A stretch of DNA of 64,000 nucleotides from assembly GCA_947452995.1 (NCBI GenBank), contig CANGEV010000012.1, forward strand, positions 4,848-68,847. The letters are read 5' to 3'. Made by a program: the position numbers and the translations under genes. Positions 1 through 64,000 of the stretch are shown here, piece after piece; position 1 is the first letter of the stretch; every line of letters begins with the position of its first letter. The notes beneath the pieces were generated by a model. The model had not been told where the DNA came from and searched no databases. It saw only the letters and a program-made list of their open reading frames with translations. This DNA comes from Chitinophagales bacterium. Its GTDB lineage: Bacteria > Bacteroidota > Bacteroidia > Chitinophagales > CAIODY01.

Positions 1-1
1 T

Positions 2-490
2 AGCGAATTTGAATTCAGCAATACCATCTACAACTTCTATGTCCATCCGCAATGGGATAATTTCGGAGCAGAAAATCTTTATATAAAAATCCTTTTCGCG
101 GACTATACCAAACATTTCATGGTTATTGAAATGATTGGTGAATGGAATGACTGCATTACGAATGATATCATGACGTTTAAACGCGATTTCATCGACCCTT
201 TCATCGAACACGGTATTTATAAGTTTGTGCTTATCGGCGAAAACGTTTTGAATTTCCATTATAGCGATGATTGTTATTATGAAGAATGGTATGAAGACAT
301 TCGCGATAATGGGGGTTGGATTGCTGCACTCAATTTCAGAGAACATGTTTTAGAAGAAATGTACAAAGCAGGTATCCATCGCTATGTTCTCTTGAATAAA
401 CCAGAAGAAGAAATTCTGTGGCGTAACCAAAAGCCGTTTACTTTTCATAAGTTAATTGAAGAGAACTTAATGCCACGATTACTCCACTAA
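2..490 (+). CDS. hypothetical protein, 5' end probably outside window
   Basis: The frame is open from the window edge, with no stop in codons 2-118 before the first ATG at 119. The product is rich in acidic and aromatic residues, and I recognise no family motif. Confidence 0.5.
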   Translation, partial: SEFEFSNTIYNFYVHPQWDNFGAENLYIKILFADYTKHFMVIEMIGEWNDCITNDIMTFKRDFIDPFIEHGIYKFVLIGENVLNFHYSDDCYYEEWYEDIRDNGGWIAALNFREHVLEEMYKAGIHRYVLLNKPEEEILWRNQKPFTFHKLIEENLMPRLLH

Positions 491-521
491 TAAGCCGTTT
501 GTATTTCTTATCTTCGCGCTA

Positions 522-1940
522 ATGTTAGCGATTGTATTTACGGATTTTGAACGCGAGCTATTTACCAGAATTGGTCAATGCGCCGATACTTTAAACTACC
601 CTTGCTTTATAATGGGTGGCTTTGTACGTGATAAATTATTGCATCGCCAAACAAAAGACATGGACATTATGGTCGTAGGTAGCGGTGTTCATTTTGCTGA
701 GACCTTAAAGGATAAAGAATTTCCGAACGGTCATTTATCGGTGTATCGCAACTTCGGAACAGCACTCATCAAAGAAGAAGGCCTTGAGATTGAATTCGTA
801 GGAGCACGGAAAGAGTCCTACAGAAGTAACTCTCGTAAGCCTATCGTAGAAGAAGGTTCTATGGAGGACGATTTAAGCCGACGCGACTTCACCATCAATG
901 CAATGGGCATCTGCTTGAATCAAGATCGTTTTGGCGAGCTAGTCGATTTATTCGAAGGGCAAAAAGACTTACAAGATCAAATCATACGAACGCCATTAGA
1001 GCCTGCATTAACCTTCTCCGACGACCCTTTACGCATGTTACGCGCGATTCGCTTCGCCACACGTCTTGGATTCCAAATCGAAGAAAATACATGGAAAGGT
1101 ATTTGCGAGAGCGCAGAACGTATCAACATAATTTCGCAAGAAAGAATCACGGACGAACTAAATAAAATCATCCTTTGCGGCAAACCTTCACGTGGTTTTG
1201 AATTGCTCGATCAATGCGGACTTTTACAACATATCTTCCCAGAATTCGTCGCTTTAAAAGGCGCCGAATATGTAGATGGCAAAGGACATAAAGATAATTT
1301 TACGCATACCTTGCAAGTGCTCGACAATATTTGTTTGGCCTCCAACGACCTTTGGTTGCGTTGGGCTGCTATCCTACACGATATCGCAAAGCCCGCTACC
1401 AAACGTTTCGACAAGAAAACAGGCTGGACCTTCCACGGGCACGAAGTTGTAGGCGCGCGGATGGTACCGAAGATTTTTGGTAGAATGAAATTACCACTCG
1501 ACGAAAAAATGCGCTTCGTTAAAAAATTGGTATTCCTTCACCTACGTCCTATTTCACTTACGAAAGACAATATCACCGACAGCGCCGTTCGCCGTTTACT
1601 TTTCGAAGCCGGTGAAGATATCGATTACCTAATGAAATTATGTGAGTCGGATATCACCTCCAAAAACCGACAAAAGGTAATTCGTTATCTCGAAAACTTC
1701 GAGCTAGTAAAGCAGCGAATGAAAGAGGTCGAAGAGAAAGATCATCTTCGTAACTGGCAGCCTCCTGTTAGCGGTGAACTCATCATGAAAACCTTCAAAA
1801 TTAATCCTGGTCCTATTGTAGGACGGATCAAAGATGATATTCGTGAACAGATCTTAGATGGTAAAATTCCAAACACCTATGAAGCAGCCCTTGCATTGAT
1901 GCATAAACTTGCAGAGGCAGAAGGAATTAGCCTTCGTTAA
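522..1940 (+). CDS. cca: CCA-adding enzyme / tRNA nucleotidyltransferase (poly(A) polymerase family) with HD domain
   Basis: 472 aa. It has the class-II nucleotidyltransferase head motifs GGFVRD..DMDI and RRDFTINAM, followed by an HD-domain signature (ILHDIAKP). Confidence 0.8.
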   Translation: MLAIVFTDFERELFTRIGQCADTLNYPCFIMGGFVRDKLLHRQTKDMDIMVVGSGVHFAETLKDKEFPNGHLSVYRNFGTALIKEEGLEIEFVGARKESYRSNSRKPIVEEGSMEDDLSRRDFTINAMGICLNQDRFGELVDLFEGQKDLQDQIIRTPLEPALTFSDDPLRMLRAIRFATRLGFQIEENTWKGICESAERINIISQERITDELNKIILCGKPSRGFELLDQCGLLQHIFPEFVALKGAEYVDGKGHKDNFTHTLQVLDNICLASNDLWLRWAAILHDIAKPATKRFDKKTGWTFHGHEVVGARMVPKIFGRMKLPLDEKMRFVKKLVFLHLRPISLTKDNITDSAVRRLLFEAGEDIDYLMKLCESDITSKNRQKVIRYLENFELVKQRMKEVEEKDHLRNWQPPVSGELIMKTFKINPGPIVGRIKDDIREQILDGKIPNTYEAALALMHKLAEAEGISLR

Positions 1941-1941
1941 T

Positions 1942-2724
1942 ATGACAAAAAAAGAGAAGACAATAAAGTCGCTACTTGATAAGGCGTATGAAAATTATGC
2001 GCATCAAGGATTTATTGAATTCGACCCTATTCAAATCCCACATCGTTTCTCCTTAAAACAAGATATCGAAATAGCAGGATTCTTCGCCGCTATTTTCGCA
2101 TGGGGCCAAAGAAAGACAATCATCGCCAAATGCGCTGAACTACTATTGCGCATGGATAATGCTCCATACGACTTCGTCATTCATCACTCTAAAAAAGAAC
2201 TCAAAGGCTTAGAAAGCTTCGTACATCGCACTTTTAATGGAACCGATCTTTTATACACAATCGACTTTTTAAATCGTCATTATAATAAATTTGAAAGCCT
2301 AGAAGATGCGTTCGTCCCGCAAAAAAACTATAACAGCTTAGATACAGGTCTTGCGCTGATTCACTTTCATCAACAATTCACTACTTCGGAATACTTCCCA
2401 AAGCGAACCGCCAAACATATTGCCTCACCGGCCAAAAATTCCTCGTGCAAAAAACTAAATATGTACCTCCGTTGGATGTGCCGAACAGAATCAGAGGGAA
2501 TCGACTTCAATATTTGGCATAAAATAAAACCGTCTCAATTGGTTTGCCCACTAGATGTCCATGTCATGCGCGTTTCAGAAAAAATCGAACTTTGTGATTT
2601 CGGCACTAACGCTTGGGACAACGCCTTAAAGTTAAGTACTCAACTAAAAAAATTTGATGCTCAAGATCCAATCAAATACGATCTCGCGTTATTTAGTCTC
2701 GGTGCTGATGGCTTGTACAAATAA
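1942..2724 (+). CDS. TIGR02757/DUF2400-family conserved hypothetical protein
   Basis: The ATG at 1942 lies 1 nt after the cca stop (TAATATG); the ORF-track start at 1909 would overlap cca. Motifs FAWGQRK and CPLDVHV fit my memory of this family. Confidence 0.6.
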   Translation: MTKKEKTIKSLLDKAYENYAHQGFIEFDPIQIPHRFSLKQDIEIAGFFAAIFAWGQRKTIIAKCAELLLRMDNAPYDFVIHHSKKELKGLESFVHRTFNGTDLLYTIDFLNRHYNKFESLEDAFVPQKNYNSLDTGLALIHFHQQFTTSEYFPKRTAKHIASPAKNSSCKKLNMYLRWMCRTESEGIDFNIWHKIKPSQLVCPLDVHVMRVSEKIELCDFGTNAWDNALKLSTQLKKFDAQDPIKYDLALFSLGADGLYK

Positions 2725-2747
2725 ACAATTTAACGTAGTTTAGTTTT

Positions 2748-3677
2748 ATGCGAAACGCACTCTTACTTCTTCTAAGCATCTTAAGCTTCAACGGCTTTTC
2801 TCAAGCCTTACCTACCACCAAGATTTTATTTTTTCCGGTGAACTATTCTCCGAATTATAACATCTTCATGCTGTCCGAACCCCTTAATTTAACGAGCTTT
2901 CATGGTTATAATAATCAACCTAGCTTCCATGCAAATGGCTCCATGATAGATTACGTTTCAATACGAGAAGACAAGCAAGCCGATATTTATCGCTACGATT
3001 TTAAGGCCCAACAAACACAGCGTATTACAAGCACCACTACTTATAAGGAATACTCACCTCGTTGGTCGGCAGACGAAAAAACATTCACTGTTGTACGTGT
3101 CGAACCAGACGATAGCACGCAATATTTATGGCGCTATAACACAGATGGTACTCCATTAAAACAACTCTCTAAAATCAATCCAGTAGGCTATTATACACCA
3201 TTTAATAAAAATGCATTTGGGCTATTTGTGCTCAACAAAAAAGGGGGTGATTTGTATTTATTGAACGCAAAAGGTATCGTACGAAAAGTAGATGAAAATA
3301 TTGGTCGTTGCTTGCTTCCCATTCATAATAAAGAAACAGATACCACCTTCTACTATGTCAGTAAAAAAGCTTATCCCGATTCCAATTATCATGTGATGGA
3401 ATGTAATACCAGAGGGCAAATCAGACAAGTTGGTATTTTACCAAAAGGTACGGAAGATTTCTGCATAGGACCAAACCGTATGCTTTGTTTCGGCTACGAA
3501 CATAAGCTCTATGCGATGCCGATCGGTGACGGATTAATTCATGCTTTAACAGAAGCCTATTTCATTGCAGATTTTAGCACGAAGCCTTGGGCAAATTTTT
3601 ATCGCTTAAACTATTATGAAGAAAAACCTGGAGCAGGGTATTTCGCCGTAGTAGTGTATGAAGGCGAAAAGCCATAA
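2748..3677 (+). CDS. secreted hypothetical protein, possible PD40/TolB-like beta-propeller
   Basis: It has a signal peptide (LLLLLSILSFNGFSQA) and a PD40-like motif YSPRWSADEKTF. Function is unknown. Confidence 0.55.
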   Translation: MRNALLLLLSILSFNGFSQALPTTKILFFPVNYSPNYNIFMLSEPLNLTSFHGYNNQPSFHANGSMIDYVSIREDKQADIYRYDFKAQQTQRITSTTTYKEYSPRWSADEKTFTVVRVEPDDSTQYLWRYNTDGTPLKQLSKINPVGYYTPFNKNAFGLFVLNKKGGDLYLLNAKGIVRKVDENIGRCLLPIHNKETDTTFYYVSKKAYPDSNYHVMECNTRGQIRQVGILPKGTEDFCIGPNRMLCFGYEHKLYAMPIGDGLIHALTEAYFIADFSTKPWANFYRLNYYEEKPGAGYFAVVVYEGEKP

Positions 3678-3681
3678 AAAA

Positions 3682-3724
3682 AGTCCTCACCAGAACAACA
3701 TGCATTGTTATTTCAGTGAGGACT
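3682..3724. terminator. bidirectional hairpin terminator between convergent genes
   Basis: A 9-bp stem (AGTCCTCAC at 3682-3690, GTGAGGACT at 3716-3724) is preceded by an A-run. It sits between the stops of the 2748..3677 (+) and 3742..4437 (-) genes. Confidence 0.55.
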
Positions 3725-3741
3725 TATACTGTCTTACCAAA

Positions 3742-4437
3742 TTACATTTTTAACAACATTGGACGAAGCTCCAAATCCACAGGAAGCAGATTAGCAGGTG
3801 TTTGCAAGCAATACACCACTCCATTTGCAATATCTTGTGGCTGCATGAAATTATCATTCACTTGCACCGTTGGATAATGCACAAAGAAATCTGTTTTTAC
3901 GGAGCCTGGATAGATACAAGTTACTTTTACATTGAAAGGACGAGCCTCTTTAAATAAAGAGGAAGAAAAGCCTCTTACAGCGTGCTTCGAGGCACAGTAA
4001 ACAGAACCTTCAGGAATACCATTTGTGGCTGCTATTGAAGCTATATTAATGATATGACCTAACTTACGTTCTTTCATATGGGGCAGAACGACTTTCGTCA
4101 CAAAGAACACGCCCATAACATTTGTTTGCATCATTTCAGTCATCTCCTCAATGGTCAATTCATCAAACAGTCTGAAATACCCTAATCCTGCATTATTTAC
4201 CAGAACATCAATACCTGCGGGTGCAATGGCCAATGTTGCTTGCATCGCAGCCTCTACCGAAGTATAATTTCCAACATCGCATTTCACAAAATGAAAATGC
4301 GGATGACTGATAGCAGCAGGTGCTGATCTACCCCATCCAATCACATGCATATCTTGCGCCAACAAGGCTTCGACCGTAGCCAAGCCAATTCCTTTACTTA
4401 CGCCAGTAACAATGGCTGTTTTGTTTTTTAATTCCAT
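3742..4437 (-). CDS. SDR-family oxidoreductase (short-chain dehydrogenase/reductase)
   Basis: Motifs TGVSKGIG (cofactor binding), NNAG, and the YCASK catalytic YxxxK. I prefer the internal ATG at 4437 (MELKNKTAIVTG) over the ORF-track start at 4458. Confidence 0.8.
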   Translation of the reverse strand: MELKNKTAIVTGVSKGIGLATVEALLAQDMHVIGWGRSAPAAISHPHFHFVKCDVGNYTSVEAAMQATLAIAPAGIDVLVNNAGLGYFRLFDELTIEEMTEMMQTNVMGVFFVTKVVLPHMKERKLGHIINIASIAATNGIPEGSVYCASKHAVRGFSSSLFKEARPFNVKVTCIYPGSVKTDFFVHYPTVQVNDNFMQPQDIANGVVYCLQTPANLLPVDLELRPMLLKM

Positions 4438-4470
4438 ATTGTAAAGGTAAAAAAGCAAGTGTTATAAAAC

Positions 4471-4503
4471 AAAAAAGCCCCCCTTCCGTTTAGGAAGGAG
4501 GGC
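4471..4503 (-). terminator. rho-independent terminator of the 665-aa T9SS cargo gene
   Basis: The minus strand reads GCCCTCCTTCC-taaac-GGAAGGGGGGC (one mismatch) followed by a T-run. It lies 25 nt downstream of the stop at 4528. Confidence 0.65.
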
Positions 4504-4527
4504 TTTAAAATATAATTCGTTAAACGA

Positions 4528-6525
4528 TTACTTAGTAACGTTTAAGTTTCTTACATAAGTAACACCATTAACTGTCAATGCTACGAAGTAAGCACCAGCA
4601 GTCATGTTGTCTGTATTAACTTTTACTTGTGTAGCACCATTTACATTACCCAAGTTTTGTTGGTAAGCAACTTGACCAGAGAAATTATAAACAGAAACAT
4701 ACGCTTTACCGTTAGCGTTGAAGTTAACATTCACATCACCACCATTTACCAAGTTTGGAACTACATTCATATTGATATCAGCAGCTTCAACAGCTTCAAC
4801 ACCAGTTGTGTAGTGGAACTTAGTTTCGCTAGCGTTGTAAACAACACCAGTAGTAGCGTCGATAGCCATGATAACAATGTGCATGTTATCTTGGTTTTGA
4901 TCAGTAGGGATTGTGTAGTTGAAAGTATGCGTTGCAGTATAACCATCAACGATTGGACCAGCTACAGAACCAGCATCACCATCATAGTTACCACTCAACA
5001 AAGCACGACCTACGTGATCGTAGTACATGTTTGCAGCAGGCACTGGAGATGGTTCAGTTTGCCAGTTATGACCAGCACCGTTCAATGCTTGGTTAGCTTG
5101 TGTAGAAGAGTAGTAGTTAGTTTGGTTGTAACCAGCGTCTGTTCCGTGAACATCATCTTCAACCATTACAGCTAACAAATTGATAGTGCTAGAGATAGTT
5201 GTTTTGAATGCTGCAGATGCATTGATAGTCAAAGCACGTGTAGATTTATTGAAAGTCATGTTACAGCTAGTAGCAACAGGAGCAACTAAAGTAGACATTA
5301 CTGAATATAAATTATCAAATCCAGTGTTAGAAACGCTTTCACCTAATAATAAACGATCAACGTTTGCACCAGGGAAACCAGAGAAGTTAGCACCATTATC
5401 ATACGCAGTAACAGTCATTGGATCTCCGTTATGTACAGCGATACCGATGAACGTTCCGTCAGTGTGCTTGTTATCCATGTATTCCATTGCAACAGCACCA
5501 CGTGGGCACCATCCACACCATGTACCAGTACCTTCTTCAAATACTGTATTTTTTGCAGGAGGATTAGCTACTGTAGAAATTACAGCAGAACCAGCATTGT
5601 TTGTGATATCGCTTTCAGTAGCACCACTGTTTACAGACGTGATAGCTGCGTTGATAGTATATTCACCAGTCATTGACTTATTGAAAGGAATCGTGTGGTT
5701 GAAAGTATAAGTTCCATAAGGAGCCAAGTTCAAACTACTGAAAGTAGCTGAATTAGGAGCACCACCGTCAGTCCAAGAAATTGTCAAATCAGAGATAGGA
5801 GCTCCGTTATTGTAAACATCACCAGAAATAGTAACGTTTGTATTTGTTTTTTCAAAACGGAATTGGCTCAAGCCAACCATTTGCGCATCAATGTTAGTGA
5901 TAGAAGTAACGTTGATATCATCAATCCACAAGATATACATATCGTTAGATTTGTTAACGAAAGCAACATTGATTGATTGACCAGCGTAAGCAGCTAAGCT
6001 GATAGCATGCTTAACGAAGCCAGAACTTCCTTCAGCAGCGATACTAGTTAAAGTAGATGTGAAGTTAGCTGAAGACGCTGCACCTGTAGTAGAGATCATT
6101 ACATCATACCCATCAGAATATTGAGGATCTAATGCAAGACCTTCCCATACTAAATAATCAGTTGCACCTGGAGTGAATGATGGAGACATCATCCAGTCGT
6201 TTGATTGACCAGCAGGATTGTACCAAGAGATAGACTGAGCAACCGTATCAAACGTTGTACCAGCTTGATTCGTAGCAAAACGGCGAGAGATCCAACCGTT
6301 AGTTCCCATGTAAGCTAAATCGGCTTGCGTTGTAGAGTACGGCGTTTTACCATCCAAGCTGATTTGAGACCAACCAGTTGGCATACCACCAGTAGTTACA
6401 GAACCACCAGTAGCTGTTGTACTTGTAGTTAAAGTTAAACCTGAGAAGGTTTCGCTCAATTGCGCACTAGCTGCGAAAGGCAACATCGCACACAATAGAG
6501 AAAGAAGGCGTAAATTCTTTTTCAT
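4528..6525 (-). CDS. T9SS-secreted protein: choice-of-anchor-J-like N-domain + thioredoxin-like (Omp28-related) CxxC domain + type A C-terminal sorting domain
   Basis: Signal peptide (LPFAASAQ). The N-domain has GWSQISLDG...NDWMMSP. The motif TGTWCGWCPRG is encoded at about 5499-5531. The C-terminus (VVPNLVNGG...GAYFVALTVNG...NLNVTK) is typical of a T9SS type A CTD. Confidence 0.75.
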   Translation of the reverse strand: MKKNLRLLSLLCAMLPFAASAQLSETFSGLTLTTSTTATGGSVTTGGMPTGWSQISLDGKTPYSTTQADLAYMGTNGWISRRFATNQAGTTFDTVAQSISWYNPAGQSNDWMMSPSFTPGATDYLVWEGLALDPQYSDGYDVMISTTGAASSANFTSTLTSIAAEGSSGFVKHAISLAAYAGQSINVAFVNKSNDMYILWIDDINVTSITNIDAQMVGLSQFRFEKTNTNVTISGDVYNNGAPISDLTISWTDGGAPNSATFSSLNLAPYGTYTFNHTIPFNKSMTGEYTINAAITSVNSGATESDITNNAGSAVISTVANPPAKNTVFEEGTGTWCGWCPRGAVAMEYMDNKHTDGTFIGIAVHNGDPMTVTAYDNGANFSGFPGANVDRLLLGESVSNTGFDNLYSVMSTLVAPVATSCNMTFNKSTRALTINASAAFKTTISSTINLLAVMVEDDVHGTDAGYNQTNYYSSTQANQALNGAGHNWQTEPSPVPAANMYYDHVGRALLSGNYDGDAGSVAGPIVDGYTATHTFNYTIPTDQNQDNMHIVIMAIDATTGVVYNASETKFHYTTGVEAVEAADINMNVVPNLVNGGDVNVNFNANGKAYVSVYNFSGQVAYQQNLGNVNGATQVKVNTDNMTAGAYFVALTVNGVTYVRNLNVTK

Positions 6526-6646
6526 TGTTATTCACATTTGTTTTAGGGTGGCAAAATAGTGAAAAATTGACAAATTCCTAACAATTAAATGAATTTAAAG
6601 AACCAATTTTAACTGTTTTTCGTATATTTGGACAAACAACTGAACA

Positions 6647-7378
6647 ATGAAGCTAAAATCTACTCTTCTATTGGCTATACTAGTCACATTCGCTTCTTCT
6701 TTTCGTGCAAATGCGCAAAGTATTTCATTCACTGACGCAGGCACATCCACTAACGTGTCAGGCTACAATTCGGATTATGACGTCGCAATCTTAGATACTT
6801 TAATGAGTACTTATTCTGGCACTAAACAAGTGACCTGGTCGATTGTAAAGGTAAGTGGTCCTTCACAATGGTCGTTTACTAATTGTGACCCTGCATCTTG
6901 CTATTCTGCCCAGTCGCCTTACAACTATCTAAGTAACTCAACCACCAATACCCCTTGGGCAATTACTCCTAACGCGAGCGGTGTATTTACATTCCATGTA
7001 GTGCTTCATAGTATCGCGGGAAACGGCACTTACAAATTAACAGCATGGGTAGATGGTGATAGCGTAAACACAGCAGTGAGTCGTATGTTGAATATTACAG
7101 TAACACAGGCAATCGGAATTAATAAAGTTGCAACTCCTGAAGTAAAATTATATCCAATTCCAGCAAATGATGTTTTAAATGTTGATCTTAATAATTTCAA
7201 CAATGCAAAACGTATTGAAATTTACAATTTAATAGGCTCAAAGATGGGGAGCTACCCTGTTGATGGCGACAGCAACAACAATATCCCTGTAAACAACCTA
7301 AACAGCGGTATGTACTTCGTAAAAGTAATGGATGCACGTAATGGCATTCTAACAACTAAGACCTTCCAAAAACGTTAA
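6647..7378 (+). CDS. T9SS type A C-terminal-domain protein, function unknown
   Basis: Signal peptide (FRANAQ). The C-terminal roughly 80 aa (KLYPIPANDVLNV...GMYFVKVMD...TKTFQKR) match the CTD pattern. Confidence 0.7.
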   Translation: MKLKSTLLLAILVTFASSFRANAQSISFTDAGTSTNVSGYNSDYDVAILDTLMSTYSGTKQVTWSIVKVSGPSQWSFTNCDPASCYSAQSPYNYLSNSTTNTPWAITPNASGVFTFHVVLHSIAGNGTYKLTAWVDGDSVNTAVSRMLNITVTQAIGINKVATPEVKLYPIPANDVLNVDLNNFNNAKRIEIYNLIGSKMGSYPVDGDSNNNIPVNNLNSGMYFVKVMDARNGILTTKTFQKR

Positions 7379-7390
7379 GATTTATAATTC

Positions 7391-7427
7391 AAAAAAAATC
7401 CCCTTCCTACCGAAGGGGATTTTTTTT
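7391..7427 (+). terminator. rho-independent terminator
   Basis: A8 run, then stem TCCCCTTC, loop ctacc, stem GAAGGGGA, then T8. It begins 13 nt after the stop at 7378. Confidence 0.8.
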
Positions 7428-7460
7428 GCCCATACCTATAAATTGCATATATTCAGTTGC

Positions 7461-9548
7461 ATGAAATCAGTAGTAGCCACCTTACTAACATTTATACTTA
7501 TTCAGATAGGGCATGCGCAAACCTTCGTCAGAAATCCAAACCTCACAATCCCAGATGCAGGAGGATTTAATAATATGGCTATTGATTCCATTACCTTAAA
7601 TGGATTACCATCCCAGTCGAATAGCGCCTTCGGATTAATGGATATTGGCATTGACATAAGTCACTCGTATGATGGTGATTTAAGCATTTGGATAAAATCA
7701 CCAAGTGGCCAGGAAATAGCTTTAGTGCGTAACAATGGGGGTAGTGGCAGCAATTTCGCTAACACACATTTCAATTGTCAAAATACGCCGCATATATACC
7801 TTGCAACTCCACCCTATGCTGGCACTTATCAAGCGACGCAATGGGTCGGAGTTTTCAATCAAGGAGCTAATCCTAACGGGAAATGGTTTATAAAAGTTTC
7901 AGATTGTTGCGCACAAGATATTGGCACTTTAATAAGTTGGAGCTTAACCTTCAGCACTACCCCTTGCATCCCATTATCTGATAGTAGCACATTGCCTATA
8001 ATAAGCATCAACTCCGGTTCAAACTATATTGTCGATGAACCTAAAACAGCATGTACTATTAGCATCATCGATCATTCTTCGGGAATAAATCACGCTACGG
8101 ATCCGCCACAAATGAATCTCAATGCAGGAATCGAATTTAGAGGAAGTTCTTCTCAAGGGTTTCCCGCAAAGCCCTATGCAGTGCAAATTTGGGATGCACA
8201 ACAAAATGAATTAGACACCTCCCTCCTTGGTTTTCCTAAAGGCCATAATTGGATTTTCTATCCCCCTTTTAATGACAAAAGCCTACTCCGCAATGTACTT
8301 ACCTACAAGCTATCCAATGAAATGGGGCATTATGCGAGCAGGACCAAATTCTTCGAATTATATGTGAATGGAAATTATGAAGGTATCTACGTATTAATGG
8401 AGAAAATAGGCCGTGACAATAAACGAGTGGACATTTCAAAAAACGACAGTAGCTCCCTTACCTATCCTGCCATCAGTGGTGGCTATATTTTTAAAATCGA
8501 TAAATCTACTGGAGTTCAAAACGCTGGATGGAACGGACAGACGCTCTTATGCGATACTCCAAGTAACAGTCAACAAAATCTGTACTATCAATACGACTAT
8601 CCTAGTTCTACAAGGATCTTACCGCAACAAGCAAACTATATCCAAGGTATTGTTACTGCCTTCGAAAACTCGATTCGCTATTTCTCCCCTTATGATACCG
8701 TAAATGGCTATCGAAAGTATATTAGCGCAAAATCGTTTATTGATCATTCTATTATGGTTGAATTAAGTCGTAATATCGATGGCTACCGACTTAGCAGCTA
8801 TTACCACAAAGATAGAGATGATAAAGATGCACGTATAAAAGCTGGTCCTGTTTGGGACTATAACCTCTCCTACGGCAATGGCGACTATTTATTGGCTACT
8901 GATTGTACCGTATGGCAATGGGATATGCTTTGCCCCGACAACCCTGTTTGGTGGCGCCATTTTTTTGAACAAGACACGCTCTATCGCAACGAATATAAAT
9001 GCAGATACAGTAATCTTCGCCAAACAATTCTTGACAGTACACATATCACACATTTGATCGATTCCTTTGTGCAAGTGGTGCAAGTGCCGCAGCAGAAGCA
9101 CTATACTCGTTGGCCCATTTTAGGCTATTATGTATGGCCTAATGCCTATTATCCACCGACATTCACCGAAGAAATTGATACATTAAAACATTGGATCAAC
9201 CATCGACTGAAATGGATGGACCAAATGCTTTTCGATTCGAGTTGTTTACCAAAACTAACCGGCATTAAATATATTAGTCAGACTACAACAGAAACTTCCT
9301 ATAAAATATATCCGAATCCTGCCGTTAAGGGCGCCGCAATATATTTGCAAAGCAACAATAGCTTGGGAGGATATTGCATGATTTACAATGCGCTAGGAAT
9401 GCTTGTCGCACGCTTACCTATCCATTCTACTCTAACGGATTTAGGCCCCTATTTTAATCAGGTAAGTGAAGGCGTATATTGGATTCAGGTTAGCAACTTG
9501 GATAGACTCTCGACTACCCAACGGATTGTACTTGAAAAAGCCCCTTAA
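7461..9548 (+). CDS. secreted proprotein-convertase P-domain + CotH kinase-family domain + T9SS type A CTD protein
   Basis: The ATG at 7461 gives a signal peptide (MKSVVATLLTFILIQIGHAQ); the ORF-track start at 7443 is TTG. P-domain motifs: SHSYDGDLSIWIKSPSG, GKWFIKVSD, GTLISWSLTF. A CotH-like core follows (LRNVLTYKLSNEMG...FELYVNGNYEGIYVLMEKI). The CTD reads YKIYPNPAVKG...GVYWIQV. Confidence 0.75.
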   Translation: MKSVVATLLTFILIQIGHAQTFVRNPNLTIPDAGGFNNMAIDSITLNGLPSQSNSAFGLMDIGIDISHSYDGDLSIWIKSPSGQEIALVRNNGGSGSNFANTHFNCQNTPHIYLATPPYAGTYQATQWVGVFNQGANPNGKWFIKVSDCCAQDIGTLISWSLTFSTTPCIPLSDSSTLPIISINSGSNYIVDEPKTACTISIIDHSSGINHATDPPQMNLNAGIEFRGSSSQGFPAKPYAVQIWDAQQNELDTSLLGFPKGHNWIFYPPFNDKSLLRNVLTYKLSNEMGHYASRTKFFELYVNGNYEGIYVLMEKIGRDNKRVDISKNDSSSLTYPAISGGYIFKIDKSTGVQNAGWNGQTLLCDTPSNSQQNLYYQYDYPSSTRILPQQANYIQGIVTAFENSIRYFSPYDTVNGYRKYISAKSFIDHSIMVELSRNIDGYRLSSYYHKDRDDKDARIKAGPVWDYNLSYGNGDYLLATDCTVWQWDMLCPDNPVWWRHFFEQDTLYRNEYKCRYSNLRQTILDSTHITHLIDSFVQVVQVPQQKHYTRWPILGYYVWPNAYYPPTFTEEIDTLKHWINHRLKWMDQMLFDSSCLPKLTGIKYISQTTTETSYKIYPNPAVKGAAIYLQSNNSLGGYCMIYNALGMLVARLPIHSTLTDLGPYFNQVSEGVYWIQVSNLDRLSTTQRIVLEKAP

Positions 9549-9549
9549 A

Positions 9550-11874
9550 TTAAAACGTATAATCAAACCCTATTGCAGGCAATACTGGCAATTGATTGAT
9601 ACGCTTATTGGTAATACGATCGAAGTAGAACATATTCGCACGATTATAGACATTGGTAATGCTAAACACCGCTTCCAATAAGCCATTCTTACCGATATAG
9701 GTTTTCTTCTTCAAGCTGATATCCATTCGATGATAATACGGCAAACGACCTGCATTTAATTTCGCATCATACAAAATACCTAACTGTCCATTATTCGTCA
9801 AATAATTAGTGGTAAGGCCTTGCGAGAAATCAAACTTCTCGTAAAATCCTTGCGTCTTGGTAAAAGGGAAGCCACTTCCGTAGTTCCAACGTGCTCCAAA
9901 CTCCCAGGTAAGATCCTTTCCAAATTGATACGTCATCATCAAATTCACATTATTACGACGATCAAATGGCGGCCAGTAATATACCTTCGTTCCATCCGCT
10001 AGTTTCGTTCCATCATAACGCATCACATAGCCATGCCCGTAGACAATCCAAAATGAAAGTCCTTTATAATCGAGCTTACACGACAAATCCGTTCCATACG
10101 CATAACCCTTCTCAATCATAAAATTAGGATCTTGCACTTGTACCTTATTGCGGTTAATATTCACCAACTGTGTAAAGTCTTTTACATATCCTTCCACATT
10201 AAATTCTAGATACTTCTTCCAGTCGTACTCCACACCAGCAACTGCTTGCCATGCCTTTTGCAATTTACTCGTAGCAATTTGCCCTTCTGTGTTTTTCAAT
10301 TCTTCCTCCGGCCCCGACATAAACCCTGTGAATAAGTTCACGACATCACGATCCGATTTAGTACTAATCAAGTTTTGAGAATACTTACCGGCAGCAAGTT
10401 TAAAGCGCAAATTCTGTGAGTAATTATATTTCATTCCAATACGCGGCTCAATCGAAATTTCATTCAACGAAGCATAATAAGGAATTCTCAAACCAGGCTC
10501 GATAACGAATTTCTTGTTTTTAACTTTTTTGAACAAGATATACGTAGCCAATTCTGTGGTATTTTGATCTTCGCCTGATCCTACTTGTAAGCCCGTTGCT
10601 GTAAAGAAATGATAGGTTGTTTTGAAGCCATTGACTTCAAAGCCATAGTTCAAATACGCGTCATCTTCCATTCGATAGCCGAAGTCAAGTCCCGCAGAAA
10701 AACCACCAATACTAGTGGAACGTGGACGTCCATCTGCCTCACGCAAGACGAGGTTATATTTTGAATAGGCCATATTTCCTTTTACCAAGGTGGTAGAATT
10801 CGAAGGGCTTATGACAAAGTTTGCGCCGCAGCCAAAAGAGCCCCAAGCAAATTCTGCTAGCTTACGATAGTTCGCACTATCACGGAAATTGAAGGCAAAC
10901 AAATTTAATTTAGAGCCACTATTACTGTTGAAGGACAACTTACCATATAAGTCTGTAAACGTGTAAGGAAGGCCATTTCCAGTTGTATCCGCATAAGGAT
11001 AGAACATTTTAGAGGTGCGATTCAAATAGCTCGATTTGGCACTCACCAAGAATGAGGTACTAGAACCATTATCCCCTTTCATTTTTTTTAATGGTCCTTC
11101 TAAAATCACTTTACTAGTAAACGTATTCGCAGACACCTTACCGCTCAAACGTTTCTTATTACCATCGCGTGTTGTAACGTCAATAATCGCAGAAGTAGCT
11201 CCACCATAGTTAGCATTGAATGCTGCCGTCTTCACATCTGCGTTCTTGATGATATCTGTTTCAAAAACAGAAAACAATCCTAAGGAGTGAAAGGGGTTGT
11301 AGATGGTCATCCCATCGATCATGATTCGATTTTGCACAGGTGCACCACCACGAATATACAATTGCCCTCCTTGATCACCGGAGCTTACTACACCTGGAAC
11401 AACTTGAAGATATTGCGCAAGATCGGGCGAGCCACCAATACTTGGCATTGATTTTATTTGAGTGGCCGTTACCTGCATGGCGCCCACATTCACATTACTC
11501 AATTTCTCATTTTTCTTTGCAGAGATATTTACCGTGCCTGTTGTACGCACTTTTTTAGTCAAGGAAATTCGTTGCGTGAGTACTTGCCCAGCCTTGATCT
11601 CGACAGGAATGAGTGCGGTATCGTAGCCGACATAGGTGCAGAAAACAGTATAGCTACCGACAGGAATTTTCTTGATGGTATAATAACCGTTCAGATCACT
11701 CTGCTCTGCTAAGTTTGTACCTTTTAGTACAACATTAGTAAGCGCAATGGCCTCACCAGTACCTTCATCATAGACGAATCCTTTAAGATCGCCAGTACTT
11801 ATTGTTTGAGCATACAAAAAATGCCCACTGAGAAGTAGGCATATTTGTATTATCGCGAAAGATAGTTTACGCAT
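9550..11874 (-). CDS. TonB-dependent receptor with carboxypeptidase-regulatory-like N-domain
   Basis: 774 aa with a signal peptide. It has a CarboxypepD_reg-like segment (GFVYDEGTGEAIALTNVVLKGT), a plug region, and a beta-barrel tail ending GFDYTF. Confidence 0.85.
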   Translation of the reverse strand: MRKLSFAIIQICLLLSGHFLYAQTISTGDLKGFVYDEGTGEAIALTNVVLKGTNLAEQSDLNGYYTIKKIPVGSYTVFCTYVGYDTALIPVEIKAGQVLTQRISLTKKVRTTGTVNISAKKNEKLSNVNVGAMQVTATQIKSMPSIGGSPDLAQYLQVVPGVVSSGDQGGQLYIRGGAPVQNRIMIDGMTIYNPFHSLGLFSVFETDIIKNADVKTAAFNANYGGATSAIIDVTTRDGNKKRLSGKVSANTFTSKVILEGPLKKMKGDNGSSTSFLVSAKSSYLNRTSKMFYPYADTTGNGLPYTFTDLYGKLSFNSNSGSKLNLFAFNFRDSANYRKLAEFAWGSFGCGANFVISPSNSTTLVKGNMAYSKYNLVLREADGRPRSTSIGGFSAGLDFGYRMEDDAYLNYGFEVNGFKTTYHFFTATGLQVGSGEDQNTTELATYILFKKVKNKKFVIEPGLRIPYYASLNEISIEPRIGMKYNYSQNLRFKLAAGKYSQNLISTKSDRDVVNLFTGFMSGPEEELKNTEGQIATSKLQKAWQAVAGVEYDWKKYLEFNVEGYVKDFTQLVNINRNKVQVQDPNFMIEKGYAYGTDLSCKLDYKGLSFWIVYGHGYVMRYDGTKLADGTKVYYWPPFDRRNNVNLMMTYQFGKDLTWEFGARWNYGSGFPFTKTQGFYEKFDFSQGLTTNYLTNNGQLGILYDAKLNAGRLPYYHRMDISLKKKTYIGKNGLLEAVFSITNVYNRANMFYFDRITNKRINQLPVLPAIGFDYTF

Positions 11875-11909
11875 AACAGGGTTTTGGTTCTTTTTCGTTA
11901 GCCAGGTCC

Positions 11910-13121
11910 TTAGCTAACTGCTTGTTTTACCAAGGCAGCTGCTTCTTCCAAACGGATAGCAGACTGTACTTTTAATCCAGAAGCTTCAATTAATTCTTTG
12001 GCTGCTTCAGCATTCGTTCCTTGCAAACGAACGATGATAGGTATATTGATCGTGCCGATAGACTTATACGCATCTACTACACCTTGCGCTACACGGTCGC
12101 AACGCACGATACCACCGAAGATATTTACCAAGATAGCTTTTACGTTAGGATCTTTCATAATGATACGGAAACCTGCTTCTACCGTAGTAGCATTCGCAGT
12201 ACCGCCCACATCTAAGAAGTTAGCAGGTTCACCACCACTTAATTTAATCATATCCATGGTAGCCATCGCCAAACCAGCACCGTTAACCATACAACCAACA
12301 TTACCATCTAATTTAACGAAGTTCAGATTGTATTCTCCTGCTTCTACTTCAGTAGGATCTTCTTCCGTCACATCACGCATCTCTACTAAGTCAGGATGAC
12401 GCACCAAGGCGTTATCATCCAAATTCATTTTACAGTCAACTGCGATGATTTTTTCATCAGAAGTTTTGAAAAGCGGGTTGATTTCCAACATAGAGCAATC
12501 TAAACCAACATAAGCGTTATACAAACGTGTTACGAAAGCAACCATATTTTTGAAAGCATCACCACTCAAACCGAAGTTGAAAGCGATCTTACGCGCTTGG
12601 AAAGGAGCTAAGGTAGCATTAGGTTGTACCCACTCTTTGAAGATTTTTTCTGGCGTATTGTGCGCAACTTCTTCAATATCCATACCACCTTCGGTAGAAT
12701 ACATGATTACGTTTTGTCCTTTAGCACGATCCAAAAGAATGGATAGATAGAATTCTTTTGTTGGGTTTGGTCCGTCATAATAAACGTCTTGCGCCACCAA
12801 AATTTTATTAACCACTTTACCAGCAGCACCTGTTTGGATAGTAACCAAGGTACCACCTAAAAGGTTTGTGGCAACTGTTTTTGCATCATCTGCAGACTTA
12901 ACCACTTGCACACCACGTTGTTCAGTACCTTGTACTTTACCCTTTCCTCGGCCTCCCGCATGAATTTGAGCTTTGATTACAGCGAACTTAGAATTCGTTG
13001 CAGTAGCAATAGAGTTGTAAGCGGCAATCGCTTCATCAACGGAAGAACATGCAATACCTTCCTGCGTAGGAACTTGGTATTTGTTCAATAAGGTTTTCGC
13101 TTGGTATTCGTGCAGATTCAT
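11910..13121 (-). CDS. sucC: succinate--CoA ligase (ADP-forming) beta subunit
   Basis: 403 aa. It has the canonical N-terminus MNLHEYQAKTLL, an ATP-grasp region, and the C-terminal ligase-CoA domain motif (NIFGGIVRCD). Confidence 0.9.
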   Translation of the reverse strand: MNLHEYQAKTLLNKYQVPTQEGIACSSVDEAIAAYNSIATATNSKFAVIKAQIHAGGRGKGKVQGTEQRGVQVVKSADDAKTVATNLLGGTLVTIQTGAAGKVVNKILVAQDVYYDGPNPTKEFYLSILLDRAKGQNVIMYSTEGGMDIEEVAHNTPEKIFKEWVQPNATLAPFQARKIAFNFGLSGDAFKNMVAFVTRLYNAYVGLDCSMLEINPLFKTSDEKIIAVDCKMNLDDNALVRHPDLVEMRDVTEEDPTEVEAGEYNLNFVKLDGNVGCMVNGAGLAMATMDMIKLSGGEPANFLDVGGTANATTVEAGFRIIMKDPNVKAILVNIFGGIVRCDRVAQGVVDAYKSIGTINIPIIVRLQGTNAEAAKELIEASGLKVQSAIRLEEAAALVKQAVS

Positions 13122-13467
13122 AATGAATAAAATTAGAGGCCCAAACTTACAGCTATTCCGCTAAAATCCCAAGTACAATATGCATTTTATCGGTAAGAAT
13201 TAATTAACGTGTGGATAAAGTAGGATTTACACTTGAAAGCGAGATTTGCCCTAGAAAATCAAACAAAATGGAATTCTATTTCGGTGGCCCTAAAAGCAAT
13301 ACTTGGAACGATTCTACGAAATTCGAATCTCACCTTCAAAAAATGGAGCGTTCGTTTCAAAGCAGGCCCTATTTCACCACGATTCTAATCATTGCAGGCT
13401 TCTTACTGACAAGCCTTCTTTTTATAGCGCTATAAGCTGATTCGCTGAAAAAGCGTACTTTAGCGAC

Positions 13468-14730
13468 ATGATTTGGATAATTATCATCACCATTCTTTGT
13501 GTCGCTTTCTTTGCTGGCTATGAAATAGCCTTTGTAAGCTCTAATAAGCTACGTATTGAGTTGGAACGCTCTCAAAACAAACTTTCCGCTCGCATTTTAA
13601 GCAAGTTCCTAAAAAATCCTTCCCACTTCATAGGTACTATACTCATAGGGAACAATATCGCTCTTATTGTTTATGAGATTTATATGTCGAAGTTGATCGA
13701 TCCAAAGCTTACCACTTGGATTTATGGGGACAAACACCCGAATGAACTTGTTATTTTACTCTTTTCCTCTTTAATCGCTACCCTGCTGATTTTGGTATTA
13801 GGTGAATTTATTCCAAAAGCCCTTTTTAGAATCAACCCAAACTCTTGGTTAAATATTTTGGCCATCCCCTTTCAAATGGTCTATTGGTGCATCTCTCCAC
13901 TAGCGATCTTTTTTGCATGGTTAGCAAAAAAACTATTGAACGTATTCATTAAAGGTGGCATCGAAGAAAAAAAACCAGTATTCAGTCGGCACGACCTTGA
14001 ACATTTCGTAAAGCAAACTCAACCGCAAGAGACGCATCACCAAGAAATCAATACGGAGATTTTTGAGAACGCACTTTATCTGACGGAAGTGAAGGTGCGT
14101 GAATGTATGATTCCCCGCACAGAAATTGTGATGATTGATGTCAACGCGAACATTGAAGAAATGCGTTCAATGTTTATTCAAACGAAATTATCTCGCCTAA
14201 TTGTCATTGATGACGAAGCGGACAATGTACTAGGGTACGTTCATCATCAAGATTTACTGCTAGTGCCGCAAAGTATTAAAAGCATTATCAAGCCTATCCC
14301 TGCCATTCCTGAATCTATGATGGCAGTTGACCTAATGAATCTCTTCATGCGTGAAAGAAAAAGTATTGCTTGGGTAGTGGATGAACATGGAGGTACGGCA
14401 GGACTAGTAACCATGGAAGATGTGCTGGAAGAGATTTTTGGTGAGATCCACGATGAATTCGACGCGGCTCATGAATTGGTCGACCAGCAGCTTGCGACAC
14501 ATGAGTATTTGTTTAGCGGTCGAATAGAAATCGATTTTATCAATGATAAATATGATTTAAATATTCCAACAGGGGAATACGAAACGTTTTCAGGATATGT
14601 GTTACATCATCATGAAAGTATTCCGACGGTAGGTGAAGTGCTCAATCTGGATCAGTTTGAAATAACGATTATAGCAGGCTCCACCACAAAAATTGATACC
14701 ATTAAATTGAAAGTAATACAGGACGTATAA
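13468..14730 (+). CDS. CNNM/DUF21 + CBS-pair + CorC_HlyC 'hemolysin-family' membrane protein (CorC/GldE-like)
   Basis: 420 aa. An N-terminal multi-TM DUF21 region is followed by CBS-like segments (VRECMIPRTEIV, GYVHHQDLL) and a C-terminal transporter-associated domain. Confidence 0.8.
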   Translation: MIWIIIITILCVAFFAGYEIAFVSSNKLRIELERSQNKLSARILSKFLKNPSHFIGTILIGNNIALIVYEIYMSKLIDPKLTTWIYGDKHPNELVILLFSSLIATLLILVLGEFIPKALFRINPNSWLNILAIPFQMVYWCISPLAIFFAWLAKKLLNVFIKGGIEEKKPVFSRHDLEHFVKQTQPQETHHQEINTEIFENALYLTEVKVRECMIPRTEIVMIDVNANIEEMRSMFIQTKLSRLIVIDDEADNVLGYVHHQDLLLVPQSIKSIIKPIPAIPESMMAVDLMNLFMRERKSIAWVVDEHGGTAGLVTMEDVLEEIFGEIHDEFDAAHELVDQQLATHEYLFSGRIEIDFINDKYDLNIPTGEYETFSGYVLHHHESIPTVGEVLNLDQFEITIIAGSTTKIDTIKLKVIQDV

Positions 14731-14732
14731 TT

Positions 14733-15293
14733 ATGAATTACCTGATTGTAGGCTTAGGCAATATCGGCTCCGAATACGAAAAAACACGTCACAATATTGG
14801 CTTCGATGTGGTACAAGCTTTGGCGAATGAGAACAAAGTACGTTTCGAAATAGATCGTCTAGCTTATTATACCCATTTCAAACATAAAGGCAGAAACTTT
14901 CACATGATTATGCCAACTACTTATATGAACCTAAGTGGTAAAGCAGTAAAATATTGGATGCAGCAACTGAAAATTGAAAAAGATAATATCCTTGTTGTTT
15001 TGGATGATCTGTCCCTTCCAGTAGGCTGTTTGCGCATGAAGGCCAAAGGTTCCGATGCAGGACATAATGGCCTAAAGAACATCGACCTTGAAACGGGAGG
15101 CAACAATTACCCTCGTCTTAAATTTGGTATCGGCAATAGCTTTTCAAAAGGCAGGCAAGCGGATTATGTATTGGGGAAATTCAAGCCTGAAGAAATCACG
15201 GCTATCGAACCAAAGTTGAAGAAGGCCATGGAAATGGTGCTTGCGTTTGGTACGATCGGTTTAGAACGTACCATGAACCTTTATAATGAATAA
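14733..15293 (+). CDS. pth: peptidyl-tRNA hydrolase
   Basis: 186 aa. Canonical LIVGLGNIGSEYEKTRHNIGF N-terminus and a DAGHNGLK motif. Confidence 0.9.
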   Translation: MNYLIVGLGNIGSEYEKTRHNIGFDVVQALANENKVRFEIDRLAYYTHFKHKGRNFHMIMPTTYMNLSGKAVKYWMQQLKIEKDNILVVLDDLSLPVGCLRMKAKGSDAGHNGLKNIDLETGGNNYPRLKFGIGNSFSKGRQADYVLGKFKPEEITAIEPKLKKAMEMVLAFGTIGLERTMNLYNE

Positions 15294-16161
15294 GTCGAAG
15301 CACTATATAGCGCTATTCATCGGCACTTGGTGCATTGGCTGGTCGGCGATATTTGTAAAAATGACGGGATTACCAGGCGTTTTATCCGCCTATTATCGCG
15401 TAGCCATCGCACTTGCAATACTTTTACCCGTTTGGATAATAAGGCAATTAGCCTATCCTGAAAAAAGAGTCTCACTGTTCAACAAACAAATTTTATTAGC
15501 CCTTATAGGAGGAGTTTTCTTTGGGCTCGACCTTACATTTTGGAACACCGCCATCATGAAAGGTTCTGCCTCCATCGCAACTGTACTAGCCAACTTTGCA
15601 CCTATCTGGGTAGCGCTTGGTGCTTGGCTTCTATGGAAAAACAAGCCTTCCAAAAGAGTTTGGATAGGCACGGCTACTGCGATGACTGGTATTTTCTGCA
15701 TTCTCGATTTCAAACAGCTACAACAAGCACAGATTTCATGGGCAGATACACTAGCCTTGGTGGCCTCCTTTTTCTATGCGATTTATTTACTTACCACACA
15801 GGAGGTCCGCAAGAAATTAGACACTTTTAGTTTCATGACCTTTGCCACGCTCGGCAGCACGTTAATGTTGGCTATTTCAGCTTATAGCGCGGGCATTTCA
15901 TTAGCAATACCACCAAGTACTACCTGGCCGGCATTAATTGGCTTGGGCCTTATCACTCATGTGATTGGATGGATGGCAATCAACTATGCATTAGGCTTTA
16001 TACCAAGTACAATCGCCTCCGTGAGCTTACTAAGTCAGGCTGTTTGGACCGCAATCTTCGGATACTTTGTTTTGTCAGAACATCTTCCATTTCATCAATG
16101 GATTGGTGGAGGAATCGTACTTTTAGGCATTTGGTTAGTGAATAGTAAAAAGGAAAAGTAA
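15286..16161 (+). CDS. EamA/DMT-family transporter
   Basis: 291 aa with about 10 hydrophobic helices in two EamA-like halves. It overlaps the pth stop by 8 nt. Confidence 0.75.
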   Translation: MNKSKHYIALFIGTWCIGWSAIFVKMTGLPGVLSAYYRVAIALAILLPVWIIRQLAYPEKRVSLFNKQILLALIGGVFFGLDLTFWNTAIMKGSASIATVLANFAPIWVALGAWLLWKNKPSKRVWIGTATAMTGIFCILDFKQLQQAQISWADTLALVASFFYAIYLLTTQEVRKKLDTFSFMTFATLGSTLMLAISAYSAGISLAIPPSTTWPALIGLGLITHVIGWMAINYALGFIPSTIASVSLLSQAVWTAIFGYFVLSEHLPFHQWIGGGIVLLGIWLVNSKKEK

Positions 16162-16199
16162 ATTTCAGAACCAAATCTTCATTCCGTTGTTTAGATGGT

Positions 16200-16706
16200 A
16201 TGAAGTACAATATTTTACTTTTAACTTATTTCAGTCTGCTATTGATGGGATGTGATTCCCCGCAAAATATTCAAGTAAATCAACAAAGCAATACGCCAAA
16301 AACGATGAACAACGATACTTTTTCAATAAAACTTAGCGAACAAGAATGGCAAGAACGACTTACGCCAGAACAATATTATGTCTTACGTCAAAGTGGCACA
16401 GAACGTCCTTTCACAGGCAAGTATACGCTTCACTTTGAAAAAGGGACCTATGTTTGCGCAGGTTGTGGCACAGCATTATTTGCGGACAGTATGAAATTTG
16501 AATCACATTGTGGTTGGCCGAGCTTCGACAATGAAATTGCGGGCGGAAAAATCATCAAACGTGAAGATAACAGCCATGGGATGCGTCGCATTGAAATTAT
16601 CTGCGCCACATGTGGTGGGCATCTAGGACATTTATTTGATGATGGACCTACAGCTAGCGGACTCCGTTATTGTGTGAATTCAGCGGCTATAGAATTCAAG
16701 CATTAA
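16200..16706 (+). CDS. msrB: peptide-methionine (R)-S-oxide reductase, lipoprotein-type leader
   Basis: SelR-domain motifs CAGCGTALF, CGWPSF, CATCGGHLGH and GLRYCVNS. The N-terminus LLLMGCDS resembles a lipobox. Confidence 0.85.
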   Translation: MKYNILLLTYFSLLLMGCDSPQNIQVNQQSNTPKTMNNDTFSIKLSEQEWQERLTPEQYYVLRQSGTERPFTGKYTLHFEKGTYVCAGCGTALFADSMKFESHCGWPSFDNEIAGGKIIKREDNSHGMRRIEIICATCGGHLGHLFDDGPTASGLRYCVNSAAIEFKH

Positions 16707-18061
16707 TCGCGACGAAGACTATATTTCTCGATTTTATTGTACAGATGACTACGTTGAATATCAATTTCGTCAGCCGTCTTCGTTACATTCCAACCGTTCT
16801 TCTGTAGTTTAAACTCGATGAAAACACGTTCCATAAAGTCTTTAAACTCTTGGAACTTATCATATTTTTCAAAGATATCTTCAAGCGTATTCGCTTTCGA
16901 TTTATTCCCTACCACATAATTTTGAACTTCTGTTTCTGTTATTTTTTGTTCACTTAAAATAACTAAACGTTCAATTACATTATGTAATTCACGAATATTT
17001 CCACTCCATTGAATTTGTTGTAATTCAGCCATGGCTTTTGGCGTAATAATTTTACGCGTAATGCCATAATCTTCGCAGATCTCATGCACAAAGCGCTCAG
17101 CAATCATTGGGATATCTTCTGCACGCTCGTTCAAACTTGGTACATGCATCAAGATAACACTCAAGCGATGATATAAGTCGATTCGGAAATTATTATTATC
17201 GATCTCTCGATTTAAATCTTTATTCGTAGCAGCGATAACACGTACATCAACGCTGATGTCTTTGTCGCCGCCTACACGAGTAATTTTATTTTCTTGCAGA
17301 GCACGCAAAACTTTTGCTTGCGCAGCTAGGCTCATGTCGCCTATTTCATCAAGGAATAGTGTGCCGCCGTTCGCTTGTTCAAACTTTCCTATTCTTTGTT
17401 TGATAGCTGAAGTAAACGCTCCTTTTTCATGACCGAATAACTCGCTTTCAATTAATTCAGAAGGAATGGCTGCGCAGTTCACTTCAATTAATGGTCCGTT
17501 TGCGCGATGACTTTTTTCATGGATCCAACGAGCTACTAATTCTTTACCTGTACCATTTTCACCAGTTATCAAGATGCGTGCATCGGTCGCAGCAACTTTA
17601 TCAATGGTATCTTTAATTTTTTTAATAGCAGGCGAATCACCGACGATTTCACGGTTCTTAGTCACTTTACGCTTCAACACTTTTGTTTGTGTTACCAAAC
17701 TTTGTTTGTCGAGTGCGTTGCGTAATGAAATTAATAAACGATTTAAATCTGGTGGTTTGCTGATATAATCGTAGGCTCCTTTTTTAACAGCTTCTACAGC
17801 TGTTTCAACGGTACCATGCCCGCTAATCATAATAAAAGGGACGTCAGCATTTGACGCGAGTGCTGTTTCAAGTACTTCCATGCCGTCAAATTTTGGCATT
17901 TTGATATCGCACAAGACTAGATCATAGGCATTCTCTTTAATTTTCTCAATAGCCTCAGCGCCATCGGCAGCTTCATCGACCGTATATTTTTCGTATTCGA
18001 GTATTTCACGGAGCGATTTGCGGATAGCTTTTTCATCATCCACAATAAGGATATGAGGCAT
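16703..18061 (-). CDS. sigma-54-dependent response regulator (NtrC/Fis family enhancer-binding protein)
   Basis: Receiver domain (ILIVDDE...DLVLCDIKMP). AAA+ domain with Walker A GENGTGKE and the ESELFGHEKGAFTSA (GAFTGA-type) loop. C-terminal HTH. Confidence 0.85.
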   Translation of the reverse strand: MPHILIVDDEKAIRKSLREILEYEKYTVDEAADGAEAIEKIKENAYDLVLCDIKMPKFDGMEVLETALASNADVPFIMISGHGTVETAVEAVKKGAYDYISKPPDLNRLLISLRNALDKQSLVTQTKVLKRKVTKNREIVGDSPAIKKIKDTIDKVAATDARILITGENGTGKELVARWIHEKSHRANGPLIEVNCAAIPSELIESELFGHEKGAFTSAIKQRIGKFEQANGGTLFLDEIGDMSLAAQAKVLRALQENKITRVGGDKDISVDVRVIAATNKDLNREIDNNNFRIDLYHRLSVILMHVPSLNERAEDIPMIAERFVHEICEDYGITRKIITPKAMAELQQIQWSGNIRELHNVIERLVILSEQKITETEVQNYVVGNKSKANTLEDIFEKYDKFQEFKDFMERVFIEFKLQKNGWNVTKTADEIDIQRSHLYNKIEKYSLRRD

Positions 18062-18208
18062 TGTATACTGATTTTTAAAGGTTAAGCGAAGATGCCATTT
18101 TTTTTTTACACTTCTAAAGGTTTTTAGGTGAAAAAGGACGGCCTATGATAAAATAGCAAAAAGCAGTCCAAAAAAAATTAATTAACTTTAGGCATAAAAC
18201 TATTTTTT

Positions 18209-18670
18209 ATGGCATTGGTAGATTCAATCAACGGAGCAATTAAAGAAGCGATGTTAGCAAAACAAGAAGGACGTTTACGTGGCTTAAGAGCCATTAAAGG
18301 TGCGATTCTTTTAGCTATGACAGAAAAGGGTGCGAGCGACTCCTTGACAGAAGAGAAAGAAATTCAAGTTTTAAGTAAATTGGCAAAGCAGCGCAAAGAG
18401 TCTTTGGAAATTTTCGTCAAAGAAAATCGCCCAGAATTAGCACAAAAAGAGCAAGAGGAGTTGGATGTTATTGAAGCATATTTGCCGAAGCAAATGTCGG
18501 CTGACGAAATCACAGAAGCTGTTAAAGGATTTATTGAACAAGTGGGGGCCAAATCACCGGCAGATATGGGTAAAGTAATGGGCGTGGCTTCGAAAGCGCT
18601 AGCAGGAAAAGCAGATGGCAAAACCGTCTCTGAAACTGTAAAATCACTTTTAGCACAAATGGCTGGTTAA
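18209..18670 (+). CDS. GatB/YqeY domain-containing protein
   Basis: 153 aa with a family-typical N-terminus (INGAIKEAMLAKQEGRLRGLRAIKGAIL) and a helical K/E-rich body. Confidence 0.75.
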   Translation: MALVDSINGAIKEAMLAKQEGRLRGLRAIKGAILLAMTEKGASDSLTEEKEIQVLSKLAKQRKESLEIFVKENRPELAQKEQEELDVIEAYLPKQMSADEITEAVKGFIEQVGAKSPADMGKVMGVASKALAGKADGKTVSETVKSLLAQMAG

Positions 18671-18673
18671 TTT

Positions 18674-19162
18674 ATGTGGCTCGATATCCTTTCTATCCTG
18701 TTTATCGTCTATGGATTCATACGTGGATTCAGTAAAGGATTAGTGATGTCAGTTATATCTTTGGTGGCCTATATTTTAGGTGTGATGTTGACGATACGTT
18801 TCTCACATCAAGTTACTAATCTCTTAGGCTGGCAAGAAAAAGCATGGGCACCGATAGCGGTATTTTTATTGTTATTCATCGCCATTTTTATTGTTTTCAA
18901 AATAGTAGGAAAGCTTATTGAAGGGCTTTTGCAGGCTATCGCACTGAGCTTCGTCAACAAGCTTCTAGGCGGAATAATCGGTGCTACCATAGCGTTGATT
19001 ATTATGAGCGGGATTGTTTGGTTGTTAGAATTCGGTCACTTAATTAATGAAACGACCATTGCCAAATCGAAGGTTTATAAAATTGAACGAAAGGTGGGCC
19101 GAATCGTAAGTATGATGAAGGTGGAAGAATATAAAAACGCGATCAACTATAATAATCACTGA
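18674..19162 (+). CDS. CvpA-family membrane protein
   Basis: 162 aa with 4 TM helices and a typical start (WLDILSILFIVYGFIRGFSKGLV). Confidence 0.7.
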   Translation: MWLDILSILFIVYGFIRGFSKGLVMSVISLVAYILGVMLTIRFSHQVTNLLGWQEKAWAPIAVFLLLFIAIFIVFKIVGKLIEGLLQAIALSFVNKLLGGIIGATIALIIMSGIVWLLEFGHLINETTIAKSKVYKIERKVGRIVSMMKVEEYKNAINYNNH

Positions 19163-21120
19163 TGCGAAATCTTGCCTATTTAACATTACTTCTATTTTTT
19201 TTTAGTGTCACATGTGAAACGATAAAGGGGCAGCAGGCAAGTGATCTAACTTTTCCTATGCATATCAGTGTAAGTGCTGCTCCGACCAAAAAGATAAGCT
19301 TTAACTGGACGGCTGACACTAATTTTGCGACTATATCATTTTCCAAAAAATTAGTTTCGGCGACAACGTGGGGACCCACCAATACCTATAGCGGAACCAT
19401 TACAAACTATAATGACTTAGCAGTTCAGAAAGGACAGCGCTATGAATATCATATTCAAATTCAACGTAAACATTCACTGCCTACTGTTGATCAATATTAT
19501 AGTGGAGGCTTTGAAAGCAGCAATGAGAGCCTGTTTGGGCAAATGATTTTACTAATCGACTCCAACTATGCCCTACCCTTACAGAATGAACTGGTTCAAT
19601 TACAACTCGATCTCACGGCAGATGGTTGGTGGGTACATCCTCTTTATGTAAATCGAAATAGAAGTGTTGCAAGTATCAAGCAACAATTACAAGCCTTGTA
19701 TTATCAACGTCATGGACTTCCAAGTGCCTTAATGATTGTTGGGCATGTGCCAGTGCCTTATAGCGGCAACCTAAATCCAGACGGGCATCCTGATCATCAA
19801 GGCGCATGGCCTACTGATTTAGTTTACGGCGATATGGATGGAGTTTGGACTGATATAAGTGTCAATACAACAAGTGCAAGCAGAAACGAAAATCAGAATA
19901 CCCCGGGTGATGGCAAGTATGATCAAAGTAATTTACCGAGTGATGTTGAATTAAGTACGGGGCGAATTGATTTTTATAATTTGCCTAGTTTTAGCACATC
20001 GGATACTAGCCTCTTACAGCAATATTTAAATAGATTACATCAATTTAAAATTGGGCAGATTAATTATCGCAAGCGCATGTTGATTGATGATAACTTCGGC
20101 TATTTCAGCGGAGAGGCCTTCGCTCAAAATGGTTATAGAAACGGCTATGCTTGTGTTGGTGGCGATAGTACGCGTACTGGAGACTACTTCACCACTTTAG
20201 CTTCTCAAGATTATTTATGGTCGTACGCATGTGGCGGAGGAAGTTATACAAGTGCTGCAGGAATAGGAACTACAGCAGACTTTTCAAATGTCCCTTTAAA
20301 CCATGCATTCACGATGAGTTTCGGCTCCTACTTTGGGGATTGGGATGCCAGTGATAATTTTATGCGCGCTGCCCTAGCTGGTTCGAATGGCGCTTTCACG
20401 AATTGTTGGGCGGGTCGACCGAATTGGTATTATCATTATTTAAGTGCGGGAATGCCGATGGCTAAGGCCATTGCTGCCAGTCAAAATAATAGTTTTTTAT
20501 ATAATCCGTTAAATTACGGATACTATGGTATTCACATGGAATTCCTAGGCGACCCAAGCTTGCGCCAAGACTATTTTTCACCTTGTCAGAATTTAAGTAC
20601 ACAAGCCATTTATAGTAATAGTCGCGTACAGTTAAATTGGTCGGCTAATCTAGGTAATAATGTTTTGGGCTATGAAGTATTACGTGCGAAAAGCATTCAA
20701 GATTCTTTCTATGTGATTTCACATGGTTTGGTTGGCAGTTCGAATTTTATTGATAGCTTTCCTTTATTGGGTACAAACGTCTATCAAGTACGTGCGATTC
20801 GTTTAGAGCAGAGCATTTGCGGTAGTTATTACAACCACTGTTTAGGTATATTTGATTCGATTGCCAATATCACGCCGAACGGAATAGAGTCTTTAGCTAA
20901 CACAGCATGGAGCGTTTATCCAAGTAGTATTACGGATAATGAATGTTGGAATTTAAGTGGCAGCTACCCTACTTCTAGCCATTTCAAATTGTATGATGAA
21001 ACGGGGGTATTACTTTGGAATGGAAATGCAGAAACGAATCGTATACCGTTTATACCTAAGCGTGCAGGCGTTTACTTCTTAGAAGCGAATGGTGTAACGA
21101 AGAAGGTTTTGAAGTTTTAG
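19162..21120 (+). CDS. T9SS type A CTD secreted protein with FN3-like domains and an unassigned central domain
   Basis: The ATG overlaps the cvpA TGA by 1 nt. It has a signal peptide. FN3-like segments (ISFNWTAD..., VQLNWSAN...YEVLRA) flank a roughly 340-aa core. The C-terminus (WSVYPSS...AGVYFLEANG..KKVLKF) is CTD-like. Confidence 0.65.
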   Translation: MRNLAYLTLLLFFFSVTCETIKGQQASDLTFPMHISVSAAPTKKISFNWTADTNFATISFSKKLVSATTWGPTNTYSGTITNYNDLAVQKGQRYEYHIQIQRKHSLPTVDQYYSGGFESSNESLFGQMILLIDSNYALPLQNELVQLQLDLTADGWWVHPLYVNRNRSVASIKQQLQALYYQRHGLPSALMIVGHVPVPYSGNLNPDGHPDHQGAWPTDLVYGDMDGVWTDISVNTTSASRNENQNTPGDGKYDQSNLPSDVELSTGRIDFYNLPSFSTSDTSLLQQYLNRLHQFKIGQINYRKRMLIDDNFGYFSGEAFAQNGYRNGYACVGGDSTRTGDYFTTLASQDYLWSYACGGGSYTSAAGIGTTADFSNVPLNHAFTMSFGSYFGDWDASDNFMRAALAGSNGAFTNCWAGRPNWYYHYLSAGMPMAKAIAASQNNSFLYNPLNYGYYGIHMEFLGDPSLRQDYFSPCQNLSTQAIYSNSRVQLNWSANLGNNVLGYEVLRAKSIQDSFYVISHGLVGSSNFIDSFPLLGTNVYQVRAIRLEQSICGSYYNHCLGIFDSIANITPNGIESLANTAWSVYPSSITDNECWNLSGSYPTSSHFKLYDETGVLLWNGNAETNRIPFIPKRAGVYFLEANGVTKKVLKF

Positions 21121-21138
21121 TGGCTTTAAAAACTGCTA

Positions 21139-21441
21139 TTAAACATCAATTTTTAATTTCAAACGACCACCTAGACCCTTTTCGACGATCTTTTGCAAAG
21201 TCGATAGTCGTACTTCCTTTACATCATTTTCAATTTTAGAGATATATCCTTTATTCGTTCCACAACGTAACGCAAGTTCTTCTTGCGTTAAACCGAGTTT
21301 TAATCTTGCACTCTGTAACATAAAACCTATTCGAAAACCTTCATATCCTTTTTCGAAATTCTCACGATTTACAGAACCTCTAAAACCGATCTTCGCATCG
21401 ATAAACTCATCAAGCGTTTTTACTTTTTTATTGCTTTTCAT
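21139..21441 (-). CDS. XRE-family HTH antitoxin (HigA-like partner of a Gp49/RelE-family toxin)
   Basis: 100 aa with the HTH LTQEELALRCGTNKGYISKIENDVKEV. Its ATG overlaps the end of the degraded toxin reading frame upstream. Confidence 0.75.
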   Translation of the reverse strand: MKSNKKVKTLDEFIDAKIGFRGSVNRENFEKGYEGFRIGFMLQSARLKLGLTQEELALRCGTNKGYISKIENDVKEVRLSTLQKIVEKGLGGRLKLKIDV

Positions 21442-21771
21442 ATTCTTTTCGGAGTTTTATTGCCTTTTCTAATTCAAGTAATGGAGTCTTGTTAGTCGTC
21501 TTCCTGAAAGCATTTAATAATACAATTTCTTTATCCTGATTAAAAAAGCAGAAGACCCTAAAAATATTTCCAGCCTATGAAATACGCACCTCATAAATAC
21601 CATGCGATGTCTTCAAATGCTTAAAATAAATCTTTGGTATTACGGGCAAATCTTCAATTAATTTTAAAACCCACAATACTTTATTACGACTTTTTTTATC
21701 TAGACCATTGAAAAATCATCAAAATAGTTCCCATATATGACAATCTTTCTGAGCTGTTTCTCATTATTCAT
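21428..21771 (-). pseudogene. degraded RelE/ParE-superfamily (Gp49-like, HigB-type) toxin gene
   Basis: Minus-strand translation from the ATG at 21771 gives MNNEKQLRKIVIYGNYFDDF, then a stop at 21700-21702. Shifting the frame by 1 nt at the homopolymer 21711-21715 restores NGLDKKSRNKVLWVLKLIEDLPVIPKIYFKHLKTSHGIYEVRIS. An in-frame TAG follows at 21575-21577, then AGNIFRVFCFFNQDKEIVLLNAFRKTTNKTPLLELEKAIKLRKEYEKQ. Confidence 0.7.
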
Positions 21772-21785
21772 ATAAAAATAAACTA

Positions 21786-21805
21786 AGTTGTCCTTACGAA
21801 CAACT
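21786..21805. promoter_or_regulatory. inverted repeat, candidate operator of the toxin-antitoxin promoter
   Basis: AGTTGT-N8-ACAACT, 15-35 nt upstream of the degraded toxin's ATG (21771, minus strand). Confidence 0.35.
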
Positions 21806-21869
21806 ATTTTTTGTTAAATCATTATAGAATAACGCGCAGATCCAGTAAAAAAGTATGTATAAATAATTT

Positions 21870-24800
21870 CTATTGCCCTCCCGCACGAATCGCTTTAAAA
21901 TAATCTTCAATCAATTGCTTGTAATACGGGGAGAACTCAGGAGGAACAGTCTGATAACCCTCCATCATAGCCTGACGTTTTTTAATATATTCTAAAACAG
22001 CTGGCGGCAAGGCTGGTGTTTGATCTTGGGCAGTATGACTTTCTCTTTTTTGATCTTTATCTTGTTCTCGAGAGGCGTCTTCTACCTCTAGCAAACGCGT
22101 TTCGATTTGTTTCTGACGGAGCAGCATTTCGTTCGTCAATCGTTTATTGACCAACTCTGTTTCATTTAAATCCATTTGCTTTATCAGCTGATCTAAATTA
22201 CCATACTGTTGTTTTCCGTCCTTGTTGTATTGCTGATTAAATTCTTGAAGTGCCTTGCGTAATGCCGCTTGTTTAGCCGCTAACTGCGCAAACTCCTTGC
22301 TCGTAGTCATTTGAGCCTGACCAGGCTTTTGTTGTCCTTCTTGCTGTCCTTGCCCGCCGCTACCACCGGCTTTCCCTTGCTTTTGCGCACCTGGTTTTTC
22401 GCCAGGTTGTTCACCTGGTTTTGGTTGTCCTTGTTTGCCCATCATTTTCTCTAAGGCATCGCGCATCTCTTTAGACATTTGATTAATATCTTTCAGTTGT
22501 TGACCAGCAGATTTCTTACCGCTCTTACCTTGTCCACTACCACCTGGCTTATTACAAGAACCCGATCCAGGCTTGCTTTGCTGACTTTGTTGTTGTTGCA
22601 TATTCTGCATCGTCTCATTCAACATTAAGGCAAGATTATTGGCTCCTGTCATGATATATTGTTGCTCAGATTGAGCTGCACCACTATTTCTTTGTTCGAG
22701 ATAATCCATTGCACGACTTTGATGTTTGTTTATCTCTGTCATTTGCTCCGTTACATATTTCTTCAATTGGAAGACCGTTTTACCCAAGGAGTACAAAGAG
22801 TCTTCAATCAATTTCGCATCGTCTTTCAATTTACGTTGTTGCTGCATAGCTTGCAAATAAGCTGGCGTATTGATGCTCATGGTCGATACCTTCTTCATCA
22901 AGGCTTCTTGTTCGAATGAGAACTGCAACAAATTTTCTAACAGTTGACGAATCGCTCGAAGATCCATTTCAAGCTGCTCTGCCTCTGCAGATTGCGACTT
23001 AGACTCCATCTTCTGTTGCATCTTCTTCATTTTCTGTGCTGCAGAAGATTGCTTTTTCGAAGCACTACTATTATTTTTTTGTTCTAGTTGATCCGCAGCA
23101 TCCTGTTGATCTTGTTGTGCGTCTTGCTGATCTTCTTGTGTTTTTGCAAGATCCATTTTATTATTCAACTGCTCATCCTGTTTTTTCAGGCTCTCCATCT
23201 GCTTCATCCAATCCTTATACTCTTTATTCAACTGATCTTGCTGTTGCTTTAAGTCAGCGCTTTTTTCTTTCGGAGCTTGTTCTGATTGTTTCGCGAGTTC
23301 GGCTTGCTTATCGGCCATCTCTTTCAACTTCTCCATAGCCATTTGCATTTGCTGATCGAGTTGCATTTGCTTATACAAAGACATCATACGATCCATTTGC
23401 TTTTGTTGCTGATCACCCTCTTGTTGTTTTTCTTTCAACTCACGTACTACATCGTCTTTGGTCATTTGATCAAGCTTGTCTAACATCTGTTGAAGATCTT
23501 TAGCTTGATTTTCATTCTTCATGTCTTTCATCATCTCCTGTAAAGCTTCGAGCTTCTCTTTCATCTCTGGTGTTAGCGCGTTTAAATCATCGAGTCGAGT
23601 TTTATTTTCCTCCAAAGCCTTCTGCATAGAAGACAGCTTATCTTCTAAGGCTTTTTGTTGTTTCTGCAAATTTTCGAGTGCTTTTTGATCTTCGAAAGAG
23701 AGATTACGTTTTTGCAATAATTTCTCTTGCATATTTTTAATCTGATCGCGAATTGCCTTCGCATCTTTCAATGCTTTTTCTAAATCCTTTTGTACATTCT
23801 TATTCGCATCAGTAAGCGCTTTCTCTGTTTCTTCGGCAGAGGCGAGCTTCAATTGTTTAAGCTCCGAACGTGCTGATTTAGGACCATGTATGCCGTCGTT
23901 ATCCCAAGTGATCACATAATAATCTACACGATCTCCGGGTGATAAGCCCAGTGTATTAAAGTCGAATGCGTATTGGAAACTAATCTTGTTTTTACCACTG
24001 TATGGAATATTGATATAACTCCATGCTTCATTCTTAGCGCCGCTCGCAAGGTGTAATTGATAGGCTAATTGTAATTTAGAAATTCCATAGTCGTCTTCAG
24101 CTTTACCATAAAAATAACGTTGGCGTTCTTTCAGTGAATCCGTCAATTCTTCACATTGTAAAATAGGATATTGATCTGATTCGACATTCATTAGATAGCT
24201 AACGCTATCGGCACGTAGCATTTCCTTATTCGCCGTATAAACACTATAGTTGCCCGTTCTGCGCGCAATACATGACACTTTAAAATCGTTCGCTTCATTC
24301 GCTGTCAATTGCGTGGAGTCGGGTAAAACTAATTGCAGTTGCGTAGCATTTTGCGTAGTAAATTTCCAGGTAATGCGTGTTCCTTCGGGAATATTTAAAT
24401 CACCTGACTGACGAAGGATTTCAGACGTACGACCAGTATAGGCGGGATATTGCAATTCAACTTCGAAGCCAATAATTTGTGGACGAAGCACGACTTCTAC
24501 TGTATATAGTTTGGAATGAAATTCACCTGCTTCGAATCTGAAAGTGGCACCCTTTTGTAGATTGCTCAACGCATAACTGAATCGATTGATGCTTTCTTTC
24601 TTCATCTTATACAATTGCCCATCCCAGTTGATTTCAACTTCGTTAGGAAATGCGTCCCCTGTAAGTTCAACTTCAATCAGCAAATCATTCTGCTGCAAGA
24701 CACGCAGTTTTTTTGTTAGCAGGTTAAAGTGAAAAGGAGCTTCTTTTTCAAACTCCACTGCTGGCTGAAACAGTCTTGCGCTCGGTTTCAAAAGGGCATT

Positions 24801-25346
24801 GGGTGCAAATACTAATAAGACGATAAATACCAATACAGGAACAAGCGTATATGGTAAATATTTTTTATTCGACTTTAAATCAACAGCTTTAGTAAATTCA
24901 AAAGGCTGAATCGTACTTGTCTTTTGCTCGATACTTGCCAATAATAAATCCATTGAAACGAGCTTAGTCTCTTGATTGGATAAATCATTCTTCAATTGCA
25001 ATACCGTCAATAATTTATCTTGAATGGGTTCGAAATGCGTCCCAACAATTTTAGCGGCTACCTCATACGACATGCCTTTCGCAAGACCTAGATAGGCGAA
25101 AAGGGGACGGAATAAAAACTGAAAAAAGGTATAGAGCCATAAGCTTGCCCACACACACAATAATACCCAACGAATGTTAGAAGAAAAATAGAACTGTCGC
25201 TCCAGAAAATTCATAGCTAAAAAGCTTACTAAGAGGAGCGCGACAGACAAAAGCAAGCCGCGTATTATCTGATTGAGATAATACTTCCTAATAAAGGCAT
25301 CGAGTTTCTTTATGAGTAAATCTGCTTGGTTCATTGCCTTTTCCAA
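21870..25346 (-). CDS. large membrane-anchored coiled-coil / low-complexity protein (DUF4175-like)
   Basis: 1158 aa. It has N-terminal TM helices, a beta-rich middle region, and a roughly 590-aa Q/K/E/M-rich heptad-like region with G/Q/K/P low-complexity stretches. The conserved-looking tail reads PPEFSPYYKQLIEDYFKAIRAGGQ. The family name is from memory. Confidence 0.6.
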   Translation of the reverse strand: MEKAMNQADLLIKKLDAFIRKYYLNQIIRGLLLSVALLLVSFLAMNFLERQFYFSSNIRWVLLCVWASLWLYTFFQFLFRPLFAYLGLAKGMSYEVAAKIVGTHFEPIQDKLLTVLQLKNDLSNQETKLVSMDLLLASIEQKTSTIQPFEFTKAVDLKSNKKYLPYTLVPVLVFIVLLVFAPNALLKPSARLFQPAVEFEKEAPFHFNLLTKKLRVLQQNDLLIEVELTGDAFPNEVEINWDGQLYKMKKESINRFSYALSNLQKGATFRFEAGEFHSKLYTVEVVLRPQIIGFEVELQYPAYTGRTSEILRQSGDLNIPEGTRITWKFTTQNATQLQLVLPDSTQLTANEANDFKVSCIARRTGNYSVYTANKEMLRADSVSYLMNVESDQYPILQCEELTDSLKERQRYFYGKAEDDYGISKLQLAYQLHLASGAKNEAWSYINIPYSGKNKISFQYAFDFNTLGLSPGDRVDYYVITWDNDGIHGPKSARSELKQLKLASAEETEKALTDANKNVQKDLEKALKDAKAIRDQIKNMQEKLLQKRNLSFEDQKALENLQKQQKALEDKLSSMQKALEENKTRLDDLNALTPEMKEKLEALQEMMKDMKNENQAKDLQQMLDKLDQMTKDDVVRELKEKQQEGDQQQKQMDRMMSLYKQMQLDQQMQMAMEKLKEMADKQAELAKQSEQAPKEKSADLKQQQDQLNKEYKDWMKQMESLKKQDEQLNNKMDLAKTQEDQQDAQQDQQDAADQLEQKNNSSASKKQSSAAQKMKKMQQKMESKSQSAEAEQLEMDLRAIRQLLENLLQFSFEQEALMKKVSTMSINTPAYLQAMQQQRKLKDDAKLIEDSLYSLGKTVFQLKKYVTEQMTEINKHQSRAMDYLEQRNSGAAQSEQQYIMTGANNLALMLNETMQNMQQQQSQQSKPGSGSCNKPGGSGQGKSGKKSAGQQLKDINQMSKEMRDALEKMMGKQGQPKPGEQPGEKPGAQKQGKAGGSGGQGQQEGQQKPGQAQMTTSKEFAQLAAKQAALRKALQEFNQQYNKDGKQQYGNLDQLIKQMDLNETELVNKRLTNEMLLRQKQIETRLLEVEDASREQDKDQKRESHTAQDQTPALPPAVLEYIKKRQAMMEGYQTVPPEFSPYYKQLIEDYFKAIRAGGQ

Positions 25347-25428
25347 AGATGCACAAAAATCGTCAAATACACAGCTCCAAAATGTTAATGATTTATCCTA
25401 CATTTGTTTAGTATTAAAATATCTGAAA

Positions 25429-26196
25429 ATGGAACGTAGTCCGATAATTTCAGTGAACGATTTGCGAAAAAGTTATGGCGAATTTGAAGCTGTAAAAGGT
25501 ATCAGTTTTGATGTCTATGAAGGTGAGATATTTGGATTACTTGGGCCGAATGGTGCGGGTAAGACAACTACCTTGGAAATTATGGAAACGCTTCGCGACA
25601 AAAGCGCGGGAAGTGTATTGATTGACGGACTTTCAGTAGACAACGCGCAAAATCAAATCAAGCAGATAATCGGCGTACAATTGCAAGCGGCTGGGTTTTA
25701 TCCAGGCTTACACTTATTAGACCTATTGGAATTGTTTTCCGGCTTATATAATGTCAAGATCGACCCTATGGCGATTCTTGAAAAGGTGAACTTAGCAGAA
25801 AAGGCAAAGGCCAAATACAAAGATCTGAGTGGTGGGCAGAAACAGCGTTTCAGCATTGCGACTACCTTGATCAATACACCTAAAATTATTTTCTTAGACG
25901 AACCAACTACCGGTCTTGATCCGCAAGCGCGACGTAACCTTTGGGATTTGATTCGTCAGGTTAGAGATAATGGCACGACCGTAATGATTACCACGCACTA
26001 TATGGATGAGGCAGAGCAATTGTGTGATCGCGTCGGTATTATGGAGAAGGGCTCCTTAATAGCCTTAGATACGCCAGATAATTTAATCGATCAATTGGTG
26101 GCTAAAGGATTCATTCGTCCGAAACAAGTAAAGCAAGCCAATCTAGAGGATGTATTTCTAGATTTGACCGGTGTTGAATGGCAAGTAGAATCGTAA
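25429..26196 (+). CDS. ABC transporter ATP-binding protein (ABC-2/DrrA-like)
   Basis: Walker A GPNGAGKTT, signature LSGGQKQR, Walker B IIFLDEPTTGLD. I prefer the start at 25429 (MERSPIISVNDL); the ORF-track start at 25312 overlaps the divergent gene. Confidence 0.85.
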   Translation: MERSPIISVNDLRKSYGEFEAVKGISFDVYEGEIFGLLGPNGAGKTTTLEIMETLRDKSAGSVLIDGLSVDNAQNQIKQIIGVQLQAAGFYPGLHLLDLLELFSGLYNVKIDPMAILEKVNLAEKAKAKYKDLSGGQKQRFSIATTLINTPKIIFLDEPTTGLDPQARRNLWDLIRQVRDNGTTVMITTHYMDEAEQLCDRVGIMEKGSLIALDTPDNLIDQLVAKGFIRPKQVKQANLEDVFLDLTGVEWQVES

Positions 26197-26201
26197 GCAG
26201 C

Positions 26202-27842
26202 ATGCAAAAAGGAAAATTTTGGTTGATGGGTTTAATAGCAGTCGTTGTCTTAACGGCCGCTGGGGAGAGCTATTTTGAAATAAATAAAAACCTAGAATTA
26301 TTTTCCTCTTTCTACAAGGAGTTATTGAGTAACTACGCAGATCCTATCGATCAGGAGAAGGTTGTAAAGGCGGGTATTGATGCGATGTTGGGTTCTTTAG
26401 ATCCTTATACGACCTATATCCCGGAAGGTGATATGGCCAATTACAAATTCCAAACAACGGGGAAGTACGGCGGCATTGGTGCTACGGTACGTGATTTGGG
26501 GGATTATATCGTAATCGCAGAGCCGTATGAAGGCTTTCCAGCACAGAAGTCGGGTTTGAAGGCGGGTGATGCGATTCTTAGTATTGATGCGACTGATTGT
26601 AAAGGCAAAAGTGTGGACGAAATTTCACACTTTTTGAAAGGTCCGGCAGGATCAATTATTACCATTAAGGTACAACGCCCAGGAACAAAAGAGCCTATTA
26701 GCATTCCATTACAACGAGAAGAAATCCATCTCAATGCGGTGAGCTATGCGGGCCTATTAGATGGGCAGTTTGGATATGTACGTTTTACACAATTTACAGA
26801 TAATAGTGCACGTGATTTAGAACGTGCCTTGCGGCAATTGAAAAAAGAAAATCCCTCCATCAAAGGTTGGATATTAGATTTAAGAGGGAATCCTGGAGGA
26901 TTACTTACCGAAGCGGTGGATGTAGCTAATTTATTTGTTACCAAGAACAGCCCTATAGTGAGTACTCGCGGAAGAAAGCCAAGTTCTACGAAATTATTCA
27001 AGGCCTTGAATGAACCATTTGATGCGCAAACGCCACTGATTGTGCTCACTGCTCGCAACTCAGCTTCTGCAAGTGAAATTGTAGCAGGGGCTATTCAAGA
27101 TTTGGATAGAGGTTTGGTGGTCGGACAACGGAGCTTTGGTAAAGGATTAGTGCAAACAACGTTTCCCTTAACTGGTTTGCGTGCGCAGATAAAGATCACA
27201 ACAGCCAAATATTATACGCCAAGTGGACGCTGCATACAAGCGCTAGACTATTCTCATCGTAATAGCGACGGATCAGTGGACAAGGTGGCTGACTCATTGA
27301 AGCATGCCTTTCAAACCTTAAAAGGCAGAACAGTTTATGACGGCGGTGGAATCGAACCTGATGCACCCGTTGCGGCTAAAGAATACAGTCAACTCATGAG
27401 TGTTTTAGTAACTAAAAATTTATTATTTGAATACGCTACGCACTATGTTTTAAATCATCCTTCTGTGAATAGTATAAGAGATTGGCAATGGAATGAGATT
27501 GCAGATTTAGAGCAGTTTCTAGAGACACGTTCCTTTACGTATGAAGCTGCAGGAGAAACAGAACTAACCTTGCTTCAAAAGAAGGCAAAAGAAAATGGAG
27601 AACAGGAATTGCTAGAAGAATTAAAAGCGTTTAAAGCGTCCTTACACCGTTCACTACATGAGTCATTGCAAGAGAACAAATCGGAGCTCAGCGAATTATT
27701 GAGTACTGAGATTGCCAGTCGCTATGCCTTACAGAAAGGGCGTTTCCAGAACGCGTTCCAATTCGATGCAGACATTAAAGAGGCTACTCGTCTATTGAAA
27801 GACAAGTTGAATTATGAGCAATTATTACAATTAAAAAAGTGA
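26202..27842 (+). CDS. S41-family C-terminal processing (tail-specific) peptidase with PDZ domain
   Basis: N-terminal TM anchor, a PDZ segment (GLKAGDAILSID), and S41 motifs DLRGNPGG and NSASASEIVAGA..GQRSFGKG. The start could be 26202 or 26178. Confidence 0.85.
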   Translation: MQKGKFWLMGLIAVVVLTAAGESYFEINKNLELFSSFYKELLSNYADPIDQEKVVKAGIDAMLGSLDPYTTYIPEGDMANYKFQTTGKYGGIGATVRDLGDYIVIAEPYEGFPAQKSGLKAGDAILSIDATDCKGKSVDEISHFLKGPAGSIITIKVQRPGTKEPISIPLQREEIHLNAVSYAGLLDGQFGYVRFTQFTDNSARDLERALRQLKKENPSIKGWILDLRGNPGGLLTEAVDVANLFVTKNSPIVSTRGRKPSSTKLFKALNEPFDAQTPLIVLTARNSASASEIVAGAIQDLDRGLVVGQRSFGKGLVQTTFPLTGLRAQIKITTAKYYTPSGRCIQALDYSHRNSDGSVDKVADSLKHAFQTLKGRTVYDGGGIEPDAPVAAKEYSQLMSVLVTKNLLFEYATHYVLNHPSVNSIRDWQWNEIADLEQFLETRSFTYEAAGETELTLLQKKAKENGEQELLEELKAFKASLHRSLHESLQENKSELSELLSTEIASRYALQKGRFQNAFQFDADIKEATRLLKDKLNYEQLLQLKK

Positions 27843-29195
27843 TTATTCAGCGCTTAATAAATCGCGAATAATAGATTGTACTTCTGGCGTATTCCATTTA
27901 TCCATTACCTGCTCAATGCTAGCCAATTCATTCAAGTAATGATCATGACGTTGACCAGCTTGATAGGCTTGCGCATAAGAGATATGCGGAGAGAAAGTTA
28001 CCTGTGCATACAAACTTAAGAAGCTTGGATTCTCTTTGCTGATGCGCGACTCGATTTGCTTGCGTAACAAGAATTTAGGATCCCCTGTTTTATCACGCAT
28101 TTCGATGAAGTTGTCTAGGGCAAGTTGCGCCACCGCATCTCCATTTGGTTTACGTAAGCGACTGAAGTTATTGAATACTTCGGTCCAGTTATCGTCTCCC
28201 AAAGATTCCATTAACTCATCGAGCACTACACAATCTTCGAAGCCGCAGTTCATCCCTTGTCCGTAGAAAGGAACAATCGCATGTGCCGCATCTCCGATCA
28301 AACACACTTTGTCTTTATAGTTCCAAGGATTGCAACGCACGATAGACAAAGATGAAGTAGGATTAGCATGCCAATCTTCTAAATAGCCTGGCATCATAGG
28401 TAAAGCATCCGCAAAATATTCCTGCATGAAAGCAGTGATCTCTTGATCCGTATTCAATTTAGAGAAAGATACTTCGCCTTCGAAAGGTAAAAATAAAGTA
28501 CAGGTAAAGCTACCATCCAAGTTAGGCAAAGCAATTAGCATAAAGCTTTTGCGCGGCCAGATATGTAAGGCGGTCTTCTCCATTTGAAACCCACCATTAG
28601 CATCTGGCGGAATCACTAATTCTTTATATCCACTTTCGATATAGGTTTGCGAATAATCGAAGCGGTCTGTTTTTGTTTGAAGAGAATGGCGGACAGGACT
28701 AAAAGCACCATCTGCTCCAATCACGATATCCGGTGTACGTTCTACCACTTCCCCACTTGCTTCGTTCAACACTTTTGCCTTCGCACTTTTAGGATCTACT
28801 TCTACACAACGGTGTTCAAAATGAATTTTGATATTTGGATATTGATCAGCCAATTCCATTAAGCGCATATTGATACCACCACGGCTCACGCTATAAATGG
28901 CTTGCCCTTCTTTTCCATAAGGTTGGAACGACTGTGAGCCATCCATATGGTGTATTTGACGACCATACATTGGAATTGCTATTTCGCGAATAGCATCTTG
29001 CAATCCCGCACCAGCGAGGCCTCTGAAGCCGCGGTCGCTCAGTGCCAAATTGATACTTCTTCCAGCAGAGATTCTGTTCTTACGCATGTCTACACGACGT
29101 TCGAACAAATTCACTTCATGTCCACGTTTTGCTAAGTAAATAGAGACAAGACTGCCAATCAGTCCACTTCCCATTACATCAATTTGTTTCTTCAT
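27843..29195 (-). CDS. kmo: kynurenine 3-monooxygenase (FAD-dependent)
   Basis: 450 aa. It has the FAD fold GSGLIGS...LFERR, the motif SINLALSDRG, and GDAAH..PFYGQGMN. The overall pattern matches bacterial KMO. Confidence 0.75.
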   Translation of the reverse strand: MKKQIDVMGSGLIGSLVSIYLAKRGHEVNLFERRVDMRKNRISAGRSINLALSDRGFRGLAGAGLQDAIREIAIPMYGRQIHHMDGSQSFQPYGKEGQAIYSVSRGGINMRLMELADQYPNIKIHFEHRCVEVDPKSAKAKVLNEASGEVVERTPDIVIGADGAFSPVRHSLQTKTDRFDYSQTYIESGYKELVIPPDANGGFQMEKTALHIWPRKSFMLIALPNLDGSFTCTLFLPFEGEVSFSKLNTDQEITAFMQEYFADALPMMPGYLEDWHANPTSSLSIVRCNPWNYKDKVCLIGDAAHAIVPFYGQGMNCGFEDCVVLDELMESLGDDNWTEVFNNFSRLRKPNGDAVAQLALDNFIEMRDKTGDPKFLLRKQIESRISKENPSFLSLYAQVTFSPHISYAQAYQAGQRHDHYLNELASIEQVMDKWNTPEVQSIIRDLLSAE

Positions 29196-29236
29196 AACAG
29201 CGAGGTTCTTTGTTTACAGGGGAAACAAATATAAAT

Positions 29237-30190
29237 TTAGATATTTAGCAATTGAATGATTCTTGTCAGGTCGTCGTCACTAGCAAAAGGAATGCTAATT
29301 TCTCCTTTTCCATTTGGTTGACGAGTCATTTTGATACGTGTACCTAACTTAGTGGTCATTTGCGCTTGAATCTTCAAATGCCCAGGTGTTAGGCCATTTG
29401 CATCTGCACCACTCGGTGTTTTGAGTGCTTTCGCAGCACCACCGCGTACAGCTTTAATAGATTGCACGTACATCTCCATCTGACGAACGGAGAATTTATT
29501 TTCAATCAATTTTTTATACGCCAATAATTGTTGATCGACGTGTTCCAAACCATTGATAGCACGCGCATGTCCCATAGAGATCTTACGTTCTTTCAACGCG
29601 ATTTGAATTACTTCCGGTAACTTCAACAAATTCAAGAAATGCGTTACAGTACTACGATTCTTGCCTACACGCGCCGCCACTTGTTCATCCGTCAACGCAC
29701 ATTCTTTCTTCAAACGTTGGTAGGTAATCGCAACTTCTATATCATTTAAATCCTCACGTTGAATATTCTCTACCAAGGCCATTTCGACCATTTCTTGATC
29801 GTTGGCTGTACGAATATAGGCAGGGACTTCCGTCAAGCCGGCAAGCTTACTTGCGCGCAAACGACGTTCACCTGAAATCAATTGGTATTTATATTCTTGG
29901 CCGGTGATACGACGGAGCGTAATAGGCTGAATAAGACCATGTGTTTTGATAGATTCAGAAAGGTCGTTCAAGGCCTGTTCATCAAAATCAACACGAGGCT
30001 GAAAAGGATTTACTTCTATTTCAGTAAGCTTTACGAGATCGATAGCTACAGCGTTGTTAGCAGGTTCGCCAGCAAAGGCAGCAGCAGCACTATTCTCGGC
30101 ATTACGCCCTTTAGGTGCAACTACATCTTCATCGATACCTTGTAACAAGGCACGTATTCCTTTTCCTAAACCATCTTTTTGCTTGGACAT
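29237..30190 (-). CDS. parB: ParB/Spo0J chromosome partitioning protein
   Basis: ParB box motifs GLIQPITLRR and ISGERRLRAS, plus an HTH region. It lies directly downstream of parA. Confidence 0.9.
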   Translation of the reverse strand: MSKQKDGLGKGIRALLQGIDEDVVAPKGRNAENSAAAAFAGEPANNAVAIDLVKLTEIEVNPFQPRVDFDEQALNDLSESIKTHGLIQPITLRRITGQEYKYQLISGERRLRASKLAGLTEVPAYIRTANDQEMVEMALVENIQREDLNDIEVAITYQRLKKECALTDEQVAARVGKNRSTVTHFLNLLKLPEVIQIALKERKISMGHARAINGLEHVDQQLLAYKKLIENKFSVRQMEMYVQSIKAVRGGAAKALKTPSGADANGLTPGHLKIQAQMTTKLGTRIKMTRQPNGKGEISIPFASDDDLTRIIQLLNI

Positions 30191-30204
30191 ATTATCGGGA
30201 TAAA

Positions 30205-31038
30205 TTATTCTTCAGTTGAGATATTTTCTTCGGTGGTTCCGCTTGCGTCAGCAGATTCGTCAGCGCCTTCAACCTTTTGATTACGCTTCAAAATTTCACG
30301 CGCCAAGTTGAGGTAATTCAAAGCACCGGTACAGTCAGCATCGTAAGCGATGGCAGGCTTTCCAATGGTTGGCGCTTCTGCGAGTGAAACGTTACGATGT
30401 ATGATGGTATTGAATACTAAATCTTCAAAGTGAGGTTTGATCTCATTCACCATTTGATGGCTAAGACGAAGACGTTGATTGAACATTGTCAACAAGATTC
30501 CTTCGATGCTTAAATCAACATTGATACGAGTACGAACGATTTTGATGGTATTCAACAATTTGCCCAAACCTTCTAAAGCGAAGAATTCACATTGAACAGG
30601 GATCAATACAGAATCAGCAGCGGTGAGCGCATTAACGGTTATCAAACCGAGTGATGGAGAGCAGTCGATGATGATATAATCGAATTGGTCTTTTACAGAA
30701 TCGAGTACCGCTTTCATGATACGTTCACGATTCGGATGATTTACGAATTCGATTTCCGCACCTACTAAATCCATACTTGCAGGTAAGAGATATAAGTTAG
30801 GTGTTTCCGTTTCGATCATCGCTTTATCGATCGTTACTTCGTTGATCATACACTCATAAAGGCCAGAGGTAATCTGCTTCGGGTTGAAGCCAATTCCAGA
30901 GGTGGCATTTGCTTGCGGATCTGCGTCGACCAACAAGACTTTATATTCTAAAACGGCGAAGCTAGCAGCCAAGTTAATTGCTGAGGTAGTTTTACCTACT
31001 CCACCCTTTTGATTCGCTATTGCAATAATTTTTCCCAT
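30205..31038 (-). CDS. parA: ParA/Soj partitioning ATPase
   Basis: Deviant Walker A in MGKIIAIANQKGGVGKTT. I prefer the start at 31038; the ORF-track start at 31095 adds 19 atypical residues. Confidence 0.9.
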   Translation of the reverse strand: MGKIIAIANQKGGVGKTTSAINLAASFAVLEYKVLLVDADPQANATSGIGFNPKQITSGLYECMINEVTIDKAMIETETPNLYLLPASMDLVGAEIEFVNHPNRERIMKAVLDSVKDQFDYIIIDCSPSLGLITVNALTAADSVLIPVQCEFFALEGLGKLLNTIKIVRTRINVDLSIEGILLTMFNQRLRLSHQMVNEIKPHFEDLVFNTIIHRNVSLAEAPTIGKPAIAYDADCTGALNYLNLAREILKRNQKVEGADESADASGTTEENISTEE

Positions 31039-31250
31039 AGATATAATTCGAGATTCAAAAATAAGCCTAAAATCAGGTCTAGGAACTACCTCCATTCAAA
31101 TAAGTTACGCACAGTTCCTAATAATCGTGGATAGCGTGGGGATAACTATCTAATTGCACTAAATTTTAGGCAATTTTTAGGTTTTAGACAAAAAATGCTG
31201 GAGAGAGCTTCCACATAGCTCCTACATCGGGTTAGTCGCCTTGGTGCGTA

Positions 31251-31352
31251 TTAATCTAAAAACAAATTGAAGCTAATATAGGCGAGGGCAAGAAGCACCA
31301 CCACTCCAACGCGTAAGAACCATTCAATTGCAACGTAAGCGTCTATTTTCAT
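31251..31352 (-). CDS. possible 33-aa hydrophobic small protein (unvalidated)
   Basis: Hand translation of the minus strand gives MKIDAYVAIEWFLRVGVVVLLALAYISFNLFLD*, which has one predicted TM helix. It is divergent from the oxyR-like gene and falls below the ORF-track length cutoff. Confidence 0.3.
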   Translation of the reverse strand: MKIDAYVAIEWFLRVGVVVLLALAYISFNLFLD

Positions 31353-31393
31353 CGTGATTAATTTAGCAATTCAAAGATGGAAGAATTTTAGAT

Positions 31394-31438
31394 ATAGAAC
31401 AAACTGATATTTTCTATCTTAGTATAGACAATATCTAT
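31394..31438. promoter_or_regulatory. cluster of ATAGA/TCTAT half-sites (candidate OxyR/LysR autoregulatory site)
   Basis: ATAGA at 31394 and 31424, TCTAT at 31413 and 31434. ATAG-N7-CTAT at 31424-31438 fits the LysR T-N11-A pattern. It lies immediately upstream of the oxyR-like ATG (31442). Confidence 0.35.
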
Positions 31439-31441
31439 AGC

Positions 31442-32374
31442 ATGAACTTACAACAATTAGAATATATCGTAGCAGTAGATCGTTACCGTCATTTTGTGAC
31501 GGCAGCGGAGAAATCTTATATCACGCAAGCGACCCTGAGCATGATGATTAAGAAATTAGAGGAAGAGCTCGCGATACAAATTTTCGATCGCCGAAAACAG
31601 CCTGTAGAACCAACTCCGGCAGGAACGGAAATCATAGAAAGAGCGCATCGCATCTTATTTGAGGTGCGTAGTATGGAAGATTATGCGCGTGAAATCAACC
31701 ACGGCATGACAGGCACTTTAAGCATTGGTATTATTCCAACACTTGCACCCTATCTCCTTCCAAAATTAATCCCTCCATTCTTAAAAGAACTACCCGATGT
31801 TCAGTTGCAAATCCATGAACTTCGTACGGCAGACATGATTCAGCAACTCGCCAAGGGAGAACTAGATCTAGGAATCGCAGCTACACCATTGGCACAAGAG
31901 GCGCTCGTAGAATATCCACTCTTTTATGAGCCCTTCTATGCTTACTTGGGAAAGAATGCCAAATCAGATCCGAAAAAATATTTCGACCAGAAGTTATTAC
32001 TCGACAAACAGCTCTGGTTGTTGGAAGATGGACATTGTATGCGAACACAAGTATTAGATATCTGTTCGCGCAGAAACAAACGAAGTCATATCCCGATGAT
32101 ACAATACGAATCAGGAAGTATCGAAACCTTGATTCAGCTAGTTGATGAACAAGGCGGATTGACCATTGTGCCTGCCCTTGCGGTAGAACGCTTAAGCAAA
32201 ACACAGAAAACACATCTTCGTGAATTTGCACCCCCTACCCCTGTTCGGGAAGTGAGTTTGGTTAGCAATAAACACTTCGCTCGTAAAGGCTTACTGAAGG
32301 CTGTTCAGCAAATCATTCAGAGGAAAATTGAGTTACCTCAAGAAAAACGACAACAGGTTTTACCGATAGTTTAA
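31442..32374 (+). CDS. oxyR: LysR-family transcriptional regulator, OxyR-like (peroxide sensor)
   Basis: N-terminal LysR HTH (LQQLEYIVAVDRYRHFVTAAEKSYITQATLS). The redox-cysteine context LLEDGHCMRTQVLDIC has two Cys 9 residues apart, as in OxyR C199/C208. Confidence 0.75.
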   Translation: MNLQQLEYIVAVDRYRHFVTAAEKSYITQATLSMMIKKLEEELAIQIFDRRKQPVEPTPAGTEIIERAHRILFEVRSMEDYAREINHGMTGTLSIGIIPTLAPYLLPKLIPPFLKELPDVQLQIHELRTADMIQQLAKGELDLGIAATPLAQEALVEYPLFYEPFYAYLGKNAKSDPKKYFDQKLLLDKQLWLLEDGHCMRTQVLDICSRRNKRSHIPMIQYESGSIETLIQLVDEQGGLTIVPALAVERLSKTQKTHLREFAPPTPVREVSLVSNKHFARKGLLKAVQQIIQRKIELPQEKRQQVLPIV

Positions 32375-32406
32375 TGGGATAAACTACCTTTGTACAAACA
32401 ATAATT

Positions 32407-32931
32407 ATGAAAGATAATTACCTAGTAGTGGCTGGCACCATGCGTCAGCATTCCAATACGGAGAAAGTAGCGAGATGGTATGTAGAACAATTAGAACAAG
32501 CAGGTAAGAGAGTTCGTTATATCAATCTAAATGAACTACCTATAGCACAATTCGATTTGAATCACAAAACAGAGCAGCAAGAGGCGATGGAAAATACCAT
32601 GGTACAACCTGCTACGAAGTTTATTTTTGTGGTTCCTGAATATAATGGCTCCTTTCCAGGCTCTTTAAAAGCATGGATTGATTGTTGCGATGTCAAGACA
32701 GCCTTCTGGGGCAAGAAAGCAGCAATTACAGGCTTGTCTAGCGGTCGTAATGGCAATTTACGTGGGATGGATCATCTAACTGGTGTATTGAATTATATGA
32801 AGATAAATGTGATGCACTATAAGGTTAGCTTACCAACGATTCCACAAATTTTGAACGCGGATGGTCAGATTGAAGATGCGATGCATCTTGATATGATGAA
32901 ACGCCAGTTAAGTGATTTCATCGAATTCTAA
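32407..32931 (+). CDS. NAD(P)H-dependent FMN reductase-family oxidoreductase
   Basis: 174 aa with a flavodoxin-like fold and the motif VVPEYNGSFPGSLKAWID typical of the NADPH-dependent FMN reductase family. Confidence 0.7.
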   Translation: MKDNYLVVAGTMRQHSNTEKVARWYVEQLEQAGKRVRYINLNELPIAQFDLNHKTEQQEAMENTMVQPATKFIFVVPEYNGSFPGSLKAWIDCCDVKTAFWGKKAAITGLSSGRNGNLRGMDHLTGVLNYMKINVMHYKVSLPTIPQILNADGQIEDAMHLDMMKRQLSDFIEF

Positions 32932-33563
32932 TGTTTTCCTTCTTAGTATATCGCCAGAAAAATTTGCAGAGCTATTGGATAGCTTATTGGATTCTTTTGG
33001 CGATTTTAGTTGTAACACAGTGTTTACTCACGCAAGACGAATTATTTTTATTCGTCAATCGTCATACAACTAGTTATTTAGATCTACCGATGAATGGTAT
33101 CACCTTCATTGGCTCAGGATGGGTATTTGGGACGGTTATTGGTATTTCATTTTTTCTAAAAAAGAAAAGAGAAGCTTTTTTATTGTTGACAGTTTATGTA
33201 TTGAGTACGCTGATTGCACAAGGTATTAAACATTACTTTCCAACGATTCCTCGACCCCAATTGCATTTCGAAGCAATACATCAGGTTATACGCATACCCA
33301 AAGGAGCGGAGATATTAAAACTTGCTAGCTTTCCTAGTGGCCACAGCACTTCCATTTTCGCTTTGTGTACCATTCTTGCCTATTTTTTAAAAACAAAAAA
33401 GATCGCGCAATTATTATTGAGTATAGCCTTACTAGTAGCGCTTTCAAGGGTATATGTCGCGGCCCACTTTTTCAAAGACATTACTGCGGGGATGTTCATA
33501 GGCGTTGAAACAGCAGCCTTATGTCTTTTAATTTTCAAGCGTAAACTAGAAGAGCAATCCTAG
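32931..33563 (+). CDS. PAP2-family phosphatase (membrane)
   Basis: It has the three PAP2 motifs: KHYFPTIPRP, PSGHS and SRVYVAAHFFKD. The start overlaps the upstream stop (TAATG). Confidence 0.8.
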   Translation: MFSFLVYRQKNLQSYWIAYWILLAILVVTQCLLTQDELFLFVNRHTTSYLDLPMNGITFIGSGWVFGTVIGISFFLKKKREAFLLLTVYVLSTLIAQGIKHYFPTIPRPQLHFEAIHQVIRIPKGAEILKLASFPSGHSTSIFALCTILAYFLKTKKIAQLLLSIALLVALSRVYVAAHFFKDITAGMFIGVETAALCLLIFKRKLEEQS

Positions 33564-34373
33564 TGTTGCAATCATTTCATAGGTTGCAAATGCTTCGCGC
33601 GCAGTACCGCCATAAACATTTAAATTATAATAGCGAGCGTAATCCGCTTTATTAGTAAACTCCAAATAAAGCTTGTGATAGAAGCTTGCGCGAATACCGA
33701 ACTCCGCACCAGTATTCCATCCACCAAATTGAAATTGAGTTTTGTTATGTCGACCGAATAATTCGTTTTCTACATGCGGCACCAAAGGGCCAAACCCTAA
33801 TCTTGCAATGGCGTCAATACGTATCGGTGCGGTTGGACACGTATACCAATTCCAACGTTTCACCACATTGAACAGGAAGAAGTTTGCCCCGTTATTCAAA
33901 AAATAATAATTCCCCGTTTTACGTTGCCAAAGCACGAGAGAGTCGGTATATCGACCATTTAAAGTACCTTGAACGCGCACCATTTGACTATCAGCGATGA
34001 CATGTTTGGTATGATCGAAATTAAGTTCGACGCCCCACCCTTTCTTTTCATTAATCCAATAGCCTACTCGATAATTATATTGTGGAATGGTCAAGGCCAT
34101 TTTAAAAATAGACTTCTCATTCCATCCTGGATGATCATGCGCTTGAACAGCTAAATATGTATAATCGTTGTTAAGATCAGGCTGCACGACATGTATATCG
34201 GGACGAGTATACCATTCTTTGTTATATCCCCAAGCAAACCACACTTTATCATGGGTTAACCATTTAGGGTTATTTGTTTCTTTGGTTGTTTCTGAAGTAC
34301 TATAACTTGCTTTTGCAGCAACAGCAATTGAAATATTAAGAATAATAAACAAGAAAAGTATTCCTTTTTTCAT
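33546..34373 (-). CDS. putative outer-membrane beta-barrel protein, function unknown
   Basis: Signal peptide (ISIAVAAKA), alternating aromatic-rich strands, and a C-terminal ...TLGLLF. It overlaps the PAP2 gene's 3' end by 18 nt (convergent). Confidence 0.55.
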   Translation of the reverse strand: MKKGILFLFIILNISIAVAAKASYSTSETTKETNNPKWLTHDKVWFAWGYNKEWYTRPDIHVVQPDLNNDYTYLAVQAHDHPGWNEKSIFKMALTIPQYNYRVGYWINEKKGWGVELNFDHTKHVIADSQMVRVQGTLNGRYTDSLVLWQRKTGNYYFLNNGANFFLFNVVKRWNWYTCPTAPIRIDAIARLGFGPLVPHVENELFGRHNKTQFQFGGWNTGAEFGIRASFYHKLYLEFTNKADYARYYNLNVYGGTAREAFATYEMIATLGLLF

Positions 34374-34450
34374 GACATAAAATTGAGTTACGAAGAAAAG
34401 AAAAAAAATGGATACGCCGTGTGATTAAAGTCAGTATTATTGAAACTAAC

Positions 34451-35677
34451 TTATCGGATGCGGTTAATAAAATCGCGCATCAATTTATTATTAATTATAT
34501 GCGTTATTTCTAATGCTTCCTGTACTAATTTATCATTGAATGCCTTGTCATTAATATTACTTTGAGCAGCAGCCAACAAATCCCAAGCAGAAGAAGTCAG
34601 TATTGCGCTATACCAACCGCCTTTGAAACTTTTCATATCCTTAGCGTCTATGATACCTAATCGCAAACCTTCGAATTGAAGTATTGACTGAAACTCATAA
34701 TCTACAAAACTGGTAGTCATAGACCATATTATTTCACTTTTAATTGCTTCATTTTTTATCAATATATGTTCAGCGTTAATAAACAAGAAAGCGCGTACCA
34801 AACGGCCTATCCATGCAATACGGAATGGCGCATAATTAGTGTCTATGCCAAGTTGAATACCTTGATTCAGTAAGGATTCAAGCTGCTTATCATTTAAATC
34901 ACCATTCAACGCCTTAGGATATAAAAAATTCACAAACATTCTTGAATAGAGGTGTGGGAATTCAATATGCTCTTGCGCTAATTTACGTTTGTAGGATGAT
35001 TTAAAATCACTTGATGGAATTGAACCTGACTGCCCTCTTTCAAAGTACTTGTTATTGGCATATTCCTGATAAAACACTTTTTCATGACTGGATACCGCCT
35101 GTCCTTTATATATGCGCTCTACTGAATTCAAAAAGTAGGCCCCTTGATTATCCTCATCCACAAAATGATGAAAATAGGATAAGCGAGCTTTCTCATTTTT
35201 TTCAATTGCGCGAAGAATCGGCATTGCGCGAAAAGAATTAGAACGAAATTCATTCGCCATCAAATGGTTTAACCGAATATGTGCAGGACTGAGCGGTGTA
35301 ATATCACTATAATATTCTGCAAATTCTTCCGCACGATTCAACTCAAGTGCAAGTAATGCTCTAGACTCTGATATTCCATGTAAATTATTATCAGGAACTA
35401 CACCTAAACGCGTTACTTCAAAATCAAATACATCTCGGTAGTTTAAAAACTGTGCTATTGCGTTTATATTGTATAAATACGGCTTCGTTGAGGATCCAAA
35501 AAATCCAGCTAAGCGAGAAATGGTATGTGGAGAAATTTGATAATTTGCCGCATTTAAAACCTCTGCAATTTTTAAAGAATCGTTATGAGATTGCAGCCTA
35601 CAATTGGTGACACGTTGCAATTCCTCCAATAGTGAAGTAATTGTTTCACTTTTTAATTGATATTGCGGCTTAGGCAT
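34451..35677 (-). CDS. hypothetical protein with degenerate N-terminal HTH, otherwise unassignable
   Basis: 408 aa with no signal peptide. The segment KIAEVLNAANYQISPHTISRLAGFFG...INAIAQFLNY resembles an XRE-type HTH. The rest is helical with no motif I recognise. The DNA is low in GC. Confidence 0.5.
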   Translation of the reverse strand: MPKPQYQLKSETITSLLEELQRVTNCRLQSHNDSLKIAEVLNAANYQISPHTISRLAGFFGSSTKPYLYNINAIAQFLNYRDVFDFEVTRLGVVPDNNLHGISESRALLALELNRAEEFAEYYSDITPLSPAHIRLNHLMANEFRSNSFRAMPILRAIEKNEKARLSYFHHFVDEDNQGAYFLNSVERIYKGQAVSSHEKVFYQEYANNKYFERGQSGSIPSSDFKSSYKRKLAQEHIEFPHLYSRMFVNFLYPKALNGDLNDKQLESLLNQGIQLGIDTNYAPFRIAWIGRLVRAFLFINAEHILIKNEAIKSEIIWSMTTSFVDYEFQSILQFEGLRLGIIDAKDMKSFKGGWYSAILTSSAWDLLAAAQSNINDKAFNDKLVQEALEITHIINNKLMRDFINRIR

Positions 35678-35742
35678 TTATGGTGTACTGATTAATAATC
35701 AGAAAGTTAGAAAAAAATGTACAAAGATAAAAGCTCAAAATA

Positions 35743-36351
35743 TCATTTGCGCAAAACAGCTCTAAGTACCTGCCCCACCCCGTTATGATAAAGTCCTTCA
35801 CTTAGCTCTATTTCCACTACTTCCAAATAAATAAACTCAAAACCTTTACACCAATTCAATAGCTCCTCCTTGCTATACAACATGGCCTCCTCCTTTGGGC
35901 CTCCTATACGTGGATTCTTCAAATTATAAGCTAAATGCCCCTTAGCAAAAGCTTCTAAAATTATTATTCCTCCAGTTTTTAAAAGCGGTAACATAGTCTT
36001 GAACATTGGCTCTTTTAATGCAGCAGGAAAATGACTATAGCTAAATGCAATCACATCAAATTGACCTTCATGATATGGCAAGTACATTCCATCATTCACA
36101 TAATAATCGATCGTAACACCGCATTCGTTTGCCAACTGAATAGCCTTTCTCCTACCCTCCGTACTTATGTCAAAAGCAAAAACATCCCATCCTAAACCGG
36201 CTGCAAAAACAGCATTTCGTCCCTCTCCTTCGGCAGGAAAGAGAATTTTTCCAGGCTCTAATTTCAATAATTCCTGTTTAATAAATGCATTAGGTTCTTT
36301 GCCATATGCAAACCCTTCTTGCGCATAGCGTTCATCCCACATATTTTTCAT
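35743..36351 (-). CDS. class I SAM-dependent methyltransferase (small-molecule type)
   Basis: 202 aa with motif I (LFPAEGEGRNAVFAA) followed by an acidic loop (VFAFDIS). Confidence 0.75.
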   Translation of the reverse strand: MKNMWDERYAQEGFAYGKEPNAFIKQELLKLEPGKILFPAEGEGRNAVFAAGLGWDVFAFDISTEGRRKAIQLANECGVTIDYYVNDGMYLPYHEGQFDVIAFSYSHFPAALKEPMFKTMLPLLKTGGIIILEAFAKGHLAYNLKNPRIGGPKEEAMLYSKEELLNWCKGFEFIYLEVVEIELSEGLYHNGVGQVLRAVLRK

Positions 36352-36411
36352 TTCAACTAATTTTTCTTAAAGATAAATGGTATATCACAAATCAACAGTG
36401 ACCTTTGTTAC

Positions 36412-36439
36412 AAAAAAAAAGCCCCTTCAGTGAAGGGGC
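36412..36439 (-). terminator. rho-independent terminator downstream of tRNA-Ala
   Basis: The minus strand reads GCCCCTT-cactg-AAGGGGC followed by T9. It lies 6 nt after the tRNA 3' end. Confidence 0.8.
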
Positions 36440-36444
36440 TTTAC

Positions 36445-36519
<75 letters not shown>

Positions 36520-36569
36520 ATGTACGACTCATTAAAAGTACGTATTTACTATTCAATTTCATAAACGAC

Positions 36570-37298
36570 TTAAGCATTCTTCATAAAATAGGCATCCATT
36601 TGAAGAAAACTGCCATCCTTTAAATTTTGAGAAACATTTTCAACACCTGCCAAATGAAAATCGTGCTTTTTCATAAAACTATACAAATCATCAAACAACC
36701 ACTGCCCTTTATAAAGTTCTACAAAACTAGTTTCAATAAAAACAACCTTAACTTTAGATAGTGTCTGCTCAGCCCCTTTCAGTACCAAGGCTTCTGCACC
36801 TTGAACATCCAATTTTAATAAAATATTTCCTTCCAATCCCAGAGAATCAAATACAGCATCCAGGGTATCTGCCTTGACTTTTATCGCTGTATTTTTAGCC
36901 GTATGTGGATATGCTTCAGCGTGCGTCTTAGACATAGTAAGTATTGAACTACTTCCACTATTAGAGCTTTCATTGAATTCAAGCTCACCACTTTTATCGC
37001 TTAAAACGAAATTATAGGCTTTGTGGTTTAGATCATTTTTAAAGCGTTCCGTAAGTTTATGATAAGACTTTGGTAATGGTTCAAAACTTGCAATTTTTGC
37101 AGCTGGATAAATCTTACGCGCCTTGGAAGAATAGCCTCCTGTACTTGCACCGATATCAATAATCGAAGCTATATCCAATTTTTGCAACCAAATACTATTC
37201 ACCTTTGAAAGTCGCTCCTCATATTGATCGCGATCCTTAATCACTAAGCCAAAACGATTTAAAATCTTATTAGCAAGTTTAACGATACCTAAACCCAT
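36570..37298 (-). CDS. FkbM-family methyltransferase
   Basis: 242 aa with the SAM motif IIDIGASTGGYS and family-typical architecture. Confidence 0.7.
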   Translation of the reverse strand: MGLGIVKLANKILNRFGLVIKDRDQYEERLSKVNSIWLQKLDIASIIDIGASTGGYSSKARKIYPAAKIASFEPLPKSYHKLTERFKNDLNHKAYNFVLSDKSGELEFNESSNSGSSSILTMSKTHAEAYPHTAKNTAIKVKADTLDAVFDSLGLEGNILLKLDVQGAEALVLKGAEQTLSKVKVVFIETSFVELYKGQWLFDDLYSFMKKHDFHLAGVENVSQNLKDGSFLQMDAYFMKNA

Positions 37299-37350
37299 GT
37301 GTTTGTATTTAGCTTAAAATTACAAAATATTAATCGAGTAAAAAATTTAA

Positions 37351-39972
37351 TCACTCAGAATACCTTTCCTGCGTCAATGGCAAATCTCGACAAGACTCAC
37401 CAACATTTATTCTGTAATGAACTTTAGAGTCGGGATTTAAACTTTTAAAACATGTTGCTTTACTTACACGCATCTCAACCTTCGTCTTCGCAAAAGCAGC
37501 CAGTTCCACCTTAGAAAAAGCAACCAATTGCAAAACAGGATGAACAATTCCATTGCCACTTGGCTCATCTAATAAACTCAAATACACTTGAGGCGTTGCA
37601 GCACCTTTTTGACCAGAATTAGCGATGGTGAACTGCACATTTATAAATGAGTCGAGCTCTTGTACCACCAAATCACTATACTCGTATTTAGCATAAGAAA
37701 GCCCATATCCAAAGGGAAATAAAGGCAAACCCGTCCCATCAATATAATCATCTCCACGACCCGTAGCTTCGTGCAAATAACTTAAGGGCAATTGTCCTTC
37801 ATTCAATGGAAATGTTATAGGCAACTTTCCAGATGGAGACACATCGCCAGCTAAAATCTGCGCTAAAGCATTACCGCCCTGTTCGCCAGGATACCACATG
37901 TCAATAACTGCATCTACACTGTCTATCCATCTGTCCATTCGAATAGCACTACCGCCTGTAAGTACTACAATTAAAGGCTTATTCAAACGAGATAAACGTT
38001 TTATCAATTCCTCTTGCCGACCCGGTAATGACAAACTAGAACGATCTCGAAATTCTCCTTCTTCAATGCCAGGACAATAAACAATCACATCCGATTTGCT
38101 AGCAACATGAATAGACTCGATTATAGTATTTGATTCATTTTTATCACATTGATAATCCCAAATCAATTTGAGCTGTGCATTTCCTACCGTCTCGCGATAC
38201 TCAATCTTTATCAGCACTAAATCACCTTTCTTCAATTGCAATACTTTATAATCCCTATGATAAGTCAGTTTTTCCCAACGATCAGCAATCAGGGTATTAG
38301 CTATATAAAATCGATATCCGTCATTTCCTTCTACACCAATTTTGTATTCACCATCTTCTGGAATAAGAACCATTCCCTCATAACGAACAGAAAAATGTTC
38401 TTTTTGAATCCATGCAGGCGCACTAAAAGTATAATGAAAATTTATACTTTTTTCCATTTGCTTCTTGATAGGTTCGCCAGATAAGTCGGTCGTATTGAAA
38501 TAGCATGCCGAAAGTTGACATATCGATTGGCAATTTGCACATGCTGATTCAATTACTTTAAATTCAACAGGCATACGCGCAACTCCTTTATGAAAGGAAA
38601 TCGAAGCCGCACTAAATCTATTTTTTAAGCCTTCTAGATAGGTAATCTTTTCAAATCCTGCTCCAGAATAACCTCCCAATCTGCTCTCTATCGCATCTTG
38701 ACCCACAACACAAACACGCTTAATATCGTTTCTAAGTGGCAACACTTTATTTTTATTACGTAATAAAACAGCACTTTTTAGACTAGCCTCCAACGCTAAT
38801 AACTGCTCTTCCCTTCTTTCTTGTTCCTGATCAAGCAGAACATACGGATCATCAAATAATCCCAACTCAAACTTCGCTTTAAGTACCCGTGCAACAGCCG
38901 CATCGATGGCTACAGGATTGACAGCTCCTTTCAAAAAATACGGATTAAATAAAGTATCATGTGTGATGGAAGTTTGAAAGATAACATCCAATCCATTTTC
39001 AATGGCCACTTTGCCTGACATTGGATAGGAGGCTGAAGTATTATGCAACACATTTGCTCCGCCAACAGCACCTGCGTCGGAGATGACAAAACCCGTAAAG
39101 CCCCACTCTTTTTTTAAAATGCGTTTTAACAAATCATCATTCATGCTACAAGGCTTCCCGTTCAATGAATTATAACTAGTCATTATAGAACGCGCACCAC
39201 CTCGCTGAATGGCTTGTTTAAAGGGTTCCAGGAAGATGTTTTTCATATAATCTTCATCAAGATGAATCGGATAAGAATCTCGACCTCCTTCACCTACGTT
39301 AACAGCAAAATGTTTTGGTGTAGTAATGACATTTTTTTGTTCAAAGGCTTTTACAAAGGCTACAGCCATTTCACTAGTTAAGTACGGATCTTCACCGTAC
39401 GTTTCCTCCACCCTGCCCCATCTTACGTCAGAAGCGATATTAATCACGGGTGATAATACCTGCCGGTAGCCGCTTTTGTACGCATCCTTTGCTATAGCAG
39501 TGGCAACACGACGCATTAAAGCAGTATCGAAGGAAGCGGCGAGGGCAATAGATTGTGGAAAAACAATATCATTCGTACCCACCACACCATGTAGTGCTTC
39601 GCCAAAAAAAATAGCAGGAATACCTAGGCGTGTATTGTTCACCAAAAAATGTTGAATGCGGTTCATCTCCTTGATAAGAACATCTCTCGTAACAAGCTTA
39701 TTCTCCATCATCTGTTGATTCCCATTTGATCCTAAACTCGTCGTATTTATCTCTAGACCAAATATACCTGTATTATACTTTGTCGAATCAAATACCCCAT
39801 CATGCGCAATCATAAACAACTGACGAAATTTTTCTTCCGGAGTCATGCGCTTTAATAAATCTGCAACACGTTCTTCTATTGATAAGGAAGGATTTTTATA
39901 CGGGAAGACGGATTGCGCAAATGCACCAACTGACGTCAAGAAAAATATAAAACTGAACAGGTAATTTTGCAT
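37351..39972 (-). CDS. glycoside hydrolase family 3 (beta-glucosidase-like) with inserted PA14 domain
   Basis: 873 aa with a signal peptide. It has a GH3 N-domain, the nucleophile motif GFVISDAGAV, and a PA14-like insert (FSVRYEGMVLIPEDGEYKIGVEGNDGYRFYI). A C-terminal Fn3-like domain follows. Confidence 0.85.
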   Translation of the reverse strand: MQNYLFSFIFFLTSVGAFAQSVFPYKNPSLSIEERVADLLKRMTPEEKFRQLFMIAHDGVFDSTKYNTGIFGLEINTTSLGSNGNQQMMENKLVTRDVLIKEMNRIQHFLVNNTRLGIPAIFFGEALHGVVGTNDIVFPQSIALAASFDTALMRRVATAIAKDAYKSGYRQVLSPVINIASDVRWGRVEETYGEDPYLTSEMAVAFVKAFEQKNVITTPKHFAVNVGEGGRDSYPIHLDEDYMKNIFLEPFKQAIQRGGARSIMTSYNSLNGKPCSMNDDLLKRILKKEWGFTGFVISDAGAVGGANVLHNTSASYPMSGKVAIENGLDVIFQTSITHDTLFNPYFLKGAVNPVAIDAAVARVLKAKFELGLFDDPYVLLDQEQERREEQLLALEASLKSAVLLRNKNKVLPLRNDIKRVCVVGQDAIESRLGGYSGAGFEKITYLEGLKNRFSAASISFHKGVARMPVEFKVIESACANCQSICQLSACYFNTTDLSGEPIKKQMEKSINFHYTFSAPAWIQKEHFSVRYEGMVLIPEDGEYKIGVEGNDGYRFYIANTLIADRWEKLTYHRDYKVLQLKKGDLVLIKIEYRETVGNAQLKLIWDYQCDKNESNTIIESIHVASKSDVIVYCPGIEEGEFRDRSSLSLPGRQEELIKRLSRLNKPLIVVLTGGSAIRMDRWIDSVDAVIDMWYPGEQGGNALAQILAGDVSPSGKLPITFPLNEGQLPLSYLHEATGRGDDYIDGTGLPLFPFGYGLSYAKYEYSDLVVQELDSFINVQFTIANSGQKGAATPQVYLSLLDEPSGNGIVHPVLQLVAFSKVELAAFAKTKVEMRVSKATCFKSLNPDSKVHYRINVGESCRDLPLTQERYSE

Positions 39973-40012
39973 AAGCTAAGATTCGGAATAATAAAAATAC
40001 TATGTTTATACT

Positions 40013-41413
40013 ATGAACAAACTAAGTCTATTACTTTTTTCTATCGCACTACTAACGCTTAAAAGTCTTTTTGCGCAAGAACAAGTTTATATCGCACCTA
40101 CAGACAGTCTTGTCAAAATAAATCTAAAGCAATGGCAAGGTTATAAGTTTGGATTATTGATGCACTGGGGTACCTATAGCCAATGGGGAATTGTGGAGAG
40201 TTGGAGCTTATGTCCAGAAGACGAAGATTGGTGTCAGCGTAAAGGTCCTTACGCAAGCGACTATTTTGAGTACAAGAAAAAGTATGAAGATCTGCAACAT
40301 AGTTTCAACCCGACACACTTCAATCCGGAAAAATGGGCTTCGGCAGCAGCTTATGCTGGAATGAAATACATTGTTTTTACCACAAAACATCACGATGGAT
40401 TTTGCATGTTCGATACGAAATTGACAGACTACAAAATAACGTCATCACAATGCGCTTTTTCAACTAATCCGAAAGCAAATATTGCAGACGAAGTATTCAA
40501 AGCATTTCGTAAAAAGAACTTCAAAATAGGGGCTTATTTTTCGAAGCCGGATTGGCACTGTGAAAACTATTGGTCGCCGTACTTTCCTCCTTTAGATCGT
40601 AATCCAAACTATGCTATAAAGAAGCACCCTGAATGGTGGAAAAATTATAAAAAATATACACAAGGACAGATTGATGAATTACTTTCAAACTACGGCCGGA
40701 TAGACATCTTATGGCTCGATGGTGGATGGGTTCGCCCGGATAGCCTCGATCATTATAAATCAGCGAAAATCAAAAACAATCAAGACATCGATATGGACGC
40801 AATTGCGACAAATGCTATTGCAAAACAACCTGGTATTATTGTGGTCGACCGTGATGTGCCAAGTAAAAATCAAAATTACTTGACACCTGAACAAAAGCTC
40901 CCAGATACCTTACTACCGTATCCATGGGAGACCTGCATGACCATGGCTACCTCTTGGAGTTGGGTACCGAGTGATACGTATAAAAGTTCCACCGAGCTCA
41001 TTCAGACACTCTGTAAAATTGTTAGTCGTGGTGGTAATTTCCTATTGAATGTAGCGCCGAATGCCGAAGGAGAACTTGATTCGATTGCTTATGTGCGATT
41101 GAAAGAAATTGGCGATTGGATGCGAATTAACGGAGACGCGATTTATGAGACAGAACCAATTTTTCCGTATTCCTATCACAACATGGTTTTTACTAAAAAG
41201 AAGAGTCACATTTATCTGATAGTACTACAAACATCGGACTCTGCTGTTATCCCAACAGAAATTAATATCCCTAACTTCAAGTGCAAAATTAAAGCAGCTC
41301 ACCTTTTAGGAGAGAATAAATTACATCTTAAAATAAGTGATACTAAACTTATTATCGACAAAGCAAGTACGCTTAAATCTTCTCCTGCCTTTGTAATTCA
41401 GTTGGATCTGTAA
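40013..41413 (+). CDS. alpha-L-fucosidase (GH29)
   Basis: 466 aa with a signal peptide. GH29 motifs TTKHHDGFCMFDT and DILWLDGGW. Confidence 0.85.
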   Translation: MNKLSLLLFSIALLTLKSLFAQEQVYIAPTDSLVKINLKQWQGYKFGLLMHWGTYSQWGIVESWSLCPEDEDWCQRKGPYASDYFEYKKKYEDLQHSFNPTHFNPEKWASAAAYAGMKYIVFTTKHHDGFCMFDTKLTDYKITSSQCAFSTNPKANIADEVFKAFRKKNFKIGAYFSKPDWHCENYWSPYFPPLDRNPNYAIKKHPEWWKNYKKYTQGQIDELLSNYGRIDILWLDGGWVRPDSLDHYKSAKIKNNQDIDMDAIATNAIAKQPGIIVVDRDVPSKNQNYLTPEQKLPDTLLPYPWETCMTMATSWSWVPSDTYKSSTELIQTLCKIVSRGGNFLLNVAPNAEGELDSIAYVRLKEIGDWMRINGDAIYETEPIFPYSYHNMVFTKKKSHIYLIVLQTSDSAVIPTEINIPNFKCKIKAAHLLGENKLHLKISDTKLIIDKASTLKSSPAFVIQLDL

Positions 41414-42591
41414 ATCAAATATAGATTCACAATATTAAATAGAAGCCCAAACCATTTCCAGTAATTTGGAGTAGCTTGGTCTAACTTTTTATCATCTATA
41501 AAAATTAATAAAAGTCCAAAAAATGCTGCAGGATAACGCATTTGAACCGAAATTAAATTAAGGGAAGCAAATGCCATCATGCAAATAATTCCTAATACAG
41601 CAAGCGATTTAATACTTGACCTTTCACGTAGATTCGTATAAATAAAGAAAATCGCATAAGCACTGGTGAACGCTAAAAATAGATGATAAATAAAATAAAT
41701 AAATTCAATGCGGCTATCAAATTGAAGATCCGCAATTAAAGTACCTTGCAAGAGATATAATATTAAAAATAATAAAAGTACGAGCAACCATTGCCTCTCG
41801 ATGCTCACAATCATTTTACGGACCTCGCCAACTAATAAAAAATAACTTACAATAAACCATTGTAGAACATATTCAAAGCTCGACCAGTTAAGTGTTCCCA
41901 GTTTTAACACCTTTGAATTTGCAGGTGCGAGTCCCTTCCAAACAGTGAATACAAAAAGAGGGAATGGTACTATCAATACAAACAAAAGGAGTAATTCAAG
42001 CAATGTAATTCTACGTTGTAATAAAGCAAGTATAGGCCACGTAAAAACGACTAGTAATAAATTTTGCTTTCCCACGATTGTCAAGGCCCCTAGTAAAGCG
42101 ATAAGTACCAAAAATAGAAGTCGGCGCCAAACACTTTCAATATGTGTTAAATATTCAAGGCCCACTAAAAATAAGACGCACGTTAATATCGGAGGGAAAT
42201 CACCCATGGCTCTTCCAAAAAGCGCAAATGTTCCAGGAATAAATACAACAGAAAATATTTCGAAAGGATTCGTGCGCTTAAGTAAAAACTTAAAAAGTAG
42301 ATAAACACTTAACACAAATAAACTAACATTCACCCAACGTAAATAGAGAATATTAACCCTTAATGAACTTGGCAATAAGAAATAAAACCAAGAGCTTACT
42401 ATTCCAGCAGTGCCATGATAATTTTTAATAAAAGCAATAGTCCAAGGTGAGCCTTTCCATTCTAGATTTGAAAAATAAATACTTTCATCGGCAATAGGCA
42501 GCCTTGGAGAAAAGGCAACTAACAAACATAAGCTACCTAATAGTAACAGTGAAAAATATTCGTAGTTGAAAGTTAAAAATCTATTTTTCAT
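41398..42591 (-). CDS. polytopic membrane protein, GT-C-like (putative lipid-linked-sugar-dependent glycosyltransferase)
   Basis: About 397 aa from the ATG at 42591, which lies 5 nt after the upstream stop. It has roughly 11 hydrophobic helices. The first extracytoplasmic loop carries PIADESIYFS, a D-E-x-x-Y pattern reminiscent of ArnT/PMT-type GT-C enzymes. Confidence 0.45.
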   Translation of the reverse strand: MKNRFLTFNYEYFSLLLLGSLCLLVAFSPRLPIADESIYFSNLEWKGSPWTIAFIKNYHGTAGIVSSWFYFLLPSSLRVNILYLRWVNVSLFVLSVYLLFKFLLKRTNPFEIFSVVFIPGTFALFGRAMGDFPPILTCVLFLVGLEYLTHIESVWRRLLFLVLIALLGALTIVGKQNLLLVVFTWPILALLQRRITLLELLLLFVLIVPFPLFVFTVWKGLAPANSKVLKLGTLNWSSFEYVLQWFIVSYFLLVGEVRKMIVSIERQWLLVLLLFLILYLLQGTLIADLQFDSRIEFIYFIYHLFLAFTSAYAIFFIYTNLRERSSIKSLAVLGIICMMAFASLNLISVQMRYPAAFFGLLLIFIDDKKLDQATPNYWKWFGLLFNIVNLYLIYRSN

Positions 42592-43633
42592 TTGGATTCG
42601 GTACAAAAGTTCGATGAATACCACTTACCGAAACGCGTGAATGACGTCCGCCACTAATTAGATGAATGGTATCGTCAATCACACCACTAATAATACCATG
42701 ACGTGCCTCTGGCAAGATCCCAATTTTAGACCAACTATCATTTCGCGGATCATAACAATCGACTTCATTCGAACACGACCAAACAAACTCGCCACCAAAA
42801 ACATAAATTTTATTCTTAAAGACGACAGAGGAAAGTCCTCCACGCGCAGATGGCAGAGAGGCAGCCGAAGTCCATTCCTTACTATCTAAATTATATTTTT
42901 CAACAGAAATTAAAGTCTTGCGAAGATCATCTTGCCTTCCACTTATTAGATAAAGACAACGATTGACAATTTCTAAACGATGATGATCACGAGGTATCTG
43001 AAAAGATTTTAAACACAACCACTTATTCGACTTAATAACGTAAGCCCATAAATTCGACTGCACTTTTAAGTCTTGACCAATTCCTCCGGCATAATAAATA
43101 GTGTCATTTAAGATTGCGACCGCACCAGCACCGCGAACTTCTGGCAAATTAGCTAAGCGCGTCCAGCTATGTGTAATAGGATTAAAGGAGAAGAGCGTAT
43201 TTTGAGGTGTATAACGTGCAATATTAACGCCTCTATAACGTAAGCCTAATGGTCCAAAACCTCCGACAACAAAAACTAAGCTATCGTTACTTACAACTCC
43301 TGCATGATTTAAAGGTGCGGGCAAATCTACTTGTTGAATCCAGACCTTTCTAACCGCGTCATACATCCACATATCGCTGTATGTTCGCATCAGATAATCT
43401 AGTCCGCCTAAGACATAAAATTTTTGTTTACAAACAGCGCCGCTAGCTTCAGTCCGATGTACTGGCAATTCCGCCGCTAGATCAAAAGATCCTGCAGAAG
43501 AATATACTTTTTTTTCAAGAGGAATGATGGACATGGAAAGGTTCCACCAACAAAAAAATGCAATCAGTCCTAAAATTAATGCGAATGAAAATAGAAGTAT
43601 AATACGAAGATTACGAATAATAAATTTAAACAC
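42581..43633 (-). CDS. membrane-anchored Kelch-repeat beta-propeller protein
   Basis: 350 aa with an N-terminal TM (IILLFSFALILGLIAFFCWW) after a basic N-terminus. About six Kelch blades follow (repeated ...YVLGG/VVGG/YAGG/VFGG...W motifs). Confidence 0.75.
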   Translation of the reverse strand: MFKFIIRNLRIILLFSFALILGLIAFFCWWNLSMSIIPLEKKVYSSAGSFDLAAELPVHRTEASGAVCKQKFYVLGGLDYLMRTYSDMWMYDAVRKVWIQQVDLPAPLNHAGVVSNDSLVFVVGGFGPLGLRYRGVNIARYTPQNTLFSFNPITHSWTRLANLPEVRGAGAVAILNDTIYYAGGIGQDLKVQSNLWAYVIKSNKWLCLKSFQIPRDHHRLEIVNRCLYLISGRQDDLRKTLISVEKYNLDSKEWTSAASLPSARGGLSSVVFKNKIYVFGGEFVWSCSNEVDCYDPRNDSWSKIGILPEARHGIISGVIDDTIHLISGGRHSRVSVSGIHRTFVPNPNEK

Positions 43634-44915
43634 TATGTAGTATATTAGATAAGACAGCGGCCTGATTCTTACGAGAATATTGCTTATAATCTGTCGCCGT
43701 TGAGTGTACGCAAGCGTTTTGCTTGAACTCCAAGTAGGCTATCTCCAAAGCTTCACAAATCTCCGATGCATTATTACAATTGAAACCAGCGTTAGTTTCT
43801 TTCATAATCCGTTCCAAATCGCTGTGATCATTAACTGAAACAATCACTCTACGATTTAATGCTAGATACTCATAAATTTTTGCAGGTAACAATCTATTAT
43901 CGGGATTCGTCAACACCAACAACAAATTACTCTCAGCTAATTTCGTAAAGAGCTCAAATTTACTAATTCGCGGTGTAGTATTTATATATGCATTAATATT
44001 TTTATCAAATGTAAAAATTCGTTCAACCTGCTCCGGTTGATATTCAATTCCTAGAAAACTTAATTGAACATTTGCATTCGGTATTTTAGCAATGAACATT
44101 GAAAAGCCTTTTAAAAAATCTTCTAAGCGATGGTAGGGATAAATCGTACCAGCAAAGGCTATTCTGAACACATCAGATTTCTGTTTAACATTTTCAACGA
44201 GTGCAATTTCTTCTTCAATATAGCCATTGAATACTGTCTCTGTTTGAATCGTAGAAACTAATTCCTTTAATTTAACTTGTTCAAAGGGGTTAGACGTTAT
44301 CACTATGCGTGCAGCGCGTAAGTACTTTTTTTCAAAATACCGAAACCAAAAATTATTAAGAAGTTTATTCAGACCACTAGTTCGTAAGTTATCATCCTTA
44401 CTTGTCCATCCATCTCGATAATCTAACAAATAAGGAATAGCATATTTCTTAGCTAATAAACGCGCATACTTAAAAAGAATAAAGGGCTCTCCTGAAGATA
44501 AAATAGCATCAACTTTATTCGTCTTCATATATTCATTGGCAGCCTGGTAGAGGCTCCACTTATTATCAAAAAAAGAAAACGGATAAGACAATACCATTCC
44601 TAAAAAAGAGAGCGCCTTCCTTAATATGGAGAAGCGTGTGTTGCCATATTTTAGCAATAGGCGGTCACGCAAATTACTATTATAAGGAACTCGAATAATT
44701 GTTGCACCAGCGGTTTCTTCGTAGGTGATAGATTGAGCTGCTGAACTCACCACATAATCTAATGGCGAGTTTTGTATATTATCCCAATGTCGGGTAACAA
44801 TGATAGGATGGACATCATAAGCCGGCAAATACTTAAACCAACTATACGGACGGAACGCTCCTACTGAATTGTAAGGAGGAAAATCATGCGCGAAAATCAA
44901 TACACGTTTTTTCAT
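43626..44915 (-). CDS. glycosyltransferase (GT-B fold, GT4-like)
   Basis: 429 aa with the N-terminus MKKRVLIFAHDFPPYNSVG and a C-terminal LPAKIYEYLALNRRVIV (E-x7-E-like) region. Confidence 0.7.
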   Translation of the reverse strand: MKKRVLIFAHDFPPYNSVGAFRPYSWFKYLPAYDVHPIIVTRHWDNIQNSPLDYVVSSAAQSITYEETAGATIIRVPYNSNLRDRLLLKYGNTRFSILRKALSFLGMVLSYPFSFFDNKWSLYQAANEYMKTNKVDAILSSGEPFILFKYARLLAKKYAIPYLLDYRDGWTSKDDNLRTSGLNKLLNNFWFRYFEKKYLRAARIVITSNPFEQVKLKELVSTIQTETVFNGYIEEEIALVENVKQKSDVFRIAFAGTIYPYHRLEDFLKGFSMFIAKIPNANVQLSFLGIEYQPEQVERIFTFDKNINAYINTTPRISKFELFTKLAESNLLLVLTNPDNRLLPAKIYEYLALNRRVIVSVNDHSDLERIMKETNAGFNCNNASEICEALEIAYLEFKQNACVHSTATDYKQYSRKNQAAVLSNILHSV

Positions 44916-46093
44916 GAATGTAGATCCGCTTCGATTTTAATATATAGGTCAACTAACTTCTTCCTTTCCGCATTCCAGTTAATCTCTTGCTTTGCGGCGA
45001 TAGCACGTGCTTTGAAATTTTGATAATCCGCAAGTATTTCATTCATTCCTTGTAAGTAGGCTCCGCGTTCATCCGGATTCACACATACACCATTCTTGTA
45101 ATGATTCAATATATTCATGTACTCTGGTTGTTGCGTAGCGAGTACCGGAATTTCTGCAATGGTATATTCAAATAATTTATTGTCTAAAGCATACCAGTAG
45201 GACAAATTTGTTTTGTTCCAAGTTGGAACAAGACCAATATCAGCTCCTGAAAGGTACGATGTGATTTCGGCGGGTTTTACTGCAGGATGAAAATGTACAT
45301 TTCGAATTTTATTAGCATTCACATAATCTTGAACATCCTGACAACCTTTATCGAATGAGGTGATATACAAAAGATGTAAGCCTTCTTTATTTCCAATTTC
45401 ATCAATAACCTGCTCGTGATTGTGTGTTCGAGCATAAATATGTGCTCCGATAAATACCAATAGTTTATCGGATGCAGGAATATTATACATCGATTTTAAA
45501 TCAACAGAATTTTTAATTTCTTCCAATTCAGGCGCATTGCGTATTATAACAGGCTTTTCCTTGGCGCGAAAATAATCAAAAAGGATATCCGACAATGATT
45601 GATTCACCGTCAAAAGATAATCGGCTAAACGACCATTACGTTTCTCTCGCAAGACTTGATACTTACGTACGATGTACGACTTTATCAAAATACTCAATGG
45701 CAAACCTTTTAGATTATTCAATGGCCATGCATGAAACAACTCATGCGAGTCATAGACAAAAACCTTCGAAGGATCATGTTTTTTTATCCAAGCGCCTGCA
45801 TCACACATGAATTGATCGTGACAATGAAAAACTTGATAATCTTCACGAGCAATTTTCAAGGCGATTTCACGAATTTCCTTCTCCGCTGAAAATTTAGCAA
45901 TATGATTGGGGAACACGCGCTTAACCTGAAAACCGTCGATTACCTCTTCATTGGGTAATGACTTCTCTTTTACGCAATAAATACAAACCGAATGACCAGC
46001 TTGCGTCAGTTCCTTTGCTTCCCGATGTACACGACGATCGTTCGTGAATGGGTTATCTAAAAGCATGGCTATTTTCATGCCTAAAATTATCAA
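44912..46093 (-). CDS. glycosyltransferase (GT-B fold, GT4-like)
   Basis: 393 aa; the alternative start at 46078 gives MKIAMLLDNPFTNDRRV. The C-terminal motif is NKLFEYTIAEIPVLAT. Its stop overlaps the next start (ATGA at 44912-44915). Confidence 0.7.
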   Translation of the reverse strand: MIILGMKIAMLLDNPFTNDRRVHREAKELTQAGHSVCIYCVKEKSLPNEEVIDGFQVKRVFPNHIAKFSAEKEIREIALKIAREDYQVFHCHDQFMCDAGAWIKKHDPSKVFVYDSHELFHAWPLNNLKGLPLSILIKSYIVRKYQVLREKRNGRLADYLLTVNQSLSDILFDYFRAKEKPVIIRNAPELEEIKNSVDLKSMYNIPASDKLLVFIGAHIYARTHNHEQVIDEIGNKEGLHLLYITSFDKGCQDVQDYVNANKIRNVHFHPAVKPAEITSYLSGADIGLVPTWNKTNLSYWYALDNKLFEYTIAEIPVLATQQPEYMNILNHYKNGVCVNPDERGAYLQGMNEILADYQNFKARAIAAKQEINWNAERKKLVDLYIKIEADLHS

Positions 46094-46131
46094 AAAAGAC
46101 GCAAAAAGAATGATATTCTGTAGCTTTAATC

Positions 46132-46767
46132 ATGAAAATTGAAATTTGGAGCGACATCGCCTGTCCTTTCTGTTATATCGGTAAACGCCGTTTAGAACAA
46201 GCACTAGAAGCTAGTCCTGAAATTCTCCACCCAAATATTATTTATAAAAGTTATCAATTAGCCCCACAGCTGCAAGTAACGGAGCCAACTTCACTAAACG
46301 AATACCTGGCCAAGGTAAAAGGTATTAGTATCGAACAGGCTAAAGAAATGAATGCGTACGTTAGCAATATGGCGACTGAAGTTGGATTACATTTCCATAT
46401 CGAGCAAGCTCAATTAGCAAATACCTTCAACGCACATCGATTTTTACATCTTGCGAAATCACTTCAATGCCAATTGAAGGCCAAAGAACTTCTGTTACAA
46501 GCATATTTTTGCGAAGGAAAAAATGTCGATCAGCTGGAAACATTTGTTAATATCGGAGAAAAACTAAACATCCCCCATTCTACAATCACGGATTATTGGC
46601 ATTCGAAAAATTTCGAAGAAGATGTTCGCCTTGATATGTATGAAGCACAGCAGTATCAAATCACTGGTGTTCCACTGTTTTTATTTAATGAACGAATTGC
46701 TGTATCTGGCGCGCAACCCCTCGATGTCTTCCTACGAGCACTAAAGCGTGCTAACGAATTATCGTGA
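46132..46767 (+). CDS. DsbA-family (FrnE-like) thiol:disulfide oxidoreductase
   Basis: 211 aa with no signal peptide and the N-terminal motif IEIWSDIACPFCYIGKRRLE. Confidence 0.8.
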   Translation: MKIEIWSDIACPFCYIGKRRLEQALEASPEILHPNIIYKSYQLAPQLQVTEPTSLNEYLAKVKGISIEQAKEMNAYVSNMATEVGLHFHIEQAQLANTFNAHRFLHLAKSLQCQLKAKELLLQAYFCEGKNVDQLETFVNIGEKLNIPHSTITDYWHSKNFEEDVRLDMYEAQQYQITGVPLFLFNERIAVSGAQPLDVFLRALKRANELS

Positions 46768-49700
46768 AATCACCTTTTAAAAATCGGTCCGACGTATCTA
46801 ATCCAAAGCGATAGATGATCATATACATATAGCTTCCAATCTCTTGATCTTGACCATTAAAACGCCCATCCCAAGGAGCATTTGCGTCTGTCGTGAAATA
46901 AACACGTTGCCCCCAACGATTATATAACTCCATGCGATATTGAATTAAATTCGCAGCATTTGAAAAGATCGGACCAAATGTATCATCCAATCCATCACCA
47001 TTCGGACTAAACGCATTCGGCAACATCATCCATCCCTCACATAAATTTATCACCATCATTGCATCATGTGCTTCGCAGCCGTAATTATTCATTACGCTCA
47101 CACTATAAGTACCCGATGAATGCACCGCGTAATTCTGCCCCGTGCTTCCGTCCTGCCATATAATTTGCTGAAAAGCAGGTACAGATAAGGTTACAGGTGT
47201 TTCATCCAAACACAACTCACGATCTGGACCGAGAGATACGCTTATTAAACCTACCACTGGCACAAATATCGAAGCGGTATCCGTACATCCTGCTGCATCT
47301 TGCACCCCAACTGAATACCATGCTTCACCCGTTAATCCCCTATTACTATTCGTTCCTAATCCACCTGGCGTCCAAAAATAATTATAGGGCCCATTTCCAC
47401 TTAATACCTGCACCTCCACTTTTCCTCGTCCTTGCGCACAAGTGTCAGGTCCCATTGCTAACGCTATTTGAGCATCTACAGACGCTGCAATATTAAATGT
47501 ATCCTTAACATTACAATTCTTCGCATCCGTCAAGCTCATAATATAATTTCCAGGCGACAAACTATTAAGTATAGCACTAGTACTCAAGGCTGGATTCCAA
47601 ACAAAGCTATAAGCAGGCGTACCTCCATTTGCAATCACTTGTATACTTCCATTATTCTTCGCACAACTGGTCGATTTAACAGTTGAAGTATATTGTAAAG
47701 CACTTGGCTGTGTTATCGTAACACTAGCTTGCTTAACACAATTACCGGCATCTATCACATTGAAGACATAGGTACCAGCTTGTACATTGATTAAATTCAA
47801 ATTATTTGAAACGGAAGGATTCCAAGTATACGTATATGGCGTGAAGCCTCCACTAATCGCCGCTGTCACGGAGCCGTTACTTCCACCAAAGCATGAAATA
47901 TTTTGTTGATTGCTAAACGCAATAGCAAGCGTATTATTGATTGCAGGGACAGTGACCTGCACGCTATCCTTGCAGCCAACAGCATCTATTACAATGACCT
48001 TATAAACGCCTGCAGCAAGTCCACTTGCCACTGCCTGTGTACTTACAACCGGGTTCCAATTGAAACTATATGGACTGGCGCCTCCACTTATATTTAATGA
48101 AATCTTACCCGTATGATTAGCACAGGTATCAGCCTTCACTGTAAAACTAATCGTAGGTCCACTAGAACTTAAAATCTTTGCAGTATCTAAGATCGTACAG
48201 CCCTTCGTATCACTGAGTGTTAAAATATAATTGCCGGGAGATAGATTCGATGCTGTATTTGTAGAAGAAACAGCAGGGTTCCAAGAATAGGTATAGGTTG
48301 GTGTCCCGCCATTAGCTGTCCAGCTGATGCTACCATTATTTTTTCCGCAAGTAGTTGTTTGAATAGTAGGACTTAAAGCTAAAGCCGCTGGCTGCGTCAA
48401 GGTATAGGTGGCATTCGCCACACAATTATGTGCATCGGCAACCGATACGCTATAACTTCCAACACCTAAATTAGAGGGGTTTGAGCCACTTAAGGTATTT
48501 GGCGACCAGGTGTAGGTATAAGGTGTTTGGCCACCACTCGCACTTAAACTGATACTTCCATTTGTTGCGCCATAACATGTAGGATTGCTTGTATTATTTG
48601 CGATGCTAATGGTATTGATAATATTCGGAACATATAATGAAAATGTATCTATACAACCAAAGGTATCTACTACAGATATATGATAAAACCCAGAAGCAAT
48701 ATTCGTTACAAAATTACAATTCGTCACATTCGGCAGCCAATTATACGTATAGAATGGCGTACCTCCGCTCATCACAAAGCTCAACGCACCATTGGAATTA
48801 TTGCAGTAGGCAGCAGTTATTTGCGTGGTATGACTGAATGCTTGCGGTGCTTTAATGTGTACGGTATCGCTTATACTACAGGTCCCCGCTTGCGAAACAG
48901 TAACAATGTAAGTACCTACACCTAAATTTTTAATGGTATCCGTATTTTGCGTAGGACTAGTATTCCACAAAATAGATGGAGAAACAGTATTTCCAGTGAT
49001 ATGTACCATCGCCCAAGCATCATGACCGCCCGGACAAGTTACATTCATAGAATCAATACCCGTCCCTAAAACAGCGATTTGTTTAATGACCGTATCACTA
49101 CCGCTACAAGGATTCGTTGCGATTAGTTGAACATAATAAACTCCCGGCGCACTGAACTTATGCGTAGGATTTTGAAGACTCGAAACATTGGAAGTACCAG
49201 TACTAGGATCACCAAAATTCCAAGACCAATTGTTCGGACAATTAGTAGACGCATCGGTAAATGCAAAGTTAGCTTTCGGAGAACACAACCAAGAAAAGTT
49301 TGCCACATACTTTGGCGCATTCATGATGTAAATATCATCTATAGCTATCCCATCAAAGGCATTACAAGTAGTTCCTGCGCCGAAGGTAAATCGAAAAATT
49401 ACATTTGGCTGACCTGCTAAATTACTCATGCAATGCTTTGCCACCACCCAAGCGCCTGAGCCAAAACCACCCGTACAAGGACTCGTTGCCGATTGCAAAG
49501 TACCCGACCAGCCATCGCGCGTTGTTGCTAATGTGGTGAGATAATTAATCGGCGTATAGTTGTACCAATTTGCAGTATAGCAATCAACCGGATCATTATA
49601 CGCTCCGACATTCGTCCATGAGGTCCCATTATTCAAGGAATATTGCAGGTTACCACCATCATATTTTCGTTCGGACGACCAATAAATTTTAAATTCAATA

Positions 49701-50017
49701 TAGGGATGAGCGAGGTTCGTGAAATCGAAACAAGGGCTTTGTAGCCAAGAGCGTTCGCCATTGGTATAGGCAGTACCCGTAAGTCCACCCGTAACCCAAC
49801 ATTTTAACCCTTGTCCGGCTACAGTAATTACAGACTTGCTAGGCGAACCCCAAGCCCAGGATGTACCTGTTCCGCCTGTTGTCCAGGCAGGTAATGTTTC
49901 AAAAGTTTGATGATATGGATAGGCCGTGACACATTGTGCTTGTACAGGATTTCTGTTCACCCAAAAGGCAAAACATAAGATTCCCCACAATACATGCCAA
50001 AGGGCCTGCTTTTTCAT
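46751..50017 (-). CDS. T9SS type B C-terminal-domain protein with MAM/LamG-like N-domain, PKD domain and about 8 SprB-type repeats
   Basis: Signal peptide. PKD motif WNFGDPSTGTSN..NPTHKFSAPGVYYVQL. Repeated units contain GG(T/Q)(P)(Y/F)(T/S)Y.W.P. The C-terminus reads PNAFSPNGDGLDDTFGP...LKGDFTIIR, the gliding-motility-associated CTD (type B) signature. Confidence 0.85.
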   Translation of the reverse strand: MKKQALWHVLWGILCFAFWVNRNPVQAQCVTAYPYHQTFETLPAWTTGGTGTSWAWGSPSKSVITVAGQGLKCWVTGGLTGTAYTNGERSWLQSPCFDFTNLAHPYIEFKIYWSSERKYDGGNLQYSLNNGTSWTNVGAYNDPVDCYTANWYNYTPINYLTTLATTRDGWSGTLQSATSPCTGGFGSGAWVVAKHCMSNLAGQPNVIFRFTFGAGTTCNAFDGIAIDDIYIMNAPKYVANFSWLCSPKANFAFTDASTNCPNNWSWNFGDPSTGTSNVSSLQNPTHKFSAPGVYYVQLIATNPCSGSDTVIKQIAVLGTGIDSMNVTCPGGHDAWAMVHITGNTVSPSILWNTSPTQNTDTIKNLGVGTYIVTVSQAGTCSISDTVHIKAPQAFSHTTQITAAYCNNSNGALSFVMSGGTPFYTYNWLPNVTNCNFVTNIASGFYHISVVDTFGCIDTFSLYVPNIINTISIANNTSNPTCYGATNGSISLSASGGQTPYTYTWSPNTLSGSNPSNLGVGSYSVSVADAHNCVANATYTLTQPAALALSPTIQTTTCGKNNGSISWTANGGTPTYTYSWNPAVSSTNTASNLSPGNYILTLSDTKGCTILDTAKILSSSGPTISFTVKADTCANHTGKISLNISGGASPYSFNWNPVVSTQAVASGLAAGVYKVIVIDAVGCKDSVQVTVPAINNTLAIAFSNQQNISCFGGSNGSVTAAISGGFTPYTYTWNPSVSNNLNLINVQAGTYVFNVIDAGNCVKQASVTITQPSALQYTSTVKSTSCAKNNGSIQVIANGGTPAYSFVWNPALSTSAILNSLSPGNYIMSLTDAKNCNVKDTFNIAASVDAQIALAMGPDTCAQGRGKVEVQVLSGNGPYNYFWTPGGLGTNSNRGLTGEAWYSVGVQDAAGCTDTASIFVPVVGLISVSLGPDRELCLDETPVTLSVPAFQQIIWQDGSTGQNYAVHSSGTYSVSVMNNYGCEAHDAMMVINLCEGWMMLPNAFSPNGDGLDDTFGPIFSNAANLIQYRMELYNRWGQRVYFTTDANAPWDGRFNGQDQEIGSYMYMIIYRFGLDTSDRFLKGDFTIIR

Positions 50018-50085
50018 GCTACGAAAATACGTAACGAAAGCCGATTTTATATGAATTTATAGTTACTATCCACAACAAAAATCAA

Positions 50086-50120
50086 CAAAAAAAATCCCCC
50101 TTCTGTGAAGAAGGAGGATT
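50086..50120 (-). terminator. rho-independent terminator of the 2318-aa adhesin gene
   Basis: The minus strand reads ATCCTCCTTCT-tcac-AGAAGGGGGAT (one mismatch) followed by T8-9. It lies about 25 nt after the stop at 50145. Confidence 0.7.
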
Positions 50121-50144
50121 TTCGATTCTTTCAAAAAATCGTTT

Positions 50145-53100
50145 TTAGTGCTGTATTTCAACAAGTTGATTACTGATAATACTCGCATCCTTTAAAATAA
50201 CCACGCGATAGGTACCAGCCTGCATGTTTGAAACAGGAATATTTAATTGCTCAATCCCTTGCACAAATTCTTTCACCATGACTAATTGATTTAAGCTATT
50301 ATAGATTTCACAATACATACCAGCGACGTTAGGACTGTTGTAACGAAGCATTAAATTATCGTGAGCAGGATTTGGATATAAGCTAAATGAATTCTTCACC
50401 GCAGTTTTCAATGCCATTATTGAAGAATAAACAGGCAATTCAAAGTTTGAATTTGATACAGCCTTTATTCGATAATAATTCAAGCCTGCAAAAGGAGAGC
50501 TATGCAAATACGAAAACTCAACTTGTCCTTTTTTAATTTGGCTCGACTCTATTCTTGCAATTTTAACAAAGTGAATTCCATCCGCAGAATGTTCGATTTC
50601 GAATTCACGATTCTCAGTGTACATACTCATTTTCCAATTAATTGCTATACCGCTCTTCTGTGCAACAGCAATGTTAGAAATAAATTGAATAGGCAATACA
50701 GAAGCATTAGAGATAATAATGGAAGAGGTTGCAACTGCTCTACAGCCGTATACATCTGTCATAGTATACATTACCGCAAAGGTGTCCACCGTACTTCCTG
50801 TTAAAGTGATATTACCGCTCAGAGAGTCGATCAGTAAACCAGGATCTGCACTGAATATACCACCACTAAATCCATTAACCGTTGCATAGGCTGTTCCATG
50901 TGCGGGATAAGGACTACCCACATAACTAACGGTAGCCGTTGGTAAAGCATTCACAGTGATAGTCGCTGTTTGTACTGCAGACATATCGACACCTGCATGT
51001 ACCGTATCTCCATTATCTTTAATATAGATACTTAAGTTAGCTACGCCGCTTTTTCCTGTAGCTAGTGCAAATGCTAAGTTTCCTGAAGCATCAATACTAG
51101 GCTGCGTAGAGAATAAAGAATTATTATCATTTGTTACAATGAACGTAAGCGTTTGCGTTGATTCATTACTTGGTCCTGTGGACATCCCTGAAGCCCATCC
51201 ATTCACAATATTAACTCCACTATTTTCGCAAACGGATAGATTAGTTCCCTTGCTAAAAGTAGGCGCATCGTTTACCGGTAAAATTGTCAAATAAATAGTC
51301 CCAACATTAGACGTTAAGGTATCAAAATCTTTTACAGTATAGGTCATACTTACTGCGCCATAAAAATTAGCCGTCGGTGTAAAAGTTACATAACCAGGAT
51401 AATTTGTAGGACTGGTAATGCTCCAAGTACCATTTGCAGTCACTAGTGTTCCAGTTAAAGCCAAAGTGCTCGGGTCAATCATATTATTATCGACGTCATT
51501 TGAAGTAACATCAAACGAAATAACATTATCCTCATAACCTGTTCGGTTATCATCATTCGCAGTAGGTGTACCTAGCGGTAAGATGGTTATATCAATATGG
51601 GTCATTGAAGATGTAGCACCACTCTTATCATTCACCGTATAATGAACTTGCGTTAGTGGTCCAACTGGAGTCGAGAAAGTATAAGTAAAAGTTACATTGC
51701 CATAAATATCTACAGTATAGGTTCCTTCCCCAGCAACAGTATAGCTAGTTTGCTGCCCTGCAGTATAAGGATCCAAATCAACAGATGTTGAATCGATTGC
51801 ATCGTCCATATCTGAATCATTTGTCAATACATTAAACGTGACAGAAGCAACAGATGCAGTAGCGGTAGTACTACGAGCATCGCTCACGGTCGTTGGAGGA
51901 TCATTTACTGGAATCACAGTAACGATAATTAAACCACTATCCGAAACTAATCCGAGATTATCCTTAATCGTATAGGATTTAGGTGTTGCAGTGCCATTAT
52001 AGTTTGCTACTGGCGTGAAGGTAACTACACCCAAAGCGTTCACAGTATACGTGCCTTGTCCACTCACCGTATAGGTTGTTTGAATACCTGCAGTTAATGG
52101 GTCTAAATCTACTTTACTAGAATCTACATACCCATCATAATCATAATCATTCAAAACAATAGTATAGGTCACAGGGACATCTTCATTCGTAGTTAGGGCA
52201 TCATCAATGGCGAATGGAGCTGAGTTCACCCAATTTACCACAACGGTAATATTGGCGATGTTTGAAACTAAACCAAGTACATCTTTAACAGTATAAGGGA
52301 TTGTTACTGTACCATAATAATACGGATCAGGTGTGAACGTAACGTTGCCTAACATATCCACATAAAACTGTCCTTGACCAGGCGCATAATAAGCCCCTTG
52401 AATACCTGTTGAATTCGGATCTAAATCAACACGCGCCACGTTAATCGCATTCGTACCATAATCATTATTAGTTACAGAGAAGGTAACGCTCACATTTTCA
52501 TTTGTACTTGCATTATCATTTACAGCGGTTGGTGCTCCGGCAGGAACTACTGTCACATCAATGGTAGTTACATTTGATGTCAATGACACACTATTATCTA
52601 CTGTATAATACAATGTTGTAACATTTCCATAGAAAGTGGAAACCGGTGTAAATGTAAGGGTTGCGCCACTTAAGGTAAATGTACCCTGACCTGTCAAGGT
52701 ATAGCTAGATTGGGTTCCAGCCGTATACGGATCTAAATCAATACTACTATTCACAAGCGTACCATCCACATTAATATCATTCGACAACAAACTAATATTC
52801 ACTGCAGTATTTTGCGTTGTCGAAGCGGTATTTGCAATCGCGACAGGCGGTGCATTTACATGCGTAACATTGATAGTTACAGTACCGGCTATAGTACCTA
52901 GGCTTGCATCATTGGCTTTAAAAGTAAAGGTCGTTAATGCATTACCATAAACGTTTACTGGAGGATCATATGTCAAGTACACAATATCAGAAGCTAGAAT
53001 TGTTTGTCCAACCGTAACTGCAACACCATTTAAATAAAGGGTACCTTGACTAGGCAAAGTAGCGATTGTGATTGATTGCAATGCATCACTTTCAACATCT

Positions 53101-56100
53101 GTATAAGGAAAATCTGCAGCAACAAAGTGATACAAGACATTCTCTGGAGTGGTGATCGTTGAGTTCGTAGCAACAGGAGGATCATTCACTGGTGTTATTG
53201 TAATGGTTATCGTCCCTGAATTGGAAGTAAGATTGTCATTATCCTTCACAGTATAGGTGATGGCAACGGTTCCATTATAATTTGCAACAGGTGTGAACGT
53301 AACGACACCAGATGAATTAACAGTGAAAGTCCCCTTTCCTACTGATGTGAAGCTTGTTTGTGTTCCTGCAGTAGCAGGATCTAAATCAACCGTGCTGATA
53401 GTTACAGTTCCATCAACGTCATTATCGTTTGTGACAATATTTAATGTAACCGCATTATCTTCTGTTGTAGTCGTTGCATCATTGTTGGCTACTGGTGCAG
53501 TAGGAATTTTGATGGCGAAGTTTAGGTTGTTCTCGTTGTTCGTTAAAGCAGTAGTTATTCTATAGCGCAATCTACCATCCGCAACACCTGCTGTACCCGT
53601 AATAGTATTACCAATATCATTATTAACCTCCCCAATGAAAGTGGCTCCCGTAGCTCCCAAACTAGGATTCGCAGATGCGTAGGTAGTGGTGGTCGGATAG
53701 TTGGTAGTTGATACGACAAAATGGTATGTTGTACTGTTTACCGGAGAAAAATTAATTTGCCAAGTACCGTTTGAAGCAACGGCTGCTGTAGCCTTCACCA
53801 ATCGATTGCTAGTAGGGGTAGTACTTGAATCGACCATCGAAACATATAATTGTGTTCCGTTAATAGAACCTATTCCCGTTCCATCAACTTTCCCCGGAGC
53901 TGCGGTACCATTGATATCCCAATAAACATTTCCCATAATTGGTATAATAGCACCAGCACAGTCCGAAACTTGAATCGCTAAGGAAGCTGGTGTACCTTGA
54001 CCACACGCATTCACAGGCGTTGCAACTACGTTATAAGAACCACTCTGCCCTAGGTTATTAAAACCTACAACAATTGAACTAGTTCCTTGTCCGCTTAAAA
54101 TCGTTCCACCTGTTGGTGCTGTCCAGTTGATTGAAGTAGTATTCGTAAAACCACTCACAGTGAACCCTGCCCGCGTCATTGTATCGCAATAGGCGTTATT
54201 TCCAATATGATAATTAACATACATTTGCACAGCATCCACATAAGCAACAGCATTGTTCGAACCAATATTTACTCTGTAACGAATACCGAAACGTGGCATG
54301 TTAACAATCGTTGGTGTTAAAGTCGCCGTGGTTGCTCCCCACATATTCGTTGCCCCTCCATATGTTGTAACAGCATCTGTTGTTCCCCAATTGGTAGTGC
54401 TTACCGTTAAATTACTTCCAATTGATGCCCGCGTCAAAAAGTTGACCAGACTGATACGATTGTCTTGGATTGTTCCACTCGCCTTTTTCTCAACTTGAAC
54501 CGTAACTCCATCAATAGTTGCATTGGTTGGTATATTAAACCCAAATCCATAAAAATAAATATAGCCTGAATTACCTGTAGTAGAGTTGGTAACAGATGTA
54601 TAAGCATTATCGCTAACAAATGCGTTATTTATGGTAGACCATATAGGCGATGTAGTTGTAGTTGAATCCTTTGTACATAAATTGTACCCTGCAGTACCTG
54701 CTGTATAAGAAGGCGCGTTCAAGCTCGCCGTAATCACACCTGTTCCCATCGTATTTGAAATGGTAACTGTAGCAGGATTACCTGTGATACTTGAAGCTGT
54801 ACAACCCACCGCATCTGTTACACTTAACAAAGTATAAGATGTCGTTAAAGAAGGCGTTACGCTGATGTTCGAACCCGAAGTATAATTTGAAACTGTACCT
54901 ACCCCATTATTAATCGATAAAGTATAGGGGGATGTACCGCCAGTAATAGCTACATTCAATCGGTTATTACAATTCGCAGAAGTAGCACTCAATACGGCTG
55001 ATGAAATGCCTGGATTGAATGTCACAACTACATCATCATACGTTGTCGGACAACCCGGACTACTCAAAGTCCAACGTAAAGTATACGTATTGCCGGAAAC
55101 CCCATTGAAGGTCGTGTTATATAAGGTCGTAGTAGATGTATTCCCAACACCGAATCCACCACCCGTACCTGAAACAATAGACCAAACGCCACTTGTGCCT
55201 GCAGGGTTATTACCACCTAAGGTGATCGTCGTAACGCCACATGTACTTGTACCCGTTGCATCCGCACCTGCATTCGCAATATTGATATCGGCAGGGAAAT
55301 TATAAATGAAATGACAACCCGTCCCTGTAATATAAAGGTTACCAGTATAAGTTCCAGCATTGGCTGCCGTTACATTACTGATTGTTGGATTTTGCAAAGT
55401 AGAGGAGAAGCTGTTCGGCCCCGTCCACAAATAAGTTGCTGCCGGAGAAGATGGACCATTAAATTGAATCGTTCCTCCTGAACAAATTGGCGCATTCGCT
55501 GTCATCGTTGGAACAGTACATCCTCCTGTAAATACAGGCGTCTGAGTAGCTCCTGAAATCAAACAGCCGTATTGATTGAAAATACCTGGTGTAGATGCGT
55601 TGTCATAGGTATTTCCAGAAACGTTACCCGTCCCAACCATATGCGCACTATTATCAATCTTATTATCGCAATATAAGTACACACAGTCGTTGCTTACGCG
55701 TACCTTAAACTTAAACTGCGTACTATCCGTTCCATAAGGAGAATTGTTCACCTGACCACCTAAAAAGCCATTCGCACTAGTACCTACACGTACTTTAACA
55801 ACCTTTGAAGCTGCAATATAGTCGGCTTGATCATCGCCTACTGCATCTGTTTTTGCACCAGCATTAGGTCCGTATGTAACTGTAATAGAGTTAGGGACAT
55901 AAATTGCATTCCCTTCAATAGTATCAGTTATGTAGGTATTTATTGAAGGATCTGAACCAATGTTCATCCCTACCACTGTATACTCCAACGTATCTCCCGG
56001 AGATGCATTCGCTGCACTTGGATGCGTCACATTACGCACACGAACTGCACTTCGTAAATCTGGTTCATACACGTCAATCGCAGACGTTACAACCTGCGTT

Positions 56101-57101
56101 AAAAAGATCTCACCACCGGTCGTCTGACGAATAATACCAGATACCGCATTATTTCCGATATAATTCTTTGTACTATTATTCGGCACAAAGATATTCGCAT
56201 CATAACCCAAGTTATTATTGTAAGATGGATTCCGCAATGGCGTCAATACACCATTCTTCGAAATCGTACTGTTGAACATATCTGAAGTAGGATGTATCGC
56301 ATCTGATAAATTCACAAAAGCAGAAGCGCCTTTAAACATCAACTGATCTCCTGTTAAAGAACGGTCACCATCATATATAACCAAGCCTAATTCAAAATTA
56401 ATCGGACCAGAAAGAGGCGTTTGAAACCCAGAAATAGGGATATCGACTGTCGTTACACCTCCACCACCGACGTTTGCCAAACCATCAAAAACAGTCAGGT
56501 TACGCATGGTTTGTAGATTATCCTTATAAATTACTACGATGGTCCAACCGCCAAACAAGTTTTTACCCGCTACATCCACCGCAACATTCGCAACAGTATA
56601 AATATCGTTTAAGGTACCTGCTTGAACAATGGAAGTGATATCCTTGAAACAATGATACGTCTTGTAACCTACCGTATTATCCTTAAAGTAATCTGCTGTA
56701 AGCGTTTGATACGAACCACTATTTACTTTCAACTTAACCTGACTACGTGTGGCAAAATTCTCATCACCCGTTGAACAGTCTGCTCCCCAATACAATCCAG
56801 CCCAGGTAATCTCTGTACAGGTCGGCAAATTCAACTGATCACTGCTCGACATGAAGGTGGTTGGATCACTATCGATGTCAACATAATCATTCGTATAGTT
56901 ATTGTCATATCCTGTTCCACTTGGTGGCATCTCATTCTGCACAATATTGGCAGGAGTAGCTCTAGAAGCCGTGTTGGATAAATACAATATACCGCCCTTT
57001 TGCGTGACAGTTTTTCGGATGGTAAATGGAGTAATTACCTGAGCATTTGCAATACCCAAAGTGATAACCATTAAAATTAAAAGTAAGTGTAAACGTTTCA
57101 T
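50145..57101 (-). CDS. giant surface adhesin-like protein with cadherin-like ('tandem-95'-type) repeats and T9SS type A CTD
   Basis: 2318 aa with a signal peptide. The N-terminal region of about 480 aa is unassigned and beta-rich. Ig-like modules follow. About eight roughly 100-aa repeats are encoded at about 50940-53520, bounded by VND(A/P)P (e.g. PVANNDATTTTEDNAVTLNIVTNDNDVDGT...TPVNDPP). The C-terminus reads SLYPNPAHDNLML...AGTYRVVIL. Confidence 0.85.
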   Translation of the reverse strand: MKRLHLLLILMVITLGIANAQVITPFTIRKTVTQKGGILYLSNTASRATPANIVQNEMPPSGTGYDNNYTNDYVDIDSDPTTFMSSSDQLNLPTCTEITWAGLYWGADCSTGDENFATRSQVKLKVNSGSYQTLTADYFKDNTVGYKTYHCFKDITSIVQAGTLNDIYTVANVAVDVAGKNLFGGWTIVVIYKDNLQTMRNLTVFDGLANVGGGGVTTVDIPISGFQTPLSGPINFELGLVIYDGDRSLTGDQLMFKGASAFVNLSDAIHPTSDMFNSTISKNGVLTPLRNPSYNNNLGYDANIFVPNNSTKNYIGNNAVSGIIRQTTGGEIFLTQVVTSAIDVYEPDLRSAVRVRNVTHPSAANASPGDTLEYTVVGMNIGSDPSINTYITDTIEGNAIYVPNSITVTYGPNAGAKTDAVGDDQADYIAASKVVKVRVGTSANGFLGGQVNNSPYGTDSTQFKFKVRVSNDCVYLYCDNKIDNSAHMVGTGNVSGNTYDNASTPGIFNQYGCLISGATQTPVFTGGCTVPTMTANAPICSGGTIQFNGPSSPAATYLWTGPNSFSSTLQNPTISNVTAANAGTYTGNLYITGTGCHFIYNFPADINIANAGADATGTSTCGVTTITLGGNNPAGTSGVWSIVSGTGGGFGVGNTSTTTLYNTTFNGVSGNTYTLRWTLSSPGCPTTYDDVVVTFNPGISSAVLSATSANCNNRLNVAITGGTSPYTLSINNGVGTVSNYTSGSNISVTPSLTTSYTLLSVTDAVGCTASSITGNPATVTISNTMGTGVITASLNAPSYTAGTAGYNLCTKDSTTTTSPIWSTINNAFVSDNAYTSVTNSTTGNSGYIYFYGFGFNIPTNATIDGVTVQVEKKASGTIQDNRISLVNFLTRASIGSNLTVSTTNWGTTDAVTTYGGATNMWGATTATLTPTIVNMPRFGIRYRVNIGSNNAVAYVDAVQMYVNYHIGNNAYCDTMTRAGFTVSGFTNTTSINWTAPTGGTILSGQGTSSIVVGFNNLGQSGSYNVVATPVNACGQGTPASLAIQVSDCAGAIIPIMGNVYWDINGTAAPGKVDGTGIGSINGTQLYVSMVDSSTTPTSNRLVKATAAVASNGTWQINFSPVNSTTYHFVVSTTNYPTTTTYASANPSLGATGATFIGEVNNDIGNTITGTAGVADGRLRYRITTALTNNENNLNFAIKIPTAPVANNDATTTTEDNAVTLNIVTNDNDVDGTVTISTVDLDPATAGTQTSFTSVGKGTFTVNSSGVVTFTPVANYNGTVAITYTVKDNDNLTSNSGTITITITPVNDPPVATNSTITTPENVLYHFVAADFPYTDVESDALQSITIATLPSQGTLYLNGVAVTVGQTILASDIVYLTYDPPVNVYGNALTTFTFKANDASLGTIAGTVTINVTHVNAPPVAIANTASTTQNTAVNISLLSNDINVDGTLVNSSIDLDPYTAGTQSSYTLTGQGTFTLSGATLTFTPVSTFYGNVTTLYYTVDNSVSLTSNVTTIDVTVVPAGAPTAVNDNASTNENVSVTFSVTNNDYGTNAINVARVDLDPNSTGIQGAYYAPGQGQFYVDMLGNVTFTPDPYYYGTVTIPYTVKDVLGLVSNIANITVVVNWVNSAPFAIDDALTTNEDVPVTYTIVLNDYDYDGYVDSSKVDLDPLTAGIQTTYTVSGQGTYTVNALGVVTFTPVANYNGTATPKSYTIKDNLGLVSDSGLIIVTVIPVNDPPTTVSDARSTTATASVASVTFNVLTNDSDMDDAIDSTSVDLDPYTAGQQTSYTVAGEGTYTVDIYGNVTFTYTFSTPVGPLTQVHYTVNDKSGATSSMTHIDITILPLGTPTANDDNRTGYEDNVISFDVTSNDVDNNMIDPSTLALTGTLVTANGTWSITSPTNYPGYVTFTPTANFYGAVSMTYTVKDFDTLTSNVGTIYLTILPVNDAPTFSKGTNLSVCENSGVNIVNGWASGMSTGPSNESTQTLTFIVTNDNNSLFSTQPSIDASGNLAFALATGKSGVANLSIYIKDNGDTVHAGVDMSAVQTATITVNALPTATVSYVGSPYPAHGTAYATVNGFSGGIFSADPGLLIDSLSGNITLTGSTVDTFAVMYTMTDVYGCRAVATSSIIISNASVLPIQFISNIAVAQKSGIAINWKMSMYTENREFEIEHSADGIHFVKIARIESSQIKKGQVEFSYLHSSPFAGLNYYRIKAVSNSNFELPVYSSIMALKTAVKNSFSLYPNPAHDNLMLRYNSPNVAGMYCEIYNSLNQLVMVKEFVQGIEQLNIPVSNMQAGTYRVVILKDASIISNQLVEIQH

Positions 57102-57118
57102 ATGATACTTAAAGGTGA

Positions 57119-57460
57119 TTATAAGTTGATATTAATCGATTCTATCTGCCCCTCATCTGTCGTCAGTTCGATTGTATAAGTATGACCCGCCTGAAGCGAA
57201 CTAACATCCATACTTGCAGAATATGGCAAGCCAATTAACTCCACTGAAAAATACTTAATCAATTGGTGCTGGGAATTATAAATATGAACGCTTCCTTGAT
57301 GGCCCTGCTTTCCAGCATACGAAATCTGAGCAATCGTATTTGCCCCTTGATGCACAATCCCAACATGCAAATTTGTATTCACACTTGTTTGAGATTTACC
57401 ATTTGTTAAAAACATTACAAATAATATCTGTAATACAAGTAGACTTTTTAATCTAGACAT
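57119..57460 (-). CDS. small secreted protein consisting of signal peptide + T9SS-CTD-like domain
   Basis: 113 aa with the signal peptide MSRLKSLLVLQILFVMFLTNGKSQ. Its C-terminal half (VHIYNSQHQLIKYF...SSLQAGHTYTIEL) parallels the CTD of the adjacent adhesin (CEIYNSLNQLVMV...SNMQAGTYRVVIL). It lies 17 nt upstream of that gene. Confidence 0.6.
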   Translation of the reverse strand: MSRLKSLLVLQILFVMFLTNGKSQTSVNTNLHVGIVHQGANTIAQISYAGKQGHQGSVHIYNSQHQLIKYFSVELIGLPYSASMDVSSLQAGHTYTIELTTDEGQIESININL

Positions 57461-57525
57461 AGAATTTTATTTATCAATTGTACATAATTTGAACCCACAA
57501 AATTACCATTTGTTGAATTTATTTT

Positions 57526-57543
57526 AATTGACTTAGGTCAATT
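57526..57543. promoter_or_regulatory. perfect palindrome in divergent intergenic region (candidate regulator binding site)
   Basis: AATTGAC-ttag-GTCAATT, 66-83 nt upstream of the 57460 start. A Bacteroidota -7-like box TAATTTTG (minus strand, 57498-57505) lies between it and the gene. Confidence 0.3.
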
Positions 57544-57727
57544 TGCTTAACAATTAAAGACTAACTGGCTATTTCTCACTACAAAAACCATTTTTTCTCA
57601 AAAATAGACTAGTCGAATTAAAGTTTCAACAAATGACAGCTATCTCCTATCGTTAAGTGAACGGATTTGTTTACGTAATTGAACGGAGCGAAAAAAAGAT
57701 TGGATTAGTCTTTTTCATCACGTAAAT

Positions 57728-58147
57728 TTGAAAAAACATTTAGCTAATACTTTTATGTCAATCCGCAAATTCTCCCCAATAGTACTAGTCGCAATTGCTT
57801 GTTATTTCCTAACCTTTACAAGCTGCGAAAAAACCTTTACTGGTCAACTTGTTTTTTGGTGGGATACTGCCTTCGAACAGCAGATGAATACGATTGGAGT
57901 AAGTAACGTAGCAGTCTATGAATCAGGCGCCCTAAAAGGATCTTTAGATATCGCTACCAAACAATTTACTGCAGCGCCTGCATGTAATGATGCAAGTAGT
58001 GTTACCGTTACCAAAGATCTTGGTGCTGCCACCACCGGTACTTTCTCTTATACGTTTAAATTAAGAGATGCGTCTAATAATGTTATCAGCACTACGAGTG
58101 ATAATATTACACTTCAAGATGGTTGTAATACCTATCAATTGCAGTAA
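57728..58147 (+). CDS. small putative lipoprotein, function unknown
   Basis: The ORF-track start is TTG; an alternative ATG at 57755 gives MSIRKFSPIVLVAIACYFLTFTSC, which has a lipobox-like FTSC. It lies 79 nt upstream of a TonB-dependent receptor gene. Confidence 0.55.
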   Translation: MKKHLANTFMSIRKFSPIVLVAIACYFLTFTSCEKTFTGQLVFWWDTAFEQQMNTIGVSNVAVYESGALKGSLDIATKQFTAAPACNDASSVTVTKDLGAATTGTFSYTFKLRDASNNVISTTSDNITLQDGCNTYQLQ

Positions 58148-58226
58148 TCCTACTCGCCGTAGTATTTACCGATTTTGTAATTAAGAACTAGTAGAAAATC
58201 CTAACTTACAGCCTTAATCATTCCAT

Positions 58227-60485
58227 ATGAATAAAGGCCTATCTATCGTATTGGTTTTTCTCAACCTATTCATCTTTACTTCTGCCAACGCACAAAGACA
58301 GATAATTCACTTCAATCTATACGATCAAGTTTCTCTTGAGCCACTACAAGGGGCTATATTACAAAACGCCGACGCCACAATCGGTGCAGAAACAGACATA
58401 AATGGACGGGGGCAAATTGAGCAAGCGAATCTCCCTGCAACACTTACCCTGCAGGTTCATTTAATGGGTTATGAAAGCTATTCATTTAATATCAAGATCG
58501 ATACTTCCCTTCATCTTCAACAAATCGGATTACAGAAATTAAATAATGAACTAGGGACTGTTCAAATAAACACACTCCGCACCAATACACGTATCGAAGA
58601 CGCTGCAACTAAAGTGGAAGTAATCGGGATGGAAGAAATTGGAGAGGAAACAACCCTTCAACCTAGCAATCTGACGAGTCTTTTAGGCGACTTATCCTAT
58701 ATACATGTTCAACATCAAAGTGGTGCTTCGGGAAATAATATGGTGCGTATGCTCGGCCTCAATACCAATTATACGCAAATCCTACGCGATGGGCTTCCTA
58801 GCTTGGATGGTTTAAGTTCTAACTTAGGAATATTAAGTGCACAGCCACTCGATTTACAACAAGTCGATGTGATCAAAGGATCTGCCTCTACCCTCTATGG
58901 CGGTGGCGCTATTGCAGGGATTATCAATTTGATTTCACCCACTCCGTCAGATTCTCCTACGACAAGCCTATTGCTGAATGTGACTTCTCTTTCGGAGAAG
59001 AATGTTCATTTGTTCACCTCTTGGAAAAAAAATAAAATAGGCTATACCCTCTTTGTTGCAAGCAATAATGCGGTTGAGAAAGACCTTAACAGTGATGGTT
59101 TGAGCGATGTCCCAGAAAATCATCAATTGATTATTCATCCTCGCTTTTTTATAGACATCAACAAAAAAAATGCACTTCGCGTAGGTATTCAAATACAACA
59201 AGACAATCGCAAAGGAGGTGACATGTTGGCTATCCAAGGATATAATGATCTTTTCTCCAACAACGCTTATCAACTATTTTTAACCACTTCGAAATCGGCT
59301 TTGGATTATCAATTAACTTCGAAATGGCGCAAAAACCAACTATTCACGTTCAAAGGAATACTTACAAATACGCAACAATTGCAAGATGAAGCCGCAAGGG
59401 GTAAAATACAATTTCAACAAAGTGGCCTGTTTGCAGAATTTTCTAATTTGAGCGTACTAAAAAAAGGAAATCTGATTGAAGGTTATTCAAAAAGAGCCTA
59501 TAACGCCTATCAAGGCTTATACGAACAATATACCACCCACTCCTTTTTTATTCAACACACAAAAAATTGGACGAGCTGGCTAACTACCGAAGCCGGTTAT
59601 CGTATTGATATGGTGAACGGCAATGGAATGATTGGTATAACAAGTAACAAAATTCACCAGCTACCTCGATTAAGTATTTATTTGCATCCATCAGAAAAAT
59701 GGAGTTTTAGAATTGGCGGTGGAAACGGTTATCGCAATCCAAGTATTTATACGCCTGAATTACTTGAAAACCCTTTAAACGCCTATTCATCGATCTTTCT
59801 TTACAATGCCAAACAACAATTTGGAACCTTAACTGAAGAAAGAAGTCAAGGCATTCAAAGTGATTTTAATTACCACTATCGCAAAGGGATTTTTGGATTA
59901 CAATTCAACCAAGCTTTTTATTATACACAAATTAGTAATCCAATTACTGTCAATTATCAATATCAAAGAGTAGACGGTGTATATCCGCAACAGCATATCA
60001 TCATCAACAATAATCCAAATTCAATTTACTCGCAAGGAAGTGACACTTATTTGCGCTTAAATTTGGATGAACTAGAATGGTATTTAGGTTATAACTATAC
60101 GGAGGTGGCCTATATGAACGCGACGAAGTATAAGCCTATCACTTTATTCCCACATCATAAGTTTGCTTCTACGGTTTTATGGGAATTAGAAGGTGAATGG
60201 AAAATCGGTCTGGAGGCTGCTTGGCAAGGCTTACAATATATTAATAATGAAAATTATCAAAAGGCACCTGACTATTGGTTCTTTGCAGCGATGATTAGTA
60301 AAATGTGGAAGAATAGTACCTTAACCTTGAACGTTGAAAATTTGATGAATTACCGCCAATCACGCGTGCAAGCAATGTATATCGGTAGTTTGAATACAGG
60401 TAGTACCAATCCAAATCTATTACCAGTATGGGGACCACTAGAAGGACGTGTGATTAACTTAAGCTATCGAATCAATTTTCGTTAA
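58227..60485 (+). CDS. TonB-dependent receptor (carboxypeptidase-regulatory-like N-domain)
   Basis: 752 aa with a signal peptide (FIFTSANAQ). It has an N-terminal CarboxypepD_reg-like segment, plug motifs (VEVIGMEEIG, VIKGSASTLYGGGAIAGIINLI) and a barrel. Confidence 0.8.
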   Translation: MNKGLSIVLVFLNLFIFTSANAQRQIIHFNLYDQVSLEPLQGAILQNADATIGAETDINGRGQIEQANLPATLTLQVHLMGYESYSFNIKIDTSLHLQQIGLQKLNNELGTVQINTLRTNTRIEDAATKVEVIGMEEIGEETTLQPSNLTSLLGDLSYIHVQHQSGASGNNMVRMLGLNTNYTQILRDGLPSLDGLSSNLGILSAQPLDLQQVDVIKGSASTLYGGGAIAGIINLISPTPSDSPTTSLLLNVTSLSEKNVHLFTSWKKNKIGYTLFVASNNAVEKDLNSDGLSDVPENHQLIIHPRFFIDINKKNALRVGIQIQQDNRKGGDMLAIQGYNDLFSNNAYQLFLTTSKSALDYQLTSKWRKNQLFTFKGILTNTQQLQDEAARGKIQFQQSGLFAEFSNLSVLKKGNLIEGYSKRAYNAYQGLYEQYTTHSFFIQHTKNWTSWLTTEAGYRIDMVNGNGMIGITSNKIHQLPRLSIYLHPSEKWSFRIGGGNGYRNPSIYTPELLENPLNAYSSIFLYNAKQQFGTLTEERSQGIQSDFNYHYRKGIFGLQFNQAFYYTQISNPITVNYQYQRVDGVYPQQHIIINNNPNSIYSQGSDTYLRLNLDELEWYLGYNYTEVAYMNATKYKPITLFPHHKFASTVLWELEGEWKIGLEAAWQGLQYINNENYQKAPDYWFFAAMISKMWKNSTLTLNVENLMNYRQSRVQAMYIGSLNTGSTNPNLLPVWGPLEGRVINLSYRINFR

Positions 60486-61912
60486 AAGAAAATCGCGCAA
60501 ATACCGATAGCTGCGAATACACAGACCGCATCAACCAAAAGCATCGTACTCAAGGTATAGCGGGTATTGCGAACTTGAATACTTCCGAAATACACAGCAA
60601 TCACATAGAAGGTCGTTTCAGCAGAACATTGAAAAACACTTGCCAGGCGGCCTGTGAAGGAATCTGCGCCATAGGTGTGCATCGCATCAATTAGAAAACC
60701 ACGAGAGCCTCCCGAAGAAAACGGACGTAATAAGGCAATCGGCATCGCATTGCTAATGTCTTTGCTCACGCCGAGATAACTTAAGCCTTTAGTCAAACCA
60801 GCTGCAATCCATTCAAACACGCCACTATTTCTAAACAAAGAAATGGCGACTAGCATTCCCAAGACGTACGGAAATATTTTCACGCCGGTATTCAAACCCT
60901 CACGGGCACCTTCTACAAAGGAGCTGAAGACATCACTATCCTTTTCTGCAAACTTCTTCTCATTCCAAAAAGCGTAGGCAATGATTACAACGAGTATGAT
61001 TAAAAACAGTGAAGTAGAAAGATGCGATGTAAATACACTTTTTTCTAATAATTCTAATCGGCTAAGATAAAATAGTAGTCCTGCAATTCCACCAATGATA
61101 GCCATCAAGATCCCAAGGAGTGCGCCGCTTTTAAACGAAATTTTCTGACGAAAGCCGACGATCAATAAAGCAGCGAGCGTACCTACCAAAGAAGTGAGAA
61201 TACACGGAATCATAACGTCCGCGGGGTTCGCCGCATTTTGTGCCGCCCGATATCCAATGATCGAAGTTGGTATCAAGGTTAGTCCTGCAGCATGCAAACA
61301 CATAAACATGATTTGCGCATTGCTCGCCTTTTCTTTTTCAGGATTGAGCTCTTGCAAGGAAGCCATGGCCTTCAAGCCGAAAGGTGTCGCAGCTGAATCA
61401 AGCCCTAAAAAATTCGCAGCGAAATTAAGCGTCATATAGGCGATGGAAGGATGATCTGCAGGGACTTCTGGAAAGATGCGTATAAAGAAAGGTGCACAGA
61501 ATTTAGCTAACTTTTCTGCTGCACCGCTTGCGATCAAGAGTTGCAAGAGGCCACTAAAAAAGGCGAGATAGGCAATGAGCGGAAGGATGATATCCGTGAG
61601 TGCGTTTTTACAGGTTTGCAATAATCCATCTGTTGCGAGGGTACCTGTGCTTATACGAACGATACTATTGTTACGTGTATAAATGGTGTCATGCTTTTGC
61701 GTGCCACTAATCGTGATAGACTCCACTTTTTGAAGAGAGTCTTGCATCCACTTCGGCAAATGACAAACATATTTTTCAGTAATGATAAGCTGTTCATCCT
61801 TTTTACCATTTATCACAGGATCTAGGGAATAGGTATGTCCTGACCACATACTGAAAAGAAGGCTCAGTAAGGAAACGAGCATGATTGAAAGCCAAAATCG
61901 ACTAAGCGCCAT
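60482..61912 (-). CDS. nucleoside-recognition-domain membrane protein (fused SpmA/SpmB-like)
   Basis: 476 aa, polytopic, with two Gate/nucleoside-recognition-like halves. The family call is from overall pattern only. Confidence 0.6.
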   Translation of the reverse strand: MALSRFWLSIMLVSLLSLLFSMWSGHTYSLDPVINGKKDEQLIITEKYVCHLPKWMQDSLQKVESITISGTQKHDTIYTRNNSIVRISTGTLATDGLLQTCKNALTDIILPLIAYLAFFSGLLQLLIASGAAEKLAKFCAPFFIRIFPEVPADHPSIAYMTLNFAANFLGLDSAATPFGLKAMASLQELNPEKEKASNAQIMFMCLHAAGLTLIPTSIIGYRAAQNAANPADVMIPCILTSLVGTLAALLIVGFRQKISFKSGALLGILMAIIGGIAGLLFYLSRLELLEKSVFTSHLSTSLFLIILVVIIAYAFWNEKKFAEKDSDVFSSFVEGAREGLNTGVKIFPYVLGMLVAISLFRNSGVFEWIAAGLTKGLSYLGVSKDISNAMPIALLRPFSSGGSRGFLIDAMHTYGADSFTGRLASVFQCSAETTFYVIAVYFGSIQVRNTRYTLSTMLLVDAVCVFAAIGICAIFF

Positions 61913-61949
61913 AATATGCGTTTTTTCGAAGATACAATCTTATGTGCGG

Positions 61950-62348
61950 CTATGCTTTACAAAGATTCCACAGGCTAACGTTGCTGCTGATTTTTTCGGA
62001 CACCACTTTTTGGATCGATATTTCATTTTTACTTTGTACGCGGTATGCAAAGTCGTAGATAATGGTCCATGTTTGTTTATTAATGGACTGCGTATGGGTA
62101 CAGAAGTGAAAATTGAAATTCGCTTCCACTAAAGCATTGGTAGGCACTATTGCATTATTACCGGAAGATAAACGCAGGAGAATAGTTCGATTGCGTTTTA
62201 AAATAGAATTAATCTGTCGAAGAACTTTTTCTTCGTGTTGTTTTTGTTGATTGTGAAAATTAGTTCGACAGTTATCATCACAAAATTTCTTATCGGAACG
62301 TCCTTGTATAGGTTGTTCACAGTCGAGACATACTTTTTTAGAAGGCAA
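61950..62348 (-). CDS. zinc-ribbon domain protein, function unknown
   Basis: 132 aa with N-terminal CLDCEQPIQGRSDKKFCDDNCRTNF (CxxC...CxxxC). It is divergent from ssb. Confidence 0.55.
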   Translation of the reverse strand: MPSKKVCLDCEQPIQGRSDKKFCDDNCRTNFHNQQKQHEEKVLRQINSILKRNRTILLRLSSGNNAIVPTNALVEANFNFHFCTHTQSINKQTWTIIYDFAYRVQSKNEISIQKVVSEKISSNVSLWNLCKA

Positions 62349-62502
62349 GGTTGTGTTGATTTAATATCAACCTGCGGGGGTATCAAGCGATGGTTATAAG
62401 AATATAACGCGCCACACGTATAAAAACGTATGTACTTGTTTATTATACGACTAAAAAAATCCACTCGCTCATCTTTGCATTGTAATTAAAAAATCAAAAA
62501 AT

Positions 62503-62856
62503 ATGCAATCAATTAGAAATAAGGTTTTGCTCATTGGAAATGTTGGGCAAGATCCAGAGATCAAGGAAATGAAGACGGGCAAGATGGCTCGCTTTAGTTT
62601 GGCTACGAATGAAGCTTACAGAGATGCAAAAGGTGAGAAGCAGACTGAGACAATCTGGCATAATTTAGTCGCATGGGGAAAGACGGCTGAGCTTGTCGAG
62701 CAGTATGTGAAAAAGGGCGATGAGTTGGCTGTGGAGGGACGTTTAGTTTCTCGCAGCTATGAGGACAAGGAAGGTGTAAAGCGTTACATCACTGAAGTCG
62801 TGTTAAATGAACTCGTCTTTTTGGCTCAGCCGTCACATCAGGCTAACGCTAAGTAA
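62503..62856 (+). CDS. ssb: single-stranded DNA-binding protein, short form without acidic C-terminal tip
   Basis: 117 aa with OB-fold motifs (NKVLLIGNVGQDPE, ARFSLATNE, TIWHNLVAWGK, VEGRLVSRSYEDKEG). It ends ...QPSHQANAK. Confidence 0.85.
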   Translation: MQSIRNKVLLIGNVGQDPEIKEMKTGKMARFSLATNEAYRDAKGEKQTETIWHNLVAWGKTAELVEQYVKKGDELAVEGRLVSRSYEDKEGVKRYITEVVLNELVFLAQPSHQANAK

Positions 62857-62872
62857 GTAGTGAAGGAGAAGT

Positions 62873-62897
62873 CGGCTACGGTATTCATTCGTAGCCG
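62873..62897. terminator. hairpin between convergent ssb and YigZ-family genes (no U-tract)
   Basis: 8-bp stem CGGCTACG/CGTAGCCG with a 9-nt loop. Neither strand has a flanking T-run, so terminator function is uncertain. Confidence 0.35.
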
Positions 62898-62913
62898 GCG
62901 CCACTCCGCAAGA

Positions 62914-63519
62914 TTATTCCGTCTCGTCTATGAATTTCAACTCGATACTTGGCTGTTGAAAGCGAGCCATAATTTCGGCTTCCTGTGCAAGCGGAATCTT
63001 AATGCGAAAGGTGCAAAACAAATCGATTTGTTTTTCGACTACGCTTAATTGATAATACTTGATCCAATGCATCACATCATTCATGGAGTTATAATCGGTC
63101 TGCAGCCACAATAATTTTTCAATACTTCGTGTTTCGATTTTTGCAAGACGTAAAGCTTGTTGAGTGGATTGTTTATAGGCGTTTATCAAACCAGGGACTC
63201 CGAGTAAGATACCGCCGAAATAACGTACGACAACGACCAGCACATTTGTTATACCGACAGAGTCGATTTGATTCAGAATAGGTTTACCTGCTGAGCCTGA
63301 AGGCTCGCCGTCGTCGCTGCTCCGGAAGTTATTTTTGTCCGTGCCCAAGCGATACGCAAAACAGTGATGCACGGCCTTGGGATGTTGTTCTTTTAGCTTT
63401 TGAAGTTCCTGCTTAAAATCGAGCGCTGATTCTATCGGAAAAGCATAGGCAATAAACCGGCTGCCGCGATCTGTAAACTCGGCTTCGACAGGGGACGATA
63501 TCGTTTGGTAGGTGAACAA
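62914..63519 (-). CDS. YigZ/IMPACT-family (UPF0029) protein
   Basis: 201 aa with an apparent TTG start. Motifs DRGSRFIAYAF, HHCFAYRLG and DDGEPSGSAGKPIL. Confidence 0.8.
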   Translation of the reverse strand: MFTYQTISSPVEAEFTDRGSRFIAYAFPIESALDFKQELQKLKEQHPKAVHHCFAYRLGTDKNNFRSSDDGEPSGSAGKPILNQIDSVGITNVLVVVVRYFGGILLGVPGLINAYKQSTQQALRLAKIETRSIEKLLWLQTDYNSMNDVMHWIKYYQLSVVEKQIDLFCTFRIKIPLAQEAEIMARFQQPSIELKFIDETE

Positions 63520-63553
63520 AAACGAGATTAATTATGATCCCGACAAGTCGGGA

Positions 63554-63602
63554 ATGAATTATGAATTATGAATTACGAATTAAAAATTAAAAATTAAAAA
63601 TT
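63554..63602. repeat. heptanucleotide tandem array A (7 units)
   Basis: Read directly from the sequence: ATGAATT x3, ACGAATT x1, AAAAATT x3. It is preceded by the hairpin TCCCGAC-aa-GTCGGGA at 63538-63553. Confidence 0.9.
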
Positions 63603-63625
63603 ATGCATAGTGAATAGGAATCAAT

Positions 63626-63795
63626 CCCTTTTCCCTTTTAACTTTTAACTTTTCCCTTTTAACTTTTAACTTTTAACTTTTCCCCTTTCCCTTTTCCCTT
63701 TTAACTTTTAACTTTTCCCCTTTCCCTTTTACCTTTTACCTTTTACCTTTTAACTTTTAACTTTTCCCCTTTCCCCTTTTCCCTTTTTACCTTTT
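63626..63795. repeat. heptanucleotide tandem array B (24 units), G-free on + strand
   Basis: Read directly from the sequence: CCCTTTT x6, CCCCTTT x3, AACTTTT x9, ACCTTTT x4, plus two 8-mers. The + strand has no G from 63619 to 63799. The last unit overlaps the stop codon of the upstream gene. Confidence 0.9.
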
Positions 63796-64000
63796 AAAAG
63801 TCTGCAAGGCGTCGGCAATCGTTCTATCATTACTCAAGCGTGGTACCTTATTCTGCCCTCCTAGCTTTCCGACCGACTTCATATATTGAATAAAGGCATC
63901 CGCTTGCAAAGGCGTAACCTTTACGAGCTGCAAAATATTGCCTGTACGGAGATCGTCGTAATAAATATTGAGTGTACGCATCGCTCGATCGATATCCTCG
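63787..64000 (-). CDS. C-terminal part of an unidentified protein (5' end outside window)
   Basis: The minus-strand frame is open to the window edge (EDIDRAMRTLNIYYDDLRTGNIL...ADALQTFKR*). I do not recognise the family. Confidence 0.5.
   Translation of the reverse strand, partial: EDIDRAMRTLNIYYDDLRTGNILQLVKVTPLQADAFIQYMKSVGKLGGQNKVPRLSNDRTIADALQTFKR

Follow-up and report, generated by a model that had tools for sequence, protein, structure and literature searches.

What do two predicted cytoplasmic glycosyltransferases, a Kelch propeller and a multi-pass membrane protein do side by side in one operon? The question is raised by four consecutive open reading frames on the minus strand of the 64-kb stretch of Chitinophagales DNA analysed here (the window), whose products we call, in gene order, GT1, GT2, Kelch and Mem. 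An earlier note had put them forward as a candidate periplasmic glycosylation module, which is reasonable given a GT-C-like Mem, a Kelch propeller expected in the periplasm, and the absence of an adjacent Wzx, Wzy, ABC transporter or chain-length gene. The explanation that we favour, and to which we give a little better than an even chance as a whole, is a translationally coupled operon of two separable halves: a GT4-type pair (GT1 and GT2) that would work in the cytoplasm, and Kelch and Mem, which would form a periplasmic glycosylation core. The operon is probably related to known systems for the extracytoplasmic decoration of cell-surface molecules.

The genes are packed closely, as had been reported. 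GT1 (44912..46078, minus strand; 388 aa) is followed on the same strand by GT2 (43626..44915; 429 aa), Kelch (42581..43633; 350 aa, with a GTG start) and Mem (41398..42591; 397 aa). Read directly from the sequence, GT1 and GT2 share a 4-nt ATGA stop/start overlap at 44912-44915, and GT2 and Kelch an 8-nt overlap, GTGTTTAA, at 43626-43633, both as previously described. The 5-nt gap claimed between Kelch and Mem is in fact an 11-nt overlap, ATGAAAAATAG, at 42581-42591; the figure of 5 nt is the distance from the start to the stop codon within it. Public gene calls start GT1 at the ATG at 46078, and a TTG at 46093 merely lengthens its open reading frame. The 53 nt that separate GT1 from a divergent DsbA-like gene (46079..46131) are presumed, by position, to be the promoter region; a sigma-70-type promoter scan gave results at chance level, and the sigma-70 consensus does not cover Bacteroidota promoters.

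GT1 matches Pfam Glyco_transf_4 at 43.8 bits (cut-off 28.5) and Glyco_trans_1_4 at 38.4 bits (cut-off 27), so that both Rossmann-like halves of a GT-B enzyme of the GT4 type are above threshold, and no hydrophobic segment was found in it. Its orthologues are 82–85% identical in L003, L004, L008, L012 and L013. For GT2, the proposal of a second cytoplasmic GT4-like enzyme is supported by its homologues. By itself, the operon protein matches GT4 N-terminal domains in Pfam below the cut-offs (15.8 and 15.1 bits; E 0.015). However, it is one of a large family of Bacteroidota proteins with some 430 residues (460 matches), and among the listed homologues (35–72% identity) many carry PF13439, PF13579, PF00534 or PF13692, and many bear the source name “glycosyltransferase”. 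As predicted soluble GT-B enzymes, GT1 and GT2 most likely use nucleotide sugars at the cytoplasmic face, where they would assemble one portion of a glycoconjugate that is lipid-linked or otherwise associated with the membrane.

The locus had also been described as compositionally foreign or accessory, on the basis of sampled 60-nt lines with 25% and 30% GC set against about 45% for sucC and an adhesin gene. The two lines do have these values but are unrepresentative: the operon overall has 36.2% GC versus 39.5% for the window, sucC measures 41.5% and the adhesin genes 40–42%, so the contrast was overstated. The z-scores for GC of the individual genes run from −0.4 (Kelch) through −1.0 (GT1) and −1.9 (GT2) to −2.9 for Mem, a membrane protein rich in Leu, Ile and Phe. 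That the locus is accessory is better shown by presence and absence across lineages than by GC.

Mem has no match in Pfam (none at E ≤ 0.1), NCBIfam or the PDB sequences, and its family is rare, with 26 representatives among 1.84 billion proteins. An AlphaFold2 model (pLDDT 82.7, pTM 0.85) was compared with the PDB by Foldseek, and GT-C enzymes account for 16 of its 19 best matches. The top matches are ALG12, PglB, ALG3, STT3, AglB, ArnT, EmbA/B, Pmt4, ALG6, AftB and Pmt1/2; most of these have a probability of 0.85–1.0, with weak E-values (best 1.2e-3) and TM-scores of 0.3–0.46. By this comparison Mem is predicted to be an integral membrane glycosyltransferase of GT-C fold. The model has about 13 helices, instead of the roughly 11 counted before, and hydrophobic segments run throughout the protein; the GT-C superfamily spans 7–13 transmembrane helices. 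The D-E-x-x-Y motif that had been seen in the first external loop is present as D35-E36-S-I-Y39 (codons at 42475..42489, minus strand), at the start of a 54-residue loop after the first helix, where GT-C enzymes carry acidic residues. Among 24 aligned family members, E36 is invariant and D35 occurs in at least 90% (consensus YDEPxYLxNV); no other feature of the family is as well conserved as this motif with its putative catalytic Asp-Glu pair. The 14 residues that are invariant or nearly so all lie on the EL1 face, that of the D35-E36 loop, and the short loops of Mem carry 12 Lys or Arg residues on the alternate, cytoplasmic side versus 4 on the other. Seven of 24 relatives match Pfam PMT_2 (PF13231; ArnT/PMT-like, in the neighbourhood of CAZy GT83 and GT39) at E ≤ 1, the best at 1.7e-7, and one relative is “ArnT-like” in JGI naming. 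The window protein, with no Pfam match at E ≤ 0.1, does not reach the PMT_2 gathering threshold, so the relation is at the superfamily level only.

Kelch scores against Pfam Kelch_1 with E 6.9e-38 over five repeats. Its sequence shows six GG...W blades, and residues 86-331 align in a PDB sequence search with the six-bladed Keap1, KLHL and designed propellers, pointing to a full six-bladed propeller. It has a single hydrophobic stretch, a predicted signal-anchor helix at residues ~11–30 (43544..43603, minus strand), preceded by K3, R7 and R10. A single-sequence model has a pLDDT of 37.8, its confident part being helix 2-35 (pLDDT >90). The orthologues in L008 and in Emticicia sp. C21 (L009) also begin with a hydrophobic N-terminus. 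A basic N-terminus and one transmembrane helix predict a propeller on the periplasmic side, in agreement with the outward-facing propeller suggested at the outset.

How these genes are combined elsewhere was compared over about ten genomic contexts. The four genes are not a conserved set: all of them recur, in the same order, in only one other lineage (L008/L012/L013), with 40–84% protein identity and a Kelch/Mem overlap of 4 nt in L008. In a syntenic sister lineage (L003/L004), GT1 and GT2 directly abut a fucosidase gene, and Kelch and Mem are both absent. Emticicia has Kelch, an ArnC/PgfS-like enzyme of the GT2 type (distinct from the operon protein GT2) and a Mem homologue, without the GT4 pair; identity to the window proteins is 47% for Kelch and 27% for Mem. 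The Kelch orthologues, 66% identical in L008/L012/L013, each lie beside a Mem homologue. Both in the window and in the L008/L012/L013 and Emticicia loci, the two genes adjoin or overlap, or have only the small GT2-type gene between them. Kelch and the GT-C gene are the conserved core of the locus. Most Mem-family members examined (L010, L011, L016-L020) have no Kelch neighbour. The commonest partner of the family among the sampled loci is an ArnC/GtrB-type polyprenyl-phosphate sugar synthase. The L010 homologue lies beside a homologue of the Emticicia GT2-type enzyme and a MatE transporter, the L018 homologue beside a full-length ArnC homologue (E 3e-37) and DegT/FdtA amino-sugar genes, and the Mem relative P0144 is fused to a GT2 domain.

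No GtrB/ArnC-type synthase was detected in the 64-kb window by tblastn with the GT2-type proteins of L009 and L018 (best E 0.2), nor Glycos_transf_2 in the Pfam annotation of its open reading frames of at least 150 aa; the window likewise has no flippase of the GtrA, MatE or SMR families and no initiating phosphoglycosyltransferase. The locus therefore cannot be self-sufficient, and an ArnC/GtrB-type donor synthase and a flippase would be encoded elsewhere in the genome. As a separate observation, the window carries an EamA transporter at 15286-16161, 25 kb from the operon.

Taken with this gene context, the fold of Mem suggests how the core may work. Mem, a minimal GT-C protein with no soluble periplasmic domain, is most likely a transferase of the periplasmic face whose donor is a polyprenyl-phosphate sugar, and Kelch would bind the acceptor for it in trans. 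The donor type is suggested by relatives that adjoin or are fused to GT2-type enzymes (ArnC/GtrB/PgfS-type where identified), one of them beside a MATE transporter. Catalysis would proceed through Asp35-Glu36, and the sugar would pass to an exported acceptor, which could be a glycan, a glycolipid or a protein. Kelch, held in the inner membrane by its N-terminal helix, is most likely a separate acceptor-binding or gate-keeping subunit that takes the place of the periplasmic domains, such as CBM or MIR, of larger GT-C enzymes. We infer a physical interaction of Kelch and Mem from their linkage in three lineages and their joint absence from L003/L004. The overlaps and the order shared with L008/L012/L013 couple them, in turn, to the GT4 pair, with which they may share a pathway.

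That last step invites the most serious of the alternatives, namely that two unrelated modules share one transcript, the GT4 pair making a cytoplasmic or lipid-linked glycan independent of the Kelch-Mem target and Kelch-Mem having been inserted or retained downstream by chance. L003/L004 keep the pair without Kelch-Mem and Emticicia does the reverse, so the two halves need not share a pathway; the distant homologues of GT2 sit in ordinary polysaccharide loci that have neither Kelch nor Mem, and GC3 is lower in Kelch and Mem (z −1.7 each) than in GT1 (−0.6). We nevertheless regard this reading as rather unlikely, since the 8-nt overlap joins the two halves themselves, the order of all four genes has outlasted considerable divergence in a second lineage, and co-translated bacterial genes usually serve one pathway. 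A conventional Wzx/Wzy pathway, with Mem as its O-antigen polymerase or WaaL ligase, is barely credible. As a multi-pass membrane protein of roughly 400 residues, Mem is encoded beside GT4 genes, where Wzy is usually found, and one Mem relative matches EpsG (E 0.44). However, Mem has no Wzy_C or O-antigen-ligase match in Pfam, there is no Wzx nearby, and WaaL (7tpg) ranks 24th in Foldseek (probability 0.13, TM 0.19), behind 16 GT-C enzymes; this ranking, the Asp-Glu motif after the first helix and the PMT_2 matches uphold the earlier view of Mem as GT-C-like and not Wzy/WaaL-like.

Two further alternatives concern what the periplasmic core does. Kelch could be an enzyme that modifies a periplasmic glycan, either a NanM-like sugar mutarotase or an oxidase like galactose oxidase or GlxA, and not a binding subunit. 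NCBIfam matches it to NanM/YjhT and to the cyclically-permuted mutarotases (E 1e-14 to 1e-15), the Emticicia orthologue has similarly weak matches, and His, Cys and Tyr residues are invariant across three aligned orthologues. There is also a precedent in Streptomyces, where GlxA is a membrane-anchored Kelch-type oxidase whose gene adjoins that of the glycan synthase CslA. Like Kelch, NanM/YjhT, a sialic acid mutarotase, is a periplasmic six-bladed propeller of similar size. However, the 52–56 bits of Kelch lie four- to eight-fold under the family cut-offs (243–416 bits), so these matches reflect Kelch repeats only, and the PDB sequences that it matches best belong to generic six-bladed propellers of the Keap1 type. 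NanM/YjhT is soluble, whereas Kelch is anchored and has no sialic acid genes nearby; a mutarotase would have no obvious substrate where a lipid linkage fixes the anomeric carbon; and the seven blades and extra domains of galactose oxidase and GlxA contrast with the six blades alone of Kelch. We consider an enzymatic role unlikely. Less likely still is O-glycosylation of secreted proteins, as by PMT enzymes or the Pgf system of Streptococcus mutans, although relatives of Mem match PMT_2 and Pmt1/2/4 figure among its fold matches. The Pgf system (PgfS, PgfM1, PgfE, PgfM2) glycosylates surface adhesins (PMC5856776), with a GtrB-like synthase and GT-C-type membrane proteins, and PgfS is the closest NCBIfam model to the Emticicia GT2-type partner. 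Pgf differs from the operon in being Gram-positive and in having two GT-C proteins and an epimerase, and it is not known to include a Kelch protein or a GT4 pair. Large SprB/CHU_C and Por_Secre_tail proteins are encoded near the operon, and the earlier note had named such T9SS cargo as possible acceptors. Nothing links them to the locus: L003, which has neither Kelch nor Mem, carries the adhesin genes just as well, and none adjoin the Emticicia module. The Mem family is also very rare, and glycan or lipid acceptors of the ArnT, Emb, ALG or Gtr type suit the fold equally well.

With Kelch and Mem read as a transferase and its binding partner, several known systems offer parallels. In the mycobacterial PimA/PimB' and PimE and the eukaryotic Alg2/Alg11 and ALG3/9/12 pathways, two cytoplasmic Leloir enzymes of the GT4 type act before a small GT-C enzyme, which, once the lipid-linked glycan has been flipped, lengthens it with sugar from a polyprenyl-phosphate donor. 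The operon likewise pairs two GT4-type enzymes with a small GT-C protein lacking a large soluble domain, and the top fold matches of Mem include ALG12 and ALG3. However, there is no orthology at the sequence level, and to our knowledge the genes of those pathways are not in one operon and have no Kelch partner. For the propeller, the nearest parallel comes from mycobacterial Pmt (ML0810c) and AftB (ML1720 homologue), for which separate periplasmic beta-propeller partners have been predicted or reported; they are placed over the active site and proposed to control acceptor access (bioRxiv 10.64898/2026.07.15.738315). Both cases combine a DE-motif GT-C enzyme with a separately encoded periplasmic propeller, but the mycobacterial propeller comes from another phylum and is eight-bladed, unlike the six-bladed Kelch type. 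In the operon the Kelch and Mem genes lie side by side and overlap, and it is gene linkage that suggests their interaction.

Type-specific GtrC enzymes are known to diverge much faster than their neighbours, and Mem does the same, being 40% identical in the second lineage versus 66–84% for its neighbours. The Gtr systems of Shigella and Salmonella (GtrA/GtrB/GtrC), ArnC/ArnT and the Citrobacter youngae GT136 system (PMC11127046) differ from the operon in that the window lacks their GtrB/ArnC-type synthase and GtrA or MATE flippase, the GT-C protein is instead co-translated with a Kelch propeller and a pair of GT4-type enzymes, and Mem lacks a periplasmic domain or CBM and falls below every Pfam GT-C family threshold. 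They share with it a GT-C enzyme with an acidic motif in the first periplasmic loop. GT-C side-chain transferases are known to work with MATE flippases and GtrB-type synthases (PMC11127046); relatives of Mem adjoin such a synthase (L009, L010, L018) or are fused to a GT2 domain (P0144), and the L010 locus has a MATE transporter, as the GT136 system does.

From its motif, its family, and its modelled fold, we conclude that Mem, the membrane protein encoded by the fourth gene of the operon (41398-42591, minus strand), is a putative minimal GT-C glycosyltransferase of an unannotated family. Mem itself had no match in Pfam, NCBIfam, or the PDB sequences, the last searched with the family profile as well. 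Word-indexed homologue searches with the single sequence and with the family profile returned only the query and one relative; the hydrophobic query had probably swamped the prefilter, and an exhaustive HMMER search was consequently used. Among 1.84 billion representatives it recovered only 26 relatives, all approximately 400 aa, and source records call members of this family “hypothetical protein.” In the alignment of 24 of them, a YDEPxY motif lies immediately after the first transmembrane helix (E36 invariant, D35 in at least 90%), and G63, R85, P119, G174, W218, R352, and Y353 are also invariant. The Pfam family PMT_2, which covers ArnT/PMT-like GT-C enzymes, was matched by 7 of the 24 (best E = 1.7e-7), and one member is named ArnT-like by JGI. 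A confident AlphaFold model of Mem built on the family alignment (pLDDT 82.7, pTM 0.85) has approximately 13 helices. When it was compared with the PDB in Foldseek, GT-C enzymes made up 16 of the 19 top matches, most at a probability of 0.85-1.0, including ALG12, PglB, ALG3, STT3, AglB, ArnT, EmbA/B, AftB, Pmt4, Pmt1/2, and ALG6. These statistics are modest (E-values of 1e-3 and above, TM-scores of 0.3-0.46), so the assignment rests on the agreement of fold, motif, and family matches. The same fold matches, Asp-Glu motif, and PMT_2 matches in relatives bear out the earlier note, which had called the membrane protein GT-C-like. With helices taken from the model, the lysines and arginines in short loops favor an N-in topology, in which all 14 invariant or near-invariant residues would lie on the first-loop, periplasmic face.

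About ten genomic contexts of the Mem family were covered. In Emticicia sp. C21 (L009), a TM-anchored Kelch protein is followed by a 232-aa GT2 enzyme and a Mem homologue, all encoded by overlapping genes; Kelch and Mem are 47% and 27% identical to their counterparts in the window. The best PDB and NCBIfam matches of this synthase-type enzyme, which is different from the protein that we call GT2 in the window, are ArnC, PgfS, dolichol-P-mannose synthase, and the GtrB homologue sll0501, all of them polyprenyl-phosphate sugar synthases. A second locus (L010) has the same GT2 enzyme, cut short by the contig end, a Mem homologue, and a MatE transporter. In a third (L018), the Mem homologue is flanked by a full-length ArnC homologue (E = 3e-37) on one side and by DegT/FdtA amino-sugar genes on the other, and in the family protein P0144 a GT2 domain is fused to the Mem-like domain. 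The gene after the Mem homologue in L017 starts like a GDP-mannose dehydratase, while the contexts in L011, L016, L019, and Fontivita (L020) were uninformative. This pattern of synthase, MATE flippase, and GT-C enzyme matches the three-component logic of periplasmic glycosylation described by Kelly et al. (PMC11127046). However, no polyprenyl-phosphate sugar synthase, flippase, or initiating transferase was found in the 64-kb window.

What the window holds instead is a pair of GT4-type genes, GT1 (44912-46078) and GT2 (43626-44915), and a gene for a membrane-anchored Kelch propeller (42581-43633), all on the minus strand. GT1 has both GT-B halves, of GT4 type, above Pfam thresholds and no hydrophobic segment. 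The GT4 Pfam matches of GT2 were all sub-threshold; its family is large, approximately 430 aa and Bacteroidota-wide, with GT4-type Pfam domains in many members. Searches of PDB sequences with GT1 and with GT2 gave no match. In Kelch (Kelch_1, E = 6.9e-38 in Pfam), a basic N-terminus is followed by one hydrophobic helix, and consequently the propeller should be periplasmic. A single-sequence structure model of Kelch had a pLDDT of 37.8. Most likely, Mem works at the periplasmic face, where it would use a polyprenyl-phosphate-linked sugar as donor, with Asp35/Glu36 in catalysis, and the Kelch propeller, tethered beside it, would provide acceptor binding or gate-keeping in trans. The two GT4 enzymes probably build the cytoplasmic portion of the same glycoconjugate, which echoes pathways in which PimA/PimB' are followed by PimE, and Alg2/Alg11 by ALG3/9/12. 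In this scheme, we infer the donor sugar, the acceptor, and a physical interaction between Kelch and Mem. In larger GT-C enzymes, the acceptor function proposed here for a separate Kelch protein lies in fused CBM, MIR, or other domains. For example, the CBM of GT136 binds its own O-antigen acceptor, and CBMs are also fused domains of the larger enzymes Emb and AftD (PMC11127046). For mycobacterial Pmt, a separate periplasmic beta-propeller is predicted over the DE-motif active site, and a propeller partner of AftB was also noted (bioRxiv 10.64898/2026.07.15.738315). The arrangement predicted there is the same as the one proposed for Mem and Kelch.

The four consecutive minus-strand open reading frames were found as described (41398-46093), and public gene calls place the ATG start codons of GT1 and Mem at 46078 and 42591, for products of 388 and 397 aa. 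The 4-nt ATGA overlap of GT1 and GT2 and the 8-nt overlap of GT2 and Kelch (GTGTTTAA) stand, but the supposed 5-nt gap between Kelch and Mem is really an 11-nt overlap (ATGAAAAATAG). The window matches contig CANFWD010000011.1 of the metagenome-assembled genome GCA_947450665.1, and its syntenic relatives are labeled Chitinophagales. A locus scan with a two-sequence Mem alignment led to one genome locus, and a metagenome scan with a Kelch alignment gave only two loci with true orthologues, besides two unrelated Kelch proteins, so the neighborhood survey is small. In a Chitinophagales MAG (L008) and two metagenome contigs (L012 and L013), the order adhesin, DsbA, GT1, GT2, Kelch, Mem is that of the window, with identities of 84% for GT1, 72% for GT2, 66% for Kelch, and 40% for Mem; a methyltransferase, two hypothetical genes, and PAP2 come directly after Mem. 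Conservation of the four-gene set is only partial, however, as a sister lineage that is equally syntenic (L003 and L004) has DsbA, GT1 (82%), and GT2 (72%), with GT2 followed immediately by convergent fucosidase and GH3 genes and with Kelch and Mem absent. It is this presence-absence pattern that shows Kelch and Mem to be accessory, and not the GC content on which the earlier note had based its claim of an accessory locus. Two sampled lines do have 25% and 30% GC, but the operon overall has 36.2% against 39.5% for the window, and the sucC and adhesin genes, put at about 45% for comparison, measure 40-42%. With a difference of only about 3 points, a strong compositional island is ruled out. Mem (33.2%, z = -2.9) is the only gene that stands out, as expected of a Leu/Ile/Phe-rich protein; the z-scores of GT2, GT1, and Kelch are -1.9, -1.0, and -0.4. 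Mem is also the most divergent product, with only 40% identity to the L008 protein (7953-9155) where co-linear neighbors have 66-85%. Divergence is spread roughly evenly over the protein, identity being lowest (18%) in residues 251-300, and such rapid change is reminiscent of type-specific GtrC-like enzymes. A search of a plasmid collection yielded no Mem homologue and only generic Kelch proteins at 27-31% identity.

Other explanations of these genes have to be weighed against the proposed scheme. The GT4 pair and the Kelch-Mem pair may be two unrelated modules that are simply co-transcribed. We consider this somewhat unlikely, but it remains substantial because each pair occurs without the other, and distant GT2 homologues are located in ordinary polysaccharide loci. 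Kelch could itself be an enzyme, either a NanM-like mutarotase or a GlxA-like oxidase, which is possible but weakly supported: its scores against NanM and mutarotase models are four- to eight-fold under the cut-offs, ruling out membership of the NanM family, and its sequence aligns with six-bladed Keap1-type propellers. Protein O-glycosylation of the neighboring T9SS adhesins has precedent in Pgf and PMT. However, it finds no specific support, as the adhesins are still there in L003, which lacks Kelch and Mem, and do not adjoin the Emticicia module; the specific link to T9SS cargo raised in the earlier note falls on the same grounds. Mem as Wzy or WaaL is rejected by fold and motif, with WaaL 24th in the Foldseek ranking (probability 0.13) and no Pfam match. 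A stronger form of our scheme would make Kelch an obligatory, separate acceptor-selecting subunit of a minimal GT-C enzyme, with the GT4 pair building the lipid-linked substrate in place of an ArnC-type donor synthase, in a periplasmic pathway of new architecture that possibly acts on surface proteins, for example the neighboring T9SS adhesins. This we regard as a long shot; if true, Mem and Kelch would form the first two-subunit GT-C of this kind from outside the Actinobacteria.

Most extracytoplasmic glycosylation is the work of GT-C enzymes, from the modification of LPS and the side chains of O-antigens to cell-wall arabinan and the N-, O-, and C-glycosylation of proteins, and how minimal GT-C enzymes choose their acceptors is poorly understood. 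While the components found here (GT4, Kelch, GT-C, three-component periplasmic glycosylation) are of known kinds, the rare and unannotated GT-C family of Mem is new, as are its repeated genomic association with a membrane-anchored Kelch propeller among Bacteroidota and, within one operon, its combination with two GT4 enzymes instead of an ArnC-like synthase. No description of a Kelch and GT-C pairing emerged from literature searches on Kelch together with GT-C enzymes or with undecaprenyl or polyprenyl. The genomic linkage spans two orders of Bacteroidota and parallels very recent evidence that GT-C enzymes of mycobacteria depend on separate propeller partners. The idea is directly testable in Emticicia sp. 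C21, a cultured isolate in which Kelch, an ArnC-like GT2 enzyme, and the GT-C form a compact triad. The practical gain would be a rule for annotating a family labeled “hypothetical protein,” and perhaps a novel modification of surface glycans in environmental Bacteroidota.

The surroundings of the operon also vary. Between Mem and its downstream methyltransferase genes, the window has alpha-L-fucosidase and GH3/PA14 genes (37351-41413), the fucosidase gene being convergent with Mem in a 16-nt overlap (41398-41413). They are absent in L008 (compare 9156-9410) and L013, where the methyltransferase MT25 comes directly after Mem, and present in L003 (9288-13359), where Kelch and Mem are absent; this distribution among close relatives implies at least two gain or loss events. 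In the window, the SAM methyltransferases MT25 (Methyltransf_25, 35743-36351) and MT21 (FkbM-type Methyltransf_21, 36570-37298) are downstream of the operon on the same strand. Given the position of MT25 in L008 and L013, a methyltransferase may have belonged to the ancestral glycan locus; MT21 was seen in the window only. Two conserved hypothetical genes without a Pfam match, u275 (33546-34373, minus) and u408 (34451-35677, minus), are kept in all three syntenic lineages at 65-88% identity. The u275 product resembles an outer-membrane beta-barrel protein in its signal peptide and its aromatic C-terminal residue, and that of u408 is soluble. After them comes a convergent gene (32931-33563) for a phosphatase of the PAP2 family, to which lipid A and undecaprenyl-pyrophosphate phosphatases belong. 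Two very large genes for adhesin-like proteins lie immediately upstream of the operon, with synteny in both L003 and L008, and encode 1088 aa with PKD, SprB, and CHU_C domains (46751-50017, minus) and 2318 aa with cadherin, Big_9, and PKD domains (50145-57101, minus). Downstream of the Mem homologue in L018 (9745-13236), eight short gene calls, all DUF4331 and ending in a Por_Secre_tail protein, look like one large T9SS cargo gene that is fragmented or frameshifted. Elsewhere in the window, a 652-aa open reading frame (19162-21120, plus) has no Pfam match, and a 1158-aa DUF4175 protein is encoded at 21870-25346 (minus). One protein (7443-9548, plus) has both a proprotein-convertase P-domain and a CotH kinase domain and adjoins two Por_Secre_tail (T9SS) proteins (4528-6525 and 6647-7378).

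A promoter and terminator scan, which does not cover Bacteroidota promoters, gave counts at chance level.

Follow-up and report, generated by a model that had tools for sequence, protein, structure and literature searches.

A conserved two-gene module of Bacteroidota links a cargo-less, CTD-like small protein to giant fibrillar adhesins with a DUF3344-like head

The window analyzed here, a stretch of 64,000 nucleotides of DNA from a Chitinophagales bacterium, carries on its minus strand a small gene encoding 113 residues together with the gene for a large fibrillar adhesin (Table 1). According to the first-pass annotation the small ORF ends 17 nt before the start of the 2318-aa adhesin gene on the same strand, and both the ORF list and the sequence are in agreement with this. 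The sequence likewise bears out a signal peptide with only about 90 residues following it, as well as the missing YPNP motif, since no PNP motif was found when the small protein was inspected. Its description as cargo-less is also appropriate, considering that the entire product consists of a signal peptide, about 7 residues and a single domain.

Table 1. Features of the small gene, its upstream region and the partner adhesin gene, with positions in the window
Feature	Position	Strand	Details and basis
Small gene (cargo-less, CTD-like beta-sandwich)	57119..57460	minus	ATG to TAA, 113 aa plus stop; ORF list and sequence
Predicted signal peptide, residues 1-23 (MSRLKSLLVLQILFVMFLTNGKS, then Q)	57392..57460	minus	Read from sequence
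Linker, residues 24-30 (QTSVNTN), the sole 'passenger'	57371..57391	minus	Family alignment; variable in length and sequence
Predicted CTD-like 7-stranded beta-sandwich, residues 31-113, to the last residue	57122..57370	minus	AF2, Por_Secre_tail, hhalign
Spacer between small gene and adhesin gene, 17 nt	57102..57118	minus	Same length and near-identical sequence in L004 (TCACCTTTAAG...)
Partner gene, 2318-aa fibrillar adhesin	50145..57101	minus	Pfam/NCBIfam matches
Adhesin head, residues 21-540, DUF3344-like then DUF11-like	55482..57041	minus	Annotation of homologs
Adhesin type A CTD, residues 2241-2318	50148..50381	minus	Por_Secre_tail, residues 2241-2307, 31.4 bits (above cutoff 27)
TAATTTTG, consensus match to the Bacteroidota -7 motif TAnnTTTG	57498..57505	minus	45 nt upstream of the ATG
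Perfect palindrome TTGACCTAAGTCAA in the putative promoter region	57528..57541	minus	Unique in the window (0.01 expected by chance)

With a positively charged n-region (MSRLK), a hydrophobic core, G-x-S at positions -3/-1 and Gln at +1 (GKS followed by Q), the N-terminus of the small protein reads as a Sec/SPase I signal, and the mature protein after the predicted cleavage would comprise about 90 residues. The C-terminus reads ...GQIESININL and does not contain Lys. Structure prediction by AlphaFold2 with the family alignment yielded a confident 7-stranded sandwich (strands 31-38, 41-48, 55-61, 67-74, 82-85, 94-101 and 106-112) with a pLDDT of 89 overall and of 94-98 in 10-residue blocks over residues 31-113, while the signal peptide was modeled as a lone helix (residues 3-17) and the pLDDT dropped below 50 at residues 23-27 in the linker region. 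Foldseek comparison against the PDB returned generic Ig/FN3-like folds, with 3d33 among the matches and without singling out CTD structures. The top match, the archaeal pilin 8fk7, was discarded as an artefact of the combination of a signal-peptide helix with an Ig sandwich. A sequence search of the PDB with the family profile gave no match.

A second Chitinophagales MAG (L004) contains an ortholog of 121 aa that is also located 17 nt before the ortholog of the 2318-aa adhesin, the best tblastn segment of the latter showing 88% identity. Identity between the two small proteins amounts to about 50%, and the two indels that separate them are both in frame. Comparison of the two small genes gave a pN of 0.35 versus a pS of 0.73 and a dN/dS of about 0.18, which is a rough value since dS is saturated, and by this comparison the small gene is under purifying selection. 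The locus of the window was assembled from other samples as well. Its small size, lacking annotation and HMM scores below the cutoffs would fit a chance ORF or a functionless, decaying duplicate of a CTD. However, the existence of about 100 homologs, a position kept in 12 lineages, the preserved frame, a pN well below pS and the confident structure prediction argue against this explanation, which we consider to have next to no probability and which in our judgement is refuted by the conservation data. The small gene is confirmed as a real gene with a real protein product of the secreted type.

Conservation of a small ORF in front of adhesin orthologs, a point raised in the first-pass annotation, turned out to be strongly positive. 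The small gene was located 8-31 nt upstream of an adhesin gene encoding 2100-4013 aa and on the same strand in all 12 lineages with readable flanks (window, L004, L005, L006/7/20, L008/9/21, L010/11, L012, L013, L014, L015, L016 and L017), while the genes further upstream were unrelated between loci. A metagenome scan contributed five loci, and those with downstream sequence agree with this synteny. Together the two genes form a conserved module that is present in Chitinophagales, Flavobacteriaceae and other Bacteroidota and ties the small gene to the adhesin family independently of the CTD type of the adhesin, as detailed below.

Spacers of 8-31 nt leave no room for a terminator or promoter, and co-transcription of the small gene and the adhesin gene is therefore likely. 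The distribution of TAnnTTTG, the -7 promoter box of Bacteroidota, is consistent with such an arrangement: in 10 of the 12 module loci the motif occurs in the 150 nt preceding the small gene, and only 3 of 11 loci have it within the small gene or the spacer. The palindrome TTGACCTAAGTCAA in the putative promoter region of the window is conserved in L004 only and may represent a lineage-specific operator.

A word-indexed protein search with the single sequence as query returned the small protein itself only. An exhaustive phmmer search of 1.8 billion representatives identified about 30 small proteins of 110-180 aa. Two further, large phmmer matches were dropped as repeat or low-complexity artefacts, namely P0002 (1816 aa, with 9 matches on TVYIYNADHQLIRV) and P0027 (an acidic repeat protein). 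The follow-up profile search resulted in 86 clusters, all of them small proteins, and the family comprises about 100 homologs. Nearly all clusters are nameless or listed as "hypothetical protein", three carry unrelated automatic JGI names, and the source names point to Bacteroidota, none of the named matches stemming from a cultured organism. Members share a common plan of a signal-like N-terminus, which is hydrophobic throughout the family, a linker variable in both length and sequence, and a single domain of 82 residues. This domain starts at residues 29-98 among complete members, and its end coincides with the C-terminus of the protein in 93 of 100 family HMM matches, including the window protein.

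The architecture of signal peptide, linker and CTD-like domain, along with the acidic, Asn-rich stretch that often precedes strand 1, could also be understood as that of a minimal surface peptide, i.e., an ordinary T9SS cargo with the linker as passenger that would be released or lipid-anchored after removal of the CTD. We regard this as highly improbable, because conservation is lowest in the linker, which is only about 7 residues long in the window protein, and highest in the domain that would supposedly be discarded.

The reading of the product as a T9SS sorting domain holds at the level of the family, while the window protein on its own stays below the curated cutoffs. In a Pfam scan of the window protein at E<=10, Por_Secre_tail (PF18962) was the sole match, covering residues 42-106 with 15.1 bits (E 0.028; cutoff 27). 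TIGR04183, the model suggested for this comparison in the first-pass annotation, did not match the window protein at E<=10 but matched 21 of the 30 family members tested at E<1. Por_Secre_tail was matched by 26 of these 30 at E<1 (best E 5e-7) and by one of them at E<=5e-6, which roughly corresponds to the gathering score. When the family alignment was compared with four adhesin type A CTDs by hhalign, homology was detected over the full length with a probability of 92% and an E of 6e-7, and 70 columns were aligned across strands 1-7.

Closer examination of the motifs that characterize type A CTDs revealed a mixed pattern. PNP (motif B) is absent from the family consensus, in which strand 1 reads L-V-L-x-I/V... 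where CTDs show YPNP. The GxY motif (motif D) is retained, with frequencies of 93% for G92 and 100% for Y95 among 54 non-redundant members, and its equivalent in the window protein is AGHTY with a one-residue insertion. Of 100 family members, 38 have a Lys among their last 8 residues, in most cases at the very end, and the window protein lacks it. In type A CTDs a Lys close to the C-terminus is near-invariant and functionally important, and the classical motifs specify the fold without contacting the translocon, binding being plastic and shape-based (Lauber et al. 2024, PMC10994853). Loss of PNP alone therefore does not preclude export. Similarly, loss of the Lys is not diagnostic of export competence in this lineage, since the CTD of the window adhesin, which scores above the Por_Secre_tail cutoff and carries YPNP and GTY, also lacks a Lys near its C-terminus. 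On the basis of these profile comparisons, the small protein belongs to the type A CTD superfamily as a divergent member without a passenger, with homology at the family level.

The sequence strings that had been aligned by eye between the small protein (VHIYNSQHQLIKYF and SSLQAGHTYTIEL) and the adhesin tail (CEIYNSLNQLVMV and SNMQAGTYRVVIL) are all present, and BLASTP aligned the same stretches, though weakly, with 37% identity over 49 columns, 22% gaps and an E of 0.002 for this single comparison. The proposal that the small gene is a paralog of the sorting domain of the neighboring adhesin was not borne out. Among the five complete modules extracted (window, L004, L016, L020 and L021), the small domain was no more similar to the CTD of its own neighbor than to the CTDs of other lineages. 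The family HMM identified exactly one member per locus and scored 93-129 bits on every small gene, compared to at most 12.9 bits on one adhesin CTD, while the others were missed at E<=10. With no excess of similarity to the own neighbor and scores of 93-129 versus at most 13 bits, an origin as paralog of the neighboring tail was rejected; a recent copy is ruled out by these sequence comparisons, and the small proteins represent an old family of their own.

Identity of the adhesin CTDs is only 16-28% between the three distant lineages with type A tails (window/L004, L020 and L021). The adhesin tail of L016 is a type B CTD (CHU_C, 71 bits), and the small gene is still present at this locus; a PorP/SprF gene was not found within 0.8 kb after this adhesin. 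These observations bear on the possibility that the small protein is a secretion decoy or regulator, in which case a free CTD would occupy PorV or the translocon, or signal like PorA, and thereby tune or time the export of the adhesin. Homology to the CTD superfamily and the absence of cargo are compatible with such a competitor, as is the precedent of PorA, a small CTD protein in T9SS regulation whose CTD binds PorV (PMC7712824). A competitor would, however, need a CTD receptor in common with the adhesin, and the idea is therefore weakened by the presence of the small gene beside a type B CTD adhesin and by the divergence of the type A tails. Type B CTDs use PorP/SprF-type carriers and not PorV (PMC12618676). 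In addition, strongly conserved loops of its own would be needless for a generic decoy, a global regulator would not be expected beside one adhesin family in 12 of 12 cases, and PorA works via a FimH-like N-terminal domain that is absent from the small protein (PMC7712824). Overall, a function as decoy or regulator appears improbable.

The partner adhesin of the window matches Big_9, Cadherin_4/5, CshA_repeat, PKD_6 and Por_Secre_tail in Pfam as well as the tandem-95 repeat in NCBIfam. Downstream, the window encodes a second adhesin (1088 aa) that carries SprB repeats as well as a type B CTD and lies outside the conserved module. The head of the partner adhesin (502 aa) did not match any Pfam family at E<=10 or any PDB entry by sequence search, while its homologs at 38-59% identity carry the precomputed domains PF11824 (DUF3344) and PF01345 (DUF11). 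In fibrillar adhesins, DUF3344 has been listed as a candidate cluster of adhesive domains whose function is ambiguous (PMC9210967). All partner adhesins begin with the same head directly after the signal peptide (QVITPFTVRKTITQKGG..., QVITPFTVRKTITQKGGILYLSNT...), and residues 21-340 of this head are 49-97% identical (median 75%) over 11 lineages, compared to 29-65% (median 43%) for the small domain. The adhesin gene also evolves much more slowly than the small gene, with rough dN/dS values relative to L004 of 0.045 overall and 0.023 in the first 520 residues. Distances between heads and between small domains were correlated with a Spearman coefficient of 0.52 (55 pairs). Simple vertical inheritance of an operon would likewise be expected to produce such co-divergence of head and small domain.

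As judged from these alignments, the conserved feature of the partner is the N-terminal DUF3344-like head of the adhesin and not its CTD type, and the earlier suggestion of a chaperone or adaptor for the adhesin can be refined accordingly, with the head as the putative point of contact. A more distant Daejeonella adhesin (L022) that is encoded after gldM-gldN and has a DUF3344-like head of 43% identity is not preceded by a small ORF. The head is therefore not always in need of this partner and the module is confined to a subclade.

Within the small domain, conservation peaks at four sites. The first, S47-F-N-G-N-E-G53, comprises the end of strand 2 and the b2-b3 loop, and the second, F73-E-L-I-K-x-P-Y-Y-A-S-V-D85, the end of strand 4, the b4-b5 loop and strand 5. 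The third includes G92/Y95 and L99/T101, while the fourth consists of G104/H106 in the b6-b7 turn. A divergent subgroup (SYAGKQG, ELIGLPYSASMD), which has the shortest linkers, consists of the window protein together with its two nearest relatives. Since the connections between strands are short, consecutive strands reverse direction and the b2-b3, b4-b5 and b6-b7 loops share a pole with the N-terminus. The strand order of the AF2 model, as distinct from its coordinates, would thus place the conserved loops at the pole where the passenger of an ordinary cargo is fused.

Our tentative proposal, held at somewhat less than even confidence, is that the product of the small gene belongs to the downstream adhesin as a dedicated accessory subunit, acts on the adhesin head and is exported by the T9SS. 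The two genes would be co-transcribed from a promoter upstream of the small gene, and Sec export followed by cleavage of the signal peptide would leave about 90 residues that are essentially one sandwich of the type A CTD superfamily. This sandwich would be passenger-less and would display the family-specific loops SFNGNEG (SYAGKQG in the lineage of the window), ELIKSPYYASVD and GxH at the passenger-attachment pole. The loop-bearing pole would bind the conserved N-terminal DUF3344-like head of the adhesin non-covalently, while the remaining sandwich would act as a CTD and direct the small protein to the T9SS/PorV route. At the cell surface, the small protein would then dock, cap or escort the adhesin head. 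A dedicated accessory subunit working on the head is the most economical reading, and we infer its mechanism, including the binding to the head and the T9SS export of the small protein, from sequence comparisons.

Regarding export itself, the retained CTD profile, the strict C-terminal placement of the domain and classical motifs that build the fold without translocon contact suggest that the small protein leaves through the T9SS, whereas the loss of Lys, the HMM scores below threshold and the occurrence of DUF3244 in a species without T9SS suggest that it does not. To our knowledge, Bacteroides thetaiotaomicron has no T9SS, and DUF3244 proteins with their related sandwich occur in this species; a CTD-like fold is therefore no proof of export. 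Several of these arguments are shared by an alternative in which the small protein is a periplasmic chaperone or holdase that binds the head or the extreme N-terminal strand of the adhesin at the Sec exit and preserves its export competence or prevents it from sticking until the T9SS takes over, with the CTD fold reflecting origin only. The synteny, the independence of CTD type and the conserved loops fit this alternative as well as they fit an exported partner, and it would be in line with a family that lacks PNP and the functionally important C-terminal Lys, with most members scoring below the CTD HMM threshold, with DUF3244 as a CTD-like stand-alone sandwich in a species without T9SS, and with the upstream position and tight spacing of the small gene, which ensure that its product is made first. 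On the other hand, the family is still recognizably CTD-like across deep divergence and always ends at the last strand, the loss of Lys is not diagnostic considering that the bona fide CTD of the window adhesin lacks it too, and a T9SS cargo chaperone of such architecture was not found in the literature. We also know of no T9SS cargo chaperone that combines a signal peptide with a single CTD-like sandwich. A periplasmic chaperone thus represents a possible but rather unlikely alternative to the exported accessory subunit.

A further extension of the exported accessory subunit would be a T9SS sorting domain provided in trans. The cargo-less CTD would bind the adhesin head non-covalently via its passenger pole and give a fibre of 2000-4000 residues a second, detachable handle on PorV or the translocon, which could assist the export of the distal end or hold the tip at the surface until release. 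We consider such a handle unlikely. The small gene is probably a dedicated, so far undescribed partner of the adhesin and not a copy of the adhesin tail. This is in line with the first-pass annotation, which was aware of no described role for stand-alone CTD genes: searches of the literature on DUF3244, DUF3344 and stand-alone or CTD-only proteins found no such role and no functional description of the module.

Among known systems, the closest relatives are the type A CTDs themselves (PF18962/TIGR04183), with which the small protein shares a 7-stranded sandwich that spans about 80 residues and forms the very C-terminus of a predicted Sec-exported Bacteroidota protein, the conserved GxY of its family and full-length profile-profile homology. 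In contrast to these CTDs, it is encoded by a separate gene, lacks a passenger, PNP and the conserved Lys in the last strand, and belongs to a family that has strongly conserved loops of its own and mostly stays below the curated cutoffs. DUF3244 (PF11589; structure 3D33, BVU_0276) is similar in being a small stand-alone Bacteroidota protein with a signal peptide and an Ig-like sandwich related to the CTD fold. The DUF3244 HMM matched 17 of 30 family members at E<1 (best E 1.5e-4) and did not match the window protein at E<=10, and the Foldseek match of the window protein to 3d33 was weak (E 4e-3, TM 0.45-0.54). We are aware of no linkage of DUF3244 to adhesins. Of the small CTD proteins described with a non-enzymatic role, PorA of Porphyromonas gingivalis (PGN_0123) comes nearest. 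It resembles the small protein as a CTD-type protein of accessory or regulatory function, with a CTD that interacts with PorV, but differs in its length of 246 aa, its FimH-like N-terminal domain and its participation in PorXY-SigP signaling (PMC7712824). A FimH-like N-terminal domain is ruled out for the small protein by the mere 7 or so residues between signal peptide and sandwich, and PorA, unlike the small protein, is not linked to one adhesin. The sequence relationship of the two lies at the level of the CTD superfamily.

Accessory genes adjoining a giant adhesin gene are represented by the sprCDBF operon, in which sprC, sprD and sprF accompany sprB. Accessory genes in operons of giant gliding or surface adhesins are described as needed for secretion or anchoring of the adhesin (PMC9143113, PMC12618676). 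The small gene resembles sprC, sprD and sprF as a putative accessory gene next to a giant adhesin, while PorP/SprF proteins differ from its product in being outer-membrane beta-barrels that serve type B CTDs. The Pfam scan of the small protein at E<=10 gave no PorP/SprF signal, and a sandwich of 83 residues cannot form a barrel, so the small protein is not a carrier of the PorP/SprF type. Small proteins that are encoded directly upstream of large polymorphic substrates and bind to their conserved N-terminal domains are familiar from the Lap proteins of T7SSb with LXG toxins and from Eag/DUF4123 of the T6SS, where the secretion signal is supplied or completed in trans. The likeness to Lap and Eag is one of analogy: secretion system, fold and phylum all differ, and an export signal in cis is already present on the adhesin. 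In current descriptions of type IX secretion, signaling is strictly in cis, with its own CTD on each cargo, and the PorP/SprF carriers of type B cargo are the only cargo-specific T9SS helpers known to us. Against this background, the module presents a passenger-less protein of the type A CTD superfamily that is tied to one giant adhesin family, regardless of whether the adhesin signal is of type A or B. If the small protein is exported and binds the head, CTD folds would be able to work as separate adaptor subunits, and its 90 residues would provide a minimal probe of translocon/PorV recognition without PNP and the conserved lysine. If it does act as a sorting domain in trans, type IX secretion would gain its first example of a CTD adaptor that works non-covalently, and CTD-less proteins would become possible T9SS clients. 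With a periplasmic location, it would instead be the first chaperone dedicated to an adhesin of the T9SS. In both cases, the module provides a function-linked context for about 100 "hypothetical proteins" and for the uncharacterized DUF3344-like adhesin head.

The 2318-aa giant adhesin encoded downstream of the small cargo-less gene carries a type A CTD that scored above the Pfam cutoff and contains both the YPNP and GTY motifs. Its C-terminus (...SNQLVEIQH) lacks the near-invariant lysine known from the C-terminal region of type A CTDs, and this residue is likewise missing from the orthologous adhesin of L004, the module locus of a related Chitinophagales MAG. After a gap of 127 nt, the giant adhesin gene is followed on the same strand by a second adhesin gene, whose product combines PKD and SprB repeat domains with a type B CTD. 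The next minus-strand gene encodes a glycosyltransferase rather than a PorP/SprF carrier.

On the other side of the module, the small gene is flanked by a divergently oriented gene for a lipoprotein-like protein without a Pfam match and, beyond it, a gene for a TonB-dependent receptor-like protein. Both genes adjoin the module in L004 as well and were not observed next to it in the other lineages. A perfect palindrome, TTGACCTAAGTCAA, which occurs only once in the window, precedes the small gene at a distance of about 70 nt. It is kept in the L004 ortholog and was not found at any other module locus. The palindrome may represent a lineage-specific operator within a divergent promoter region common to the small gene and the lipoprotein-like gene.

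Features at the adhesin loci and their coordinates
Feature	Locus	Position	Description
DsbA-like gene	window	46132-46767	strand opposite to second adhesin
Second adhesin, 1088 aa	window	46751-50017	PKD, six SprB repeats, CHU_C
Giant adhesin CTD	window	50148-50381	type A
Palindrome TTGACCTAAGTCAA	window	57528-57541	14 nt
Conserved palindrome	L004	5557-5568	
Lipoprotein-like gene, 139 aa	window	57728-58147	divergent from small gene
TonB-dependent receptor-like gene	window	within 57728-60485 (range includes lipoprotein-like gene)	Plug, CarboxypepD_reg
L016 adhesin, 3053 aa	L016	10308-19469	type B CTD
Tandem repeat	L016	about 19840-20028	just 3' of adhesin
73-aa ORF	L020	19083-19304	signal peptide, second hydrophobic segment
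L022 adhesin	L022	1-3603	DUF3344-like head

At L022, a Daejeonella MAG locus encoding a more distant head-bearing adhesin, gldM and gldN, which belong to the T9SS core, lie directly upstream, and the intervening 457 nt contain no small CTD-like ORF. In the Flavobacteriaceae module (L020), a 73-aa ORF without a counterpart in the window begins 3 nt past the adhesin stop codon.

Many module contigs (L005, L007, L009, L010, L011, L012, L014 and L015) end inside the adhesin gene, presumably due to assembly breaks in tandem repeats, and databases therefore contain mostly N-terminal fragments of this family. All listed matches to the adhesin NTD were at most 590 aa long, with several of the NCBI-named ones labelled partial. 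One frame of the tandem repeat following the L016 adhesin gene consists of repeated MIIxIDQKDALSLD units. No PorP/SprF gene was found within 0.8 kb downstream of this adhesin gene. The L016 adhesin shares the head common to the module adhesin family and ends in a type B CTD (CHU_C, 71 bits), whereas the other members carry type A CTDs, which shows that the CTD type has been swapped within a single adhesin family.

Follow-up and report, generated by a model that had tools for sequence, protein, structure and literature searches.

In an uncultured Chitinophagaceae-like bacterium, two minus-strand genes, one of the GH3 family and one of the YigZ/IMPACT family, were separated by a spacer of 267 nt (GH3 stop to yigZ TTG) that was filled by two tandem arrays of heptanucleotides. 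How did such a tract come to lie between these two genes, and does it act on either of them, as DNA or as RNA? We analysed the stretch of 64,000 nt that contains the locus (contig CANGEV010000012.1 of GCA_947452995.1, hereafter the window), the equivalent spacers of relatives, and similar arrays in other genomes. The nearest named YigZ proteins shared 60-65% identity and were all from Chitinophagaceae (Danxiaibacter, Flavisolibacter and Ferruginibacter). The spacer region was identical in contig CANFLG010000011.1 of the MAG GCA_947447805.1.

Layout and integrity of the arrays

The array next to yigZ (array A, 7 units) and the array next to GH3 (array B, 24 units) were both assigned a period of 7 by TRF, with 7.4 and 24.0 copies, respectively (Table 1). 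Tandem copies exceeded chance, as in heptanucleotide simple sequence repeats, and 15 heptamer-pair patterns were seen against 0.7-2.5 expected. The GH3 stop codon TAA was situated at 63787-63789, and the final codons of the gene, AAA AGG TAA (K-R-stop), doubled as the first sense heptamer of array B; a complete GH3 gene of 498 aa was present in L001. Towards yigZ, array B ended 106 nt and array A 34 nt upstream of the start codon, and conservation among relatives started exactly at the yigZ TTG.

Table 1. Features of the GH3-yigZ spacer and its alleles in relatives, with window positions or, for alleles, spacer lengths.
Feature	Position or length	Strand	Description
GH3-family gene, 3' end	63787-64000	minus	Pfam GH3_C, E 5e-08; runs off the window
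Array B	63626-63795	minus	24 heptamer/octamer units; sense AAAAGGG / AAAGGGG / AAAAGTT / AAAAGGT
Distal array B	63679-63795	minus	about 16 units without hairpin partner; C-free A/G/U, essentially unstructured sense RNA (predicted)
Predicted hairpin, 5' arm	63639-63678	minus	proximal array B units AAAAGUU and AAAAGGG
Linker between arrays	63603-63625	minus	unique, sense ATTGATTCCTATTCACTATGCAT; apical region of predicted hairpin
Predicted hairpin, 3' arm	63564-63603 (paired part)	minus	U-rich array A
Array A	63554-63602		plus strand ATGAATT x3, ACGAATT, AAAAATT x3; minus/sense AATTTTT x3, AATTCGT, AATTCAT x3
Small GC-rich palindrome	63538-63553	minus	sense TCCCGAC UU GTCGGGA, inserted in AATTCAT array; TCCCGACAAGTCGGGA
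YigZ/IMPACT-family gene	62914-63519	minus	201 aa, TTG start at 63519; Pfam UPF0029, E 1.6e-37
Spacer, window	267 nt		array B, linker, array A, GC palindrome
Spacer, L157-159 (nearest relative, YigZ 94% aa)	66 nt		(ATAATGA)4, then AATTCAT AATTCAT AATTTTT AATTCAT
Spacer, L124/L125, L162, L163	113-119 nt		stop codon followed by a long, imperfect hairpin and by AATCTTT AATTTTT AATACTT AATTTTT AATTCGT
Spacer, L126	125 nt		short hairpin, (CATTATT)-type units, then sense-strand CCCTTTT x2
Spacer, L164 (L126 allele)	97 nt		four units (28 nt) fewer than L126

Read on the plus strand, array B comprised CCCTTTT x6, CCCCTTT x3, AACTTTT x9, ACCTTTT x4 and two octamers. With G for AAAAGGG, g for AAAGGGG, T for AAAAGTT, M for AAAAGGT and + for an octamer variant, its units followed one another in the sense direction as M G+ g+ g T T M M M G g T T G G g T T T G T T G G. 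The block G-g-T-T was seen three times, and TRF gave a 28-nt period a score of 205, against 168 for period 7. Besides the two octamers there were only four unit types and scattered point changes were absent, which, together with the repeated blocks, is the pattern expected of recent slippage and duplication of multi-unit blocks.

Base composition was equally extreme. From 63619 to 63799 the plus strand contained no G, a run of 181 nt whose expected number in the window, given its G content, was about 3.5e-12; the second-longest G-free run was 56 nt. Sense RNA is C-free over these 181 nt, and antisense RNA lacks G and contains 30% C. The longest open stretch across the spacer tract in six frames was 30 codons. 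TRF found no other period-7 arrays within the 64-kb window, a scan of the same 64 kb for at least three near-identical units with periods of 4 to 12 yielded no further period 7, and there was no further period-7 locus in ~10 kb of L001 past the window end. One period-7 locus in 74 kb of genome differs from the many genomic copies of cyanobacterial STRR-type dispersal. Much of this had been described in the first-pass annotation of the window: unit listing and TRF reproduced its arrays, coordinates, unit counts and spacer length, and its G-free strand, its overlap of the last array B unit with the stop and final two codons of GH3, its palindrome, its view of the tract as non-coding and its statement that nothing similar occurs elsewhere in the window were all upheld.

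A repetitive tract in a MAG built from short reads may be an assembly artefact or have a wrong unit count, a possibility that the first-pass annotation had also raised. Short-read Logan assemblies did break within array B, and both assemblies of a relative with 92% identity (L160/L161) broke as well, at the AATTCAT array. However, two independent assemblies (ERR10509559 and SRR9214418) contained the same yigZ, palindrome, array A, linker and first four units of array B, and both stopped at the same base inside array B. As the longest exact repeat within array B was 33 nt, an assembler with k=31 is bound to break there, and the break fell exactly at the branch predicted from the window sequence, whereas larger k-mers can cross the array unambiguously. 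An identical YigZ protein was also present on four contigs of 50-200 kb, with the sequence seen for L001. The tract is not an assembly artefact, and we give next to no credence to an erroneous assembly or unit count.

Spacer turnover among relatives

Synteny of GH3 and yigZ was retained in a small clade, with nucleotide identity to the window of ~90% in the nearest relative and 75-81% in the others. The spacers of these relatives were 66-125 nt long and were built from different heptamers, and close strains differed by four units, in agreement with the suggestion in the first-pass annotation of a fast-changing tract prone to slippage. Comparison of unit counts between related strains placed the four-unit difference between L126 and L164, despite flanks that were 97-100% identical, and two contigs with flanks 99.5-99.8% identical contained unrelated spacers. 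Array B was missing from every relative examined that keeps GH3-yigZ synteny. Copy number and content therefore changed between close relatives, as they do in simple sequence repeats. In the nearest relative (L157-159), GH3 was four codons longer and ran into (ATAATGA)4, and the spacer with its short arrays was identical across three independent samples.

The AATTnnT block adjoining yigZ was the only part common to the clade in direct orientation. Between array A and L124/L162, 17 nt matched exactly (TTAATTTTTAATTCGTA), and the match to L157 extended over 20 nt. As the AATTnnT block alone was common to the relatives, array A is, by these alignments, the ancestral part of the spacer and array B the part specific to the window lineage, a distinction that the first-pass annotation had missed. 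The GC palindrome was kept in the 92% relative (L160/L161) with one loop base different, and was absent from the 94% relative L157. Every allele kept some hairpin, followed by U-rich heptads.

The spacer of L126/L164 matched those of the window and L157 only on the opposite strand (AAAAGGGAAAAGGGAA and TAATGAATAATGAATA, 16 nt each), and the linker junction AAAAGGGAAAAGGGA(T/A)TGATT also matched it in inverted orientation only. On the 3' side of the L126/L164 spacer, (CATTATT)n AATCATT (CCCTTTT)2 was the exact complement of motifs on the 5' side of the window spacer, (AAAAGGG)2 ATTGATT, and of the L157 spacer, (AATAATG)4. Matches in inverted orientation alone would be expected had an ancestor possessed a single hairpin with arms made of heptamers, of which the lineages retained one arm or the other, and no inversion is needed to account for them. 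An invertible promoter (inverton) was rejected as an explanation, since the L124 and L126 spacers were not reverse complements and the short inverted matches fit complementary arms better. The unique parts of each spacer allele had no second copy elsewhere in the DNA examined, which ruled out a mobile or repeated element.

A predicted RNA hairpin and the search for regulatory signals

In sense RNA, the AAAAGUU units of array B can pair in phase with the AAUUUUU units of array A, with one G·U per unit. We folded the segment 63553-63690 and compared it with dinucleotide shuffles. The sense RNA had a minimum free energy of -25.3 kcal/mol (z -3.72), and only 1 of 200 shuffles was as good. Folding was not significant for antisense RNA of the same segment (-9.3 kcal/mol, z +0.26) or for either DNA strand (minus or sense strand -9.8 kcal/mol, z -0.48; plus strand -5.9 kcal/mol, z +0.87). 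The predicted helix was interrupted and rich in AU and GU pairs, with ~40 nt per arm. Since dinucleotide shuffles break the repeat structure, the z-score partly reflects repetitiveness, and in these models the contrast between sense and antisense folding is a stronger argument for the hairpin than the z-score. Complementarity that exists only through G·U pairs is a signature of structure in the sense transcript, and on the modelled folds array A forms one arm, and proximal array B the other, of a single imperfect inverted repeat that would pair only in sense RNA. The first-pass annotation had missed that the arrays form two arms of one hairpin.

Over 150 nt, distal array B RNA had a minimum free energy of -1.2 kcal/mol and did not surpass its shuffles, and the RNA of the whole 281-nt spacer folded only marginally better than its own (z -1.69). 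Equivalent folds in the spacers of relatives were not significant (z -0.3 to -2.1).

A scan of the window spacer for promoters of the sigma-70 type found none, and no spacer allele yielded a canonical promoter. The Bacteroidetes -7 box TAnnTTTG was absent from all eight spacer alleles, which contained near-matches only (TAATTTTT). In view of these negative scans, GH3 and yigZ were taken by default to be co-transcribed, and we assumed sense transcription through the spacer. The control of promoter geometry that the first-pass annotation had proposed was not supported by the scans. Unit gain and loss might instead alter yigZ expression as in a tunable, or contingency, tract. In Haemophilus influenzae, (TGAAAGA)13-38 lies ~70-106 bp upstream of the start of hmw1A and hmw2A, and the level of expression varies with the number of units (Dawid et al. 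1999, described in PMC2651432). As far as it is described in PMC2651432, the hmw tract resembles the window arrays in its purine-rich 7-nt unit, in its distance upstream of the start (here 106 nt for array B and 34 nt for array A) and in having different repeat types at the same place in different strains. Variation in unit number between close strains of a relative (L126/L164) and the array A units TAATTTTT, which fit TAnnTTTG at 7/8 positions, also speak for such tuning. However, the hmw tract as described there separates the gene from its mapped promoters and has a measured effect on expression, whereas promoter scans of the window spacer were negative and yigZ is a gene of housekeeping type that encodes no surface factor and is not a restriction gene. 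In the 94% relative, moreover, three independent samples had identical short arrays. We consider a contingency function quite improbable.

Signals for the end of transcription were similarly scarce. A consensus terminator scan found none within the arrays or directly after GH3; the sole terminator-like match in the spacer (63542-63523, minus strand) overlapped the GC palindrome that shortly precedes the yigZ start codon, and none was called in the spacers of three relatives. Rfam 15 covariance models gave no match in 60000-64000 at E <= 1. Like bidirectional terminators, the spacer was A-rich on its 5' side and U-rich on its 3' side, began directly after a gene and had a predicted structure at the RNA level. 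Unlike them, it had no GC-rich stem-loop with an immediate U run, the arrangement that defines an intrinsic (bidirectional) terminator, and its AU/GU hairpin had heptamer arrays tens of nucleotides long as arms.

Heptamers with runs of G that lie behind genes are known from Xanthomonas and Nostoc, where GGGNATC and GGGGA(C/T)T units follow a stop codon by <=50 bp, on the sense strand and between co-directional ORFs (Rehm et al. 2015, PMC4692102). Those arrays have 2 to 26 units, with four preferred, and fold into G-quadruplexes (PMC4692102). The window tract shares their location, with heptamers containing G3 between co-directional ORFs, the G-rich strand as sense and an array that overlaps the stop codon. 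As G-rich heptamers of other bacteria form G4 in vitro (PMC4692102), and as array B has 11 G3-4 runs on its sense strand and homopurine stretches of <=28 nt, non-B DNA (G-quadruplex or i-motif, H-DNA or curved DNA) could be thought to control promoter geometry. In contrast to the Xanthomonas and Nostoc repeats, array B lacked four G3 runs at normal loop distance, and half of its units contained no G3. The canonical motif (G3+N1-12 x4) had zero matches, at most three G3+ runs were consecutive, a fourth would need a loop of >=18 nt, and G4-aware folding returned structures without a quadruplex. The A4 tracts, at 7-bp spacing, are 240 degrees out of phase and their bend vectors sum to 0, so that the bends cancel and the 21-bp geometry leaves no net curvature. 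Neither the quadruplex capability nor the helical geometry of A-tracts put forward in the first-pass annotation was supported by these results, and the tract was not conserved. Control through non-B DNA is, in our view, extremely unlikely.

Origin and possible role of the tract

We surveyed species-representative genomes for (AAAAGKK)3 and obtained at least 120 loci; the figures given here are from the 120 matches listed. Among these, A4GKK arrays were spread over many phyla, and most consisted of 4-13 homogeneous units. An inverted partner array of the same units was found within 300 nt at 26 of the 120 listed loci, and the listed composites all had the same polarity (26:0), with the A-rich array 5', then a loop, then the complement 3'; the reverse order was equally detectable. 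The composite L079 had a predicted fold of -62.7 kcal/mol (z -12.4), and L070, with the same unit mixture as the window, one of -44.2 kcal/mol (z -5.7). Gene contexts of the 26 composites, judged from ORFs, were mixed, with six apparently between divergent ORFs. On viral contigs, such a partner accompanied 2 of 120 arrays listed, once on either side. The 26:0 polarity corresponds to that of bidirectional terminators composed of an A-tract, a hairpin and a U-tract, and suggests that A4GKK arrays often originate in the sequences, A-rich on one side and U-rich on the other, that flank terminator-like hairpins. A more far-reaching view is that heptad-armed hairpins are a widespread form of intergenic RNA punctuation with fixed polarity and arms that grow and shrink by slippage; the locus described here, upstream of a YigZ gene, would then be an extremely expanded case. 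Slippage would then tune termination, read-through or processing. We regard this wider view as improbable.

The strand composition of the tract allows another role in RNA to be imagined. Rho prefers C-rich, G-poor, unstructured RNA. Sense RNA without C would load Rho poorly, and antisense RNA without G and with 30% C would be an ideal loading site, so that the tract could serve as a strand-asymmetric RNA platform that lets sense read-through pass while antisense transcripts are stopped by Rho. The extreme composition of the strands and the predicted lack of structure in array B RNA are in keeping with this proposal, and S1, Csp or other purine-binding proteins might attach to the C-free sense RNA; we know of no binding protein for the tract. 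In other genomes the purine-rich strand was sense to the upstream gene in 32 cases vs 17, and 15 of those 32 arrays abutted its stop codon, but the orientation bias is weak and comes from crude ORF calls. The G-rich heptamers of Xanthomonas and Nostoc, on the sense strand <=50 bp past stops, have a comparable placement (PMC4692102). Against a platform of this kind, the tract was not conserved in relatives and the L126 allele had pyrimidine-rich arrays on the sense strand, and we judge it very unlikely.

Heptanucleotides are the commonest long simple-sequence repeats (LSSRs) in most prokaryotic genomes and slippage of the polymerase has been held responsible for them (Mrazek et al. 2007, as cited in PMC4679880). 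To the extent that they are characterized in PMC4679880, prokaryotic heptanucleotide LSSRs resemble the window arrays in their head-to-tail 7-nt units beyond chance, intergenic location and sporadic phylogenetic distribution, and units that are not a multiple of three are kept out of coding sequence, as they are here. The window arrays differ in having interleaved unit blocks, a 28-nt higher-order period and two complementary arms, and the window genome, with one locus in 64 kb, is not visibly repeat-rich. Long intergenic arrays that mix heptamers are known in Gramella forsetii and Aequorivita sublithincola (MacGregor 2015, PMC4679880), whose close relatives have shorter, repeat-free spacers in the same gene neighbourhood (PMC4679880). 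The situation at the window locus is the same, a long mixed array set against the shorter spacers of relatives. Heptamers of the TAACTGA type in Beggiatoaceae, Cyanobacteria and Bacteroidetes have been suggested, though not demonstrated, to act in RNA binding or translation (MacGregor 2015, PMC4679880). The window units (A4GKK and AATTnnT) are unrelated to TAACTGA. Most TAACTGA sets precede a start codon by a few nucleotides, in contrast to array B, which follows a stop codon directly and leaves 106 nt before yigZ begins; neither unit nor position is thus that of a TAACTGA heptamer. The tract belongs to the class of heptanucleotide repeats and lacks the defining features of the G-quadruplex, TAACTGA, STRR and canonical-terminator families. 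It is a striking example of known bacterial simple-sequence DNA and not a new kind of element.

Taken together, we consider it somewhat probable that the tract arose when heptamers expanded by slippage, in this lineage alone, along the arms of an RNA hairpin in the GH3-yigZ spacer. The arrays would have grown by slipped-strand mispairing and by duplication of blocks of units 28-35 nt long, and this growth would have taken place on both arms of a pre-existing hairpin that was A-rich on its 5' and U-rich on its 3' side. The hairpin may act as RNA punctuation between the two genes, in a terminator-like, processing or stabilising capacity. The distal ~16 units of array B would form an unpaired, C-free overhang with no sequence-specific role, which might at most lengthen the untranslated stretch ahead of yigZ.

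The main rival to expansion on a functional hairpin is that the whole tract is purely neutral simple-sequence DNA, a by-product of slippage in which the complementarity of the arms is a historical residue with no function in DNA or RNA. Array B was absent from every relative, the spacer has been rebuilt in each lineage, and even contigs with flanks 99.5-99.8% identical had unrelated spacers. No promoter, terminator or Rfam family was detected, and the hairpin predictions in relatives were not significant. Neutrality accounts less well for arms whose complementarity depends on G·U pairs alone and is significant in sense RNA but absent in antisense RNA and DNA, for the retention in every allele of some hairpin with U-rich heptads after it, and for the 26:0 polarity of composites in other phyla among the matches listed. 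We regard the neutral explanation as possible but rather unlikely.

If the arrays did expand on the arms of a hairpin, the locus would be a clear natural example of slippage rebuilding a bacterial intergenic region within species-level divergence. The locus also indicates that heptamer arrays can interrupt the assembly of short reads, and that the position of the break can be predicted. The complementarity of the arms through G·U pairs alone, and the 26:0 polarity among the listed matches, could matter more than the locus itself. If both were to hold in a complete survey, the excess of heptanucleotides that has long been noticed in prokaryotes would be linked to terminator-like RNA hairpins, which would give these repeats a testable origin.

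Boundary of the array in close relatives

In the 94% relative, a name based on YigZ, the GH3 C-terminus reads ...QAFKIMNNE* and not ...Q(T/A)FKR*; here the heptamer array takes the place of the terminal Arg codon together with the stop codon, and lengthens the protein by four residues. Both contigs of the 92% relative (one from megahit, k141, and one from Logan) extend only as far as the AATTCAT array, 46-49 nt upstream of yigZ, where the array lies beside the same GC palindrome as in the window, with one loop base different. Since both contigs end at this array, it is suggested that in this relative, too, the array at that point is long or heterogeneous. The 16-nt palindrome has TCAT on either side and is not present in L157, a contig of the 94% relative, so that on sequence comparison it appears to be a small insertion within the AATTCAT array.

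Coordinates of the spacer, repeat and gene features
Feature	Location	Context
GH3 C-terminus, 94% relative	L157:2477-2494	likewise in L158 and L159
Contig ends, 92% relative	L160:1-56; L161:1-53
GC-rich palindrome, 16 nt	window 63538-63553; L160:8-23	within AATTCAT array
Inverted repeat CGGCTACG...CGTAGCCG	window 62871-62897	between convergent ssb (62503-62856, +) and yigZ (62914-63519, -)
Lys/Ala/Pro-rich protein gene	L001:5014-5250	past the window end
Same gene in relatives	L124:1290-1502; L125; L126; L137:62-217
GH3-yigZ spacer, L124 type	L124:3887-4000	114 nt
GH3-yigZ spacer, L126 type	L126:3876-4000	125 nt
Hairpin-type spacer with start of yigZ	L124:3887-4085; L162:2670-2867
Array with inverted partner	L012	Saprospiraceae
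Array with inverted partner	L070	Pyrinomonadaceae; unit mixture same as the window's
Array with inverted partner	L079	Phycisphaeraceae; arrays around a GC hairpin

Heptamer arrays in other genomes

Among the 120 listed loci carrying at least three tandem AAAAGKK units, drawn from many phyla, crude ORF calls put the purine-rich strand in sense orientation relative to the upstream ORF at 32 loci and in antisense orientation at 17. By the same crude calls, the array began within 16 nt of the ORF stop codon or provided it in 15 of the 32 listed sense cases, a placement like that of the arrays in the window and in L157. An inverted partner array lay within 300 nt at 26 of the 120 listed loci, and at every one of these the A-rich array comes first, followed by a loop and then the complementary T-rich array (26:0). 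Among the matches listed for viral contigs, just 2 of 120 arrays had an inverted partner. The Saprospiraceae genome E1_MAG_00014 accounted for AAAAGTG arrays on three separate contigs (L012, L035 and L037) among the 120 matches listed, and may be rich in heptamer repeats of this type.

Neighbouring genes and repeats

The inverted repeat between ssb and yigZ is a candidate terminator hairpin common to both genes; a consensus terminator scan did not call it. Between the genes for ribosomal protein L27 and DUF3127 lies a gene made of 15-nt DNA repeats, encoding a 78-aa Lys/Ala/Pro-rich repeat protein (MAAKKAIKKAAPKKAAAKK...) that resembles histone H1-like or nucleoid proteins and is kept in relatives.

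Possible dimorphism and possible exchange of the GH3-yigZ spacer

The relatives' metagenome contigs L124 and L126 have flanks 99.5-99.8% identical over ~6.2 kb (18 SNPs), whereas their GH3-yigZ spacers are wholly unrelated from the stop codon (TAG and TGA, respectively) to the TTG start. Independent contigs back each allele (L125, L162 and L163 the L124 type; L164 the L126 type), and the difference looks like a dimorphism of the entire spacer within one species. Across lineages, the hairpin-type spacers of L124 and L162 share 98.2% identity, compared with just 82-88% in the flanking genes, and this high identity extends ~85 nt into yigZ, synonymous sites included. L163 showed no excess spacer identity (81% versus 78-83%). 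Judged from these alignments, the identity between L124 and L162 would reflect either strong constraint on the region or recent interspecies exchange.
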